This document shows positions 1 to 64,000 of a stretch of DNA of 64,000 nucleotides, in pieces. Source of the DNA: Marsupella aquatica (taxonomy: Eukaryota; Plantae; Marchantiophyta); contig OZ316899.1 in assembly GCA_973895155.1 (NCBI GenBank), forward strand, positions 11,275,675 through 11,339,674, in the 5' to 3' direction. The position numbers were made by a program, and so were the translations under genes. Each line of letters begins with the position of its first letter. The first letter of the stretch is position 1. Under the pieces are notes generated by a model. The model saw only the letters and a program-made list of their open reading frames with translations. It ran no database searches and was not told the origin of the DNA.

Positions 1-978
1 AGTTGATCACCATTTGGCTAGTTGCGACAGAAAAAGGGGACATTGCAACCGCCATGGGAGAAAGGGAGAGCATGGCAAGGATGGAGATGTTGGAGTAGGA
101 ACAAAAGTTCCATCAGGATGAAAATCTGGACAAAGGACTCCACGGGCAGTTGGAGGAGAAGAGTGCTTACATTTAATTATCGCGCTCACGGAGAGTGCAG
201 AGAGGAGAGATAAAGAAAGGGAGAAGTGATTGAGGGAAGTACATAGCTAGGAAAGAGCTGGTCCGGTAATATGATTAAATTAATACGTTTGGTACAGAGC
301 TTGGGATATTCCAAGTACATGAGTTAACTAAGGGAGGAGGCTGCCATTGCAGCCAAGATACTAGCAGAAGCATTGGAAGAGCCGATCAACATAAGCAAAG
401 AAAGTCCAACTGGTGAGCATCTATTCCCGGTAGGGCTTGTTCAATCAGTCCAACGGGTGGGCATTTGGACGATGATCAATTGGAGCAGATGAGGCAATGG
501 GGCTGGAGAGTCTACACATCATTATGTCGGGTGCAGGAATTAACAACACACACGCCATTTGACCAAAAAACCTTGACCAGGTTATGTACGTAATGACATT
601 GCGGCACGACATGTACGTGGTCTTCAGTCCTTTCATTTTTACACCACCCACATATATCACAGTATCCTGCAGTGGGTGGATGAGTTTTGTACATCTACCA
701 GTCCTCCCCCCACGCTAAATAGTCATGTGCTTGGGAGTATTTTGGCAATTGAAAAGGGATCAATCCTACCACTGGCTGTAGCCTGCCATGGATTGAAGAG
801 CTCACGCAAACCAATAAGTTCCCCTACAATCCGGAGGATGTAGAAAATTATGTGTGGGAGAAGATTGAGAGCGTTCAGGGAGGTCGTGACTTTGACATGC
901 CGACAATGTAGTTAGATGGTTATAAGCTAGTGTACAAAATTTTAGAGTGTTGGGAAGTATTTTGGCTCAACTTGCTAG

Positions 979-1310
979 TGTCACACCATTCTAGGTAGTG
1001 TTGGAGTATCTCGTACTATCTAGATCCGTATGTTTGGTATGTGTGCTATATGAGCCGATAAGGTTCCATTAGGTTTGTGTGAGAGGGTACTTCTCTCTTG
1101 TGAGGCATTGAAAGGTCATCTTTCAATGTTGAGCCTTGGAGAGAGAGGAGCTTGAGTGTGGCTATGGTGGCTGTGAGCTCCGCTTGTGTAACGTGGATTC
1201 CTTGAGTAGTGCAAGGTGCGTTGGCTTGACATACGTGTGTGATCGGATTGGTGCGGGATCGATGGGGTATTGTTGACCGGGATCGTTGTGCCGATTGTAT
1301 TGAGATTACA
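979..1310 (+). repeat. Terminal repeat segment A (332 bp, TG...CA), copy 1
   Basis: Homologous to 30005-30336 and 20844-21173 (reverse complement). Ends GAGATTACA just before the putative primer site. Confidence 0.9.
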
Positions 1311-1319
1311 TTGAAAGAT
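1308..1319 (+). promoter_or_regulatory. Putative self-priming primer binding site
   Basis: ACATTGAAAGAT is the exact reverse complement of ATCTTTCAATGT at 1118-1129 inside A. No TGG-starting tRNA PBS follows A. The same pair is present in copy 2 (29996-30007 / 30186-30197). Confidence 0.7.
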
Positions 1320-1580
1320 CACATTTGAAATCTGTTGTACGGACTGTGCGGACAGAAGTTCGATTGATTGAGTTGTCGAATGTTCGTGGTAGCTCGGATC
1401 GTGTGTTGTTATCGAACAGATCGTTGGTATCTTGACCTGTATCATTGTTGTCCGATCGGCCTGCTTCCCGATCGATGTACAGATCTGTGATTGGTGACAG
1501 GTTTTGAGTTGGAGGTCGATTGATGATTTGTGGAGGAAAGCAAATGTTGAGTAGATGTTGGACAGTGGAAGCCGATCCGT

Positions 1581-1670
1581 GAGGCTTCAGATCCGATTGC
1601 CGGCTACTGTGAGGCTTCAGATCTGATTGTCGGCTACTATGGGGCTTCAGATTTGATTGCCGGCTATTGT
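1581..1670. repeat. 30-bp tandem repeat x3 in the retroelement 5' leader
   Basis: GAGGCTTCAGATCCGATTGCCGGCTACTGT-like units; also at ~29650-29740 in copy 2. Confidence 0.85.
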
Positions 1671-2392
1671 TGGACGATGTTGGCAAGGCGCAGGTGAAGC
1701 GACGGCTCTTTTCCTGAAGGAACGGAGCTGCCAATTCTGTGGAGGCCTAGAAATTCTGTGCGGGGGTATCATCATTTCAGTGAAAGAAACGAGGGTCAAA
1801 GGTGTTGAATCAAGCTGCTGCCAATTCTGTGGAAGGGCTGCGTTTTTCATGAAGGAAATCGACAGTTTTTGGGAGCTTTTCGTGAAGGAAGTAGTCGTTT
1901 TTGGGGTCAGGTGTGAGGCCCACGAGGTCACCCATCCCGAAAGTGCTCCCAACCGCGAGCGCAAAGTCACCCATCGCGAGCGCAGGCAGGCGCGAGGTCG
2001 AGGTCACCCATCCCGGGGCTATTCCGGGCCGTGAGCGCGAGGGGAGGCATGAGGTCGAGCGCGAGGAGGTCACCCATCCCGGGGCTATTCCCAGCCGCAA
2101 GCGCTTAACTGGCAAGTTCTCATCCCACCTTGTGTACACACAAGCTTTGACAACTTGTTTAGATTCAAGCGCCAGGGGGCTTTATACACTTCCCGGTTTG
2201 TCTAGGCCAAATCAAAGGCTGTTTTAGGGTTTTTGATACTTTTGAGTCCATCTAGACTCACAGATTGAACCAATTTGTGCTGTGTATTTCTCTCCCGGTG
2301 ATGTTGGAGTGATGCCCAACACACCATGGTGAGTGCTTGTGTTGTTGACAGGGACAGATTGCCCTTAGGGTTAGCATATAGATTAGGTTAGG

Positions 2393-4066
2393 TTGGTCAC
2401 CACGGATTCTTCTGGCGCTGCTGGGTTACCCGATGGACGACGGATCGGTTTCACTCGGAGTGTGGTGCAATTTCGGCCAGCGGCATTGGTAGCAGTCAGC
2501 AGTGCAGCTTCAGACAGTGATTCCGACGAGGACTCAATGACCAATCCTCCTCGTCATCAGGTGGTTGCACCTTTGTTGTGGGATATGGACGAGATGTACG
2601 GGGCTACAAAGGGCCCACGACGATACTCTGATGCAGTTGGCACAATTGATCTGGATGACTTCATCCAGGAGTTTGATACGTGGTGCGATATGCAGACATT
2701 GCGTAATGTCACATTGTTTACCCCTTTCATGGCATGGAAGGGATTATTCCAGCATTTGGAGGGGCCACCCATGGATGACTACCATGAATTTCGGAAGGCT
2801 CATTTGGTTGAGATTGAGGCATGGAGGCAGCATTGGTCGCCTAATTACGTGTCCATCACCTATGGCACTAGTGTGGCTACCCAACCCATTGCCACAACTG
2901 CTGCTTCTTCTAGCAGCACTAGCCAGAGTGGCACACCATCCACCAGCAGCACTCCAGCAGCATCCACCGCTACTCCTGCCGGTGTGATTGTGACAGGAAC
3001 TAGAGTTGCGCCAGCATTTAACCCTGTGGTGGAATTCTTTGAGGTACTGAAGCAGAACTATCAGGGTGTGAGAACTGATAAGTTGAAGGGGTCTCTAGGA
3101 GTTCCAACGCAAGACTGGAGAGAGCCTATGTGAGGCATACACACGTATGCGCAGATTGATCACTGTCACCAAGGGAGTGACAGAGGCTCAGGCAGTCCAG
3201 TTTTGGTATGCAATTCTGGACAGAGAATTGCGACGCAGAGTGAGAGATGTCACTCTGCTTAGGGATGCAGATCCCACATTAGCAGTTGTTTTCACCCTTT
3301 CTGAGTGCATTGAGCTCAATATGGTGAATGAGAAGGTGGTGACTTCTGGATTTGCCAAGGAAGCACCAAAGGCTGCATCTACATCCACATCACAGCCTAC
3401 TGCACGGAAGAGCCAGAGGGAGAAGCCTACTACACGAGAGTCTACCAACCAGAGACCTGTGCCCTCTTATGCTGGACAGCAGTCAGGATGTTGGACCTGT
3501 GGTGGGGATCATGCACAGAGATATTGCCCAGATCATAGAGGATCAGGGGAGCATCAGCGCCTGATCAGCGACAGTGTGATCACTATGGAGCTCCTGGACA
3601 CACCAAGGATAGGTGTTTCTCACTCCACCCTGAGTTACGGAGAGGAGGATCCCGTACACATGATCAGGGAAGAGGAGGAGGAGGTAGAGGTGGTGGACGT
3701 GGTCGTGGCATGCCACATGTAGGGAGACAGGGAGGTGACGCTGCCCCTGCTGTAACCATAGATCCAAAGGATGCTAAGATTGCTCAATTGGAGCAACAAC
3801 TAGCTGCCATGGCTAGTTCCCAGGTGAGACCTAATTCTGGTGATGGGGCATCTACATCCTATGGACCTTCCACATCCCATGGTCCTTCCACATCTTATGG
3901 AGCTGATGGAGACCTTGCCACCATGGGATTCATGTGTGGCACTGCATATATTGATGCATCAGCAGCTTTGACACGTGGGGCAGCTAAAGCTCTTGAGCCC
4001 CGAGGAGCAGTAGTGGAGTTAGATCCACAGAGGGGGGATGCACATCGGCAAACAAAGCTTCTTTAG
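2393..4066 (+). pseudogene. gag: gag (frameshifted), copy 1
   Basis: ORFs 2393-3133, 3147-3722 and 3710-4066 are pieces of the single 698-aa ORF of copy 2. Zinc knuckle CWTCGGDHAQRYC. Confidence 0.85.
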
Positions 4067-4075
4067 TCTTTTACA

Positions 4076-4957
4076 TTGTCAGAGACAGTTCAGACTGCCT
4101 CTATGAACCCGATTCGGACAAACCCTGGCGTGGGTAAGTTGGCAGAATCAAGTAGTGATGCAGCAGGGATGACAAGTACCCTGCTGGGGGCGGCTACTGC
4201 CATAGTATGCACCCCATTATTTTCAGCGACAGACATGCTGAACTTGGGAGTTGGTCCTGCAGAAGTGTTCAGATTGGCAGCTACACTCTGTGAGGACACT
4301 CCAGTGGTTGTTTCCCATGCAGAAGCAGCTTGCAGTGTTGAAGCAGTGAAGACCATGCCACCTACTGCTACTAGTGAGACATGGCATGCAGCAGCAGCGA
4401 GGTTGGTGGATTTACCAGCACGCCCTGCATTTGAGAGGACTAGGTTTAAACCTAGTGTTGTATCATTGGATAATCGGAGTGGTATCTTCCGATTAGTTGG
4501 GCCTTTTGGAGCAATATACCAGCCAGAGAGGGTGTTATTGGATACTGGTGCTCAGCCCTTGATGTTGGGAAAGTTTGCCATACGTGGATTGGGATTGCGT
4601 CCAGAGGATTTGGAGGATTGTCCCTTTCCCATTCAGACTTCATTGGGGGGACCTACACCTACACAGCACATTACCAGGAGACCTCTTGATTTGGGGATTC
4701 AAGAAGGTCATACCACAAATAGCTCACAGATACAGGCACGAGCTATTTTGACTAAGGCAGAGTCATATGATGTGTTGGTGGGATGTACAGTGCTCTACCC
4801 CATGGGATTTATTCTTAATTTTTGGGAAGAATCAATGTCATATAGACCTGATTGGCAGTCAAGAGATGCTCGATTGAGCAAATTGCCAGTGAGATTTAGT
4901 GGACCTATGGGAGGCCTAAATCCACACCATTGTCTTTGGCAGCATTCAGTGGTGTAA
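4076..4957 (+). pseudogene. Retropepsin aspartic protease region, copy 1
   Basis: LLDTGAQ active-site motif and the YDVLVG flap-distal motif; frameshift near 4920 relative to copy 2. Confidence 0.85.
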
Positions 4958-5097
4958 TTGCTGGACCTGATGATTTGATTGAGGGTAATACGCATGCAGC
5001 AGATGTTCCACCATTGGAGGAGTCTCATGAGGAGCACATCATGCGAGGATTACCTGTTGGAAGTGTTGTGCCACCAGTGTGGGGCACTGCATAGGCC

Positions 5098-6384
5098 TTG
5101 CCACAGGCAGCATCACTATTGGTACATGATGCATGGCATCATGCTTTTACACCACAGTCAAGAGCAGTCCAGTCTCTTGCAGATGGACCTGTGACTCTTT
5201 CACCATTGGATACCACTCCTATTGCTTGGCAATATCCACCGGAGAGTATTTGTTTGTTGGATCTTTTTGGTGGGATTAGCACTGGATTGGCTGTTGTTCT
5301 TCAGGCAGAAATTCCCGTGCGTCGTTATTTGTATGTGGAGACAGATGAGACAGCACGGAGGGTCTCATTGCGACATGTGGCTATGTTGGTGGATAGATAT
5401 CCACAGTTGCTGCCAGTGGATGCTGTTCGTGGTTATCAGCATGCACTACCTGTTGATATTTCATTGCTGGGGGCGGATCATCTGCATCATGTTGGCCCTA
5501 TTGATTTGGTGATTGCTGGTTGGCCATGTCAGGGCCAATCTAGAGCTGGTGTTGGGCATGGACTTCATGATCCACGCTCTGCATTGTTTTGGGAGATGTT
5601 ACGGGTGCTGCGTCATCTCCAGCTACATCAGACACAGTCTCCAGCATACATTTTGGAGAATGTGCCATTGTTAGGTGATGATCGTAGTCGGATTGTTGCC
5701 AGTGTTCACCAGGTGAGGTCTTGGATTGGACCTGCTGTGTTATTGGATGCTGCACGTGTGGGTTCTCGTGCACATCGTCCACGCTTGTGGTGGACTAATT
5801 TGATCCCATGTGAGGTGTTGAAGCGCGCATTTGACAACATTCCACGCTCACCAGCCTTAGTGGTGGATGATATTTTGGATCCAGGGCGTCGTGCACAGGG
5901 TGTGACCCAACCTGATAGACCTCCATTGGCAATGGTCAATGTAGTTGGGTGCCCACGTTGTGCATTACCCACTCTTGTAAGCCACTTTGCTTCATATGCA
6001 TTCAGAGCAGGTGGCCCTGGACTTGTATGGGACATAGCTCTCCAGCAGTTAGTGGAGCCTACTGCTGATGAGAGAGAGCGTGCTATGGGATTTTTGACTG
6101 GCACCACTGCAGTTGCCTCTGTGTCAGAGGGTTTGCGGCGCAAGGTTCTTGGTCAAGCAATGGATTTGAATTGTTTGACTTGGATTATCAGCTTGGGAGT
6201 AGCTGAACAGTTGCGGATGCGCTCTGCTGGAATTACTGATTGTCCCTTGGTAAGCTTGCGGTCCATTGAGACAGTATTGACCACAACTGGGGGCAAGCAG
6301 ACAGTCCATGGACCTATGGCAGGATTGGCCAAGGCTGGACAGATTGTTGAGCAAGAAGAGACTGCTCAATCTACTGCTAAATAG
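5098..6384 (+). CDS. DNMT3-like C5 DNA cytosine methyltransferase domain, copy 1
   Basis: Motif I LLDLFGGISTG, IV DLVIAGWPCQ, VI ENV, VIII AHRPRLWWTNL, IX ERERAMGF and X RKVLGQAM are in canonical order with DNMT3-like wording. Confidence 0.92.
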   Translation: MPQAASLLVHDAWHHAFTPQSRAVQSLADGPVTLSPLDTTPIAWQYPPESICLLDLFGGISTGLAVVLQAEIPVRRYLYVETDETARRVSLRHVAMLVDRYPQLLPVDAVRGYQHALPVDISLLGADHLHHVGPIDLVIAGWPCQGQSRAGVGHGLHDPRSALFWEMLRVLRHLQLHQTQSPAYILENVPLLGDDRSRIVASVHQVRSWIGPAVLLDAARVGSRAHRPRLWWTNLIPCEVLKRAFDNIPRSPALVVDDILDPGRRAQGVTQPDRPPLAMVNVVGCPRCALPTLVSHFASYAFRAGGPGLVWDIALQQLVEPTADERERAMGFLTGTTAVASVSEGLRRKVLGQAMDLNCLTWIISLGVAEQLRMRSAGITDCPLVSLRSIETVLTTTGGKQTVHGPMAGLAKAGQIVEQEETAQSTAK

Positions 6385-6390
6385 CAATCA
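6382..6390 (+). promoter_or_regulatory. Stop-codon readthrough signal UAG-CAA-UCA
   Basis: Matches the UAG-CAR-YYA consensus. The RT ORF is in frame downstream. Identical in copy 2 (24607-24615, -). Confidence 0.8.
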
Positions 6391-6489
6391 TCGGCTATCT
6401 TCTCTACCCTACAAAGAGATATTAGGGATTTGGTGGAGAGTTGGGAACCATAGCTTGGCCCTAAGTTAACAGGGGAGGAGAGACGTCGC

Positions 6490-7731
6490 ATGCATCGATT
6501 CCTGAAGAGTTATTGGAATTGTTTTGCATTCAGCATGAAGGATTTGGGGACATTGAAGGGCCCTGGTATTCAGATTGAATTGGCTAGTGATGCGCCAATC
6601 TTTCGTAGACCATACCGTTATAGTGACATGGAGAGAGCTTTGATTCAAAGTAGAACTCAAGATTTGTTGGAGGCTGGATTGATGGAGATTTCATATGGGG
6701 AGTATGCATCTGCCACAGTGATGCCAGCCAAGAAGGATGTGCATGGCAATTACACAGATAGGCGCATGTGTGGTGATTACAGACCTATTAATCGCCAGAC
6801 AAAATCTGATCGATATGCCATGCCCACACCTGAGGAGATCTTTGATGCTGTGGGGCATGCAAAAGTTTTCAGTTCATTGGATCTGAGGGCAGGATACCAT
6901 CAGCTTCCAATTAGGCATGCTGACAGGTCCAAGACAGCATTCTGGGGGATTGATTCTTATGGCAAAGATCATTTGTATCAATGGTTATTCTTACCATTTG
7001 GGTTGAAGAATGCACCAGCTGAGTTCCAGAGAGTCATGGATCGAATCCTTGCAGGTTTGGATTTTGTCATATGTTATATTGATGATATTTTGGTCTATTC
7101 TTCTACTGTGGAAGAACATCAACAGCACTTGCAGATTGTGTTGGAGAGATTGAGAGCACATGGGTTGAAGCTCCATCCTGGCAAGTGTAAGTTCTTCCAA
7201 GACCAGATTGAGTATTTGGGCCACACTATATACCCAGGGGGATTGGGTGTACAGCAGACTAAAGTGGAGGCCATTACACAGATTCCTCATCCTATTGATG
7301 TGAGTAGAGTTCGTGCATTCTTGGGATTGGCGAGCTACTACAGGAGGTATGTTAAAGGATTTAGCCAGCTTGCTAAACCTTTAACCATACTCACTAAGTT
7401 GGATCAGGAATGGACTTGGCGTGATGACCAAGAGCATGCCTTTCAGGAGTTGAAGCAAAGGTTGGCATCATCCCCTATTTTGAGAAGACCCATTTCAGGC
7501 AGACCATTTCAGCTACACACTGATTGGAGTGGAGTAGGACTTGGAGCAGTGCTGACTCAAAAGGATGATGAGGGGAATGAGTTTGTTGTGGCTTATGCCA
7601 GTAGATCAAACAATGCAGCAGAGGCTAAGTATAGCTCTTATGAGGGAGAGTGTTTGGCAGCAGTGTGGGCTGTTGCACACTTTCGTTGCTACTTGTTTGG
7701 TAACCCCTTTACCTTGATCACTGATCATTAG
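6490..7731 (+). pseudogene. pol: pol: reverse transcriptase and RNase H, copy 1
   Basis: RMCGDYR, LDLRAGYHQ, LPFGLKNAPA, YIDD, LHTDWS, YEGECLA, TDH. In-frame stops at ~6451 and 7729 where copy 2 has CAG. Confidence 0.95.
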
Positions 7732-7746
7732 CCTCTTAAGTGGTTA

Positions 7747-9531
7747 ATGGAGTCTGACAAGCTTACAGGGAAGCTTGCACGATGGGCATTGTTGTTACAG
7801 GAGTATGATTTCCAGGTGGTGCATAGGCCTGGAAAAGTGAACTTGGATGCAGATGGATTAAGCCGCAATCCATGTACCAGTCAGCAAGATGAGACTGGAG
7901 CTAGATGGCATGATGAGTCAGATAAGGAGATGGTGCCAGGATGGCATGCATCTGCCTTTCTTTGTTGGGTGCCAGCATACAGTGGATCTATGGACTCTAC
8001 CTCATTGGATGGAGTGGATGATGAGTCTTCAGATGTGGATGATGAGTCTTCAGATGTGGATGTTGGTGAGGTAACTTCTGGACAGCAAGATATTCACAAT
8101 GATGTGAGAGTGTTGGAATATCTGCGCAGTAGTTCTATTGTTGGCAGTGTTGATGCCAAGGAACGTGACAGGGTTCTACAGAGAGCCAAGAGGTTTCGAT
8201 GGGAGGGAAACCATCTTTTGAGAGTACTGCATGATGGTAGGATGTTGGTGGTACCAAAACCATCACAACGAGTACATTTGGTGCGACATGCGCACGAGGA
8301 GTTGGGTCACTTTGGTGTGAAGCGCACTTACAGCTTGCTGCAGACACAATATTGGTGGCGTGGTATGCACACTCATGTCCAGCAGTTGATAGCTAAGTGT
8401 GTGGTATGTGATAGAGTGAGAGCATCATTTAATGCTCCCACTCCCCAGTTGCACCCGTTACCGATCATGGGTTTGGGATATCGTTGGAGTTTGGATTTTG
8501 CTGGTCCATTACCTCTTACCCAACGCCATAATCGGTATGTTTTGGTCATGGTGGAACACTTCTCCAAGTGGATTGAGCTAGTGGCGTTGCCAGATAAAGC
8601 CAATGGAGGAGTTGCTGCTACATTTTTGGATCGTGTACTCAGTCAGTTTGGAGCACCAGCTGAGGTGTTGACTGATCAGGGAACTGAGTTCCGGGAGAGT
8701 TTGAGAGTTTGTGTGAACAAGCTCTGATTGATCATCGTACTACCTCTCGTGATCATCCTGAGGCAGATGGATTAGCTGAGAGAGTTATGCAAACTATGAA
8801 GAGAGGATTGCGTAAGTATGGCTTGCAGGTTGGTCATCTGGGAGATTGAGATCTCCAGCTACCTTGGTTAGCTATGGGCTACCGTTTCAGTCGGCAAGCA
8901 TCACTTGCATCCTTCTCACCCCTACTTTTTGCTCTATGGTAGAGAGCCAGATTTGCCAGCAGCTATTCGTCGTGATGCTGCACCAGTTGTGAACTTGGAT
9001 GATCCTGATGTTTGGGTCAAGGTGTGTTTAGAGAGAGCACAGGTATTTCAGAGAGTGATGCCCATGGCTTTTGACAACCTTGCCATTGCCCAACATCGTG
9101 ATACTTTGAGGTATGCCACTATTCGTGGAGGAGGTTACCGTGCAAGCATTCGATGATTTCATCCTGGTGATTATGTTTATTTGCAGCAGACAGCACCCAC
9201 GACACTTGATGTGACCGCAGGCCGGACAATCTTACGTGTGCGTGAAGTGTTGCCTTCTGGTGTCCTGATGTTGGAGGGACGCGATGGTATGGTTTGGAAG
9301 GATCATGTGCGCAACTGTGCACCATGTCACCTTCCCAACATTGATGGTACAGTAGATCCAAGCTTGGCACATGTTCGTGCTGGCTTGAAATGTATGTTGT
9401 GTGGAGCTGCTCAGGGAGCAGCTACTATGTTGATTTGTGATAAGTGTTCTAGAGGATGGCACATGTCATGTTTGACACCTCCATTGCAGGTGATTCCTAG
9501 TGGATCATGGTTGTGTCCTCAGTGTCGGTGA
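7747..9531 (+). pseudogene. pol: pol: DDE integrase with C-terminal PHD finger, copy 1 (frameshift and stops)
   Basis: HHCC (HEELGH...CVVC), WSLDF, LTDQG, GLAERV. PHD C4HC3: CMLC...CDKC...WHMSC...WLCPQC. Confidence 0.92.
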
Positions 9532-9691
9532 AGCCGCCTAGTTATCATTTGTGTTCTCTTGGCAGATATGGATTTCAGGTAGGTGATCGATGGGGCTCAC
9601 TTGCACCCGGCCTCCTGATCTTCACACCTAAAAAGGTGTATATCAACCTTGTAGAACTCATGGCTAGCTAGAGTTAGGGGACCTTACTCCC

Positions 9692-9706
9692 AGCTAGGGG
9701 GGCGAT
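9692..9706 (+). promoter_or_regulatory. Polypurine tract plus AT dinucleotide
   Basis: AGCTAGGGGGGCG-AT lies immediately before the TGTGGG start of segment B; same at 21312-21326 (-). Confidence 0.75.
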
Positions 9707-9842
9707 TGTGGGTTTTGGACATGTGTGGACATGAGTTCCACTTGTATTTCATTCTCTTGTGTTTGTGATGTGGCAGTGTGACTATGTCTAGATGTATGTG
9801 ACAAGCGATGTATGTTGTGTAGCGATGTGTATGCGCACGACA
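9707..9842 (+). repeat. Terminal repeat segment B (136 bp, TG...CA), copy 1
   Basis: Homologous to 20707-20842 and 21176-21311; not found at the 5' end of either copy. Confidence 0.9.
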
Positions 9843-12029
9843 CTAGCCTTGTTGTATGTGGACAGTACGGTCGCCTCCAGTGGTGGACCTTGCCACCCAG
9901 CGCCCTCACCAATCCTACCACTTGCGCCTAAGTGCCCCTGGTGCCCAAACGCCTCCACAGAATACCTCGAGCAAGCACCCTAGTGCCCCTTGCACCGCCA
10001 GCGGCTCCTCCCATACAAAGCCGCACTTGCTCACCTACACGATTGCTACTCAACGGTCCTCACTGTCTGCACAAGCAACCAAGCACCTCGGTAAGTAACC
10101 CCTCAGGATCTAGAACTTGCCAAGTCTAGCATCCTAACTCAAGCTCAACAGACGTTGGTAAATAGGTCAGTGATAGGTCCTCCCGATGCCATAAGCTAGA
10201 AACCAGAACCCACGCCCACTGTACGTCTAGGACAGCTCCTTCCTTGGGTGCGGCCCGGGTTCCCCCTTGTACCTATCCATCACCAACTGACCTCCCTGAC
10301 CTCAGGACATGCTCATGGCCCAATTAGCGTAGCTTGTCCTAAAGCTTGTCCCAACACGTCGGGACCAGACTGGCCCGACTCTAGCAACCAACTCCCGGTT
10401 TTCCCCACTAATGGTCCAGGGTCCGGACACTCTTGGGACTCAACCTCCTCACCTACTTGGCCTTGCCTCCCCAACGCAAGCTACCTTGGGAGACTGAACG
10501 TGGCTTGGCTGCTGTTCGGCAGGATTTGGCAAGCGGGCGAGTCAACACCCACAACCCCAAGAACCCATGGCATCCCCAGACCCAACTGAGCTCAGGAAGG
10601 CGTAGCACTCCTCAAGAGCTTTCCAACGCATCCAATAAGTCCTCCAGCGGACTTCCCGTTGGGAAGATATCGCCATTTCCGTTTGGCGGTTTCCCTTAGT
10701 GTCGCGACCATCGCGGCTCACGACTTCGGCTCGCCCTTAGCCCCCAGGGAGACACCACTCCCCTCATATATGCTTATGAAGACCTGCGTTGGTCCCTAAA
10801 CATTTGGCCCCCAACCCAGAACCTATCGTGCCTAATGGGCGTGCCATCAACTGGCAACGCCTATAACTTTCTCGTTAGGCATCCGCAAGCGGAGTGCCTT
10901 AGCCTGTTGTGATCGGGCCGACCCAGTGCTCATGCCTAGGCCCTCAGGTCTGATCGCCACTTGGGGCCCCCAACCGGCCCAACCCAGATCAGGCCACAAC
11001 TTGCGCCCCAAGCGTCCGTTGCCCATGGCGTCAACTCCATTGGCCTTGGGCCCAAGAGGAGCTCACACTCAAGTCCTCAGAACTCAAAGTGCATCTGGGG
11101 GTCCGGAAGGCCATCCTTGAGCCCGGCCCATTTCCCCTTGACCCGACCAACTATCAGCTAGTCCAAGTCCTTAGTGTGTGTCCCCAGCTTGGCTCCTACC
11201 TCGCTAGTGCCACGTCTCATTGCCGCAAGTCTCCCCATGCTAAGTCCTCCCCGGATGGCCTATTTGGGCCTGGACCATAAGGGAGCTCGGCATCGGAGTC
11301 AGCGACGTCGGAGCTAAGTGTTAAGGTAGTCGAGTTCCGCGACTCCTCCCCATGATTTCATTAATTTGTTCCAAGTTCTGTCTGGTGATAAATACATGGC
11401 ATATATATGACAATCGAGAAAGACGTACCGACGGTTGGGGTATTAATTGATATGGCACCACAATCCTGGGATTAGAGTACACACGCCCAAGCTAGACACA
11501 TCCCACCCTTAAGTTTCCTTGATGAAATACGGTAGTGTGTTAGGGATGTCCACATGAGGCATTGGTGTTACTTAGTATAACATGAAACCCTACTGTTATT
11601 TACACATGCACATTGGTACAAATAGTGGACAGATCCGGAAGGGTCACTGAAGTGGATGTAGGCATGGATGGGGAGAGATGGATTAGAGCCGGGTTAATTA
11701 TGTGGAAGACTTAATTTCAGTCGGGCTGGACCATCTGTCGCCAGGCTTTACAGTTTGCTAATCTTGGCAAAAGTTTCCAAACCTGATGCTTAGATGGGAA
11801 AGTGAGCCAGCATTAACCAAGGCACGCCTCTAGGTCTCCCCCCCCCCCCCCAAATTGCGATACAATTTATGATGAAATTCAGATCAAATGAGAATGAGAA
11901 GCGGAAACTTTTGAGGAATATTGGGAAGGAGATGTTCTCGGTGCAGGAGAAACTGTAAATAGAGAAAATAATTAAATAGAATTGGTAGAGAAACATCAAG
12001 CAGAAGACAACAGATCAAATATTTAAAGG

Positions 12030-13921
12030 GATCAGTAGTAGGTGGGAATGACTTTAGTAAGATGGCTGGAAGATTAACAATAGAAAGCGCGACGAGTTTG
12101 CCCATATGGAGTAATACCGGATTAGGGTTTTGCTACGAAGGATGCGACACCAAGTTAAGTGATGGCAAAGATTGCGCTTTGGGCGTAAAAGCGAGGCAAC
12201 AAAGGAAAATGGGTGAAGGACGATTGAATGTTTTCAGTAGAGATCAACTTACTCATATTTGCAAGCCTGTAGGAGAAGGGAAACCTATGTTTAGGTTTAT
12301 CATCCGCATTAGGGAAGGAGATTGCCGTGTCTGGAACAAAGCGGGGCAGCAGCTCTTTTGCATGGATGGTAATCTTTCCAATGACAGTTGACAATCCAGA
12401 AGGTTGTTGAAGAATTTTGCAGGGGAATTATGTCATCGAAATGGAACCTGATGTTGGGATGAGAACTTGATCAACAACAACGTAACTGCTGGAGGCTAAT
12501 CGCCGTTGAACGAGTAATCGTTTTCCGGAACCTTGCAGAACCAGAAGATACATCAAATGTCTGTAACTTGACCTCAGTATTGAGAGACTTAACCATTAGC
12601 AGTTTGGAAACAATGGTCCCGACCACAAATCGCTTATAGAGATGCTCAGTGCAATAATTCCAGTCAACAGCGGATAACGATTGAGAACAACGGATAGCAG
12701 TTTAGTAACCGCAAACAGCAGTTTAATAACCGTTATGCGGTTATGTTCGATCAGTAAGTTAGATAACCATTTTTGATAGAGTAGTCGGACAGTTGGAAAC
12801 TGATAGACCTTGCAGGAAGATAGTATTTAAAGTTGGTAATGGCGTAGGGCAAGGTGTCACTTTTGCAATAGGAAATCTGATTGAGAGGCAAAGTCAGACT
12901 TCCCTTAAGATGATCAGTAGATTTGTTAAGTGTTCCCTACTCAGATGTGAGTAGAATTTTGATGTTGAGAAGTAAAGAAATCATTATGGTACAACCTAGA
13001 GATTTGTTCTTGAATGAGCACATTTGCTGAGGAAGTTTACAAGAAGAGATTATGATTGAATGCGAGAGTAATAATTGAGAGTGAATGGATTTAGAGATTG
13101 AGAAGATGGAAAGTTAAAGAAAAGATTGAGTGAGACAATCTGATAATTCTGAATTATAAAGAAAGTTAAGCTTGTTGAAGTTACAATCAGAGAATTAGAG
13201 AGAAGTATGTTAAGACGGTCATATTCCAACCGCAGGAATGAATGAGGGTCAACTCGCTTAGAGTGAGGACGTTGAGGTGTAATACCTTACGGAATCAAAT
13301 TAATAGACAACTCATAAGCAATAGAGTCTGGCTGGAGTTTGTGTGTTTTGAGGACAACCATCTAATTGTTATACACCTCCAGCATAACGGAGTAGTTGTT
13401 GAATTGATATTCTACTTATGAATAGCTTTTCTTGATCTACTTCATTACACACACAATTGATCGACTCCCTGGTGGGTGAATCGATGAGACGATTGGATCT
13501 AACCAGATCACAACCCCGGAAGCATGAGTCCTAACGACAAAGTTATGAAGAACTACTCACTAATTAGACTCAGGCCGATTGAACTGTGGATTTGTTCAAT
13601 TGGTTTGCGCCTGATTACTCGTCGATTGAGAGCGGGACTGAGAGAGGAAAGTATTCCAATTTGCATTTTTACTTATCGTGAATGGTGCGGGTTTATAGAA
13701 ATTGTATACAAGGAAGGATTAGTGTTAATTGAGTCTATCGTACCCAAGAAGTGGAAAGAAGAAGTAGACATTGAAGAACATTCAGCGGAAATCACAGGTT
13801 CAGAGTATGAAAACGATTTACTAGATTATCCTGTTGTTGGACGATTAATTGGTTAATGCAAAAGCAAACGGGTAGATAAGGGTTATGTTGCGTTAATCAC
13901 AGGGAAGAACTAGTGTTTAAC
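12030..13921 (-). repeat. Left arm of a ~1.9-kb diverged inverted duplication
   Basis: Its reverse complement aligns with 15891-17760; ORF pairs 12062-12391/17314-17844 and 13524-13856/15899-16123 share sequence. Confidence 0.85.
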
Positions 13922-14833
13922 ATTTTTGGCAACCATACTGGGGAATGCCTCTTTGAGGGGTTCCATGAGAAGGAAGTTGCTAGTACTTGCAGCCCGAACC
14001 AAGAAATGGTTGGAGACAGATCAAGAAGTGAGTTCAACAGAAGAAAAACATGAGTGGGAGGAAGGAATTCTGGACACTATTTTATTTTGATAAAGATGTG
14101 GAGCTACCTATTATTACGACACTAAATGAGGAAGAGTACAAGACTTTAGTCAACAAGGAAGCAACGCTAGAAGAGGGGATGTCTGTGAGTAATGGGTAAT
14201 ACCAAAAATCTGAAATTACTGAACAATTTTAAACTTTTTAAGGTGTTTGAACCTGTTATTGTTGCTAAGTACCAAGTAAACCTTGCTCTGACTAACTTTA
14301 CGAGAGTTTACGAGTTTACGAGTATAAGCCATTACAGGTTCACAAGTTGAAGATTTACAATTTTACGGGTTACGCCTTAATGCGTTTACGGTGAAACTTA
14401 CGTTATGGATAAAACAACGCTACGGCTAACTCGGTAACGGGACTTAGCAACGGGAGGGGAACTTCACTCCTGGAAGAAGAAGGGAGCGCAGCATTTAGGC
14501 GCTCCTTCCTGACTACTTTCCGCCCTTGCTCTTTGCCTCCTTCACTCCAAGCAAATCCTTTTCAGCAAGCTAAAGCCACCTTCGAGCTATGGCAGGACTG
14601 GGTGCTGAAGAACAGTACCAGGTTGATGCTCTAGCAGTTCCTAGAGCCTAGCAACTCGCATGCCACAAGCGCCTGATAGTTTCACACATTTACATACCTC
14701 CTTGTAGCACTTAGGATTGGAGCGCTTGCTCAGGATTCCTTGGAATGTCGAGCTCGACTCCTACCTGCAGGATTTTGTAAAAGGGACAATTATCCTTGTT
14801 GAATTCTGACGAACCATACGAGCTCGACCAAGC

Positions 14834-15577
14834 TTGTGGACAGTTGAACAGATCTCCTACGCCTTTGGATGTCCATTGAAAGGGGAGGCATTGTATTCCA
14901 AGAAGAAGGATATATCCACCCCTTACTTCTCAGGAATTCGAAACCTCAAGAATGGATGGAATTTGACACAATGCACATATCCTGAACTAAGAATTCTTTT
15001 GGAATTCTTAGTACCCATTCTCCATCCAAAAAAGCCAACTGTCTACCCTGTGGCCTTGGCTAACACTATTGTAGTTGCTCACAGTGGAGCTATAAAAATA
15101 AATTGGGCCCTACTTCTGTTTAATGTTATGAAGGATCAAGTAAGGAGCTTGAAAGCAGGGAGGACCACTTACTTACAAAATTATCTCTCTCAACTTTATT
15201 ATGCCCATGACTGCTTGCATCTCGAGGAGAGAACAGAAAGAGGCTTACTTATGATCGAACTAGGCATTGAAGAGGAAACTCCCATGGAAGACATAGTACA
15301 GGCCACTCCACTAAATTCGAATGCTCAGGATGTTGAGGAAAATAATGATATTCCTATGGAGGATGCACCATTAGAACCTCCTGCACTCTCTCATGTACAT
15401 TCCATGGAGGTCATTTGTCACCCAACGTATAATTTGAGACCTTCAAGGAGGACCGCCCATTCAGGTCAACTAGAAGCTGAAGGAGTGAGAGCCATCCATC
15501 AGCCACAAGACGATGTTGTTACTCCAACTGATGCTGCCCCTCACAAAACCACCTCATCCACTCCTTCGAAAGCATAA
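14834..15577 (+). pseudogene. Probable transposon accessory ORF (unknown function)
   Basis: 247-aa open frame with a globular N-half (…KINWALLL…YLSQLY) and an acidic disordered tail; degenerate upstream from ~14589. The resemblance to plant retroelement accessory ORFs is from memory only. Confidence 0.4.
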
Positions 15578-15890
15578 TTGAATTAGCAACTCATTAATAA
15601 GTTGATATCTCTTCTCAACTACAGTGATGATGGACTCTATGATGTTGTTAATGATTTAAGAATGGAAGCTGTTAGTTTGAGGTCACCATTCCCTGACCAG
15701 TTAAGTCCTATCAGGATGACCTCTCCCCCAGGAGAATCAGCACCAATGGAATTGTGACTCTCACCCCTGCCATCCAACAGGCCCCTCTCTTAGAATCAAG
15801 TGAACCTGTTCCAGTGACAGAAAGTATCAGTTGTGTAGCTATTGTGGATGATTTGCTAGAGATACTACAGTGTGAACCTCGACAGATAGT

Positions 15891-17760
15891 GTTAAACGCT
15901 AATTCTTCCATACGATTAACTCAACATAACCCTTCTCTATTCGTTCGCTTTTGCATTGACCAATTAATCGTCCAACAACAGGGTAATCTAATAAATCATT
16001 TTCATACTTTGAACCTGTAATTTCCGCTGAATGTTCTTCGATGTCTACTTCTTCTTTCCACTTCCTGGATACAATTGACTCAGTTAATACTAATCCTTCC
16101 CTGTATACATAAATCCACACCATTCACGGTAAGTGAAAATACAAATTGGAATACTCTCTTCCCTTAGCCGACTAGTAATTAGGTGCGAACCAATCGAACA
16201 GATCCACAGTTCAATTGGCCTGAGCCTAATTAGTGAGGAATTCTTCCTATCCTCGTTGTTAGTATTCATGCTTCCAGTGATTGTGATCTGATTAGATCCA
16301 ATCGTCTCATTGATGCTCCCACCAGGAGTTCGATCAATTACTTATGCGACAAAGTAGATCAAGAAAGGCTATTCGTAAGTAGAATGTTATTTAACGATTA
16401 CTTCGTTATGCTGCAGGTGTATGACAATTAGATTGTCATTCTCGAAACACACACACTTCAGCCAGACTCCACTCCTTATAAGTTGTCTGTTGGTTTGATT
16501 CTATAAGGTGTTAATCCTCAACGTGTTCACTCAGAGTGAATTAATCCTCATTCATTATTGCGGTTGGGATATGACCATCTTAACATACTTCTGTCTAATC
16601 CTCGATTTATAACTTCAACAGGTTTGACTTTCTTTATAATTCAGATTGTTTCACTCAATCTTCTCTTTAATTTTTCCTCTCCTCAATTTCTGAATCCATT
16701 CACTCTCAGTTCCTACTCTCGCATTCAATCACCATCTCTTCCTGTAAACTTTCTCAGCAATGTGCTCATCCAAGAACAATTCATCAGGGTGTACCATAAT
16801 GATTTCTTTACTTCTCAACATTGAAATTCTACTCACATCTGAGTAGGGAACACTTAAACAGATCTACTAATCATCTTAAGGAAAGTCTGGCTTTGCCTTT
16901 CAATCAGATTACCTATTGCAAAAGTGACACACTGTTCTACGCTCTTGCTTGCCTTAAATACTATCTTCCGGCAAGATTATCGGTTTCCAACTGCTTGACT
17001 AACAAAATGGTTATCTAACTTACTAATCGAACACAACTGCATAGCAGTTAATAAACTGTTGTTTTGCGGTTACTAAACCGCAATCCGTAGTTCCCAATTG
17101 GTATACTTTGTTTAACTGAGACTATTGCATCAAACATCTTTGTAAGCGATTGGTGGTTGAAGCCGTGGTTTTTGAACTGCTAATGGTTAAGTTTCTCAAT
17201 TCTGATGTCACACGAGATGTCACATGATAGACATTCAATGGATCTTTTGGTTCACTAATGTTCCAAAAAATGATTACTCGTTCAACGGCAATTAGCCTCC
17301 AGCAGTGACGTTGTCATTGATCGAGTTCTTGTCCCAACGTCAGGTTCCACTTTGATGACATGATTCCCCTGCAAAATTCTTCAACAGCTCCTTGAGTAGT
17401 CAACTGTCGTTGGAAAGTTTCACCATTCATGCCAAAAAGCTGCTGCCCCGCTTCATTCCATACTCGGCAGTCTCCCTCCCTAAGGCGGATCATAAATCGG
17501 AACATGGGCTTCCCCTCTCCTACGAGCTTGCAAATATGAGTGCCTTGATCTCTATTGAAAACGTTTGATCGTCCTTCTCCCATTTGCCTTCGTTGCCTTG
17601 CTTTCACCCCCAGAGCACAATCTCTGCCGTCTCCTAACTTGGTATTGCATCCTTCATAGCAAAACCCTAATCGGGTACTACTCCATATAGCAAAAATTGT
17701 CGTGCCTTCTAATGTTAATCTCCCAGCCATCTGACTAAAGCTATTCCTACCAGCCACTGG
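15891..17760 (+). repeat. Right arm of the inverted duplication, degenerate coding-like sequence
   Basis: See left arm; broken ORFs 16558-16824 and 16821-17018. Confidence 0.85.
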
Positions 17761-17803
17761 TGGAAAGGTTTTTTGTGTTCTACCTTTTGACACCTGCCAC
17801 TCT

Positions 17804-18430
17804 ATGTTGCTTGGAGCAGAACGGATAGGTGTGGCGGTGGACAATGCTTTCTTTCACCTCGCACAGCTGCCGTATCCACATCCGGGAGCTGATCTAGTAG
17901 GAGAGTCGGTGAACTCCGTTGTTTTGTGGGATCGGCAAGATGTCCGCCATGCAAATGACATGAATCTTGGAGGTCAAACAGAGTCAGCTTATGTCATTGA
18001 TGACCCAATTGACAATATTCAAGGTAATTCTGAATCAGCCACCGGACTGGAGGGGATAGAGGTTTTTGCAGAGGATCTGAAAGATCGTAGCACATGGTTC
18101 AAAAAGTTTGCCCTTCTCTATGCGGATGACGGAGAAACCTTGCTCGCAAGAGGTTGCATCATAAACCCACATCCTCTCGCGTCCATTAACAACGAGCGAG
18201 TTGGGGAAGATCATGTTGGTGTGAATATTTTGAGTCTAGCTATTGAAGCTGGCTTGGGAAAATTTTTGTTCCCTCAATTTGTTGACGGATCACCATGCAC
18301 AGTTCGATGGCCAATCAACAAAACTAGGATTGAGCCTGGAATGGAATGTCTGAGTGATCTTTTAGATCGGAATGATGGTAACGATGAGGGAGTTAGAATT
18401 TTCTCATATATCAAGCCAAAAAGTCTATAA
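17804..18430 (+). pseudogene. Transposon-associated ORF upstream of the Sola-like transposase
   Basis: Two similar units (IGVAV…LPYP…VVLW and VGVNI…FPQ…TVRW) resembling beta-rich transposase-associated domains; same strand as the transposase. Confidence 0.4.
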
Positions 18431-18641
18431 CAATCAATGAAGAAATCCTCAAGATTCAAACCAGAAGGAGAGAAAATGACTCGAGAAAAGACACAATCAA
18501 AAGATGTCTCGGGTGTCCATAGATACTCTTTATCAGGTTGATTGTTGCTCATAGAGTTGTTGTCGACGACAACTCCGTGAGACCGTCACTGACATTAGGG
18601 AAGAATACTATGGTCTATCTCATGTTGAGCAACATACTTAC

Positions 18642-20706
18642 GTGCTCAATCATCTTCACTGTTGTGACGATGAAACCATCGCCTCAGGCATGATTGTATT
18701 CAAGGGAAGCAAGATCTGCAAGGAAGCTTTCTGGAATATTCATGGATTTTCTCGAGGAACATTTTACACAATGTATTCACGATACATGGAGGGGGCAAAA
18801 GTTGGTGTTCATGGGAATGAAGGGACCATCAAGACCAAAGACTATGTTGTGTTGTTCATAGAATTAATTCGAAGTATCCTGCATAAATGTGCAGAACCAA
18901 TGCCACATCTTCACAAAATTGGTGTTTCAGGCAAGCAGGAAGTTGTTTTCAGGGTTCCAATAAGTTTCAGGAGAAAAGATGTTTTTGAAGAGGCTTGCGA
19001 GCTTAACAAAAACCTGGGTATTCACTCGCCCTCTCTCCCAACCTTCTACAAGCTTTTGGATAAATATTTTCCCAATTTCCAATTCCAAGATCGGAGCAAC
19101 TTTGTAAAATGCGATCTCTGCACGACCATTAAAGAAACACTTCGGGGGGAGAAATGGGTGGATAAGATTTTAGAAATCAAGGCAAAGCACAAACGGCATA
19201 TGTTGGAACAACAATCACGCAAGAGTATGTACTATGCAGCAAAACTTGCGGCGAACCAAGAGCCCGACAAATATTTGTCTGTGATTCACGATAAAATGGA
19301 TCAAGCCAAGACCGGAATCCCTAAAATGACTTCTACACTCAAGAGCCAAGGAGGCAAATCAATCCCGCTACCAATGACGCTGACGGGGATGTTAACGCAT
19401 GGACAGGAGCCTGGAATTTATGCACATTTTGCCCTTTCTGGTTTGTGGGCAAGCGATCCTAATTTTACAATCTCTTTGCTTGCAAAGTTATTTCGTGATC
19501 TCGAATCATTTGTGGGAGATAAGACCGGCAATCTAGCTCTCAACACCTCTGACGTCACAGATCCAATCTTTGTATCCCTCTTGGATCGGCGTGCCTTTGA
19601 GGTAGGATACCTCGAAACCAAAAAGATCTCTCTCGCTCACTTCGCAGGGCTTGGTGATAATGTGCCACACAAGAGTCGCGTAGAGCCTTCAACATCGCTA
19701 CCCTTCAAGGCGCTTCTTCGACACCTCCACCTTCAACTTGATAACTCGGGAAAGGATAACAAGAACCAAATAGTTCTGGCTTTCTGTAGCGAGCTTGTTC
19801 TAAGAGGAGTGTTTGAGTCAATAACTCTTCCTTTTTGATGGTGGGGCACACTCATGAGGATGTGGATGCCTTCTTCTCTAGAGTCGGGATAAGGATCTAC
19901 AATCAAGAGCTTACCACATTTTTTGGTTTGATGGCGGAGGTTTGGGAGTGCAAGAAGAAACATCCAGTTCCAAGGTTCATCCGCGAAGTTGCATCTTACA
20001 AAGCTTATGTAGGACCATTTGTCAAAAGGATCCAGGGTCAATCAGCACCTGTTCAATTCTTGTTCTCAATGAAGGAGAATGTCCTAGTCTACCAATATCG
20101 AGAGAAAATTGATACGCCTTGGCTACCGACAAAGGGTCAAACAATTTGGTTGTTTGACTTAGAGAGAAACCAATACAAATTTCCAATTGGAAGTCCTTAT
20201 TCCAAGCGGATGGAGTCTTCTCACAAGCGGGCAAATGACATTTTGGAATACTTGATCCATTATATCTCATGGCTGCAGACTGCATGGAAGGATATTACAT
20301 CGAAGGGATATCGTCTCCGAAGTCCAGAGATTCAATACTGGGAAAACATTGTTTCTGTGTTTCTGGACACACTTTGCTCTCCTTCGCTAGCAGGGGTAGA
20401 TTATCCATTACTTGATGGATTCTGGCCTCAAACGAACCATGGAACTGGGTATTGTCAGGATGGTCAAAACGTGGATACCAACCCAAGCAAAGACAATGGG
20501 GTGATGCATAATCTGGAAAGAGAGCTTCAAGAAGATGAAGAAGAGAGGCAGACAATCTTTGTCGGACACCCTTCTGAGCATGAGAGGTCAAGATTTAGTC
20601 CTCTAGAAGATATTAAAAAGAATACATTTGTTGCATTTTGGCTTGCAAAAGCAATCGATTGTGTCATAAGAGATCCCGATGATGCGCATGTTGGAGAGTT
20701 CCAAGT
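18642..20706 (+). pseudogene. Sola-like (DUF7869-type) DDE transposase, 5' part, frameshifted
   Basis: KCDLC…HKRH, IHDKMDQ, LQLDNSGKDNKN, MVGHTHEDVDAFFS; frameshift in a T-run at ~19835. Confidence 0.7.
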
Positions 20707-21311
20707 TGTCGTGCGCATACATATCGCTACACAACATACATCGCTTGTCACATACATCCAGACATAGTCACACTGCCACATCACAAATACAAGAGAATGG
20801 AATACAAGTGGAACTCATGTCCACACATGTCCAAAACCCACAATAATCTCCATACAATCGGCACAACGATCTCGGTCAACAATACCCCATCGATCCCGCA
20901 CCGATCCGATCACACACGTATGTCAAGCCAACGCACCTTGCACTACTCAAGGAATCCACGTTACACAAGCGGAGCTCATAGCCACCATAGCCACACTCAA
21001 GCTCCTCTCTCTCCAAGGCTCAACATTGAAAGATGACCTTTCAATGCCTCACAAGTGAGAAGTACCCTCTCACACAAACCTGACAGAACCTTATCGGCTC
21101 CAATAGCACTCATACCAAGCGTACATACTCTAATAGCACGATATACTACTACACTACTCAGAATGGTGTGATAGCTGTCGTGCGCATACATATCGCTACA
21201 CAACATACATCGCTTGTCACATACATCCAGACATAGTCACACTGCCACATCACAAATACAAGAGAATGGAATACAAGTGGAACTCATGTCCACACATGTC
21301 CAAAACCCACA
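20707..21311 (-). repeat. 3' terminal block B1(21311-21176)-GC-A2(21173-20844)-B2(20842-20707)
   Basis: B1 and B2 appear identical over 136 bp. A2 differs from A1 by about five transitions and lacks the terminal CA. Confidence 0.92.
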
Positions 21312-21486
21312 ATCGCCCCCCTAGCTGGGAGTAAGGTCCCCTAACTCTAGCTAGCCATGAGTTCTACAAGGTTGATATACACCTTTTTAGGTGTGAAGAT
21401 CAGGAGGTTGGGTGCAAGTGAGCCCCACCGATCACCTACCTGCAATCCATATCTGCCAAGAGAACACAAATGATAACTAGTCGGCT

Positions 21487-23250
21487 TCACCGACACTGAG
21501 GACACAACCATGATCCACTAGGAATCACCTGCAATGGTGGTGTCAAACATGACATGTGCCATCCTCTAGAACACTTATCACAAATCAACATAGTAGCTGC
21601 TCCCTGAGCAGATCCACACAACATACATTTCAAGCCAGCACGAACATGTGCCAAGCTTGGATCTACTGTACCATCAATGTTGGGAAGGTGACATGGTGCA
21701 CAGTTGCGCACATGATCCTTCCAAACCATACCATCGCGTCCCTCCAACATCAGGACACCAGAAGGCAACACTTCACGCACACGTAAGATTGTCCGGCCTG
21801 CGGTCACATCAAGTGTCGTGGGTGCTGTCTGCTGCAAATAAACATAATCACCAGGATGAAATCGTCGAATGCTTGCACGGTAACCTCCTCCACGAATAGT
21901 GACATACCTCAAAGTATCACGATGTTGGGCAATGGCAAGGTTGTCAAAAGCCATGGGCATCACTCTCTGAAATACCCGTGCTCTCTCTGAACACACCTTG
22001 ACCCAAACATCAGGATCATCCAAGTTCACAACTGGTGCAGCATGACGACGAATAGCTGCTGGCAAATCTGACTCTCTACCATAGAGCAAAAAGTAGGGTG
22101 AGAAGAATGCAAGTGATGCTTGCCGACTGAAACGGTAGCCCATAGCTAACCAAGGTAGCTGGAGATCCCAATCTCCCAGATGACCAACCTGCAAGCCATA
22201 CTTACGCAATCCTCTCTTCACAGTTTGCACAACTCTCTCAGCTAATCCATCTGCCTCAGGATGATCACGAGAGGTAGTGCGATGATCAATCAGAGCTTGT
22301 TCACACAAACTCTCAAACTCTCCACGGAACTCAGTTCCCTAATCAGTCAACACCTCAGCTGGTGCTCCAAAATGACTGAGTACACGATCCAAAAATGTAG
22401 CAGCAACTCCTCCACTGGCTTTATCTGGCAACGCCACTAGCTCAATCCACTTGGAGAAGTGCTCCACCATGACCAAAACATACCGATTATGACGTTGGGT
22501 AAGAGGTAATGGACCAGCAAAATCCAAACTCCAACGATATCCCAAACCCATGATCGGTAACGGGTGCAACTGGGGAGTGGGAGCATTAAATGATGCTCTC
22601 ACTCTGTCACATACCACACACTTAGCTATCAACTGCTGGACATGAGTGTGCATACCACGCCACCAATACTGCGTCTGCAGCAAGCTGTAAGTGCGCTTCA
22701 CACCAAAGTGACCCAACTCCTCGTGCGCATGTCGCACCAAATGTACTCGTTGTGATGGTTTTGGTACCACCAACATCCTACCATCATGCAGTACTCTCAA
22801 AAGATGGTTTCCCTCCCATCGAAACCTCTTGGCTCTCTGTAGAACCCTGTCACGTTCCTTGGCATCAACACTGCCAACAATAGAACTATTGCGTAGATAT
22901 TCCAACACTCTCACATCATTGTGAATATCTTGTTGTCCAGAAGTTACCTCACCAACATCCACATCTGAAGACTCATCACCCACTCCATCCAATGAAGTAG
23001 AGTCCACAGATCCACTGTATGCTGGCACCCAACAAAGAAAGGCAGATGCATGCCATCCTGGCACCATCTCCTTATCTGACTCATCATGCCATCTGGCTCT
23101 AGTCTCATCCTGCTGACTGGTACATGGATTGCGGCTTAATCCATCTGCATCCAAGTTCACTTTTCCAGGCCTATGCACCACCTGGAAATCATACTCCTGT
23201 AACAACAATGCCCATCGTGCAAGCTTCCTTGTAAGCTTGTCAGACTCCAT
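21487..23250 (-). pseudogene. pol: Integrase with PHD finger, copy 2 (one internal stop at 22339)
   Basis: HHCC, DDE and PHD motifs as in copy 1. Confidence 0.92.
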
Positions 23251-23253
23251 TAA

Positions 23254-24567
23254 CTACTTAAGAGGCTGATGATCAGTGATCAAGGTGAAGGGGTTACCAA
23301 ACAAGTAGCAACGAAAGTGTGCAACAGCCCACACTGCTGCCAAACACTCTCCCTCATAAGAGCTATACTTAGCCTCTGCTGAATTGTTTGATCTACTGGC
23401 ATAAGCCACAACAAACTCATTCCCCTCATCATCCTTCTGAGTCAGCACTGCTCCAAGTCCTACTCCACTCCAATCAGTGTATAGCTGAAATGGTCTGCCT
23501 GAAATGGGTCTTCTCAAAATAGGGGATGATGCCAACCTTTGCTTCAACTCCTGAAAGGCATGCTCCTGGTCATCACCCCAAATCCATTCCTGATCCAACT
23601 TAGTGAGTATGGTCAAAGGTTTAGCAAGCTGGCTAAATCCTTTAACATACCTCCTGTAGTAGCTCGCCAATCCCAAGAATGCACGAACTCTACTCACATC
23701 AGTAGGACAAGGAATCTGTGTAATGGCCTCCACTTTAGTCTGCTGTACACCCAATCCCCCTGGGTATATGGTGTGGCCCAAATACTCAATCTGGTCTTGG
23801 AAGAACTTACACTTGCTAGGATGGAGCTTCAACCCATGTGCTCTCAATCTCTCCAACACAGTCTGCAAGTGCTGCTGATGTTCTTCCACAGTAGAAGAAT
23901 AGACCAAAATATCATCAATATAACATCTGACAAAATCCAAACCTGCAAGGATTCGATCCATGACTCTCTGGAACTCAGCTAGTGCATTCTTCAACCCAAA
24001 TGGTAAGAATAACCATTGATACAAACGATCTTTGCCATAAGAATCAATCCCCCAGAATGCTATCTTGGACCTGTCAGCATGCCTAATTGGAAGCTGATGG
24101 TGTCCTGCCCTCAGATCCAATGAACTGAAAACCTTTGCATGCCCCACAGCATCAAAGATCTCCTCAGGTGTGGACATGGCATATCGATCAGATTTTGTCT
24201 GGCGATTAATAGGTCTGTAATCACCACACATGCGCCTATCTGTGTAATTGCCATGCACATCCTTCTTGGCTGGCATCACTGTGGCAGATGCATACTCCCC
24301 ATATGAAATCTCCACCAATCCAGCCTCCAACAAATCTTGAGTTCTGCTTTGAATCAGAGCTCTCTCCATGTCACTATAACGGTATGGTCTACAAAAGATT
24401 GGCGCATCACTAGCCAATTCAATCTGAATACCAGGGCCCTTCAATGTCCCCAAATCCTTCATGCTGAATGCAAAACAATTCCAATAACTCTTCAGGAATC
24501 GATGCATGCGACGTCTCTCCTCCCCTGTTAACTTAGGGCCAAGCTGTGGTTCCCAACTCTCCACCAA
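23254..24567 (-). pseudogene. pol: Reverse transcriptase and RNase H, copy 2
   Basis: YIDD and RNase H motifs; TGG>TAG at 23254. Confidence 0.95.
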
Positions 24568-24612
24568 ATCCCTAATATCTCTTTGTAGGGTAGAAGAGAT
24601 AGCCGATGATTG

Positions 24613-26463
24613 CTATTTAGCAGTAGATTGAGCAGTCCCTTCCTGCTCAACAATCTGTCCAGCCGCCAATCCTGTCATAGGTCCATGGACTGTCTGCTCG
24701 CCCCCAGCTATGGTCAATACTGTCTCAGTGGACCGCAAGCTCACCAAGGGACAATCAGTAATTCCAGCAGAGCGCATCCGCAACTGTTCAACTACTCCCA
24801 AGCTAATAATCCAAGTCAAACAATTCAAATCCATTGCTTGACCAAGAACCTGGCGCCGCAAACCCTCTGACACAGAGGCAACTGCAGTGGTGCCAGTCAA
24901 AAATCCCATAGCACGCTCTCTCTCATCAGCAGTAGGCTCCACTAACTGCTGGAGAGCTGTGTCCCATACAAGTCCAGGGCCACCTGCTCTGAATGCATAT
25001 GAAGCAGAGTGGCTGACAAGAGTGGGTAATGCACAACGTGGGCACCCAACTGCATTGACCATTGCCAATGGAGGTCTATCAGGTTGGGTCACACCCTGTG
25101 CACGACGCCCTGGATCCAAAATATTATCCACCACTAAGGCTGGTGAGCGTGGAATGCTGTCAAATGCACGCTTCAGCACCTCACATGGGATCAAATTAGT
25201 CCACCACAAGCGTGGACGATGTGCACGAGAACCCACACGTGCAGCATCCAATAACACAGCAGGTCCAATCCAAGACCTCACCTGGTGAACACAGGCAACA
25301 ATCCGACTACGATCATCACCTAACAATGACACATTCTCCAAAATGTATGCTGGAGACTGTGTCTGATGTAGCTGGAGGTGACGCAGCACCCGTAACATCT
25401 CCCAAAACAATGCAGAGCGTGGATCATGAAGTCCATGCCCAATGCCAGCTCTAGATTGGCCCTGACATGGCCAACCAGCAATCACCAAATCAATGGGGCC
25501 AACACGATGTAGATGATCCGCCCCCAACAATGAAATATCAGTAGGTAGTGCATGCTGATAACCACGAACAGCATCCACTGGCAGCAACTGTGGATATCTA
25601 TCCACCAACATAGCCACATGTCGCAATGAGACCCTCCGTGTTGTCTCATCTGTCTCCACATACAAATAACGACGCACAAGAATTCCTGCCTGAAGAACAG
25701 CAGCCAATCCAGTGCTAATCCCACCAAAAAGATCCAACAAACAAATACCCTCCGGTGGATACTGCCAAGCAATAGGAGTGGTATCCAATGGTGAAAGAGT
25801 CACAGGTCCATCTGCAAGAGACTGCTCTGCTCCTGACTGTGGTGTAAAAGCATGACGCCATGCATCATGTACCAATCGTGCTGCTACCTGTGGCAAGGCT
25901 TGTGCAGTGCCCCACACTGGTGGCACAACACTGCCAACAGGTAATCCTCGCATGATGTGCTCCTCATGAGACTCCTCCAATGGTGGAACATCGGCTGCAT
26001 GCGCATTACCCTCAATCAAATCATCAGGTCCAGCAATTACACCACTGAATGCTGCCAAAGACAATGGTGTGGATTTAGGGCCTCCCATAGGTCCACTAAA
26101 TCTCACTGGCAATTTGCTCAATCGAGCATCTCCTGACTGCCAATCAGGTCTATATGACACTGATTCCTCCCAAAAATCAAGAATAAATCCCATGGGGTAG
26201 AGCACTGTACATCCCACCAACACATCATATGACTCTGCCTTAGTCAGAATAGCTCGCGCCTGTATCTGTGAGCTATCTGTGGTATGACCTTCCTGAATCC
26301 TCAAATCAAGTGGTCTCCTGGTGATATGCTGTGTAGGTGTAGGTCCCCCCAATGAAGTCTGAATGGGAAAGGGACAATCCTCCAAATCCTCTGGACGCAA
26401 TCCCAATCCACGTATGGCAGACTTCCCCAACATCAAGGGCTGAGCACCAGTATCCAGTAACAC
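24613..26463 (-). CDS. Protease fused to DNMT3-like methyltransferase, copy 2
   Basis: A single open frame runs from LLDTGAQ through all DNMT motifs (FGGIS, PCQ, ENV, RPR, ERAMGF, LGQAM). Confidence 0.92.
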   Translation of the reverse strand: MLLDTGAQPLMLGKSAIRGLGLRPEDLEDCPFPIQTSLGGPTPTQHITRRPLDLRIQEGHTTDSSQIQARAILTKAESYDVLVGCTVLYPMGFILDFWEESVSYRPDWQSGDARLSKLPVRFSGPMGGPKSTPLSLAAFSGVIAGPDDLIEGNAHAADVPPLEESHEEHIMRGLPVGSVVPPVWGTAQALPQVAARLVHDAWRHAFTPQSGAEQSLADGPVTLSPLDTTPIAWQYPPEGICLLDLFGGISTGLAAVLQAGILVRRYLYVETDETTRRVSLRHVAMLVDRYPQLLPVDAVRGYQHALPTDISLLGADHLHRVGPIDLVIAGWPCQGQSRAGIGHGLHDPRSALFWEMLRVLRHLQLHQTQSPAYILENVSLLGDDRSRIVACVHQVRSWIGPAVLLDAARVGSRAHRPRLWWTNLIPCEVLKRAFDSIPRSPALVVDNILDPGRRAQGVTQPDRPPLAMVNAVGCPRCALPTLVSHSASYAFRAGGPGLVWDTALQQLVEPTADERERAMGFLTGTTAVASVSEGLRRQVLGQAMDLNCLTWIISLGVVEQLRMRSAGITDCPLVSLRSTETVLTIAGGEQTVHGPMTGLAAGQIVEQEGTAQSTAK

Positions 26464-26502
26464 TCTCTCTGGCTGGTATACTGCTCCAGAAGGCCCAACT
26501 AA

Positions 26503-28599
26503 TCAGAAGATACCACTCCGATTATCCAATGACACAACACTAGGTTTAAACCTAGTCCTCTCAAATGCAGGGCGTGCTGGTAAATCCACCAACCTCGTTG
26601 TTGCTGCATGCCATGTCTCACTAGTAGCAGTAGGTGGCATGGTCTTCACTACATCAACACTGCAAGTTGCTTCTGCATGGGAAGCAACCACTGGAGTGTC
26701 CTCACAGAGTGTAGCTGCCAATCTGAACACTTCTGCAGGACCAACTCCCAAGTTCAGCATGTCTGTCGCTGAAAATAATGGGGTGCGTACTATGGCAATA
26801 GCCGCCCCCAGCAAGGTACCTGTCATCCCTACTGCATCACTACCTGATTCTGCCAACTTACCCACATCAGGGTTTGTCCGAACCGGGTTCATAGAGGCAG
26901 TCTGAACTGTCTCTGACAATGTAAAAGACTGAGGAAGCTTTGTTTGCCGACGTGCATCCCCCCTTTGTGGATCTAACTCCACTACTGCTCCTCGGGGCTC
27001 AAGAACTTTGGCTGCCCCACGTGTCAAAGCTGCTGATGCATCAATATGTGCAGTGCCACACATGAATCCCATGGTGGCAAGGTCTCCATCAGCTCCATAA
27101 GATGTGGAAGGACCATGGGATGTGGAAGGTCCATAGGATGTAGATGCCCCATCACCAGAATTAGGTCTCACCTGGGAACTAGCCATGGCAGCTAGTTGTT
27201 GCTCCAATTGAGCAATCTTAGCATCCTTTGGATCTATGGTTACAGCAGGGGCAGCGTCACCTCCCTGTCTCCCTGCATGTGGCATGCCACGACCACGTCC
27301 ACCACCTCTACCTCCTCCTCTTCCCTGATCATGTGTACGGGATCCTCCTCTCCGTAACTCAGAGTGGAGTGAGAAACACCTATCCTTGGTGTGTCCAGGA
27401 GCTCCACAGTGATCACACTGTCGCTGATCAGGCGCTGATGCTCCCCCTGATCCTCTATGATCTGGACAATATCTCTGTGCATGATCCCCACCACAGGTCC
27501 AACATCCTGAATGCTGTCCAGCATAAGAGGGCACAGGTCTCTGGCTGGTAGACTCTCGTGCAATAGGCTTCTCCCTCTGGCTCTTCCGTGCAGTAGGCTG
27601 TGGTGTGGATGTAGATGCAGCCTTTGGTGCTTCCTTGGAAAATCCGGAAGGCACCACCTTCTCATTCACCATATTGAGCTCAATGCACTCAGAAAGGGTG
27701 AAAACAACTGCTAATGTGGGATCTGCATCCCTAAGCAGAGTGACATCTCTCACTCTGCGTCGCAATTCTCTGTCCAGAATTGCATACCAAAACTGGACTG
27801 CCTGAGCCTCTGTCACTCCCTTGGTGACAGTGATCAATCTGCGCATACGTGTGTATGCCTCACGTAGGCTTTCTCCAGTCTTGCGTTGGAACTCCTGAAG
27901 ACCCTTCAACTTATCAGTTCTCACACCCTGATAGTTCTGCTTCAGTACCTCAAAGAATTCCACCACAGGATTAAATGCTGGCGCAACTCTAGTTCCTGTC
28001 ACAATCACACCGGCAGGAGTAGTGGTGGATGCTGCTGGAGTGCTGCTGATGGATGGTGTGCCACTCTGGCTAGTGCTGCTAGAAGAAGCAGCAGTTGTGG
28101 CAATGGGTTGGGTAGCCGCACTAGTGCCATAGGTGATGGACACGTAATTAGGCGACCAATGCTGCCTCCATGCCTCAATCTCAACCAAATGAGCCTTCCG
28201 AAACTCATGGTAGTCATCCATGGGTGGCCCCTCCAAATGCTGGAATAATCCCTTCCATGTCATGAAAGGGGTAAACAACGTGACATTACGCAATGTCTGC
28301 ATATCGCACCACGTATCAAACTCCTGGATGAAGTCATCCAGATCAATTGTGCCAACTGCACCAGAGTATCGTCGTGGGCCCTTTGTAGCCCCGTACATCT
28401 CGTCCATATCCCACAACAAAGGTGCAACCACCTGATGATGAGGAGAACTGGTCACTGAGTCCTCATCAGAATCACTGTCTGAAGCTGCACTGCTGACTGC
28501 TACCAATGCCGCTGGCCGAAACTGTGCCCCACTCCGAGTGAAACCGGTCCGTCGTCCATCGGGTAATCCAGCAGCACCAGAAGAATCCGTGGTGACCAA
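26503..28599 (-). CDS. gag: gag, copy 2 (in frame with PR-DNMT; premature CGA>TGA at 26503)
   Basis: Two zinc knuckles (CWTCGGDHAQRYC, CDHCGAPGHTKDRC) and an RGG tract; copy 1 has CGA at the stop position. The true start codon is uncertain. Confidence 0.88.
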   Translation of the reverse strand: MVTTDSSGAAGLPDGRRTGFTRSGAQFRPAALVAVSSAASDSDSDEDSVTSSPHHQVVAPLLWDMDEMYGATKGPRRYSGAVGTIDLDDFIQEFDTWCDMQTLRNVTLFTPFMTWKGLFQHLEGPPMDDYHEFRKAHLVEIEAWRQHWSPNYVSITYGTSAATQPIATTAASSSSTSQSGTPSISSTPAASTTTPAGVIVTGTRVAPAFNPVVEFFEVLKQNYQGVRTDKLKGLQEFQRKTGESLREAYTRMRRLITVTKGVTEAQAVQFWYAILDRELRRRVRDVTLLRDADPTLAVVFTLSECIELNMVNEKVVPSGFSKEAPKAASTSTPQPTARKSQREKPIARESTSQRPVPSYAGQHSGCWTCGGDHAQRYCPDHRGSGGASAPDQRQCDHCGAPGHTKDRCFSLHSELRRGGSRTHDQGRGGGRGGGRGRGMPHAGRQGGDAAPAVTIDPKDAKIAQLEQQLAAMASSQVRPNSGDGASTSYGPSTSHGPSTSYGADGDLATMGFMCGTAHIDASAALTRGAAKVLEPRGAVVELDPQRGDARRQTKLPQSFTLSETVQTASMNPVRTNPDVGKLAESGSDAVGMTGTLLGAAIAIVRTPLFSATDMLNLGVGPAEVFRLAATLCEDTPVVASHAEATCSVDVVKTMPPTATSETWHAATTRLVDLPARPAFERTRFKPSVVSLDNRSGIF

Positions 28600-29239
28600 C
28601 CCTAACCTAATCTATGTGCTAACCCTAAGGGCAATCTATCCCTATCAGCACCACAAGCACTCACCATGGTGTGTTGGGCATCACTCCAACATCACCAAGA
28701 GAGAAATACACAGCACACTAGAATGTCCAGTTGCAAACCCGGATCACTCCTATGGAATCAAGCGCCCACACGAAACTAACATGGCGCATAAACAGGAAAC
28801 ATGTGTGAAGAGGATCCAGAAACAAGAATGGATACCATTCAACTCTCCACACAAAAGCAAATGCAAATCAATATGACAATGTGCATAAGGTTCAAGGAAG
28901 AGCCTTCATAATAGGCTTCACAATGGCACTCCAATGTTGTAGATGAGAACCAAGGCAAAATTGGTTCAATCTGTGAGTCTAGATGGACTCATAAGTATCA
29001 AAAACCCTCGAATAGCCTCTGATTTGGCCTAGAATAGGCCTCTAAACAAACCGGGAAGTGTATAAAGCCCCCTGGCTCTTGAATCTAAACAACAAGTTGT
29101 CAAAGCTTGTGTGTACACAAGGTGGGATGAGAACTTGCCAGTTAAGTGCTCGCGGCTGGGAATAGCCCCGGGATGGGTGACCTCCTCGCGCTCGACCTTG
29201 TGCCTCCCCTCGCGCTCACGGCCCGGAATAGCCCCGGGA

Positions 29240-29410
29240 TGGGTGACTTCGCGCTCGCGGTTGGGAGCACTTTTGGGATGGGTGACTTCGCGCTCGCGGT
29301 TGGGAGCACTTTTGGGATGGGTGACTTCGCGCTCGCGGTTGGGAGCACTTTCGGGATGGGTGACCTCACGCGTCGCCTCGCGCGAGCACTTTCGGGATGG
29401 GTGACCTCGT
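29240..29410. repeat. 39-bp CpG-rich tandem repeat in the copy 2 leader
   Basis: GGGTGACTTCGCGCTCGCGGTTGGGAGCACTTTTGGGAT x3 plus variants; fewer units in copy 1 (1927-2095). Confidence 0.85.
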
Positions 29411-30004
29411 GCGCCTCACACCTGTTCCCAAAAATGACTACTTCCTTCACGAAAAGCTCCCGAAAACTGTCGATTTCCTTCATGAAAAACGCAGCCCTTC
29501 CACAGAATTGGCAGCAACTTGATTCAACACCCTTGACCCTCGTTTCTTTCACTGAAACGATGATACCGTCGCACGGGGCATTGGCAGCTCCGTTCCTTCA
29601 GGAAAAGAGCCGTCGCTTCACCTGCGCCTTGCCAACATCGTCCAACAATAGCCGGCAATCAGATCTGAAGCCCCACAGTAGCCGACAATCAGATCTGAAG
29701 CCTCACAGTAGCCGGCAATCGGATCTGAAGCCTCACGGATCGACTTCCACTGTCCAACATCTACTCAACATTCGCTTTCCTCCACGAATCATCAATCGAC
29801 CTCCAACTCAAAACCTGTCACCAATCACAGATCTGTACATCGATCGGGAAGCAGGCCGATCGGACAACAACGATACAGGTCAAGATACCAACAATCTGTT
29901 CGATAACAACACATGATCCGAGCTACCACGAACCGTCGACAACTCAATCAATCGAACTTCTGTCCGCACAGTCCGTACAGCAGATTTTGAATGTGATCTT
30001 TCAA

Positions 30005-30336
30005 TGTAATCTCCATACAATCGGCACAACGATCTCGGTCAACAATACCCCATTGATCCCGCACCGATCCGATCATACACGTATGTCAAGCCAACGCACC
30101 TTGCACTACTCAAGGAATCCACGTTACACAAGCGGAGCTCACAGCCACCATAGCCACACTCAAGCTCCTCTCTCTCCAAGGCTCAACATTGAAAGATGAC
30201 CTTTCAATGCCTCACAAGTGAGAAGTACCCTCTCACACAAACCTGACAGAACCTTATCGGCTCCAATAGCACTCATACCAAGCATACATACTCTAATAGC
30301 ACGATATACTACTACACTACTCAGAATGGTGTGACA
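30005..30336 (-). repeat. Terminal segment A1 of copy 2
   Basis: 332 bp, TGTCAC...GATTACA on the minus strand. Confidence 0.9.
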
Positions 30337-30572
30337 AAGTTGAATGGTGGCGCCCTCTTAATTGCAAGAGTTTGGCAACCGAATCAGAAAGATATCGGGA
30401 CTGCTTTAATTCAAAGCAAATGTGGGAAAGGGATCCCAATTACCTCATTCCCCCAGTCACGAATGATTGGATCCTAGCAACTTCAACCATCACCGGATGG
30501 ACATCAAAAGCAAAAGCAAAGGTAAAAGTTCCAACAAGAGTTTTGGAAAGTCTGAAGGTTTACATTACATAA
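30337..30572 (+). pseudogene. Sola-like transposase, 3' part resumed after the insertion
   Basis: The frame continues VEWWRPLNCKSLATESERY… to a stop at 30572. Confidence 0.75.
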
Positions 30573-30639
30573 ACGATTGAGGAGAACTAAAATCCTTTCT
30601 CAACGCGAGACTCACGTGGAAGACACTTGGTGATGCCCG

Positions 30640-31370
30640 ACACGTCCTAATTGTCGGGTTCAGGATTGTGGGAGAACAATAGGCAAGGTTGGAGCTGGTT
30701 TGTTCCAGTCACTTTCTGCACGAGGCTTGTGTAGGCCGGATTACTTAGCTCGAGGATCATTTTTCAGAAAGTGAAAGGTGTGTACTTGTACTCAATGTCA
30801 TATTCACTGCAATGGCGCGCATGTCAACCTTTGGCTCATGTCTGTTGTGGCCACAATGATGGTTTGGTGCTGGATCACGAGATTTGGGTGGGATGAGCTC
30901 AATTTCCTCCGTTATTGAGGTTAAATTGACAGGTGCTTTTGTATCATAATTGTGCTACACGTGGCTTGCGTAGGATGTCATAATCAACTTATGACTTGAA
31001 AATCCCGGATATCATCATAGACACCATATTCACATGACATGTACTAATTGTCGGGTTGAAGACTGTGGGAGAACAATAAGCGAGGTTGGAGTTGGTTGGT
31101 TCCAATCACTTTCCGCATGAGGCTCGTGTAGGCCTGACTACTCAGCTCTAGGATCATTATGACCTTCGGAAAGTGAAAGGTGTGTACTTGTACTGAATGT
31201 CACTTTCATTGCAATGGCGCGCATGTCGACCTATGGCTCGGGTCCGTTGTGGCCACAATGATGGTGTGGTGCCGGGTCACGGGTTTTAGTATCATAATTG
31301 TGCCATACATGGCTCGCGTAGGATGTCATAATGAACTTATGACTTGCAAATCCCGGATCTCATCACACAC
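30640..31370. repeat. Diverged direct duplication, ~400-bp period
   Basis: CTAATTGTCGGGTT…GTGGGAGAACAATA… starts near both 30647 and 31044, and the two copies run colinearly. Confidence 0.8.
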
Positions 31371-32817
31371 CTTTATTCGAGAGGCTTGTTTCTCTCCTTC
31401 AAGTTATGCTTTGTGATGAACTTCTGGCTCAGTCTCCAACATCTCTCTCCTTTTGATCAAATCTTCCTTTTCCAAATTGAGCGTTTGACAACCATTTTGG
31501 ATCGTGGTGATTTTCCTTAACTTTCATAATGGCACCTGGGAGACGATTGAGGAGTTCTTCGGCATTACATATGGAGAAGAGTTCTAGAGCATTACACGCG
31601 AGATTACAGGCAGAGAATGTGAATGAGGAGCGGTCCAACTTCTCTGTGTGCTCGGAGCCATCCGATAGTTTCGACTCTGGAGTTGCTGTAAGAACAGAAA
31701 CCATTCCTCCTCTTGGCAACCAAACTGTGGTTATTCATGACAATACAAACGACCAGGCACCTGTTGCAGATGAGGTGGAGGAGGAAGAGAAAGAGAAAGA
31801 GAAGAAGCCGACAAAGGCCGCGGAGGGGCAACAAAAGAGGATCTGTTGGGAGGAATGTTGAAAGATGAGGCGTCGTTGGAAGAGGGAGCATTTGGCTGAG
31901 TATTACGGACCTTTGAAGAAGAAACAAAGCTCCGAGAGAAGTCTGAAGGAATGGGCAAGGGAAGAATTTCTAGATAGCGATAATGCGGACTCCGACAAGT
32001 GGATGCCATCATCCTGGAACGATTGAATGAGGCATTATGGAGTTAGCTCTCGGGAGGTGTTTTGGAGCTGTTTTTTGTGCGGATGCGATCATCGAGTAGG
32101 AATTTGTTAGTTGATCGTGCATTGTGTTTAGGTGTGAACAAAAAGTGCTTGCATTTTCCGCCTTAGTGTTTTCCGCTTGGGAGGCTTGGACGTTTCTGAG
32201 TCTGGGAGGTTGATTTCAGGGATGCCTACGCCGACATCAACCAGAATTTTTGTTAGGCACATATGTTTCCTATGAATATACCAAGCTTATCTTTATGTGT
32301 ACAAATGTGGAATGTTGTTTTGTTATGCAAATTGGATGTTGGTGCTCTTTCATTTGCAATCCCCTTGTTCTTTGCCCTTCTATTTCTGGAGCGACTTGGT
32401 CTTCGACAGAGAGAAGCCTCTTTTCACACGACACTTCTCCCTCTGCGTGTGGGATGGGAGGAGAGAGTATAGAGGAGCCTTTATTCTCCTATTGCGTGTG
32501 TTGGTGGAGGAGAGTGGCTCGCGCTCAATTGCGGATGAACGGCTTGTGCAAAGTCCTCCATCTATCATACTCCTCCCTCACAACAAGACATGTAGAATTC
32601 CTGTATGCATCATTCTAGGCATCGATAAAGCTTGCAAAACTGCTTGCTAAACTATATGCTCCTCTGGACTGTTACACTTGGTCCCACCCACTTTTTATGA
32701 TCATATGTAGTCATCTCCAGTATCTTACTCTTCATTGAAGCTTTGAGTGCACCTTTTGTTCCGTCATGCCGAGGGGAGGTAATCCATCAGTTATCAGTCA
32801 CCCCCCTTTTTTTTCTC

Positions 32818-33330
32818 TAATCTCGGAGACCTCTCCGAGATGGCGACAGTTTTTTTTGGCAATCTCGGAGAGCTCTCCGAGATCCCTACCATTTTTTTGG
32901 CCATCTCGGAGAGGTCTCCGAGATGGCAACAATTGTTTTTGGCAATCTCGGAGAGGCTCTTCGAGATCCCAACACACTTCTAGGAGTATGTTGGAGACAT
33001 GGTAGTTTGTTTGCTCACCATGTCAGAGAGCCTCTCCGACATACCAAGTCACTCCATTGCCATCTCGGAGAGCCTCTCCGAGATACCAAGTCTTTTTGTT
33101 GACCATCTCGGAGAGCCTCTTCGAGATACCAAGTCACTTTGCAAACCATCTCGGAGAGCCTCTCCGAGATACCAAGTCTTTTTGTTGACCATCTCGGAGA
33201 GCCTCTCCGAGATACCAAGTCACTTTGCAAACCATCTCGGAGAGCCTCTCCGAGATACCAAGTCACTTTGCAGACCATCATCGACTTTCCCATTCCATTT
33301 CTAAGACCATCTCAAAGAGCCTCTCCGACA
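32818..33330. repeat. Left subterminal palindrome array, ~43-bp period
   Basis: ATCTCGGAGAG(C/G)CTCTCCGAGAT at 33062, 33105, 33148, etc. Confidence 0.92.
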
Positions 33331-33454
33331 TACAAATACAAAAAATTTGCAAGTGATACACATCACATTCACTTTTCATATATATTATAATGTGTACACA
33401 GCAACACTTCATCATTGCTACCTTCTCTAAAGCTAACCCCTGTTGGCCACTACT

Positions 33455-34240
33455 TTATTCTGTTATCTGATATGTGCACAGGTCATAAATAATCTTCTTT
33501 CGCAAGTTTCCTACCTGGCTGCCATCAAAATCCATAGGAGCATCTCGACTTATGCGCTCTGCATAGTTAAGGATAAATACCCCACAATTAACACTATCTT
33601 CTTGTGATGGAAGGCCTGACACTAAAGTTCTAGGCCAGTTGTTTGCATCTGGTGAGGGCATGCCTCTTTGACTTGCTTCATCCTCGACATACCTTGTTAG
33701 AGTATACATGAGATACTCATTTCGAGCCTCCCAAAAGTTTCCTGATTTCTCCCAAAGCGAATCTAGGAACAACACCTCTTTTCCAGTTAAATCAATCACT
33801 GCCAACACCCAATGCTCCCTGTTTGCCTGGTGGATAGGGACCAATATCCTGTCATAATCAAATATGTTTTCTGTTTTGGTCCATCGAGCAACATTGGCAA
33901 AACAATATACGGGCGTTGAGAGCAACGTGTAGAATGCTGTGATGAAAAATGCACACTTTGGATAGCCTCTTGATCTCCCCCTAAACTGCAACAAGGCCAA
34001 GTATGCATCGATGATATCTGAATGTAGCCATTGAGCTCCTGTTCTTCCTTCAGACAAGCATCTCATTGACGCCCTGGTCAACTTGTAATCTACAAAGTTG
34101 AATAGTACTTCCTCGTCTGGGAGCTCTGTGGATAGACATGTGGATACTATGTCGGAAAAGTCTTGAGAGCAGACTACTTCAGCAAATAACCCAGGTATCT
34201 GGGTATTCCCACCACGTGCTGCATAGGATTGAACAGCATG
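33455..34240 (-). CDS. Ulp1/SENP (peptidase C48) SUMO-protease domain
   Basis: WLHSDIIDAY, HWVLAVID, LDSL and QEDSVNCGVF give an intact His-Asp-Cys triad. The frame is open upstream to a TAA at ~34245. Confidence 0.92.
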   Translation of the reverse strand, partial: HAVQSYAARGGNTQIPGLFAEVVCSQDFSDIVSTCLSTELPDEEVLFNFVDYKLTRASMRCLSEGRTGAQWLHSDIIDAYLALLQFRGRSRGYPKCAFFITAFYTLLSTPVYCFANVARWTKTENIFDYDRILVPIHQANREHWVLAVIDLTGKEVLFLDSLWEKSGNFWEARNEYLMYTLTRYVEDEASQRGMPSPDANNWPRTLVSGLPSQEDSVNCGVFILNYAERISRDAPMDFDGSQVGNLRKKIIYDLCTYQITE

Positions 34241-34700
34241 GCATTAGGCATCATCTTCATCTGAGCTATAGGTCACAAAAGAAGGGTGAGCTATCTTATC
34301 ACTATCACTGCTGACACTCTCACTTTCATTGCAGTCTACCTCTACTGCTCTATCATCTACAAATCTTGATTTTCGCCTCTTTGTGTACTTCTCAGCTACA
34401 CCCTTGAGCCGTTTGAAGGGGCGTGAATCAACAATCCCTTCTACGTAAGTTGGAAGGCAAAATCTTTCTGGAGAGAAAGTTTTTGATGCTTCCTCCCATG
34501 CTTCACGGACTTTGTCCTTGTCCGATGTGTGCCATTGTTCGGACTCAATGTTCCTGTAGTGAACTGTCTATTGGTTAAGTAGACAGTTTAAGGTAATACC
34601 ATAATAATGTGGAACTTCACATTTTTATTTATCCTCACCATGGCACAATGTAAATTGCAAACTAACAACAAATGGGTTCTTGGATTCAATGTTTACTCAC

Positions 34701-37700
34701 AATCCTGAGCATTCCCACCCTTGCCTTCTGCGGCATCCTCCTCTGAATCAGACTCAAGGACAAGCTTCTTCCGCCCTTCAGGCTTCTTAGTCTCCTTGGC
34801 CTCCTCCTTCTTACTCTCCTCGCCCTCCGCCTTGGTCTGATTGCCCTGTTGTGTTGAAAGGAGTTTTGACACCACCGAAGCTGCTGACTCACCAAAGTAG
34901 TCATGCGCTTCCATCCCAAATACTAGTCGCCCACAATTATTGGTAGCTTTGTAGATAGCACCAAAGTGGACATTCCAAGAAAATATGATATCGCCGGGAC
35001 TGGTGATGTGCTCTATGATGCATTGCAAGGTTGCAAGCGATAAGGTTCCGGCCAATTCGTCTCTCACTGCATCATCTTCCTTTGTAAAATTGGATAGAGC
35101 ATTGCTCTTTCCTGGGCACAAATCACCAGTAATTGGCTTCATATGTACCTTTGGGAGGGTCACCTCTGTACCCTTCATGGCGAATATATCCAAATGCAGA
35201 TATTGAGCCTGTCACATCATGCAAAATAGATTTGTACTTGTTAGCAACACTGGCAATACTAATTGCTAAACTAATCCGACATCGGTCCTACCTCTCTAAA
35301 CCTAAAAATCCTACCTATCTCAGAGAGGCTCTCCGAGATCCATGCTACCTATCTCAGAGAGGCTCTCCGAGATGGATCCTACCTATCTCAGAGAGGCTCT
35401 CCAAGATGGATCCTACCTATCTCAGAGAGGCTCTCTGAGATCCATGCTACCTATCTCAGATAGGCTCCGAGATCCTACCTATCTCAGAGAGGCTCTCCTA
35501 GATCCATGCTACCTATCTCAGAGAGGCTCTCCGAGATTGATCCTACCTATCTCAGAGAGGCTCTCCGAGATGGATCCTACCTATCTCAGAGAGGCTCTCC
35601 GAGATGGATCCTACCTATCTCAGAGAGGCTCTCCGAGATGGATCCTACCTATCTCAAAGAGGCTCTCCGAGATGGATCCTACCTAACTCAGAGAGGCTCT
35701 TTGAGATGGATCCTACCTATCTCAGAGAGGTTCTCCGAGATCCATGCTACCTATCTCAGAGAGGCTCTCCGAGATGGATCCTACCTATCTCAGAGAGGCT
35801 CTCCGAGATGGATCCTACCTATCTCAGAGAGCCTCTCCGAGATCCATGCTACCTAACTCAGAGAGGCTCTCCGAGATGGATCCTACCTGTGTCAGAGAGG
35901 CTCTCCGAGATCCATGCTACCTAACTCAGAGAGGCTCTTCGAGATGGATCCTACCTATCTCAGAGAGGCTCTCCAAGATCCATGCTACCTAACTCAGAGA
36001 GGCTCTCCGAGATGGATCCTACCTATGTCAAAGAGGCTCTCCGAGATCCATGCTACCTAACTCAGAGAGGCTCTCCGAGATGGATCCTACCTATCTCAGA
36101 GAGGCTCTCCGAGATGGATCCTACCTATCTCAGAGAGCCTCTCCGAGATCAATGTTACCCATAAGGGAGAGGGTGTCCGACATCGTAATTGCGGACACAT
36201 TTTTCAACTATCTCGGAGAGCCTCTCCGAGATGACTTCTATTGAAATGCCAAAATTGAAGTGAACTTACAGCTTTTTTGCTTGACGCCATGTAGCAAGGT
36301 GTGACATTCCAAATGGTGAATGAGTCAATGTGATCCAACTTCTCAGCCCAGTCAATGTGAAGGTACTCAAAGATTGAGCCTGTGTGGGCAAATGAACCAC
36401 TGTGCACAATGCACAGGAAACCGTCGTTTGTGAGTAGAGAGTCTGCCAATGTCGTCGCCACTTCTAGGTCACTGAGCCGAAATCTATTCCACACCGGAAC
36501 ATTATTTTCAGCCTGCGCTATGCGATAATCTGTCCCTAGCTGAACAAAGATCATATCACAACCATGGCCCTTAGGTACACCATCAACTATCCAACCTTGT
36601 TTTCGCAAGCCAGCCAACTTCAATTTCTTACACCAGTCCCGGAATTCCCTCATGAATGGAGGGAGAGGCAACTTTCCTGTGGTTGGCTGATATTTGTCCT
36701 TCAGCCAAGAAGAACACTCTAGTAAGGTCATATGCTCTTTTGCATGGCAAAATCGCAGGGCAGATGTAATAGCATGAGAGGGCCAAGGTACTCCAAGAAT
36801 TTCGCAAAGATCATCCTCCGGAATTTCTGGGGCTTCTGTTGAAACTGGCTTCTTTGTGGGTTCGTCTATCCTCTTGTCGGCTTTCTTCTTTGGCCGACTG
36901 GTTGGCTTACCAGAGATTTGTGGTTTGCTTGGGGTCCCACTCGGGGTCCCGCTTGGGGTTGAAAGGTCAGGCTCCTCCTCCTCCTCATGGCCCTCTGCAT
37001 TGTCCCCGGTGGCCATCCCATCCTCCTCTCCATTGTCCCCACTCGCCGCTTTCTCATCCTCCTCTCCATTGTCCCCACTCACCGCTTTCTCATCCTCCTC
37101 TCCATTGTCCCCGGTCTTTCTTGGCTCCATCTTCTCATCCATCGGACGACGTTTGCTTGAGGTAGACCCTGGGGTTCCAAACTTTTCCTTACTTTTTTCT
37201 GCAGAACAAAGTAAGGAGTTTAGTTATCGTTTTACAATGATACTATCTCGGAGAGGCTCTCAGACATATGTTAGATGTACAATGCAAGCTAGGGTGTAAA
37301 CCTTACCAGGAGTGCCTTGTTCTGAGGTGGTGTCTTCTGATTCCTTTTCTTTCTTCCCCCGAACCTTCTTCCCATCATACTCTGGCTCTCCAAGAGGCAA
37401 AATGGCCTCCAAGTCCAATGCAGCCTTTGTCGACAGCTCAAGATCTCCCAACTTTGAAGGTGCAAAAAGGTTGTCTGGTAGTTTCCCCTCCTTTAGGAGG
37501 TTGGCAGCTTCCTTCTCTTTGGGCGTAATGAACTCATTCCAATCATTGAACTCCATGAACCATGGACAATTTTGTCTCTCCCAGTCTGAAAAGACTCTTG
37601 CTGCTGGCTTCAGCCCATCTGTTGGATACATTGACAGCGGGCCTTTCTCCGTCATCCATGCAGTCAGAGCACTTGGTAACACTTTGAAAGTAGAGGCTCC

Positions 37701-39597
37701 AATGCTCTCCTGATGAAGTAAATATCTGACCACACACCTCTTTGCACGCTTCCTCCACACATCTTTGCTTTGCTTTGCTGGATTCCACATCTTCTTGCCC
37801 TCTTCATAGGACCGAGTCTGTACAAATTGCTTGTACATCTTGTTGTGAAACTCAACAAACTCGTCTTTGCTTCCATTGAAGTTCTGCCACTCACCAGAAT
37901 CATATGCACTCTTGGCAAACTCTGACATTATCAAACTGCCAACATGGGCAATGTAACACCACATTGACCACACTAGCAACCAAGCTCTCACTGCTGAATC
38001 ACCATATACATCTGGATGGTGGTGTCGCTTCTTCTCCTCCGCGGTTGAGAAATGAACGCGGAGTAACTTGTTTCGACACTCAGCAGGCATCACCGCACTT
38101 GCAAACAATTTAACTCGATCCAACCCCACTTGCACTTGTGGCCGATCTTTCTGTTTACTCTGCAACTAGTGCAGCTCCTCGGCAATCTCCAGAAACTCCT
38201 CTCCATTTGCTGGATTGACAATCTGAGCAAACTTCTGCATTTTGCCCTCCCAAGACCTACAAGCTTCACTCGTCATGAGTGCGGTTTTCTTTTGGAACTT
38301 ATCCAAACTCCAGGCATGGCCAATTGCAGCATCGGCTGCCATCTCCTTCGCAAGACAAATCCTCCCGTCTTCAATATTATTCCACGACATGATGTACACA
38401 ACAACATCCTTTGTCCTGCACTTGCTATACCATGTCTTTCCATGCCCATGGCTTCTTGCTGCTAAGAATCTAGCATAACCATCCGGATGAAGCAATGTCT
38501 GATACTCCTCCAAAGGTGTCATCAACAGCTTCTTCACCCTGTCTGCATCGGTCAACCAAGATGTATGCACAACGTTTGCGCTTATCCTGCATAAAGAAGC
38601 GACAAATGTTGGCGTCAAAGGCTTCATACCTGAAAATTACATCTCTCTTGGAGATGCTCTCCGAGAAGGCATGGACATCTCGGAGAGGCTCTCTGAGAAG
38701 GCATCGCTCTCCAAGAAGGCATTGATATCTTGGAGAGGCTCTCCGAGAAGGGAAGGTTTATCTCGGAGAGCCTCTCCAAGATAGCATTTTGAGAGCCAAA
38801 CATTGTATGTGTGTATGTATCTATCTCAGAGAGCCTCTCCAAGATAGGATTGCCTATGTGGGTGCAAAAAAACAACAAATGCAAGAACAACCAAAAACCA
38901 AGGGGGCGGAAACTTACGCGTTGAGGCCGTGCATTGCCTGCTCAATCTTCCTGAATCCTTGTTTTCCAGGCTGTAGAAGAGAGAATCTCACGCAAGGGTG
39001 GTACTTCTGCTCGTCAGGATACTCTTCAGCCACTTGTCTCCATGCATTCAGGCGATGATTTCCATCAAACACCCAAAACATCTTACCCTTCAAAACGTGA
39101 AACTCCTCGTACTCATCACACTCCATCTCAAATTTTGTGTTAGCTTGTTCCCATAGAGGGTCCCAATCCGCGGAAAATTCAGACATGGAGTGGGTGGCGT
39201 TATGCGCATTGGTCTCTGATATGTGGAATTCCAAAAACTTGTCCACATACCCATTCTTCACGAAGTCCTTCTTCATCTTCAGAATGGAGCTCTGTTGGAG
39301 AGCCCGAACTGCCTCCATTGTCATCAAACGACATAGTGGAATCCGAGGTGGCTCTCTGGGCTTCCCACTTGGTTCAGCTCCAAATGAAAGCAAGTACTCC
39401 CCAACAATCCCTTCGAATGCACCTTTGTTCAGACGTTCAGCAGACACATTTTCAAAGTTCAGAACCTTCGGCTCCAGCTTCTTCACTGTGTGAGTTTCCC
39501 GACCACTGGCGGTGCTCTCTGCTGTCTTTGATCTGGTCTGCCGACCAGACGATGAAGGAGAGGGAGTGGGTTGCTTCCTCTTCCCTGTCATTTTCAA
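34701..39597 (-). pseudogene. Spliced MULE accessory gene: ParB/Srx-like N-domain plus degenerate N4C/N6A-methyltransferase-like fold
   Basis: Exons 39597-38918, 38586-37307, 37198-36270 and 35208-34701 join in frame through GT-AG introns (one internal TAG at 38166). Motifs RIPLCRL…VRAL…VFDGNHRLNAW; CDMIFVQ…LLTNDGFLCI…IIEHITSPGDIIF…GRLVFGME. Confidence 0.65.
35310..36150. repeat. Intronic 34-bp tandem array (~24 units) of the palindrome
   Basis: CTACCTATCTCAGAGAGGCTCTCCGAGAT(GGATC/CCATG) inside intron 35209-36269. Confidence 0.95.
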
Positions 39598-39619
39598 ATC
39601 TCACCAACTACTGAATTGC

Positions 39620-40285
39620 ACGAGCACAACTTGCACAACACTTGCACCACCCACAGCTCAGTCGCAGCAAGCTCAATCGCACTGCTCGCATAGCACTCGC
39701 ACTCGCACCGCCACAGCTCACCGCACTCAATCGCACCGCTTCCAGCACTCGCACCACCACAGCTCAGTCGCAGCAAGCTCAATCACTGGCAGTGGCACAA
39801 CACTCAATCGCACCGCTCGCACAGCACTCGCACTCGACCGCCACAGCTCACCGCACTCAATCGCACCGCTTCCAGCACTCGCACCACCACAACTCACTCG
39901 CAGCAAGCTCAATCGCACCGCTCGCACAGCACTCGCACTCGCACCACCACAGCTCACCGCACTCAATCACACCGCTTCCAGCACTCGCACCGCTTCCAGC
40001 ACTCGCACCGCCACAGCTCAGTCGCAGCAAGCTCAATCACTGGCAGTGGCACAACACTCAATCGCACCACTTGCATAGCACTCGCACTCGACCGCCACAG
40101 CTCACCGCACTCAATCGCACCGCTTCCAGCACTCGCACCACCACAACTCAGTCGCAGCAAGCTCAATCGCACCACTTGCACAACACTCAATCGCACCGCA
40201 CAACTACTCGCACTCACAATCGCACTCAATCGCACCGCACTCACAATCGCACTACTTCCAGCACTCGCACCACCATAGCTCACAG
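39620..40285. repeat. CGCAC-rich composite tandem repeat immediately 5' of the accessory gene
   Basis: Shuffled modules GCACTCGCACC, CACAGCTCA, CTCAATCGCACC and GTCGCAGCAAG. Confidence 0.9.
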
Positions 40286-40879
40286 CACACAGCTTATAGC
40301 ACACAGAGCGCGGAGAGGGAAAGATCACAAAGCAACTTACGCTCTCCAAGAAATATGAGGTAAATTGCATCCGCACTCGCACTCGCTCGGCCTCAATTGC
40401 TCGCCTTTCAAATGAGGAAAGGCGAGAGACGGCGGGGACTCACCAAAGTAGTCATCATCATTATTAGGCAACGGAAGATCTAGGGGCATCACAACTGAAT
40501 TCACTATCACCGTCACGCAGGTTGAGTCCCATCCAAGCAACGGGAGATCTATGGGACCACTCATTGATTACAAGTGGTAGGGGCCACGGGAGGAAGTTGA
40601 CATGTTAGCAGTTTATTGGCTTATATGTTGTCGTACTCTGATAATGATGAATGCCTAGATTTGACTCATGTCAGAGTCGCAACACTGAAGTACCTGTACA
40701 GATGCTTTCATTATTACTACCCCTTCACGCCATAATGTCCTTGGTACGATTGATTCCAGACCAGATAAGATTTCCTATCATTCCTTGGTATTAATGAGTA
40801 CGATCGTTGAATGACTGGATTTAATTCCAAAAAATATTTAGTACTTGCACGACATGTCAGGCCAGTCTCAAGTTCCAGA

Positions 40880-41280
40880 TTGTCTCCGAGATATGTCACG
40901 CCCCCATGTCAGATAAGCTCTCCACTCTGACATGTAAAGTGGGGACTTAAGTTGGAGAGGCTCTCCGAGATGACATGTAAAGTGGGGACGTAAGTCGGAG
41001 AGGCTCTCCGAGTTGACATGTAAAGTGGGGACGTAAGTCGGAAAGGCTCTCCGAGATGACATGTAAAGTGGGGACGTAAGTCGGAGAGGCTCTCCGAGAT
41101 GACATGTAAAGTGGGGACGTAAGTCGGAGAGGCTCTCCGAGTTGACATGTAAAGTGGGGATGTAAGTCGGAGAGGCTCTCCGAGTTGACATGTAAAGTGG
41201 GGACGTAAGTCGGAGAGGCTCTCCGAGATGACATGTAAAGTGGGGACGTAAGTCGGAGAGGCTCTCCGAGATGACATGTC
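40880..41280. repeat. 43-bp tandem palindrome array
   Basis: GACATGTAAAGTGGGGACGTAAGTCGGAGAGGCTCTCCGAG(A/T)T, about 8-9 units. Confidence 0.95.
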
Positions 41281-41429
41281 ATGGAGGACCCATGTCAGAG
41301 CCTCTCCAAAATTGAATATTACACAAGATCAGACCTCGGAGAGGCTCTCCGAGATGACACATCAGGTTGGTGATAACTTTGGAGAGCCTCTCTGACAAAT
41401 ATTGGGCCTAATCCTTGCTACACACCTAA

Positions 41430-42135
41430 AGATGGCATCTCGGAGAGCCTCTCCAACATCCCTAAACCCTTCATACCTGCGCAAGATGGTATCTCGGAGA
41501 GCCTCTCCAACATGGGTCAAGGCTACATACCTCCGCAAGATGGCATCTCGGAGAGCCTCTCCAAGATGAAACTTGGTGAGATCCGGTGCAAGATCTAATC
41601 TCGGAGAGCCTCTCCAAGATGGGTCGAGGCCTCATACCTACGCAAGATGGCATCTCGGAGAGCCTCTCCAAGATGGGTCGAGGCCTCATACCTGCGCAAG
41701 ATGGCATCTCGGAGAGCCTCTCCAAGATGAAACTTGGTGAGATCCGGTGCAAGATCTAATCTCGGAGAGCCTCTCCAAGATGGGTCGAGGCCTCATACCT
41801 GCGCAAGATGGCATCTCGGAGAGCCTCTCCAAGATGAAACTTGGTGAGATCCGGTGCAAGATCTAATCTCGGAGAGCCTCTCCAAGATGGGTCGAGGCCT
41901 CATACCTGCGCAAGATGGCACGTCGGAGAGCCTCTCCAAGATGAAACTTGGTGAGATCCGGTGCAAGATCTAATCTCGGAGAGCCTCTCCAAGATGGGTC
42001 GATGCCTCATACCTGCGCAAGATGGCATGTCGGAGAGCCTCTCCAAGATGAAACTTGGTGAGATCCGGTGCAAGATCTAATCTCGGAGAGCCTCTCTAAC
42101 ATGGGTCGAGGCTTCCAGATGGCATCTGAGAGAGC
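41430..42135. repeat. 53/54-bp palindrome array forming a 107-bp higher-order repeat
   Basis: Palindrome starts at 41546, 41599, 41653, 41707, 41760… with two alternating spacers. Confidence 0.92.
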
Positions 42136-42244
42136 CTAATGGACACCCTAAACTTGCTGTCAAAGGTTCTTGGATGTTGGTCCAATAAACTTAGTCACTG
42201 TCAATAACAGTTTTCACGTTCACAAGGGTACGTTGTCAAGAAGG

Positions 42245-42650
42245 ATTCTTACATATTCAACGAGGGAAGAATATTGTAACAATTTTTACGCTCAGTCTGG
42301 GCGATAAGGTACTCTGACAAAACAATCTTGACATATTCAACAAAGAAAGAAGCGAGTCTAACAATTTTTACGCTTTGTCTAGGCGGTAAGGTACTCTAAC
42401 AAAACAATCTTGACATTCAACAAAGAAAGAAGCGAGTGTAACAGGTTTTACGCTCGGTCTGGGCGATACGGTACTCTGACAAAACAATCTTCACATATTC
42501 AACAAAGAAAGAAGCGAGTGTAACAGTTTTTACGCTCTATCTAGGTGGTAAGGTACTCTAACAAAACAATCGTAACATATTCAGAAAGAAAGAAGCGACT
42601 CTAACAGTTTTTACGCTTTGTCTGGGCGATAAGGTACTCTAACAAAACAA
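42245..42650. repeat. ~81-bp tandem repeat x5 upstream of the transposase
   Basis: ACATATTCAACAAAGAAAGAAGCGAG…TTTTACGCT…GGTACTCT…AAAACAATC units; no palindrome. Confidence 0.9.
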
Positions 42651-42780
42651 AGTCATAAGAATCAATAACAGTTTTCACATACTGTTTGCTGATTAAGTTA
42701 CGCTCTTGAGAAACAAAGAGGAATTGAGCAAGCCAGAAAGGCAATAACATCCCTTACATGAACGAGGCATCTCTCGGTAC

Positions 42781-45700
42781 ATGCCACTTGAACTCTCTTG
42801 GTGCTCAACATTAGTCTTTCTTCAAGTGGTTATCATGGCTAGCCGTGTGAGGATCACATTTCCAGACAATGGAGACATTGTTGTGCTAGCGACTGATGGT
42901 GTTGTTCGGCATACACCAGACAACGAATTAGCTCGTCGGTTCAATGTTGAGATTGGGGAGTGGGCACTCTTTGAGGCCGGCGATGTCTTACCATTGATTG
43001 AGGCAGACTCAGAGGAGAGTGGAGAGGAAAGGATATGGCATCTAAAAAGTGAAGTTTCATACGTCCTTCAGCAGAGGGTGTACTCTGTTCCTCTTACTGA
43101 AGTTGGTTTGCAATCTCAAACTGGAGAGAAGATTTCAGAGTGGCCGGCAGAGGTAGAGCAGGCCGAATTTCTTGAAAGTGTTGTTGCTGCAATGCTGAAA
43201 GGGAAAGGCACTTCGCGATGTGTAAAGGCTGCCCATTCCATTCTCAGAGTGCATTATCCACAACGAGTCATGACTCTGCCGGAATGGTATGATGGGGATT
43301 GCATTTTTGAGCTCCCCCCATTCACAGGAATGTACACAAAGGGTGCCTTCTTCTTGGGTATGGAGCGGAGAAATGACTGCTACTTGTGGAGCAAGCTCAT
43401 CGAGACAGGGGCCCAAATTGGACCCAACCTGAACAAGGGAGGCTTCAAGTATAAGATTGGGAATGTGAGATGCCTAGGCTCTTTGCAATGTCCACATTCA
43501 GATTGTCCGGCTTTTACAAGTAAGAATGAGCGCAATTGCACAGAATGGCAGCGAGATAGGGGTGGGAGAAATGAGGTTCCATCTCCTGTTGGGCGACTAG
43601 TTCCAGCAGAGAGTGTGATTTGCGCCTTTTGTGATCGGCCTCCTAAGTGTATAGCCAAGTGTCCAGCCGAAATGTTCTACATAACTCCGATCTCTCATGA
43701 CCATTACATTTACAAGCACATGACACGTGTTGCTATGCATGTTGGGAGTCACTCACATCCGGCCAAATTTGTTCTCAAGAAAGATCGAAAAGCTTTCTTA
43801 CATAAGTTGATGGAGGAGAAATTGAAGAAGAATCCTCATGCAATGTCGTCTGTGATCAAGAGTGACACAATTAAAGCTCTAAGGGATATTTTTGATGACA
43901 AGGTTGCTGGGATTGTCACATTTGAGGAAGCACGGGATCTGAATGAAACATTAGCGATCCTATCAGATCGATCAGTTGTAAGATCTATGATATAGAGCAT
44001 ACGCAAGTATACCCATGCCTCATCCGACCTCCAAGTCATCCTTGATCTTCAAAAAGAAACAGTGTTTTCATTTGTCCAGAGCACTCTATTTCCAAACCAG
44101 AAGCTAGATACAGATGAGCGCCCACACATTTTCAAGATGACTGTAAAGGGTCCAGGGTCTGGAATCGATCTCATTCGAAGGATGCAGCCTGGTGGAGATC
44201 TACAAGACTCATGGGTGATGTTTGATGTCATGCATCGGATGACTGAGAAGCAATGGTGCACAATGTCAGCTCATGTATACGACCACCTATACAGAGGTCT
44301 CTGCACAATTTTTATATGCGAGCTAGTTTCGGAAGATACTGCTGCACTACAAACTGCATGGAAGGTCATGAAGCGAGTGTGTAAGGCAAATGGGCTTGAC
44401 AATGTTACGTTTTGTGGGTTCATTGCCGATAATGCTGCAGCTGGGTGGAATGCAGTTCGAAACACATTCTGGGATGGAAGAGTTAATTCTCAAAAGGAGC
44501 GATCTGATGCATTTCACTGGGCGCAATCAGTGGAGAAGATGACAAAGAAATGCATTCTTCCAGGCAAAGCAGTTGAGCATAAGGAGCTTCTGGATTCATT
44601 GAGGGACGCTGCCAATGTGGTTCTTGCATTTCGGACTTTTGAGAAGATGAAGGATTGGTGGAAAAATGGGAATGCAATCAAAGGAAAAACCAAGTCATTG
44701 GAGACATGGCTTTCATGGTGGATTGTGCGGTTCTCCCAGTGGGGAAACTTTATTCGGCTGGTAAGTCTATGAATTCTTAGTAATATTCTATCTCGGAGAG
44801 CCTCTCCAAGATGGAACATATGGGTAATCTCCGAGATGGAAGACGTGGGTCATCTTTGTCGAGGCTCTCCAAGATGGAAGAGGTGGGTCATCTCGGAGAG
44901 GCTCTCCGAGATGGAACATATGGGTCATCTCGGAGAGGCTCTCCAAGATGGAAGAGGTGGGTCATCTCGGAGAGGCTCTCCAAGATGGAACATATGGGTC
45001 ATCTCGGAGAGGCTCTCCAAGATGAAAGAGGTGGGTCATCTCGGAGAGCCTCTCCCAGATGAAATAAATGGGCGACTTGGAAGACATGTTAGAGAGCCAA
45101 CTTTTGTTTTGTAACACGGTTCATCTTAGAGAGGCTCTCCAAGATGAAACACTGGTCATCTTGGAGAGCCTCTCCAGGATGGACCCCGTTGGACATGTTG
45201 CAGATGTACAAGATGACCCATGTACATTTTTTGGTAATACTCTTTTCTTTGATTTTTGTGTAGGACATGGACAGAACTAAGTCTGCATTGATGCTGAACC
45301 ATAGCGGGGCAGAATCCGTGCATGCCGCGATGCGCCGATGGTCTTCCACAACAAGATTGGGATAGTGCAATCTTGTATAACGGATGCAACCCGTGCATCA
45401 AATCAAATTGGTGCCCTTGTGAACTACACGACCCACGGGAGGAAGGGCCGTGGCCCAAGCCTCTTTGAACTTCGTCTTCGAGATGCCAGGATGGTTGGGA
45501 ATGTTAAGAGTTTCTTCCCAAAGTTAAATACGGTGATGACTCAATCGGAGATGGTTGAATATGCTTCGGGGGACCCAATTCCTGGTGACTATGAAACTCA
45601 ACGAATGCCGGCGCGAGGCAAGGTTCCAGCTGATGCTATTGCAGTAGAAGACTCCCATCGCGATGATGTTATTCTAGTAACGCGACCTAAAAAGCGGAAG

Positions 45701-46894
45701 TTCAAGGGGATTTCAAGCCAAGATGCAAACTTGAAAAGTACCATTCCTGACGTGGTTGACTTGTCAACCTCGTCAGACTCTCCTACAGGCTCTGGTGGAT
45801 CAGATGTGGTGATTTTGGAGAGCCCAGTACAGCGTGCGATAAGACGTGTCCCTCCACCATCAACCCCAAGGAGGTCAACTCGAGTGCCTCCTCCGCCCCC
45901 AACAAGGGCAACACGTGTTCCACCTCCTCTAACCCCAACAAGGTCAATACCAAGGTCACCCCCTGTTTGTCCACCAACGCGGTTTGCTGAACCTTTGCAT
46001 AATAGAGGCCAACAAAGACAAGTTCAGGAGAGCAATGTGATGCCAGGAATGTTGTTTTTGTCTCGCATCAGTCGCCATGGAAGTGGTCCCGCTTGTAGAG
46101 GTGCCTTCAAAGGCACATAACGTCCAGCATGCGGTCTATACATCAAGGAGGTGGGGTTTCGTCATGCAACGTTGGGTGTGGTAGGATTGTGCTTATTGGC
46201 TGGGAACAGTTACAAGGATCCAAACATTCCACAAAAGTTTTGGTTTTGCCCAAACAACAAGTGTTGCCAGAAATCCTCCATGGCATATGTTACTGGGCGG
46301 CTGCCCCCACTACCGGAGAAGGTCCCAGTTGCTCGAGGAACCTATCTAACACAAGATGAAGTTGATTTTCTCCATGTGAATGAATTGAATGTGGTACAGA
46401 CCATCATTCCTGGTGATTCAATGGTGAGTCCTGGCGATGTAATTGTGGACTTGAATAGTTACCCTGAGCAGTTGGATCCATTGAAGCCTGATGTCAGGCT
46501 GAGCCGGCGCAATGGCCGCTTACGGCGAAGGAGATCGGTTGTGACGGTAGATGCAAAGAAACGTATTGAGAGTGCCAAATCCGAGTTGATGAGGTTCACT
46601 TCCATGACTCGAATTGAAAAAGGGAATGCAATTGGCTTACGAGTGGTACTTTCCAACACTCATCGTGACCGCAATTCAGCCCATTGTGTACAGATATGTG
46701 TGTTCCCAACTTGCTCTTGTCAAGATTTCATCATGAGAGATACTGGAAGATACTTCTTTCTTTGCAAACACTTGTATTGGTGCTATAAAAACATTTGTGG
46801 ACGAGATCTAGAGAGCGACCAAGAGATCCACCAGCCAATCTTGACACTTAGCGAGGTTCGTAAATTGGTGTCAAATGTAGCAGGCTCAGGGTGA
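42781..46894 (+). pseudogene. MULE transposase (GCM/WRKY-like Zn domain, DDE core, SWIM finger)
   Basis: CLGSLQC…C…HVGSHSHP; WVMFDVMH, FIADNAAA, DAFHW, GAESVH; SWIM CSCQDF…CKHL. Intron 44761-45263 (GTAAGT…TAG). Several stops and frameshifts. Confidence 0.85.
44789..45180. repeat. Intronic 37-bp palindrome array in the transposase intron
   Basis: Palindrome at 44891, 44928, 44965… with alternating GAACATAT/GAAGAGGT spacers. Confidence 0.9.
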
Positions 46895-46974
46895 ATGCAT
46901 GTCAAAGATGTTTCGGGTTTAGTGGGTAGAACGATACACTTTTGTATCCTTTCATAATAATAAATGTTCAAGAT

Positions 46975-47670
46975 TTCAAATGATGTTGATCCCATCTCGG
47001 AGAGGCTCTCCAAGATTCCAACCCAGTGTTGATCCCATCTCGGAGAGGCTCTCCGAGATTCCAAGTGACGTTGATCCTATCTCGGAGAGGCTCTCCGAGA
47101 TTCCAAGTGACGTTGATCCCATCTCGGAGAGGCTCTCCGAGATTCCAACCCAATGTTGGATCCCATCTCGGAGAGGCTCTTCGAGATTCCAAAACCAGTG
47201 TTGATCCCATCTCAGAGAGGCTCTCCGAGATTCCAAGTGACGTTGATCCCATCTCGGAGAGGCTCTCCGAGATTCCAAGTGATGTTGATCCATCTCGGAG
47301 AGGCTCTCCAAGATTCCAAGTGACGTTGATCCCATCTCGGAGAGGCTCTCCGACATTCCAAGTGATGTTGATCCCATCTCGGAGACGCTCTCTAAGATTC
47401 CAAGTGATGTTGATCCCATCTCGGAGACGCTCTCCGAGATTTAAACCCAGTGTTTTTGGCAATCTCAGAGAGGCTCTCCAAGATTCAAACCCAGTGTTGA
47501 TCCCATCTCGGAGAGGCTCTCCGAGATTGCAACAATTGTTGGAGACTTTGGTGACCAATCTCGGAGAGGCCTCCGAGATTGACACAAAATAGGATGTCAA
47601 TCTCGGAGATGCCTCCGAGATTGATTAAAAAAAAGGGGTCAATCTCGGAGAGGTCTTCGAGATTGTCCAA
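46975..47670. repeat. Right subterminal palindrome array, 42-44-bp period
   Basis: GTTGATCCCATCTCGGAGAGGCTCTCCGAGATTCCAA units. Confidence 0.92.
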
Positions 47671-48180
47671 AAAAATGTCGGTGACTGATATCAGTCACTA
47701 ATAACTGATGAGATTGCTCCTCTCCGTCATGCCCCTTAGGTGTCAGGGCGACTCTTGTTGTTGAGCTTTTACTCTTTACTCTTGTGCGACTCTCTGGCCC
47801 TCTTCTTTTTGGGGCTGTTTAGGGGTATGCTGTGCATGTTCTTTGTTGTGTGTGAGGCTGCTTGTTCCCCCTTGTCATGTGGCTTTTTGTGGCTGGTCTC
47901 TATCTATTAAAAAACTCATTGGGATGAAGTTAACAATGTGTGAACCTAAGCCCCTTTTCTTATGTTATGTCTCAAAAGTTTGTACCAAATCACAACTTGA
48001 AGTTTCCAAAATTGGTGCTGAAGTATAAGGAAGAAAATTGGAATTGTTCAGAACCCTTATTTAAAACTCAAAAAGTATGTTTTCAAGTTTCTAAAAAGTA
48101 ACATTCAATTTTCCAGAAGTACACTATCAAAATTCCAAGTGGACTATAATATTCCAGAGTTAGTGAAAGTATTGATTACA

Positions 48181-51100
48181 GCTGCAGCATTATTTGGTAC
48201 CAATCAGCAAGCCTCGAAGCGGTTCAGGAGGAGCACCAAGCGGCGGTAATCCCACTTTCCCGCCGGGACAACACATGGTGAAGCACGGGTTGCGTTGTGT
48301 TCCTGACTTGCACTCTTCCATCCAATGAAGCGCTTTGCATTGTGGGCACTCGATGTTCATTTTCCCCAAAAGATGTCTACCCATTGCAGGGTCCAAAGGC
48401 TGCCTTGCCTTTGGCAACCGTTGGATCTCTTCCAATCTTTGATGCTCCCGCAACACGTCATCTGGATTGAGTTGAGCTGGGGTAACTGTGCCAGGTTTGT
48501 GCCTCCCATTTCCTCTTGGAGGATATTCTCAATCTTGTCCTCCTCATATTCGTTTGGCAAATCCAAGATGCCCTCAATAAATGTGTCAAATTGACCTCCT
48601 CCGTCATCAAGGATAGGATTTTCCCCCTTGTGTAGAGCATCATCAATGAGCCAATCTTCATCAAAGATGTCATGGTTAGACCGTTCATTGTTTGGTATGG
48701 ATTCACAGGGCATGGGGACGGCCAAAGGGGCAACCCCATCTTGTAAAGCGCCATCAATGAGCCACTCCTCATCAAAGACATCTACATGTTGTGGCACAAT
48801 GTTGGTCATGGGCTTGCATGGTGGGGGGATGGCAAATTCCTCCGGCTCAGGTTGGTCAACCCTACATGCGTCCAAGGCACCAGCAACGAGCCATCCTTCA
48901 TCAAACATGGGAGGGTCAGATGCAACGCTCATGGGCGTCACTGCATGGCTGGATATTGCACTCGGGGCAACCTCTCGACTGTTATTGATAGCAATGGATC
49001 TGGCCAAGGCTTGTTGAGTAGCCCTGGCTTCACGGCAAAGCTCCTTCCACTATTTGCACGGCCAGATGCCAGAGTTGATTCCCCGATTGATTCTAAACTT
49101 GCCCCCGCAAGTGAGAGCAAAGGTCTTGCCAATGGTGTTGTTGGAGTTTGTCATGGTGCCCTTGCTTTGTGTCGTAGTTGTCGACCACTAACTCTGTGGG
49201 CAGGTGGCACACTTGGCACAACACTTGAACCACTTGGTTGTGGTGCCAAAAGTGCCACACTCGGTTCCGGCACCGGAGAACCCACAGCTGGTGTGGCACT
49301 TGGTTGTGGTACTCCCGGTGGCACCGCATGGACTCAAGCCCCCTCTTGCAATCGTCGCCGAGCATTCTGTTGCCGACGTCTTGCATTTATTGCTTCCTTA
49401 TTTTGGGCATAATGCTCACGATCAGCTTCCAGCCTCTCCCCTGGGGTTCTCATGGTGCAAACACTCTCAAAACGTGTCCATCATCTGCATCCAACCCACA
49501 AAACATATGAGAATTGTTTATGCACCCCCAATCAAGCTCAACAGACTTCTAAGTATCTTGAACGCCGGTTGGGCCACACCCTATGCAAGAGACCCGAGAC
49601 ATGTGAGGAGACCCAATATCCATCAAGGATACTTCTTACCACAATCCCTCATCTCACCCTCCCAACCTTGGTGGCGATCATCGTGCTTCCGGGATGTCTC
49701 TTGCCCCTATGGTATCCCCTAGTATTCACTAAGCCAAAATGTCACTAAGGCCCAATAAACTGTCCAAAAGTATTCGGACAATTATGTGTTCGTCACCCAT
49801 CCCTGTGTCCGTCACCCATGAGAGGTGTCCATTCCATTCCATTTGTCCAAAACAAACACAGGGAACCCTATAAAAATACTCCATCCCTGTGTGAGGGTTG
49901 CCCATTGCCATCGCCGTCACCCATGGGTCATAGCTGCCACCACTTCCCATCATTGCCAATATGCATCTCATTGCCTCAAAAGCCTTAGTCCCCTTATATA
50001 TACTTCTGGGGTCCTGCCACCCCCGGACCACATTTAGCAGCAAAATTTTGGCCCCCAACCCCAAAAGTACTCATCATGCCATCGGTGCAGTCACACTACA
50101 AAGTCATTAATTTAGTTTCACGCATCAAATATTGGCCCTGGTGAACCATGGGCCTCACTAATTCAACGGCCTTAGTCCAGGTGCAGCATGGCAGGGCCGT
50201 GGCAAGCTAAGTCCAGGCGCGGGCAGGCTGAGGGCAGGCCGTGCGGCAGAGTACGTGGGGTTTGCCGTGGCATAGCCGTGGGTCCAAGCGTGCAAGTGAG
50301 GCAGCCACCGTGAGCCGCCAGCCTCAGTCCAGGCACGGCGAGCGGTGGCAGTGGGGTTAGTGGCGAGCAGAGCCACACGCCACGACGGAGAGTTAGCCGC
50401 GGCCGAGCCAAAGCTTCTGGTCCAGGTGCAGGTGAAGTAGGGGCAATTGAGCAATGGCAGCAGGGGCGAGACGGAGAGAGCCGCTGCAAGGCAATGCCAT
50501 CCGCACCTGGACTGGCACGGACACTGGTGAGCAATGGCTGGGGGTGGCAAGCGCAGGCAGCGCAAAGGAGGGTTGTGGCAAGCTGTGAGGGAGGCAGCAG
50601 CCCGAGAGGGAGGGACGCCGTCCGCGCCTGGACTGGCAACGCTCGGGCGTTTGGGAGGGGGGAGCGCCCTGATGGCAGCCCCAGGCAGCAGCGCGAGGTG
50701 GGGGAGTAGTGCCCCGGTGGCAACCTTAGCCAAAGGCCAAGGGAGGCTGACATTGCTGCCAAGGGCCGAGGTTGAGAGCGCGCCTACACTGGCAGGCTCG
50801 GGCGTGAGGGAGGGGGTTCGCCGTGGGGTTGACCAGTGGCAGGAGGCAGGCCCTGGCAAGGCAAGGGCACGACAAGGCAGGGCAGGCGAGCCTGGGTCCG
50901 GGCGCGCGGGGAGCGAAGCCGTGGCAAGGTAGCCGTGGCTGCTGTAGGGCAGGGCGGGGCAGGGTTGCACGGGAGGGGAGGGGAGCAAAGGGGAGTGGAG
51001 GGGAGAGAGGGGAGGGGAAGATGGGCAGTGGCAGGGCACGGCAGCCACAGCGGGCAAGCCTGGGTCTAGGCATGGCAGGGGGTGGCAGGGCGACTGAGGA

Positions 51101-51502
51101 GGTGCAGGGGCTGGTGCGCCTGGACCACGGCAGGGCGGGCTCGCACGGGAGGGGAGGGGAGCAAAGGGGAGTGGAGGGGAGAGCGGGGAGGGGAAGAGTC
51201 CAGGCGTGGCAGCTACGGCAGGGCAGGCAAGGGCAGGGTGCTAGGCAGCGAGGGAGGGGGTGTGAGGGCAACTGAGGTAGGGGGTGGCAGGGCGACCAAG
51301 GAGGTGCAGTGGTTGGCGCACCTGGACCAAGGCACGGCCAGGCAGTGGCAAGCCAAGGGGATGAAGCAAGAGCTTTGTTGACTTTGAACGGTTTAGAAAA
51401 AACCCAAAGAGATCTAACGGCCACAGTTTGTTCCTGCCCTAATCATATTTCGTAAACGGACAAAAGCCCAAATTTGGCGGTATGGAGTATTATAGTGTTA
51501 GA
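48181..51502 (-). mobile_element. 3'-truncated Helitron (5' end, GC-rich leader, N-terminal ORF)
   Basis: 5' end TCTAACACTATA preceded by A, identical to the full copy. ORFs 48357-49007 and 48190-48456 are homologous to 56755-57546. Confidence 0.85.
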
Positions 51503-52275
51503 TGGCTTGAAGAGAAATGAACAGGTATTCAGTGGAAGGTTAATGATGTTTTGATATTAGGATAATGCTATCGGAAGTTGCTGATCATCTGTAGGGGGTG
51601 TGCCTTCGCTTCCCACCAGGGTGTAAGCACTCTCGTTTATCAAGCGTCAATGAAGAGGTGGAGATGGAGAGCAGATGCTGGCTGAGGAGCAGTGGAGGGA
51701 GTATGGTATCTGGATGATAATTTTTTAGGGATTTAGGGTTTATGGGGAGCTGTGGTGCTGCTTTGGCTGGGCAGTAACTTGTACTTGGGGCCCTGGTTCT
51801 TAGATTTAGGAGTGACATTAGGATGAGGATTAGGATTAGGATTGAATGGCTATGTTAGGCGTCTGTGACTGCTGCTATCAATTGAATTGGGCTTAGGTAG
51901 GCTGGCCCTCCCCCATGTAGAGGGAATTTGGGGTTTTTTCTGTGGTCTGCTATGGGCTGCAGGCCCTGGTGCTGCTGGCTGGTAGGGGCTCTGGGCGGAA
52001 TGCTTTCCCTTGGTGGCTTCTCAGTGGTTTGGCACTGTGTTTTTAACCCCCGTCGCAGAGTTTTTGCAGCTTAAACCACAACTGCCCCTATAAAGGGCTA
52101 CGGGTAATCCATAGCTCTCATTGTAAAGAGCATAGGTTCAGAAATGGACTTTGAGTTCCGCAAAAGGTGCTGACTGCAAAATCTTTTTTTGGCAAGTACT
52201 CCCCAAAAGGTGCTAATGTTCCACCTTTTATGGTGAGTAACTAGCCCCATGCCCGTGCGTTGCACAAAAGACTTC

Positions 52276-52590
52276 GAGTGAGGGCAAGATTTTGAGTGAG
52301 GGCAAGATGTCGAGGTGAGTGCAAGATTTGGAGGTGAGAGCAAGATTTTGAGTGAGGGCAAGATGTCAAGTTGAGGGCAAGATTTGGAGGTGAGAGCAAG
52401 ATGTCAAGTTGAGGGCAAGATTTGTAAGTGAGGGCAAGATATCGAGGTGAGTGCAAGATTTAGAGGTGAGAGCAAGATGTCGAAGTGAGGGCAAGATGTT
52501 GAAGTGAGAGGAGGATGTCAAATTGAGGGCAAGATGTTGAGATGAGAGCAAGTTAGATGTCGAGGTGAGGGTAAGATTTTGAGGCGAGGC
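52276..52590. repeat. Helitron 3' subterminal 18-20-bp tandem repeat
   Basis: GAGTGAGGGCAAGAT(TTT/GTC) units. Confidence 0.9.
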
Positions 52591-52672
52591 AAACGGTTGT
52601 GCATTGCAAACTTATAATTCAGGCAAAAAGTCAAAGAGATTAGTACGAAAGTGATAATATTTATTCAGGTGT

Positions 52673-55600
52673 TCAATAAAGAACCTCATCATATACAACA
52701 TTTTTTGTCAACTTTGCTGAACCCTCCTCGGAATCTGAAAGGAAAACCTTGATAGTTGTAGGTGATGTTGCCCTTGAGAATGCTACATACAACTGTCCAT
52801 GACTAAAGACAGGCTTTGAAAGCTGCAAGCCTACATGTTCTAAAGTCTGACCTTGAGCCTTGTTTATGGTCATTGCATATGCCACTCGAATTGGAAATTG
52901 GACCCTACGTAATAAGAAAGGAAGTGACTCATCAGACGTCAAGGGAATCCGTGGGATAAATGCAAGGGTCCCTACATGTTTTCCTGCAAGAACACGTGCC
53001 TCAATGACATGATGATTCATTGCTCTCACAATTGTCCGAGTACCATTACACAACCCCAAAGAGTGATCTATATTCCTAAGTAAAATGATAGGGCATCCAA
53101 CCTTCAGTACCAACTTATGAGGCGGCAGACCACTCGGCGTGAGTGTATTCAAGACCCCCATAGGGTAGAAATTTTCCCCTTCGAGCTGATCTGGACGATC
53201 AACGCTAAAAAACTCACTTGATTCCCCGGGAAGTCCTTCTAAGATAGAGTCGTTAATTTTTAGTGCCTCGTCATTTGTCGGCGCCAAAATAGTTCTCTCA
53301 CTTAAGAACTTGTCGTCCACATTAGCAAGAATCGGGTATATTGCCTGAATCAATGATTCCACACGTCCTCCATCCACCACCATAGACTCAGGGCAAGTAA
53401 TAAGATTATTTGAAGGCCCTCCTTTTGGGAGTTTATCATCGCCCAATTGTAGTAGCCACTCCGCAAATGTAACATTACCAAATTTAGGAGATGCGTTACT
53501 TCCTCTTGCCCGCATATTTTCAGTTAGCTTCAAAGTCCGTATACTACTCCACACATAAGACTTCTTCAAACATGATCCCACAATCTCTGGACGACTTGCC
53601 CTTGCCTTCACTGGAAGCACTTGTCAAAAATCACCTGCAAATATAACTACAACCCCTCCAAAGATTTGGTCATTATCTCGTATGTCGCGTAAAGTTCTAT
53701 CCAACGCCTCCACTCCATGCCGATGGATCATGGGTGCTTCGTCCCACAAAATAAAAGTTGCCCTCCGCAATAATCCAACAAGGTCAGATTGTTTTTGGAT
53801 GCTGCATGTTGATGTTGAGATTGGTTTCAATGGTAGCTTGAATCTTGAGTGTGCGGTGCGACCTCCATCTAACAAAAGACTTGCAATACCCGAGGAAGCT
53901 ACGACCAATGCAACATCCCCATTTGCACGGACTCTCCGAAGTAGAACATTCTCCACAAATGTTTTGCCTGTCCCCCCTGGTCCATCAATAAAAAATGTCG
54001 CTCCATCTCGAGCCCTCACCGCTGCAAGTATTGCAGTGTACGTTGCCCTTTGACCCTCGTTCAACAACGGCTCTTGCTCTGCAAGTTGTTGTAGAAGTAC
54101 GTTCATTGGATAACATGTCTCCTTTCTTATCAGTCGGTTACTATTTTCTTCCTCTTGGAAAAAATCCATACCTGGTTCCGAAAGACCAAACTCCAACAAT
54201 GTTTTACCCACACTTTTCAAAGCCTCATCCATCAAATGTAGAGCAAAGCTTTGTTGTTGCTGCTCTGTAGAATCTAAGAAGCCCATCAATTGCAAACGAT
54301 ACCTACAATCATCACTCAAATTGGATGCATGTTGTGCCCATAGGTTGCACGGTTTGGCAACACCTCCAAACAACAATATTGTAATAAATAGTTGTTGTAT
54401 TTGCGCACCGGTGTGCATGCTTGCCGCTTCTTGAAGGCATCTATCCCACTCCTCATCGTTCTCATACAAACCCTGAGCAAGAGCCGTTGCTTGAAAGGTG
54501 GGGTATACAGTGCCCTCAAAAGTGCGAAGGTCGATGAATGATGTTGCACCTTTGATGTGAAGAAGAAGCACCCTCAAATAGTACCGTTCACCCGCGGCTG
54601 GCGGCACAAAATACATCCTGCCAATGCTAAACTCTCTTCTTTGTGGGTTCCATGCACGGGAGGACGTATCCCATACAAACTCATGGGGAAAATTGTTGTA
54701 GAGAAGTTGTTTTTCCCGTTCATGCAAAGTATTAGCTCTGAACCACCTTATGAGGGTTGTGTCCCTATGAGATTCTCGTTGAACCACATCACTGATGTCA
54801 GAATCCTCATTGAACATTATAGATTGTTCCCCCTCACAATGAACTTGCAGCCGTTGCATCGAAGTAGTACTCTCAGACATTTCAAACTGGTTAATGCGCC
54901 ATACTCCCTCAGCAGCAGACACATATCTGGCATCTAAGTGCTCCTTCACTTCATCTTGTTGCTCCACCTCAACCGTTGCCTTATCATGCCCTTTATAACA
55001 GTACTTGTATAAATACTTGATTGCTTTAATAGAGCAACAAATCTCCACATTGATACGGGCATTGAATCTCATGCTCAAATATGGACTATGAGGAACAACC
55101 CACCTATTGTCAAACTTAAACCCACTTCGGTCTTTTGAGAAATTGCGGCCATCATCCCGACGTCGATACATAGGATACCCATCATCTCCAAAAACTGTTT
55201 CGGTTGAGAATGATCATGGGTAGCCCTTGCTGCACTGCCCGTCGACCATGCAAGGTGAGTTTGGATATCCACGACCGCATGGACCATGGACCATGGACTT
55301 CATAATAGTTTGATATAATTGTGGATGTACTCGTGCGTCCGGTATCTCCGCCAAAACCAATTGATCAACCAACTCTAGAGTGCGTAACTTATGTCATTCC
55401 ACCAATATTATGAGAATGTGGGCGTGCGGCAGACCCCTCTTCTGAAATTCAATGACATACATAGAGGCAATAGGTCTACCCAATACCCCTGCCCGAATAT
55501 CCGCCAATAGGGCCTTCAACTTAAGTTTGAACACTCTCGCCACAATGTCATCGTGGTCGGCCGGGGTCTGGTAGGGAAGCACTCCACTTTGATTTCAGGC

Positions 55601-57993
55601 CATTCAGGATTGCACGTAAAAGTTGTGAAAAGGTCAGGAGGCCCGTATGTTCGAACAACCGCCATGGCATCCTGATAGGCCTGCATCATATGTCGTGCAC
55701 TACCCCCATATGTGGACGGTAAAATGTAGGTCATACCCACATTGCTTGCTTGTGCATCCCCATCTTGAACTGCATCTTGTAGCCCTTGATATAACTTGGT
55801 CCAAAGCTTTTTCTGATTGTTCCGAATATATGTGAGGCATGTCTGGTCTATACACGCATATGCATCCACAATAAATTGCTTCAGCAATCTTCCTCCACAA
55901 AGCAGCCAATCATCTTCCCGCCTTGCATGTAACATATACGCATAGTATTGAAGTTGGGTCACCTTCTTAGAACCATTTCGTCCACCCCTGGCTCCTGATT
56001 CAACAGCCACAATGACCCCATCCTGGAATTCGTGCCCTGCCAACGGGATGTCACAAGACCATCCATCCTGTTCGTGAGGAAAGAGTAAAACATAATGGAG
56101 CGGGGCATAGGACCTATGCCACTCGAAAATCCGTTGTAGGCCACCATTCCTCTTCCTTAGTATTATATCCCTCCCACATGTTTCAATATCCTCATCTCCA
56201 ACCATTATCACGCCAATTTCATCTGCCGCCGGTTTATTGTAGCGCCTGGGGTCTGTATCTCGCTCCGCTACAATACGTAGCGATACGTGTGGCACCTCAG
56301 TGTCGTCGATGCGGCTGCCTGCATTTTTGAAGACCCTCACATACGGATTGTATGTATGGAGCATCTCTTGCAAGGAAGCCAACATCGCCTGATCCAATTG
56401 TGGCATCCTATTCATCCTGGAACCCAAGAAAAAACCATAAGACACAACTTATTGCAAAGATCATGTAACATCAAAGGAATATCAAATAAGTTGCACATGT
56501 TAATTACCTGTTCCCCAACTCATTCCCTGTGTCATGAATATAGAGTTGAGCAAATTTGGCCCTGCTCCATCAGGAGGCAAGAGGCTACCGGCACGATGAT
56601 ATAATGCTCCTTGGATACGAAAGGAATATGGGCCACGATTGCCAACTCTTTCGTCAATTTTAACACCTAGGGAGGTAAATGCTAGGGCATTGTTGTAGCC
56701 TTGAATATTCTTCCGAAATGCGGTTGCTGCGGCGTTGGTACCAATCAGCAAGCCTCAAAGCGGCTCAGGGGGAGCACCAAGCGGGGGCAATCTCACTTTC
56801 CCGTCGGCACAACACATGGTGAAGCACAGGTTGCGTTGTGTTCCTGACTTGCACTCTTCCATCCAATGAAGCGCTTTACATTGTTGGCACTCAATGTTCA
56901 TTTGCCCCAAAAGATGTCGACCCATTGACGGGTCCAAAGGTTGCCTTGCCTTTGGCAACCGTTGGATCTCTTCCAATCTTTGACGCTCCCGCAATACTTC
57001 ATTTGGATTGAGTTGAGCTAGGGTAATTGGTGCCAGGTTTGTGCCTCCCATTTCCTCAGGGAGGTTATGGTCTATCTCGTCATCCTCATATTCGTTTGGC
57101 AAATCCAAGGTGCCCTGAACAAATGTGTCAAATTGACCTCCTCCGTCATCCAGGATAGGATTTCCCCCCTCACGCAAAGCACCATCAATGAGCCAATCTT
57201 CATCAAAGATGTTAGGGTCAGACCGTTCATTGTTTGGTATGGATTCATTGGGCAGGGGGGCGGCCGAACCGGCAATCCCATCTTGTAAAGCGCCATGAAT
57301 GAGCCAATCCTCATCAAAGACATGTACATGTTCTAACACAATGTTGGTTATGGGCTTGTAGGGTGGAGGAGTGGCAAATTCCTCCATAGGCTGGTCAACC
57401 CTACATGCATCCAAGGCACCATCAATGAGCCAACCTTCATCAAACATGGGAGGGTCGGATGAATTGCTCACAGGCGTCATTGCATGAGTGGAAGTTGCAC
57501 TTGGGGTTCCCTCTCGGTTGTTATTGATAACGATGGATCTGGCCAACGCCTGTTGAGCAGCCCTTGCTTCACGACGAAGCTCCCTTCCACTATTTGCGCG
57601 GCCAGATGCCAGAGCTGGTCCTAAACTTACTCCCTCAAGGGGGGCTAATGGTGTTGGTGGATTTCGCTGTGGTGCCCTTGCTTCATGTTGTAGCTATCGA
57701 CCACTAACTCTGTGGGCAGGTGGCACACTTGGCGTAGCACCTAAAGCACTTTGTTCTGGTACCAAAAGTGCCGTACTCGGTGGAACTCTTGCTACGGCAC
57801 TTGGTGGAACGCTTTGTACCAGCAGCAAAGGTGCCACACTTGGTGTGGAAGTTGGTTGTTGCACCGTGCAAACTTCAGCCCCCGCTCGCAGCCGTTGTTC
57901 GGCATATCGTTGCCGACGCCTTGCATTTGTGGCTGCCCTATTGTGGGCATGCCACTCCCGATCAGCTTCCAACCTCTCTATGGGGCTCCTCAT
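52673..57993 (-). pseudogene. Helitron RepHel (HUH Rep + PIF1-type helicase), multiple stops and frameshifts
   Basis: PDLFTTFTCNPEW, IEFQKRGLPHAHIL, KYLYKYCYKG; DGPGGTGKT, WDEAPM, AGDF, AMTINKAQGQT, HGQLYVAFSR. Confidence 0.95.
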
Positions 57994-60967
57994 ATTCCAA
58001 ACTTTGTCAAAGCTCCTTCATAATCTGCATCCAACCCACATGACGTATGAGAACTTTTTATGCACACGCAATCCAGCACGACAGACCCCTCATTAAGTAT
58101 GTTGAACACCGGTTGGGCCACACCTATGCAAGAGACTCGAGACATCTGAGGAGACCCAATATCCGTCGAGGATACCGCTTACCACAATCCCTCGTCTCAC
58201 CCTCCCAACCTTGGTGGCGATCATCCTGCTTCTAGGATCATGTCTCTTGCCCCTATGGTTTTCACTTAGATTCCATTTTCCCTATTTAAGCATTTTTCCT
58301 TGGCTTCCAATGAAGCTCAAACTCTAGATCATTGGTTCCCATGGAGCTCACATGAAGAAATTTGGAGGGGCCAAAATAAATTTTGTAGCAACCATATTCT
58401 ATGTTTGGCTCTATTTTCGGGTCCATGTTGGGGTCACCCATCCCCACGACCGTTACCCATGAAGTGCGGCGCGCCACCGCATGTTACCTTTGTTCATAAA
58501 TGCAGAGGATCCAACAAAATTTGCGGCAAATTAACCACATTCCATTGCGTGACACGGTGGCCCATTGCCGTGTCCGTCATCCATGGGTGGTGGCCACCAT
58601 CAACTCCGATGGTCGGCCGCTTCTCACTTTGAATGCATCTCATTCTTCAAACATGGTAGTCCCCTTATATATACTTCTGGGACGCTGCCACCCCCGGACC
58701 ACATTTAATAGTCAAAATTTGGCCTCCAACCCAAACAGTACTCGGTGCGCCGTCGGTCGTGGGTCGAGTTTTAAGGCGGGGCGAGTGCAATCGGTGTCTT
58801 GAGGGCAGCCAACAGTGTCAGGGAGGAGGGCGTGGCAGGGGGCGGTGCAGTCGAGGCGCAACCTTTGGCCAACAGCCCGTGGTCCAGGTGCGGTAGCAAT
58901 CCACCCAGCCACGGGCGAGGCAAGGCAGGATTTCTATGGCCGGACGCTGCAGTCCAGGCGTGGGCAACAGGGCAAGGGGTGAGGCATGGCACGCAAGCAA
59001 TGGCATAAGGCAACAGGAGGGCACAGGCGAGGGATTGCCACCAAAGGGCCGCTTTGGTCCAGGCACGCGCCACTGGCACTGACAACTGAGGCCAGGGCTG
59101 GCAGCCATGGTCGCATGGCAAACAGGCAAGCAATGGTCATGGCAGGGGTCAGCTCGGTCCAGGCGCGTGGTGGGTGGCAGAGGCTGGCCGTGTGAGAGAG
59201 GGAGAGTGAGGAGGTGGCAAGAGGCGAGGGGCCACCTCGGTCCAGGCCTGTGGTGGCGAGGGTCGTGGGTGTTGGATGAGTGTGAGGGGCTGGCTGTGGG
59301 GAGCGACAGGGCAGCGAGGGGTGAGCGGGGTGCAACAGGGCAGCGAGGGGCAAGCGGGGTGCAATAGGGTGTGGAGGAGGCCCGCAAGGAGGCGCGCAGG
59401 ATACGGCGAGGCGGTCCAGGCGCGGAGTGCAGCGGGTGGTCACCGGGGAGGGAGGGCAGAGGGCTGAGCCGGCCGTGGGGTGTGGAGGCCGGCCGCGGGG
59501 TGTGGCGGGACACCGGGGAGGGAGGGCTGAGGCTGGCCGTGGGGTGCGGAGGGCGATATGCGGGGTGCGGCAGGCCACCAGGGAGCGAGGGCTGGGGGCT
59601 GAGGTCGGCCGCAGGGTGTGGAGGGCGGCCTCAGGGTGCAGAGGACGGTCCAGGCCCGGGGTGCGGCGGTTGGCCGCAGGGTGTGGAGGGCGGAGAGGGC
59701 TGAGGAGGCCGCAGGCAGTCAAGGACGGGGTGTGGAGGGCGGCCCCGGGGTGCGGAGGGCAGTCCAGGCGCGGGGAGGCAGGGCAGGGCGCCGGGGCTGG
59801 TAGACGCCACGGAGGGAGGGCGGATGACGGGGGTGTAAGGGAAATCCAGGCGCAGGGTGCCGTGGCAGGGATGGCCGTGGGGGGCGTAAGGGCAGTCCAG
59901 GCCGCGGGGTGCTGTGGCAGGGATGGCCGTGGCATGGCGCAGGTAGGGGAGTGAGGGGTGATGGATGGCTCGTGGTAGGGGAGCAAGGGATGGCCGTGGC
60001 AGGGCCCAGGGCATGCGAGGGAGCCGACATCCAAGCAAGCATGGCAGGGCCCAGGGCAAGCGAGGAGGCAGGCAGGGCCTGGGGCAAGCAAGGGGGCAGG
60101 CAGGGGCTGGCACCCAACAGTGCCCTCGGTCCAGGCGTGCCAAGGGATGGCCGTGGCAGGGCCTGGGGCAAGCAAGGTGATAGGCAGGGGCTGGCAGCTG
60201 CCAACAACAAAGGGCAAGCGGATGCAGGGGCGACGCAGGCAGGGCAGCAGCAAAGGAGGGGTGATGTACCTTGCTTGGCAGGCAAGGCCGGGGCACACAA
60301 ATGAACTAATGAACGGCCCTCAAAAAAATGCCAAAGAATCCAACGGCGGTGGATCCTTCCCACCCATATGTCATTTCGTAAACGAACGAAGATTAGAAAA
60401 GGGCGGCATTGGTTATTATAGTGTTAGATGAGACATGGAATGAGACTTTTATAGTGGCAGGTGTAATTTAACTAAAAAAAATGTATTTTTTAAATCCAAA
60501 GAAAAAGCCCTCACTGAATTTTTGGCACAACCATTTATTATAGTTCTTGAGTGCATTTTTCTTATTAGTAAAGGGTGCTTTCAGGAAGTAAATAACTTGG
60601 ACTAGACATTGATTTCCTCATCTTCCAAAGGCACCATCCTTGGTGTATGACTATATAATCCTTGAAAGACCCTGACCGAAATTGATTTGCACTATTTTGG
60701 TCGTGTGTCCCTTCTTTGTCAGGACCAAAATCTTGGTTCACCCTTCAAAGTTATGCATGGCCAGGACCACACAGTCTAGTCTTGTTCCCTGGGCTCCCTG
60801 GAGTACGATCCCCATCAAGTGATCCTCATCAAGTCTCACGTAGGTCAGTAACTATGGTTCCTCTGAGTCCGCAACACTTCATCGTCCCAATTCTTCCAAG
60901 TACAGAGATCTCTCCATCTAGTTATGACCATTACTCGCCAGTGTGTTCATACGCATAAAGCTTAGGG

Positions 60968-61160
60968 TCCTGGGATGAACACTATGCTCTAGCTAGGAGT
61001 GGTGAATCGTTAAATCCGCATCTTACTTAGCTACATGCAAGACAAACACCGAATTCAAAAAAACAATGAAAACAGAGATGCGTCCTGGGGTGAACACTGT
61101 GCTCTACCTAGAAGTGGTGAATGTTTAAATCCGCATCTCACTTGGCTGCATTCAAGAAAA
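60968..61160. repeat. ~75-bp diverged direct repeat x2
   Basis: TGAACACT(A/G)TGCTCTA…GTGGTGAAT…TAAATCCGCATCT occurs near 60975 and 61091. Confidence 0.7.
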
Positions 61161-62196
61161 ACACCGTACTTGAGAAAAACAATGAAAACAAAGACAGACG
61201 TATTGAATGTGAGACGATTCACGTCCATTGCACGAGCAATGTCAAAACCACAATCCACATGTGATGTATTTCTCGCCCAACAAACCTTTGAATTCTGCGA
61301 AGCAATAGTAGTCTTTTACAACTGTCTGGTACAGTGGCATGGACAATTCAATCGAACTATTAAAGAAAGGATACAAGCTAGCATTCGTAGTGTTCCAAAA
61401 ATTTCTGCAATGAGAGGTACAGCTTCAAATCGTGATCTTGTCCTAATGTTACAGCAGGAAATATATCAAACAAGGCTTCTACCTTTTACATAGAGAAATA
61501 CAAGTGATAACATTCGTAGTTTCACTAATATGCTAATAGTCTTCCTCACACGTCTTTTCTTCCTTTGTTATCTGGGCTTTTAAATCTTAATTAGAGTCCC
61601 ACTGACACTGCATGTTACGTGTTATATGAAAAAGAATGATTACAACATACAGGAAGCAAACTAATGAATTACTTGATGTTCAAATTCCAAGAAATAAACA
61701 AATAGAATGATGCTGTCGGATTCTTGCAATAACCGAAGCCATACCAGGTTCGTCAATCTCCAGGAAAACGAGAAGGGAGTTCCAGTTTGAAAATCTAATT
61801 ACACGACAGAATCAAATTACGAGAGCAAACATACGAAGTTGGATGAAGATTAACAAAATGTATCCACATCCCTCTGTACAGCACTTATCGAATAATACTA
61901 CCCCAGAGAATGACCTTGCAGTACAGTACAAAAGGACCCAAAGGCTGGTAGACAAGACTTGATCGGCCAAAGTAAATCACCATTAGGAGTTCACAACAGA
62001 TTCAGAAAATGGAAACCTCGACCTGGAAAGATTGAAAACACAATTTGGACTGCACGGTGCTACGGGGAAATCATCTCTTCGGCGCCACGCCGCACATATT
62101 CCTGGTATCTCCTCTTGCTCTATTTACTCCGCGGGCTCTTTCTCAAAGATATTGGCACTAGTACAAACGGAAAATCCTCAAATCGGAGGAAAGGAT

Positions 62197-62565
62197 TCAG
62201 ATTGTGTCCATACAAGCACCAGCGGCTCGACGGGGCTCGCTTTTACGCCTGCTGCCTTCCCGTCTACCAACTTTCACCTTTAGCACTTCCTCTTCGCTGA
62301 GTCCTCCTTTATTGGCTGGCCCCAGTTCAGCCTGTTGTACTAATATTTTGAGCCTCTTTCGTTTCTTCCCGGTTTCCAGGCTGTCTAGGCCTTCTGGTTT
62401 CGCCTCTTCCGCCTTATTCTCCTCTGCAGGCAGTTCTTCTTTCACGACTTTGCGAGGCCTGCCTCTCTTTCTTTGCACCGGCACATGATTGGACTCGCTG
62501 CTCTCAACGGCATCTTTGCAAGCTACTATGGGAGGCTTTTTTGTGATAACCTTAGCCCGCCCCAT
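62197..62565 (-). CDS. Small plant AT-hook protein (host gene)
   Basis: KRGRPRK AT-hook, basic NLS-like KKRKR and C-terminal GSRRKSEPRRAA typical of this plant family. MGRAK at 62565 is preferred as the start; an upstream ATG at 62628 is also in frame. Confidence 0.8.
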   Translation of the reverse strand: MGRAKVITKKPPIVACKDAVESSESNHVPVQRKRGRPRKVVKEELPAEENKAEEAKPEGLDSLETGKKRKRLKILVQQAELGPANKGGLSEEEVLKVKVGRREGSRRKSEPRRAAGACMDTI

Positions 62566-64000
62566 CTGCTGAGTGCACAAGTGGGACCTCCAGAGACACC
62601 GTCTAAAAGTTTCAATGGCTTTGTTCACTGCCTTTCGTGATGGAGGAGAGAAGTCAAAATTTCAGAGAAATCGATAGGGCTGGACTCGATGTTCAGCTGA
62701 AATTCGGCTGGAAAACCACGAAAGAAAAGCCAAGAAATCCAGAACAAGGGCCAAGACTCAGAGCCCAAAACAAAGATTTCAATTCTACTGCAGGGTCACT
62801 CTGGACTCTGGGAATCTCGCCGAAACTTACACTCCCTTCCGTCGGAAATGTCAGACAGTGAGAGACGCAATAATGTAGGCTACCTGAAACCAATCAACTG
62901 GATCTCTGACTGTAAATTTGAGAAGTATAGTCATACGTTCTCATCAACGGGCTGAACCCAGTACCCATGCCTCGCCATCCCATCAATAAAGTACGTAGTA
63001 ACAGTCGACAACAAAGCCCGAAAGATTCGCGTGGCGTACAACCTGGGGTGGGTGGGATGAGAGTACGACGAAAGAGATCGTAGAGAAAGTTGTAAATTTG
63101 ATCTTCCCTTTTAAGATCTTAGCCTGAGACGGACGGAGACAGAGCCAGGGTGCATGCTTCGGTGCAAACCCTAGCACCCCCACGAAATACCACGAGTAGT
63201 CAGCCAACCAATGTCCACGGTGCGCTACTGGGGTAAATCTTTCAAGTACATTCGCAGTAGTACCCCAGCAAGTAAATTGACTAGCTCCTTCTACCCCTTC
63301 TTTGAAAGTCAATATAGATGAGGACAAAAAAGTGCTTGAGACAAAATAGATTTGAGAAAGTAATAAGGATAGTGTATCAAAAGACAAAGGGAAACCCCAC
63401 TTGAGAAATTTTTTCATCAAGACTCAAAACTTGATGGTAAAATGGTTCAAGTGTGAGAAAACCCTAAATTTTATTCAAATGGTGAAAATTTGAACATAAG
63501 GTATGTTAGATGGCTTGTAGATGTCAACATGACATACAACAATAATGTCATATGACAGCCACCATGAAATAGTCCATTGTAGACTACACATCTGCTTGAA
63601 TATCTAGAAGTGCACCATTTGATTGGAGAGTGGAACCAACCAAGCAACCAAAACTACAACTGCAAAAACACCCAAAAGAAGAAGCCAAAAGAACGATCAT
63701 AAGAGGAAATCAATTGCAATGGATCTAATGCATCTAGAATGATGGAATATAAAGAGAGTGGAGTAAGCAATATAACCCTCTTCAAAAAGATCCCAGGCAA
63801 GTGCCAAGAAGATCCAATCATGACATCAAAAGAGGGTCAAGTTAGTATTGAATTAAATTGAATGTGGAAGGAATATTTACCTGTCAATTGATTATCGAAG
63901 CTCGGAGTAGAGAAGCTGTTCTATCAATGCATTGGCTCGTGCTAGTGTAACCAAGAGCTCAATGGATACACACCCTCCCATGATCATGCAGTCATCTTAA

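Follow-up and report, generated by a model that had tools for sequence, protein, structure and literature searches.

Two copies of one retrotransposon in the window analysed here, a 64,000-nt stretch of Marsupella aquatica (Marchantiophyta; contig OZ316899.1), encode a DDE integrase and have no pair of matching LTRs, which raises the question of how they were inserted. By convention an LTR pair identifies an integrase element, and split direct repeats identify a tyrosine-recombinase retrotransposon, so that standard LTR finders and age estimates based on LTR pairs miss or misfile such a family. Copy 1 (979-9842, + strand) has the layout A-body-B and copy 2 (20707-30336, − strand) the layout A-body-B-GC-A-B:

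975-978, + strand: copy 1 target-site duplication CTAG, 5′ side (direct reading)
979-1308, + strand: copy 1 repeat A, with the primer binding site (PBS) next to it (1308-1319)
1309-9695, + strand: copy 1 body, gag-pol as in copy 2 and more broken (many stops and frameshifts)
9696-9705, + strand: copy 1 polypurine tract
9706-9842, + strand: copy 1 repeat B, ending CGCACGACA
9843-9846, + strand: copy 1 target-site duplication CTAG, 3′ side (direct reading)
30337-30340, − strand: copy 2 target-site duplication ACTT, 5′ side (direct reading; matches 20703-20706)
30007-30336, − strand: copy 2 repeat A1, 330 nt, starting TGTCAC, 98.5% identical to A2
21176-21312, − strand: copy 2 repeat B1, 137 nt, ending CGCACGACA, 5′ part of U3
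21174-21175, − strand: copy 2 GC spacer between B1 and A2
20844-21173, − strand: copy 2 repeat A2
20707-20843, − strand: copy 2 repeat B2, identical to B1
20703-20706, − strand: copy 2 target-site duplication ACTT, 3′ side (direct reading)

Both copies start with TGTCACACC and end with GCGCACGACA (termini read directly), and perfect 4-bp duplications (CTAG for copy 1, ACTT for copy 2) flank these TGTCA...CGACA ends. The initial annotation had described a split-repeat layout with TG...CA ends and perfect 4-bp target-site duplications, all of which proved real when repeats, termini and duplications were reread in both copies. No A or B follows the terminal repeat B of copy 1 (9706-9842). Removal in silico of copy 2 and one duplication lengthens a flanking DUF7869 orf by 76 codons. 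Within copy 2, B1 and B2 agree at 137/137 positions and A1 and A2 differ by five transitions in 330, near-identity which indicates that, like LTRs, the internal repeats had no differences when the element was inserted. The two copies, both decayed, share 96.8% identity in the body and ~93% in A. In our reading A1 comprises the 3′ part of U3 followed by R and U5. The A|B boundary has a 1-nt ambiguity, the A at 20844 being assignable to either side; comparison across lineages puts it at the start of U3.

The coding region and leader of copy 2 comprise:

29645-29736, − strand: second tandem array in the leader, 30-nt units
29235-29409, − strand: first tandem array in the 5′ untranslated leader, 39-nt units
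21487-28599, − strand: single gag-pol reading frame with four in-frame stops (26503, 24613, 23254, 22339)
first domain of gag-pol, − strand: Gag, two CCHC knuckles
after Gag, − strand: protease (PR), LLDTGAQ
about 24784-25755, − strand: DNMT3-like methyltransferase, between PR and RT
about 23767-24243, − strand: RT (Pfam RVT_1)
about 23257-23580, − strand: RNase H (Pfam RT_RNaseH, RT_RNaseH_2)
about 22342-22758 and onward, − strand: integrase H2C2 plus rve (Pfam Integrase_H2C2, rve)
21493-21627, − strand: PHD finger

The polyprotein order, from gag-pol pieces between stops searched separately with the stops left unmended, is Gag-PR-DNMT3-like methyltransferase-RT-RNaseH-DDE integrase-PHD. Pol runs PR-RT-RNaseH-IN, its RT and RNase H are of Gypsy type, and these traits, the DDE integrase (D,D35E residues visible in the translation), the short (4 bp) target duplication and the TGT...ACA ends are all those of Ty3/Gypsy elements, while the identical complete LTRs expected at both ends are missing, the 5′ end carrying only A and the 3′ end B or B-GC-A-B. 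Pfam domains and the best solved relatives of pol (Ty3 RT 4ol8, E 1e-66; Ty3 Gag-Pol 7q5b; also Ty3 IN) bear out the earlier identification as a DDE-integrase Ty3/Gypsy element. The methyltransferase domain matches PF00145, with motifs I, IV (PCQ) and VI (ENV) visible in the translation, and its best solved relatives are DNMT3A, 3B and 3C; this domain and the PHD finger were absent from the initial annotation.

The A1-internal-B1-A2-B2 split direct repeats are the layout of PAT-like and Ngaro elements (PMC8969392, PMC5890265) of the DIRS order, including SymbioDIRS-Dnmt3, in which the integrated copy is also a permutation and an internal B-A joint is needed to regenerate the ends. A cycle of that type, with a recombinase acting in trans or unrecognised inserting single-stranded or circular cDNA by site-specific recombination, nevertheless appears very improbable for the present element. 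DIRS elements encode a tyrosine recombinase and leave the target unduplicated (PMC8969392), whereas here a 4-bp duplication is the rule, targets vary, TG...CA-type ends accompany an intact DDE integrase frame, and PF00589 (tyrosine recombinase) matches none of the orfs searched, those of the window element and those of the Marchantia leader.

The signals for reverse transcription in copy 2 lie at the inner edges of the repeats:

21313-21322, − strand: polypurine tract (PPT) AGGGGGGCGA, directly upstream of B1 (direct reading)
29996-30007, − strand: putative self-priming PBS ACATTGAAAGAT, adjoining the A1 end with a 1-nt overlap
30187-30209, − strand: hairpin inside A1, left arm CATTGAAAG equal to the PBS core

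Because B starts after the PPT and A ends at the self-priming site, the functional LTR is B-GC-A (~470 bp). The initial annotation had bounded the LTR in this way and placed the genomic ends inside it; the conserved PPT indeed adjoins B, the PBS adjoins A, and the termini TGTCA/CGACA are internal to B-GC-A. The PPT is kept as CCAGCTAGGGGGGCG in Marchantia, Calypogeia and Sphagnum, and adjoins B in every copy compared. The B-GC-A LTR of the present element is bounded by TG...CA, a feature not conserved in relatives; across lineages the cDNA termini differ and are not of the TG...CA type.

The primer site is predicted to be a Tf1-type self-priming site rather than a tRNA site, a property missed by the initial annotation. 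In Tf1-type elements RNase H releases the primer from the extreme 5′ end of the transcript. The PBS is a 12-nt perfect complement of A positions 140-151 (chance of one such 12-mer complement ~5e-4 per element), and this pairing is present in the MFE fold. The right arm of the A1 hairpin falls within the primer sequence ATCTTTCAATGT (30197-30186), and the same three-way relation of hairpin arm, primer and PBS is found in Marchantia and Calypogeia with a different sequence in each; across four sequence versions (CATTGAAAG, CTCGAAGAAC, CTTAGAGAAC, CTTGAAGAAC) the PBS pairing (12-13 nt) is kept by compensatory changes. Tf1/Sushi and Tcn1 Ty3/Gypsy elements share a PBS that complements their own leader and not a tRNA, a likeness in priming mode. 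They have conventional LTR pairs, and here the primer stretch also forms one arm of a hairpin, the other arm being a copy of the PBS. Tcn1 self-priming has been predicted in bryophytes (PMC6317226).

The same layout, with the CGACA-GC-TGTCA palindrome and an A|B junction of U5 end and U3 start, was found in Marchantia, Calypogeia, Sphagnum and Closterium, together with 4-bp duplications at the ends. Perfect 4-bp duplications at TGTCA...CGACA flank eight complete copies from four genomes (the window, Marchantia, Calypogeia and a Sphagnum-like contig; 1/256 each by chance), which, at exactly the same termini, excludes chance; in two further copies the duplication matches at 3/4 positions. A distant metagenomic lineage has the same palindrome and A|B junction, on contigs without visible flanks. 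Among four plant/algal genomes and metagenomes, a conventional LTR pair was seen at 0/12 visible 5′ ends and 0/~30 visible 3′ ends. Conventional B-A...B-A members, sought against the earlier claim of a regular life cycle, occurred in none of the copies, and the claim is supported.

Unequal B1×B2 exchange takes place in this family (L004 of Calypogeia reads B-A-B-A-B, to which A-body-B could be the reciprocal outcome), as would be expected if conventional LTR elements had been reshuffled once in the genome, whether through unequal recombination, through nested insertion or by a solo LTR next to them. Such an origin is hard to credit, as the whole A...B block is flanked by duplications in eight copies, the breakpoints are the same to the base in four genera and the conventional parent form was seen in none of the copies examined. 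Less probable again is an assembly artefact: exact 1000-bp duplicated blocks in L001 do look artefactual and metagenome contig L047 follows a cyclic path through its assembly, but the B-A-B block and end duplications recur in independent assemblies (two of Marchantia, Calypogeia, Closterium, several metagenomes and the window).

At the junction of B end, GC and A start (21170-21179, − strand), a putative internal att site, copy 2 reads GACAGCTATC, a single G-to-A change from the ancestral palindrome GACA-GC-TGTC. The palindrome is intact in L001, L004, L009, L011, L043, L047 and L051, and is kept from bryophytes to Closterium and to the distant metagenomic lineage, which has a different domain order. 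Spacer variants GT and AC are single transitions away from GC, pointing to a spacer inherited with the element and not captured from flanking DNA.

In IS3, IS30 and IS911, a DDE enzyme belonging to the integrase superfamily acts on abutted TG...CA ends 2-3 bp apart as its active substrate, and the ends found here, 2 bp apart, resemble IS30 and IS911 circle junctions. Movement as DNA in this manner, the integrase excising a circle and re-inserting it at the B-NN-A junction, is however scarcely probable: those elements lack reverse transcription and take their spacer from flanking DNA, whereas the spacer here is a constant GC not derived from the flanks, and the A|B joint consists of PPT- and PBS-defined cDNA termini, explained by reverse transcription only.

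The A2|B2 joint (20844/20843) is exactly a U5 end joined to a U3 start, as had been proposed for a 2-LTR circle junction, and in five lineages the base before the PBS is fused to the base after GGGGGGCG. Small variants of the joint (+1 T in L043, a 2-nt variant in L020) are expected if end joining remakes it at each insertion. The DDE integrase of foamy virus cuts 2-LTR circles at their palindromic junction, a CA...TG palindrome of abutted ends, generating two processed ends together (Delelis 2005, PMC1180852), as we propose here. In retroviruses, however, it is the joint between the LTRs that forms the palindrome, and the enzyme also accepts linear cDNA ends, whereas here the palindrome lies within the LTR and A|B, where LTR meets LTR, cannot be recognised as an integrase site.

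We consider it probable (roughly 0.6) that this is a Ty3/Gypsy element with functional LTR B-GC-A, whose integrase cuts inside the LTR and whose cDNA termini are joined head to tail. The copies would be circular permutations of their own reverse-transcribed DNA, implying a DDE integrase cut at the palindrome inside the LTR. The integrated copies show the anatomy, the duplications, the conservation and the covariation directly; where the RNA begins and ends, whether cutting precedes joining and whether a circle forms are inferred from them. The RNA would start in A1 and end in A2, minus-strand synthesis would be self-primed as in Tf1 by pairing of the 12-nt stretch within A with the A-adjoining PBS, and plus-strand synthesis would begin at the PPT adjoining B, priming and plus-strand start together giving a normal LTR-body-LTR cDNA whose own termini would not be integrase substrates. 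The integrase ends TGTCA... and ...CGACA would instead lie abutted in each LTR as the palindrome GACA-GC-TGTC. Cutting after each CA, with a 2-bp stagger, would produce two CA-3′OH ends with 5′-GC overhangs at once, and insertion of both would result in the 4-bp duplication. The natural cDNA termini would be joined head to tail as A|B, whether ahead of the cut, in a 2-LTR circle, or afterwards, when the stub is end-joined. A-body-B-GC-A-B would be the replication-competent integrant, retaining a whole LTR at its 3′ side, and A-body-B a by-product of a 1-LTR circle, of cuts in both LTRs or of later B1×B2 deletion.

The 2-LTR circle would be the simplest candidate route. The proposal that copy 2 is an opened circle of this kind stands as far as the joint, which matches, but an internal cut of linear cDNA followed by end joining fits equally. 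Random opening of a 2-LTR circle at its two identical sites should give the mirror form as often as the observed one; A|B-GC-A-body-B was seen at 0/12 visible 5′ ends, compared with six complete copies of the two-LTR type (p ~0.016), which counts against random opening.

This absence fits a process with a built-in direction, such as one that needs no circle at all, in which integrase nicks linear cDNA internally, at the A start of the 5′ LTR and the B end of the 3′ LTR, leaving long 5′ flaps for the host to trim. A-body-B would then be the main integrant, and A-body-B-GC-A-B would derive only from occasional head-to-tail cDNA made by reverse transcriptase template switching. A-body-B is indeed common (5/11 complete copies, 11/19 distinct 3′ ends), roughly as common as the competent form. 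It lacks a 3′ R and U3, however, and could not template the next round; persistence from charophytes to bryophytes requires the B-GC-A-B form as a regular product, and the small A|B indels resemble end joining more than template copying. We therefore regard this alternative as rather unlikely and retain the internal cut with head-to-tail joining.

Tentatively, and at slightly less than even odds, an ancient streptophyte lineage of DDE-integrase elements may have moved its recognition ends into the LTR, with head-to-tail cDNA as an obligatory productive intermediate. If so, Ty3/Gypsy would have converged on DIRS/PAT architecture and IS3/IS30 circle-junction chemistry, and the family would provide a natural exception to the rule by which LTR circles lead nowhere. 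The family does show that integrated copies of permuted form can be sustained by a normal DDE integrase across the long span between charophyte algae and bryophytes.

A split-repeat Gypsy layout was known once before, without explanation, in an alga: KnitGypsy-Dnmt3 of Klebsormidium nitens is a Gypsy element with DIRS-like repeats (de Mendoza 2018, PMC5890265, Fig. 4c legend). It likewise carries a Dnmt3-type methyltransferase inside Gypsy Pol, and its A-coding-B-A-B order, as described in that legend, is that of copy 2; its host is an alga and the present one a bryophyte. The account of KnitGypsy-Dnmt3 (PMC5890265) comes without duplications, internal palindrome, priming site or mechanism. 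No K. nitens protein was among the relatives returned by our searches; Closterium, another charophyte, shares layout and palindrome. The mechanism is now testable, with CGACA-GC-TGTCA as one short conserved site for the bench. Whether circular or head-to-tail cDNA is a productive integration intermediate for integrase elements, and the reason for the element's own DNMT3 and PHD reader, can be addressed in the tractable Marchantia, where pieces of this family are annotated as ordinary 'hypothetical' genes.

The window contains two copies of one 8.9–9.6 kb element in opposite orientations, built around split repeats A and B and each flanked by a perfect 4-bp target site duplication (TSD).

Elements of the two copies and their insertion context.
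979–9842, + strand: copy 1; A, body, B; TSD CTAG
20707–30336, − strand: copy 2; A1 (330 nt), body, B1 (137 nt), GC, A2, B2; TSD ACTT
18642–20706, resuming at 30341–30570, + strand: DUF7869 orf split by copy 2
24784–25755, − strand: DNMT3-like C5 methyltransferase, between protease and RT
21493–21627, − strand: PHD finger, C-terminus of integrase
29235–29409 and 29645–29736, − strand: tandem repeats (39-nt and 30-nt units) in the element leader

On the element strand both copies start with TGTCACACC and end with GCGCACGACA, and the layout, termini and TSDs read in each confirm the split repeats reported in the initial annotation. Copy 2 shows no difference between B1 and B2 and five transitions between A1 and A2, compared with 3% (body) and 7% (A) divergence between the copies, indicating that the internal repeats were made from one template at insertion, as for LTRs. 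When copy 2 and one TSD are removed in silico the DUF7869 frame runs 76 codons further, which fits insertion of the A1 to B2 block as a single unit; this orf is probably part of another mobile element.

The leader between the primer binding site (PBS) and gag is 1.4 kb long. The whole polyprotein lies in one frame (28599 to 21487, minus strand), with four in-frame stops in copy 2 and a more broken frame in copy 1; the broken gag-pol was searched piece by piece, and no mended, consensus or ancestral sequence was made. The domain order is Gag (two CCHC knuckles), aspartic protease, C5 DNA methyltransferase, RT, RNase H and integrase (H2C2 zinc domain and rve core), with the PHD finger at the C-terminal end of the integrase. 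Among solved structures, RT-RNase H is closest to Ty3 (E 1e-66), the integrase to Ty3 and then foamy virus, and the methyltransferase to DNMT3A, 3B and 3C. The domain set and Ty3 as nearest solved relative bear out the original assignment to Gypsy with a DDE integrase, and no tyrosine recombinase was found, either in the window element or in the long leader of the related Marchantia elements. The DNMT3-like and PHD domains were not mentioned in the initial annotation. An exhaustive profile search with the methyltransferase identified 265 cluster representatives with E below 1e-30, and many of these are Gypsy polyproteins of 1.5–3.4 k residues from metagenomes, so elements of this kind are widespread and largely undescribed. 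In metagenomic relatives the methyltransferase occupies another position, between RNase H and integrase.

B is immediately preceded by a polypurine tract (PPT; AGGGGGGCG), which, together with the CCAGCT that comes before it, is shared unchanged by the window, Marchantia, Calypogeia and Sphagnum. The primer site at the end of A is not of the tRNA type: the 12 nt at the end of A, ACATTGAAAGAT, are the perfect complement of A positions 140–151 (chance expectation for one such 12-mer, ~5e-4 per element). The same PBS/primer complementarity, with other sequences, was found in Marchantia (CTCGAAGAAC) and in two Calypogeia lineages (CTTAGAGAAC and CTTGAAGAAC), and in all of these, as in the window, a second copy of the PBS lies shortly before the primer stretch and pairs with it in a hairpin. 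In the minimum-energy fold of an RNA started at the primer stretch, primer pairs with PBS (window and Marchantia); perfect primer hairpins were not seen in the Sphagnum copies, which are too mutated. The four compensated versions amount to covariation, and priming is predicted to be Tf1-type self-priming. Self-priming has also been predicted for bryophyte Tcn1 elements (PMC6317226). As the PPT bounds B and the PBS bounds A, the functional LTR is B-GC-A, in agreement with the initial annotation. An LTR of the form A-B with the body inserted in it is ruled out by the position of the PPT next to B and of the PBS next to A in every lineage.

The nearest relatives of the methyltransferase piece are in liverworts and Sphagnum (Marchantia polymorpha, Calypogeia fissa and Sphagnum; 58–63% identity), with one further match at 79%; this places the window in a bryophyte, most likely a liverwort. 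Relatives were sampled at 13 genomic or metagenomic places via those proteins and on 37 metagenome contigs via the integrase-PHD piece.

Layouts and TSDs of copies with both ends visible (L numbers, retrieved loci; NN, 2-nt spacer).
A-body-B-NN-A-B: window copy 2, ACTT
A-body-B-NN-A-B: Marchantia L001, AAAG; L002, ACCG; L043, GAAG
A-body-B-NN-A-B: Calypogeia L004, AGGT, expanded to B-A-B-A-B
A-body-B-NN-A-B: L022 (same locus as L025), B2 truncated
A-body-B: window copy 1, CTAG
A-body-B: L008, TACA
A-body-B: Marchantia L042, AATT; L044, GTAG/ATAG
A-body-B: Sphagnum L046, GCTT/GCTC

Eight further 3′ ends have B-NN-A or B-NN-A-B (L003, L045, L007, L009, L011, L013, L020 and Closterium L051), and at 11 distinct 3′ ends B is followed by flanking sequence. 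B lies upstream of A at the 5′ end in 0/12 copies and no copy ending in A was seen; conventional LTR pairs are thus not seen in the sampled copies. A predominance of B-A...B-A copies had been named beforehand as contrary evidence; none was seen, which supports a regular life cycle, and an assembly artefact, the other contrary explanation named, is excluded by the number of independent assemblies showing the layout. Two loci (L023 and L024; 58% IN identity) are too decayed for their ends to be read, and in L048 and L050 the sequence stops before the LTR or lacks one.

The Marchantia relatives are ~12 kb long. In M. polymorpha L002 an extra 327-codon orf (5541–6521), also present in L001, directly follows the PBS and encodes a domain of the class I SAM-dependent methyltransferases (Methyltransf_11/25, E 1e-20). 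This orf has no counterpart in the window element and seems to be a host gene acquired by capture. Direct duplications spaced exactly 1000 bp apart in Marchantia scaffolds of GCA_003032435.1 (L001, 15757–17756 and 2547–3846; L044, 3767–5770; L003, 1–1300) are probably assembly or gap-filling artefacts; one of those in L001 repeats part of the 3′ end of the element.

The end of B, the spacer and the start of A read CGACA-GC-TGTCA, with a perfectly palindromic core (GACAGCTGTC). The palindrome is preserved intact in Marchantia, Calypogeia, Sphagnum-like contigs and the zygnematophyte alga Closterium (sp. NIES-53, L051; B-GC-A-B block at 14069–15234, B 248 nt, A 666 nt, CCGACA-GC-TGTCAT; 5′ end masked by a run of N), and also in metagenomic L047, which has a different domain order (RT-RNaseH-DNMT-IN-PHD); the LTR of L047 measures 795 nt and begins directly after the PPT, with the palindrome 207 nt into it. 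Each spacer variant (GT, AC, and a G-to-A change in window copy 2) amounts to a single transition in CHG context; the spacer is therefore passed on with the element and not taken from the flanks. Unlike the palindrome, the cDNA termini are neither conserved nor TG...CA across the family: the U3 start (TTGTGG, AGTTGTG, GTTGGTG, CAAGAG or TGTTTG) and the U5 end (...GATT, ...TTTC, ...GTTT, ...TATCA or ...TGCT) vary, and the TGTGGG...TTACA ends first noted in the window are therefore not a family feature. With one mismatch allowed, the exact 10-mer palindrome is no commoner in the window than in shuffles, and its significance comes from position and conservation, not frequency. A search of viral contigs with the 14-mer around the palindrome gave 78 matches, none with RT or IN, which were discarded as chance matches.

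At the A|B joint the base before the PBS adjoins the base after GGGGGGCG, i.e. U5 end to U3 start with nothing lost. This exact joint was seen in the window, two Marchantia subfamilies, two Calypogeia lineages, L007, L009 and Closterium, with one extra T in L043 and a 2-nt variant in L020. Lying downstream of any transcript ending in A2, the joint has to be created afresh by every insertion; end joining of blunt cDNA termini gives just such a pattern, in which most joints are exact and a few carry small additions. L047 (ENA metagenome contig, 1–16102) was assembled as a cyclic path that runs through LTR, body and LTR and then into the first 55 nt of the LTR again, so the LTR|LTR (A|B) joint is present in reads of a distant lineage, derived from either genomic copies or free circles, both of which fit the assembly.

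The best reading is integration at the internal palindrome, with the natural cDNA ends joined head to tail. Cutting after each CA with a 2-bp stagger would give two CA-3′OH ends with 5′-GC overhangs, as in a pair of 3′-processed retroviral ends. DDE transposases of the IS3/IS30 type act on abutted ends with a 2–3 bp spacer. A biochemical precedent is foamy-virus integrase, which cuts the palindromic 2-LTR junction (PMC1180852). If joining came first, a 2-LTR circle would be opened at the palindrome of the LTR preceding the PBS; if cutting came first, the intasome would hold the cDNA by its A end and the released stub by its B end, the free blunt ends being joined later. The two orders are equally compatible with the integrated copies. 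Of the interpretation originally given (integration from a circle), the architecture, LTR assignment and regularity are supported, and the circle is a plausible but unproven intermediate.

Copies of the A-body-B form could derive from a 1-LTR circle, from linear cDNA cut in both LTRs or by later B1×B2 deletion, and a hairpin-primed route through a one-LTR circle was considered and set aside; B-A-B-A-B in Calypogeia L004 is the reciprocal product of unequal exchange, so such exchange happens. Without a 3′ R, A-body-B is expected to be a dead end. The palindrome occurs twice, in identical form, in a 2-LTR circle, and opening the other one would give the mirror form (A|B-GC-A-body-B), which is absent (0 versus 6 complete two-LTR-type copies, p ~0.016). 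Possibly reverse transcription makes the 5′ LTR double-stranded ~8 kb of synthesis ahead of the 3′ LTR, so that the 5′ site is available first, or the mirror form may collapse faster to A-body-B by recombination between its two 330-nt A repeats. The TSDs, palindrome, self-priming covariation and cDNA-end A|B joint together turn the layout into a testable mechanism.

Split direct repeats have been described as a hallmark of the tyrosine-recombinase DIRS order, which lacks target duplications (PMC8969392). The window element shares the split repeats but differs from DIRS in two of these three criteria (recombinase, absence of TSDs), and differs from Gypsy in one, paired LTRs. Its layout has one published match, KnitGypsy-Dnmt3 of Klebsormidium nitens, described in a figure legend, on which the comparison is based, as having DIRS repeat structure and Gypsy domains (PMC5890265). 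No statement on TSDs, termini, priming or mechanism was found in that paper, its supplement text or searchable later papers; no Gypsy with split repeats beyond de Mendoza 2018 was found in the literature searched; and no K. nitens proteins were among the matches listed in searches able to show them. The window element adds a new member, from a bryophyte, to a kind reported once before, and the 4-bp TSDs, conserved internal palindrome, self-priming covariation and cDNA-end nature of the A|B joint are new relative to the searchable literature.

The window consists almost wholly of repeats and mobile elements, and no part of it resembles human sequence.

Other features of the window.
52673–56445, − strand: Helitron; Helitron_like_N domain and PIF1 helicase in three consecutive orfs
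12033–13922 and 15890–17759: large inverted repeat; arms ~1.9 kb, 82–89% identity, ~2 kb enclosed
35171–36314, 40865–41337, 41427–42176, 44824–45109 and 46986–47489: short satellite arrays; periods 34, 43, 54/107, 37 and 42 nt, respectively

The large inverted repeat may represent either a TIR element or an inverted duplication. Direct repeats flank the Helitron (48194–50086 and 56735–58757; 73–92% identity, spacing ~8.54 kb), as do G+C-rich blocks (50–52 kb and 58–60 kb), and this region may represent a tandem pair of Helitron units.
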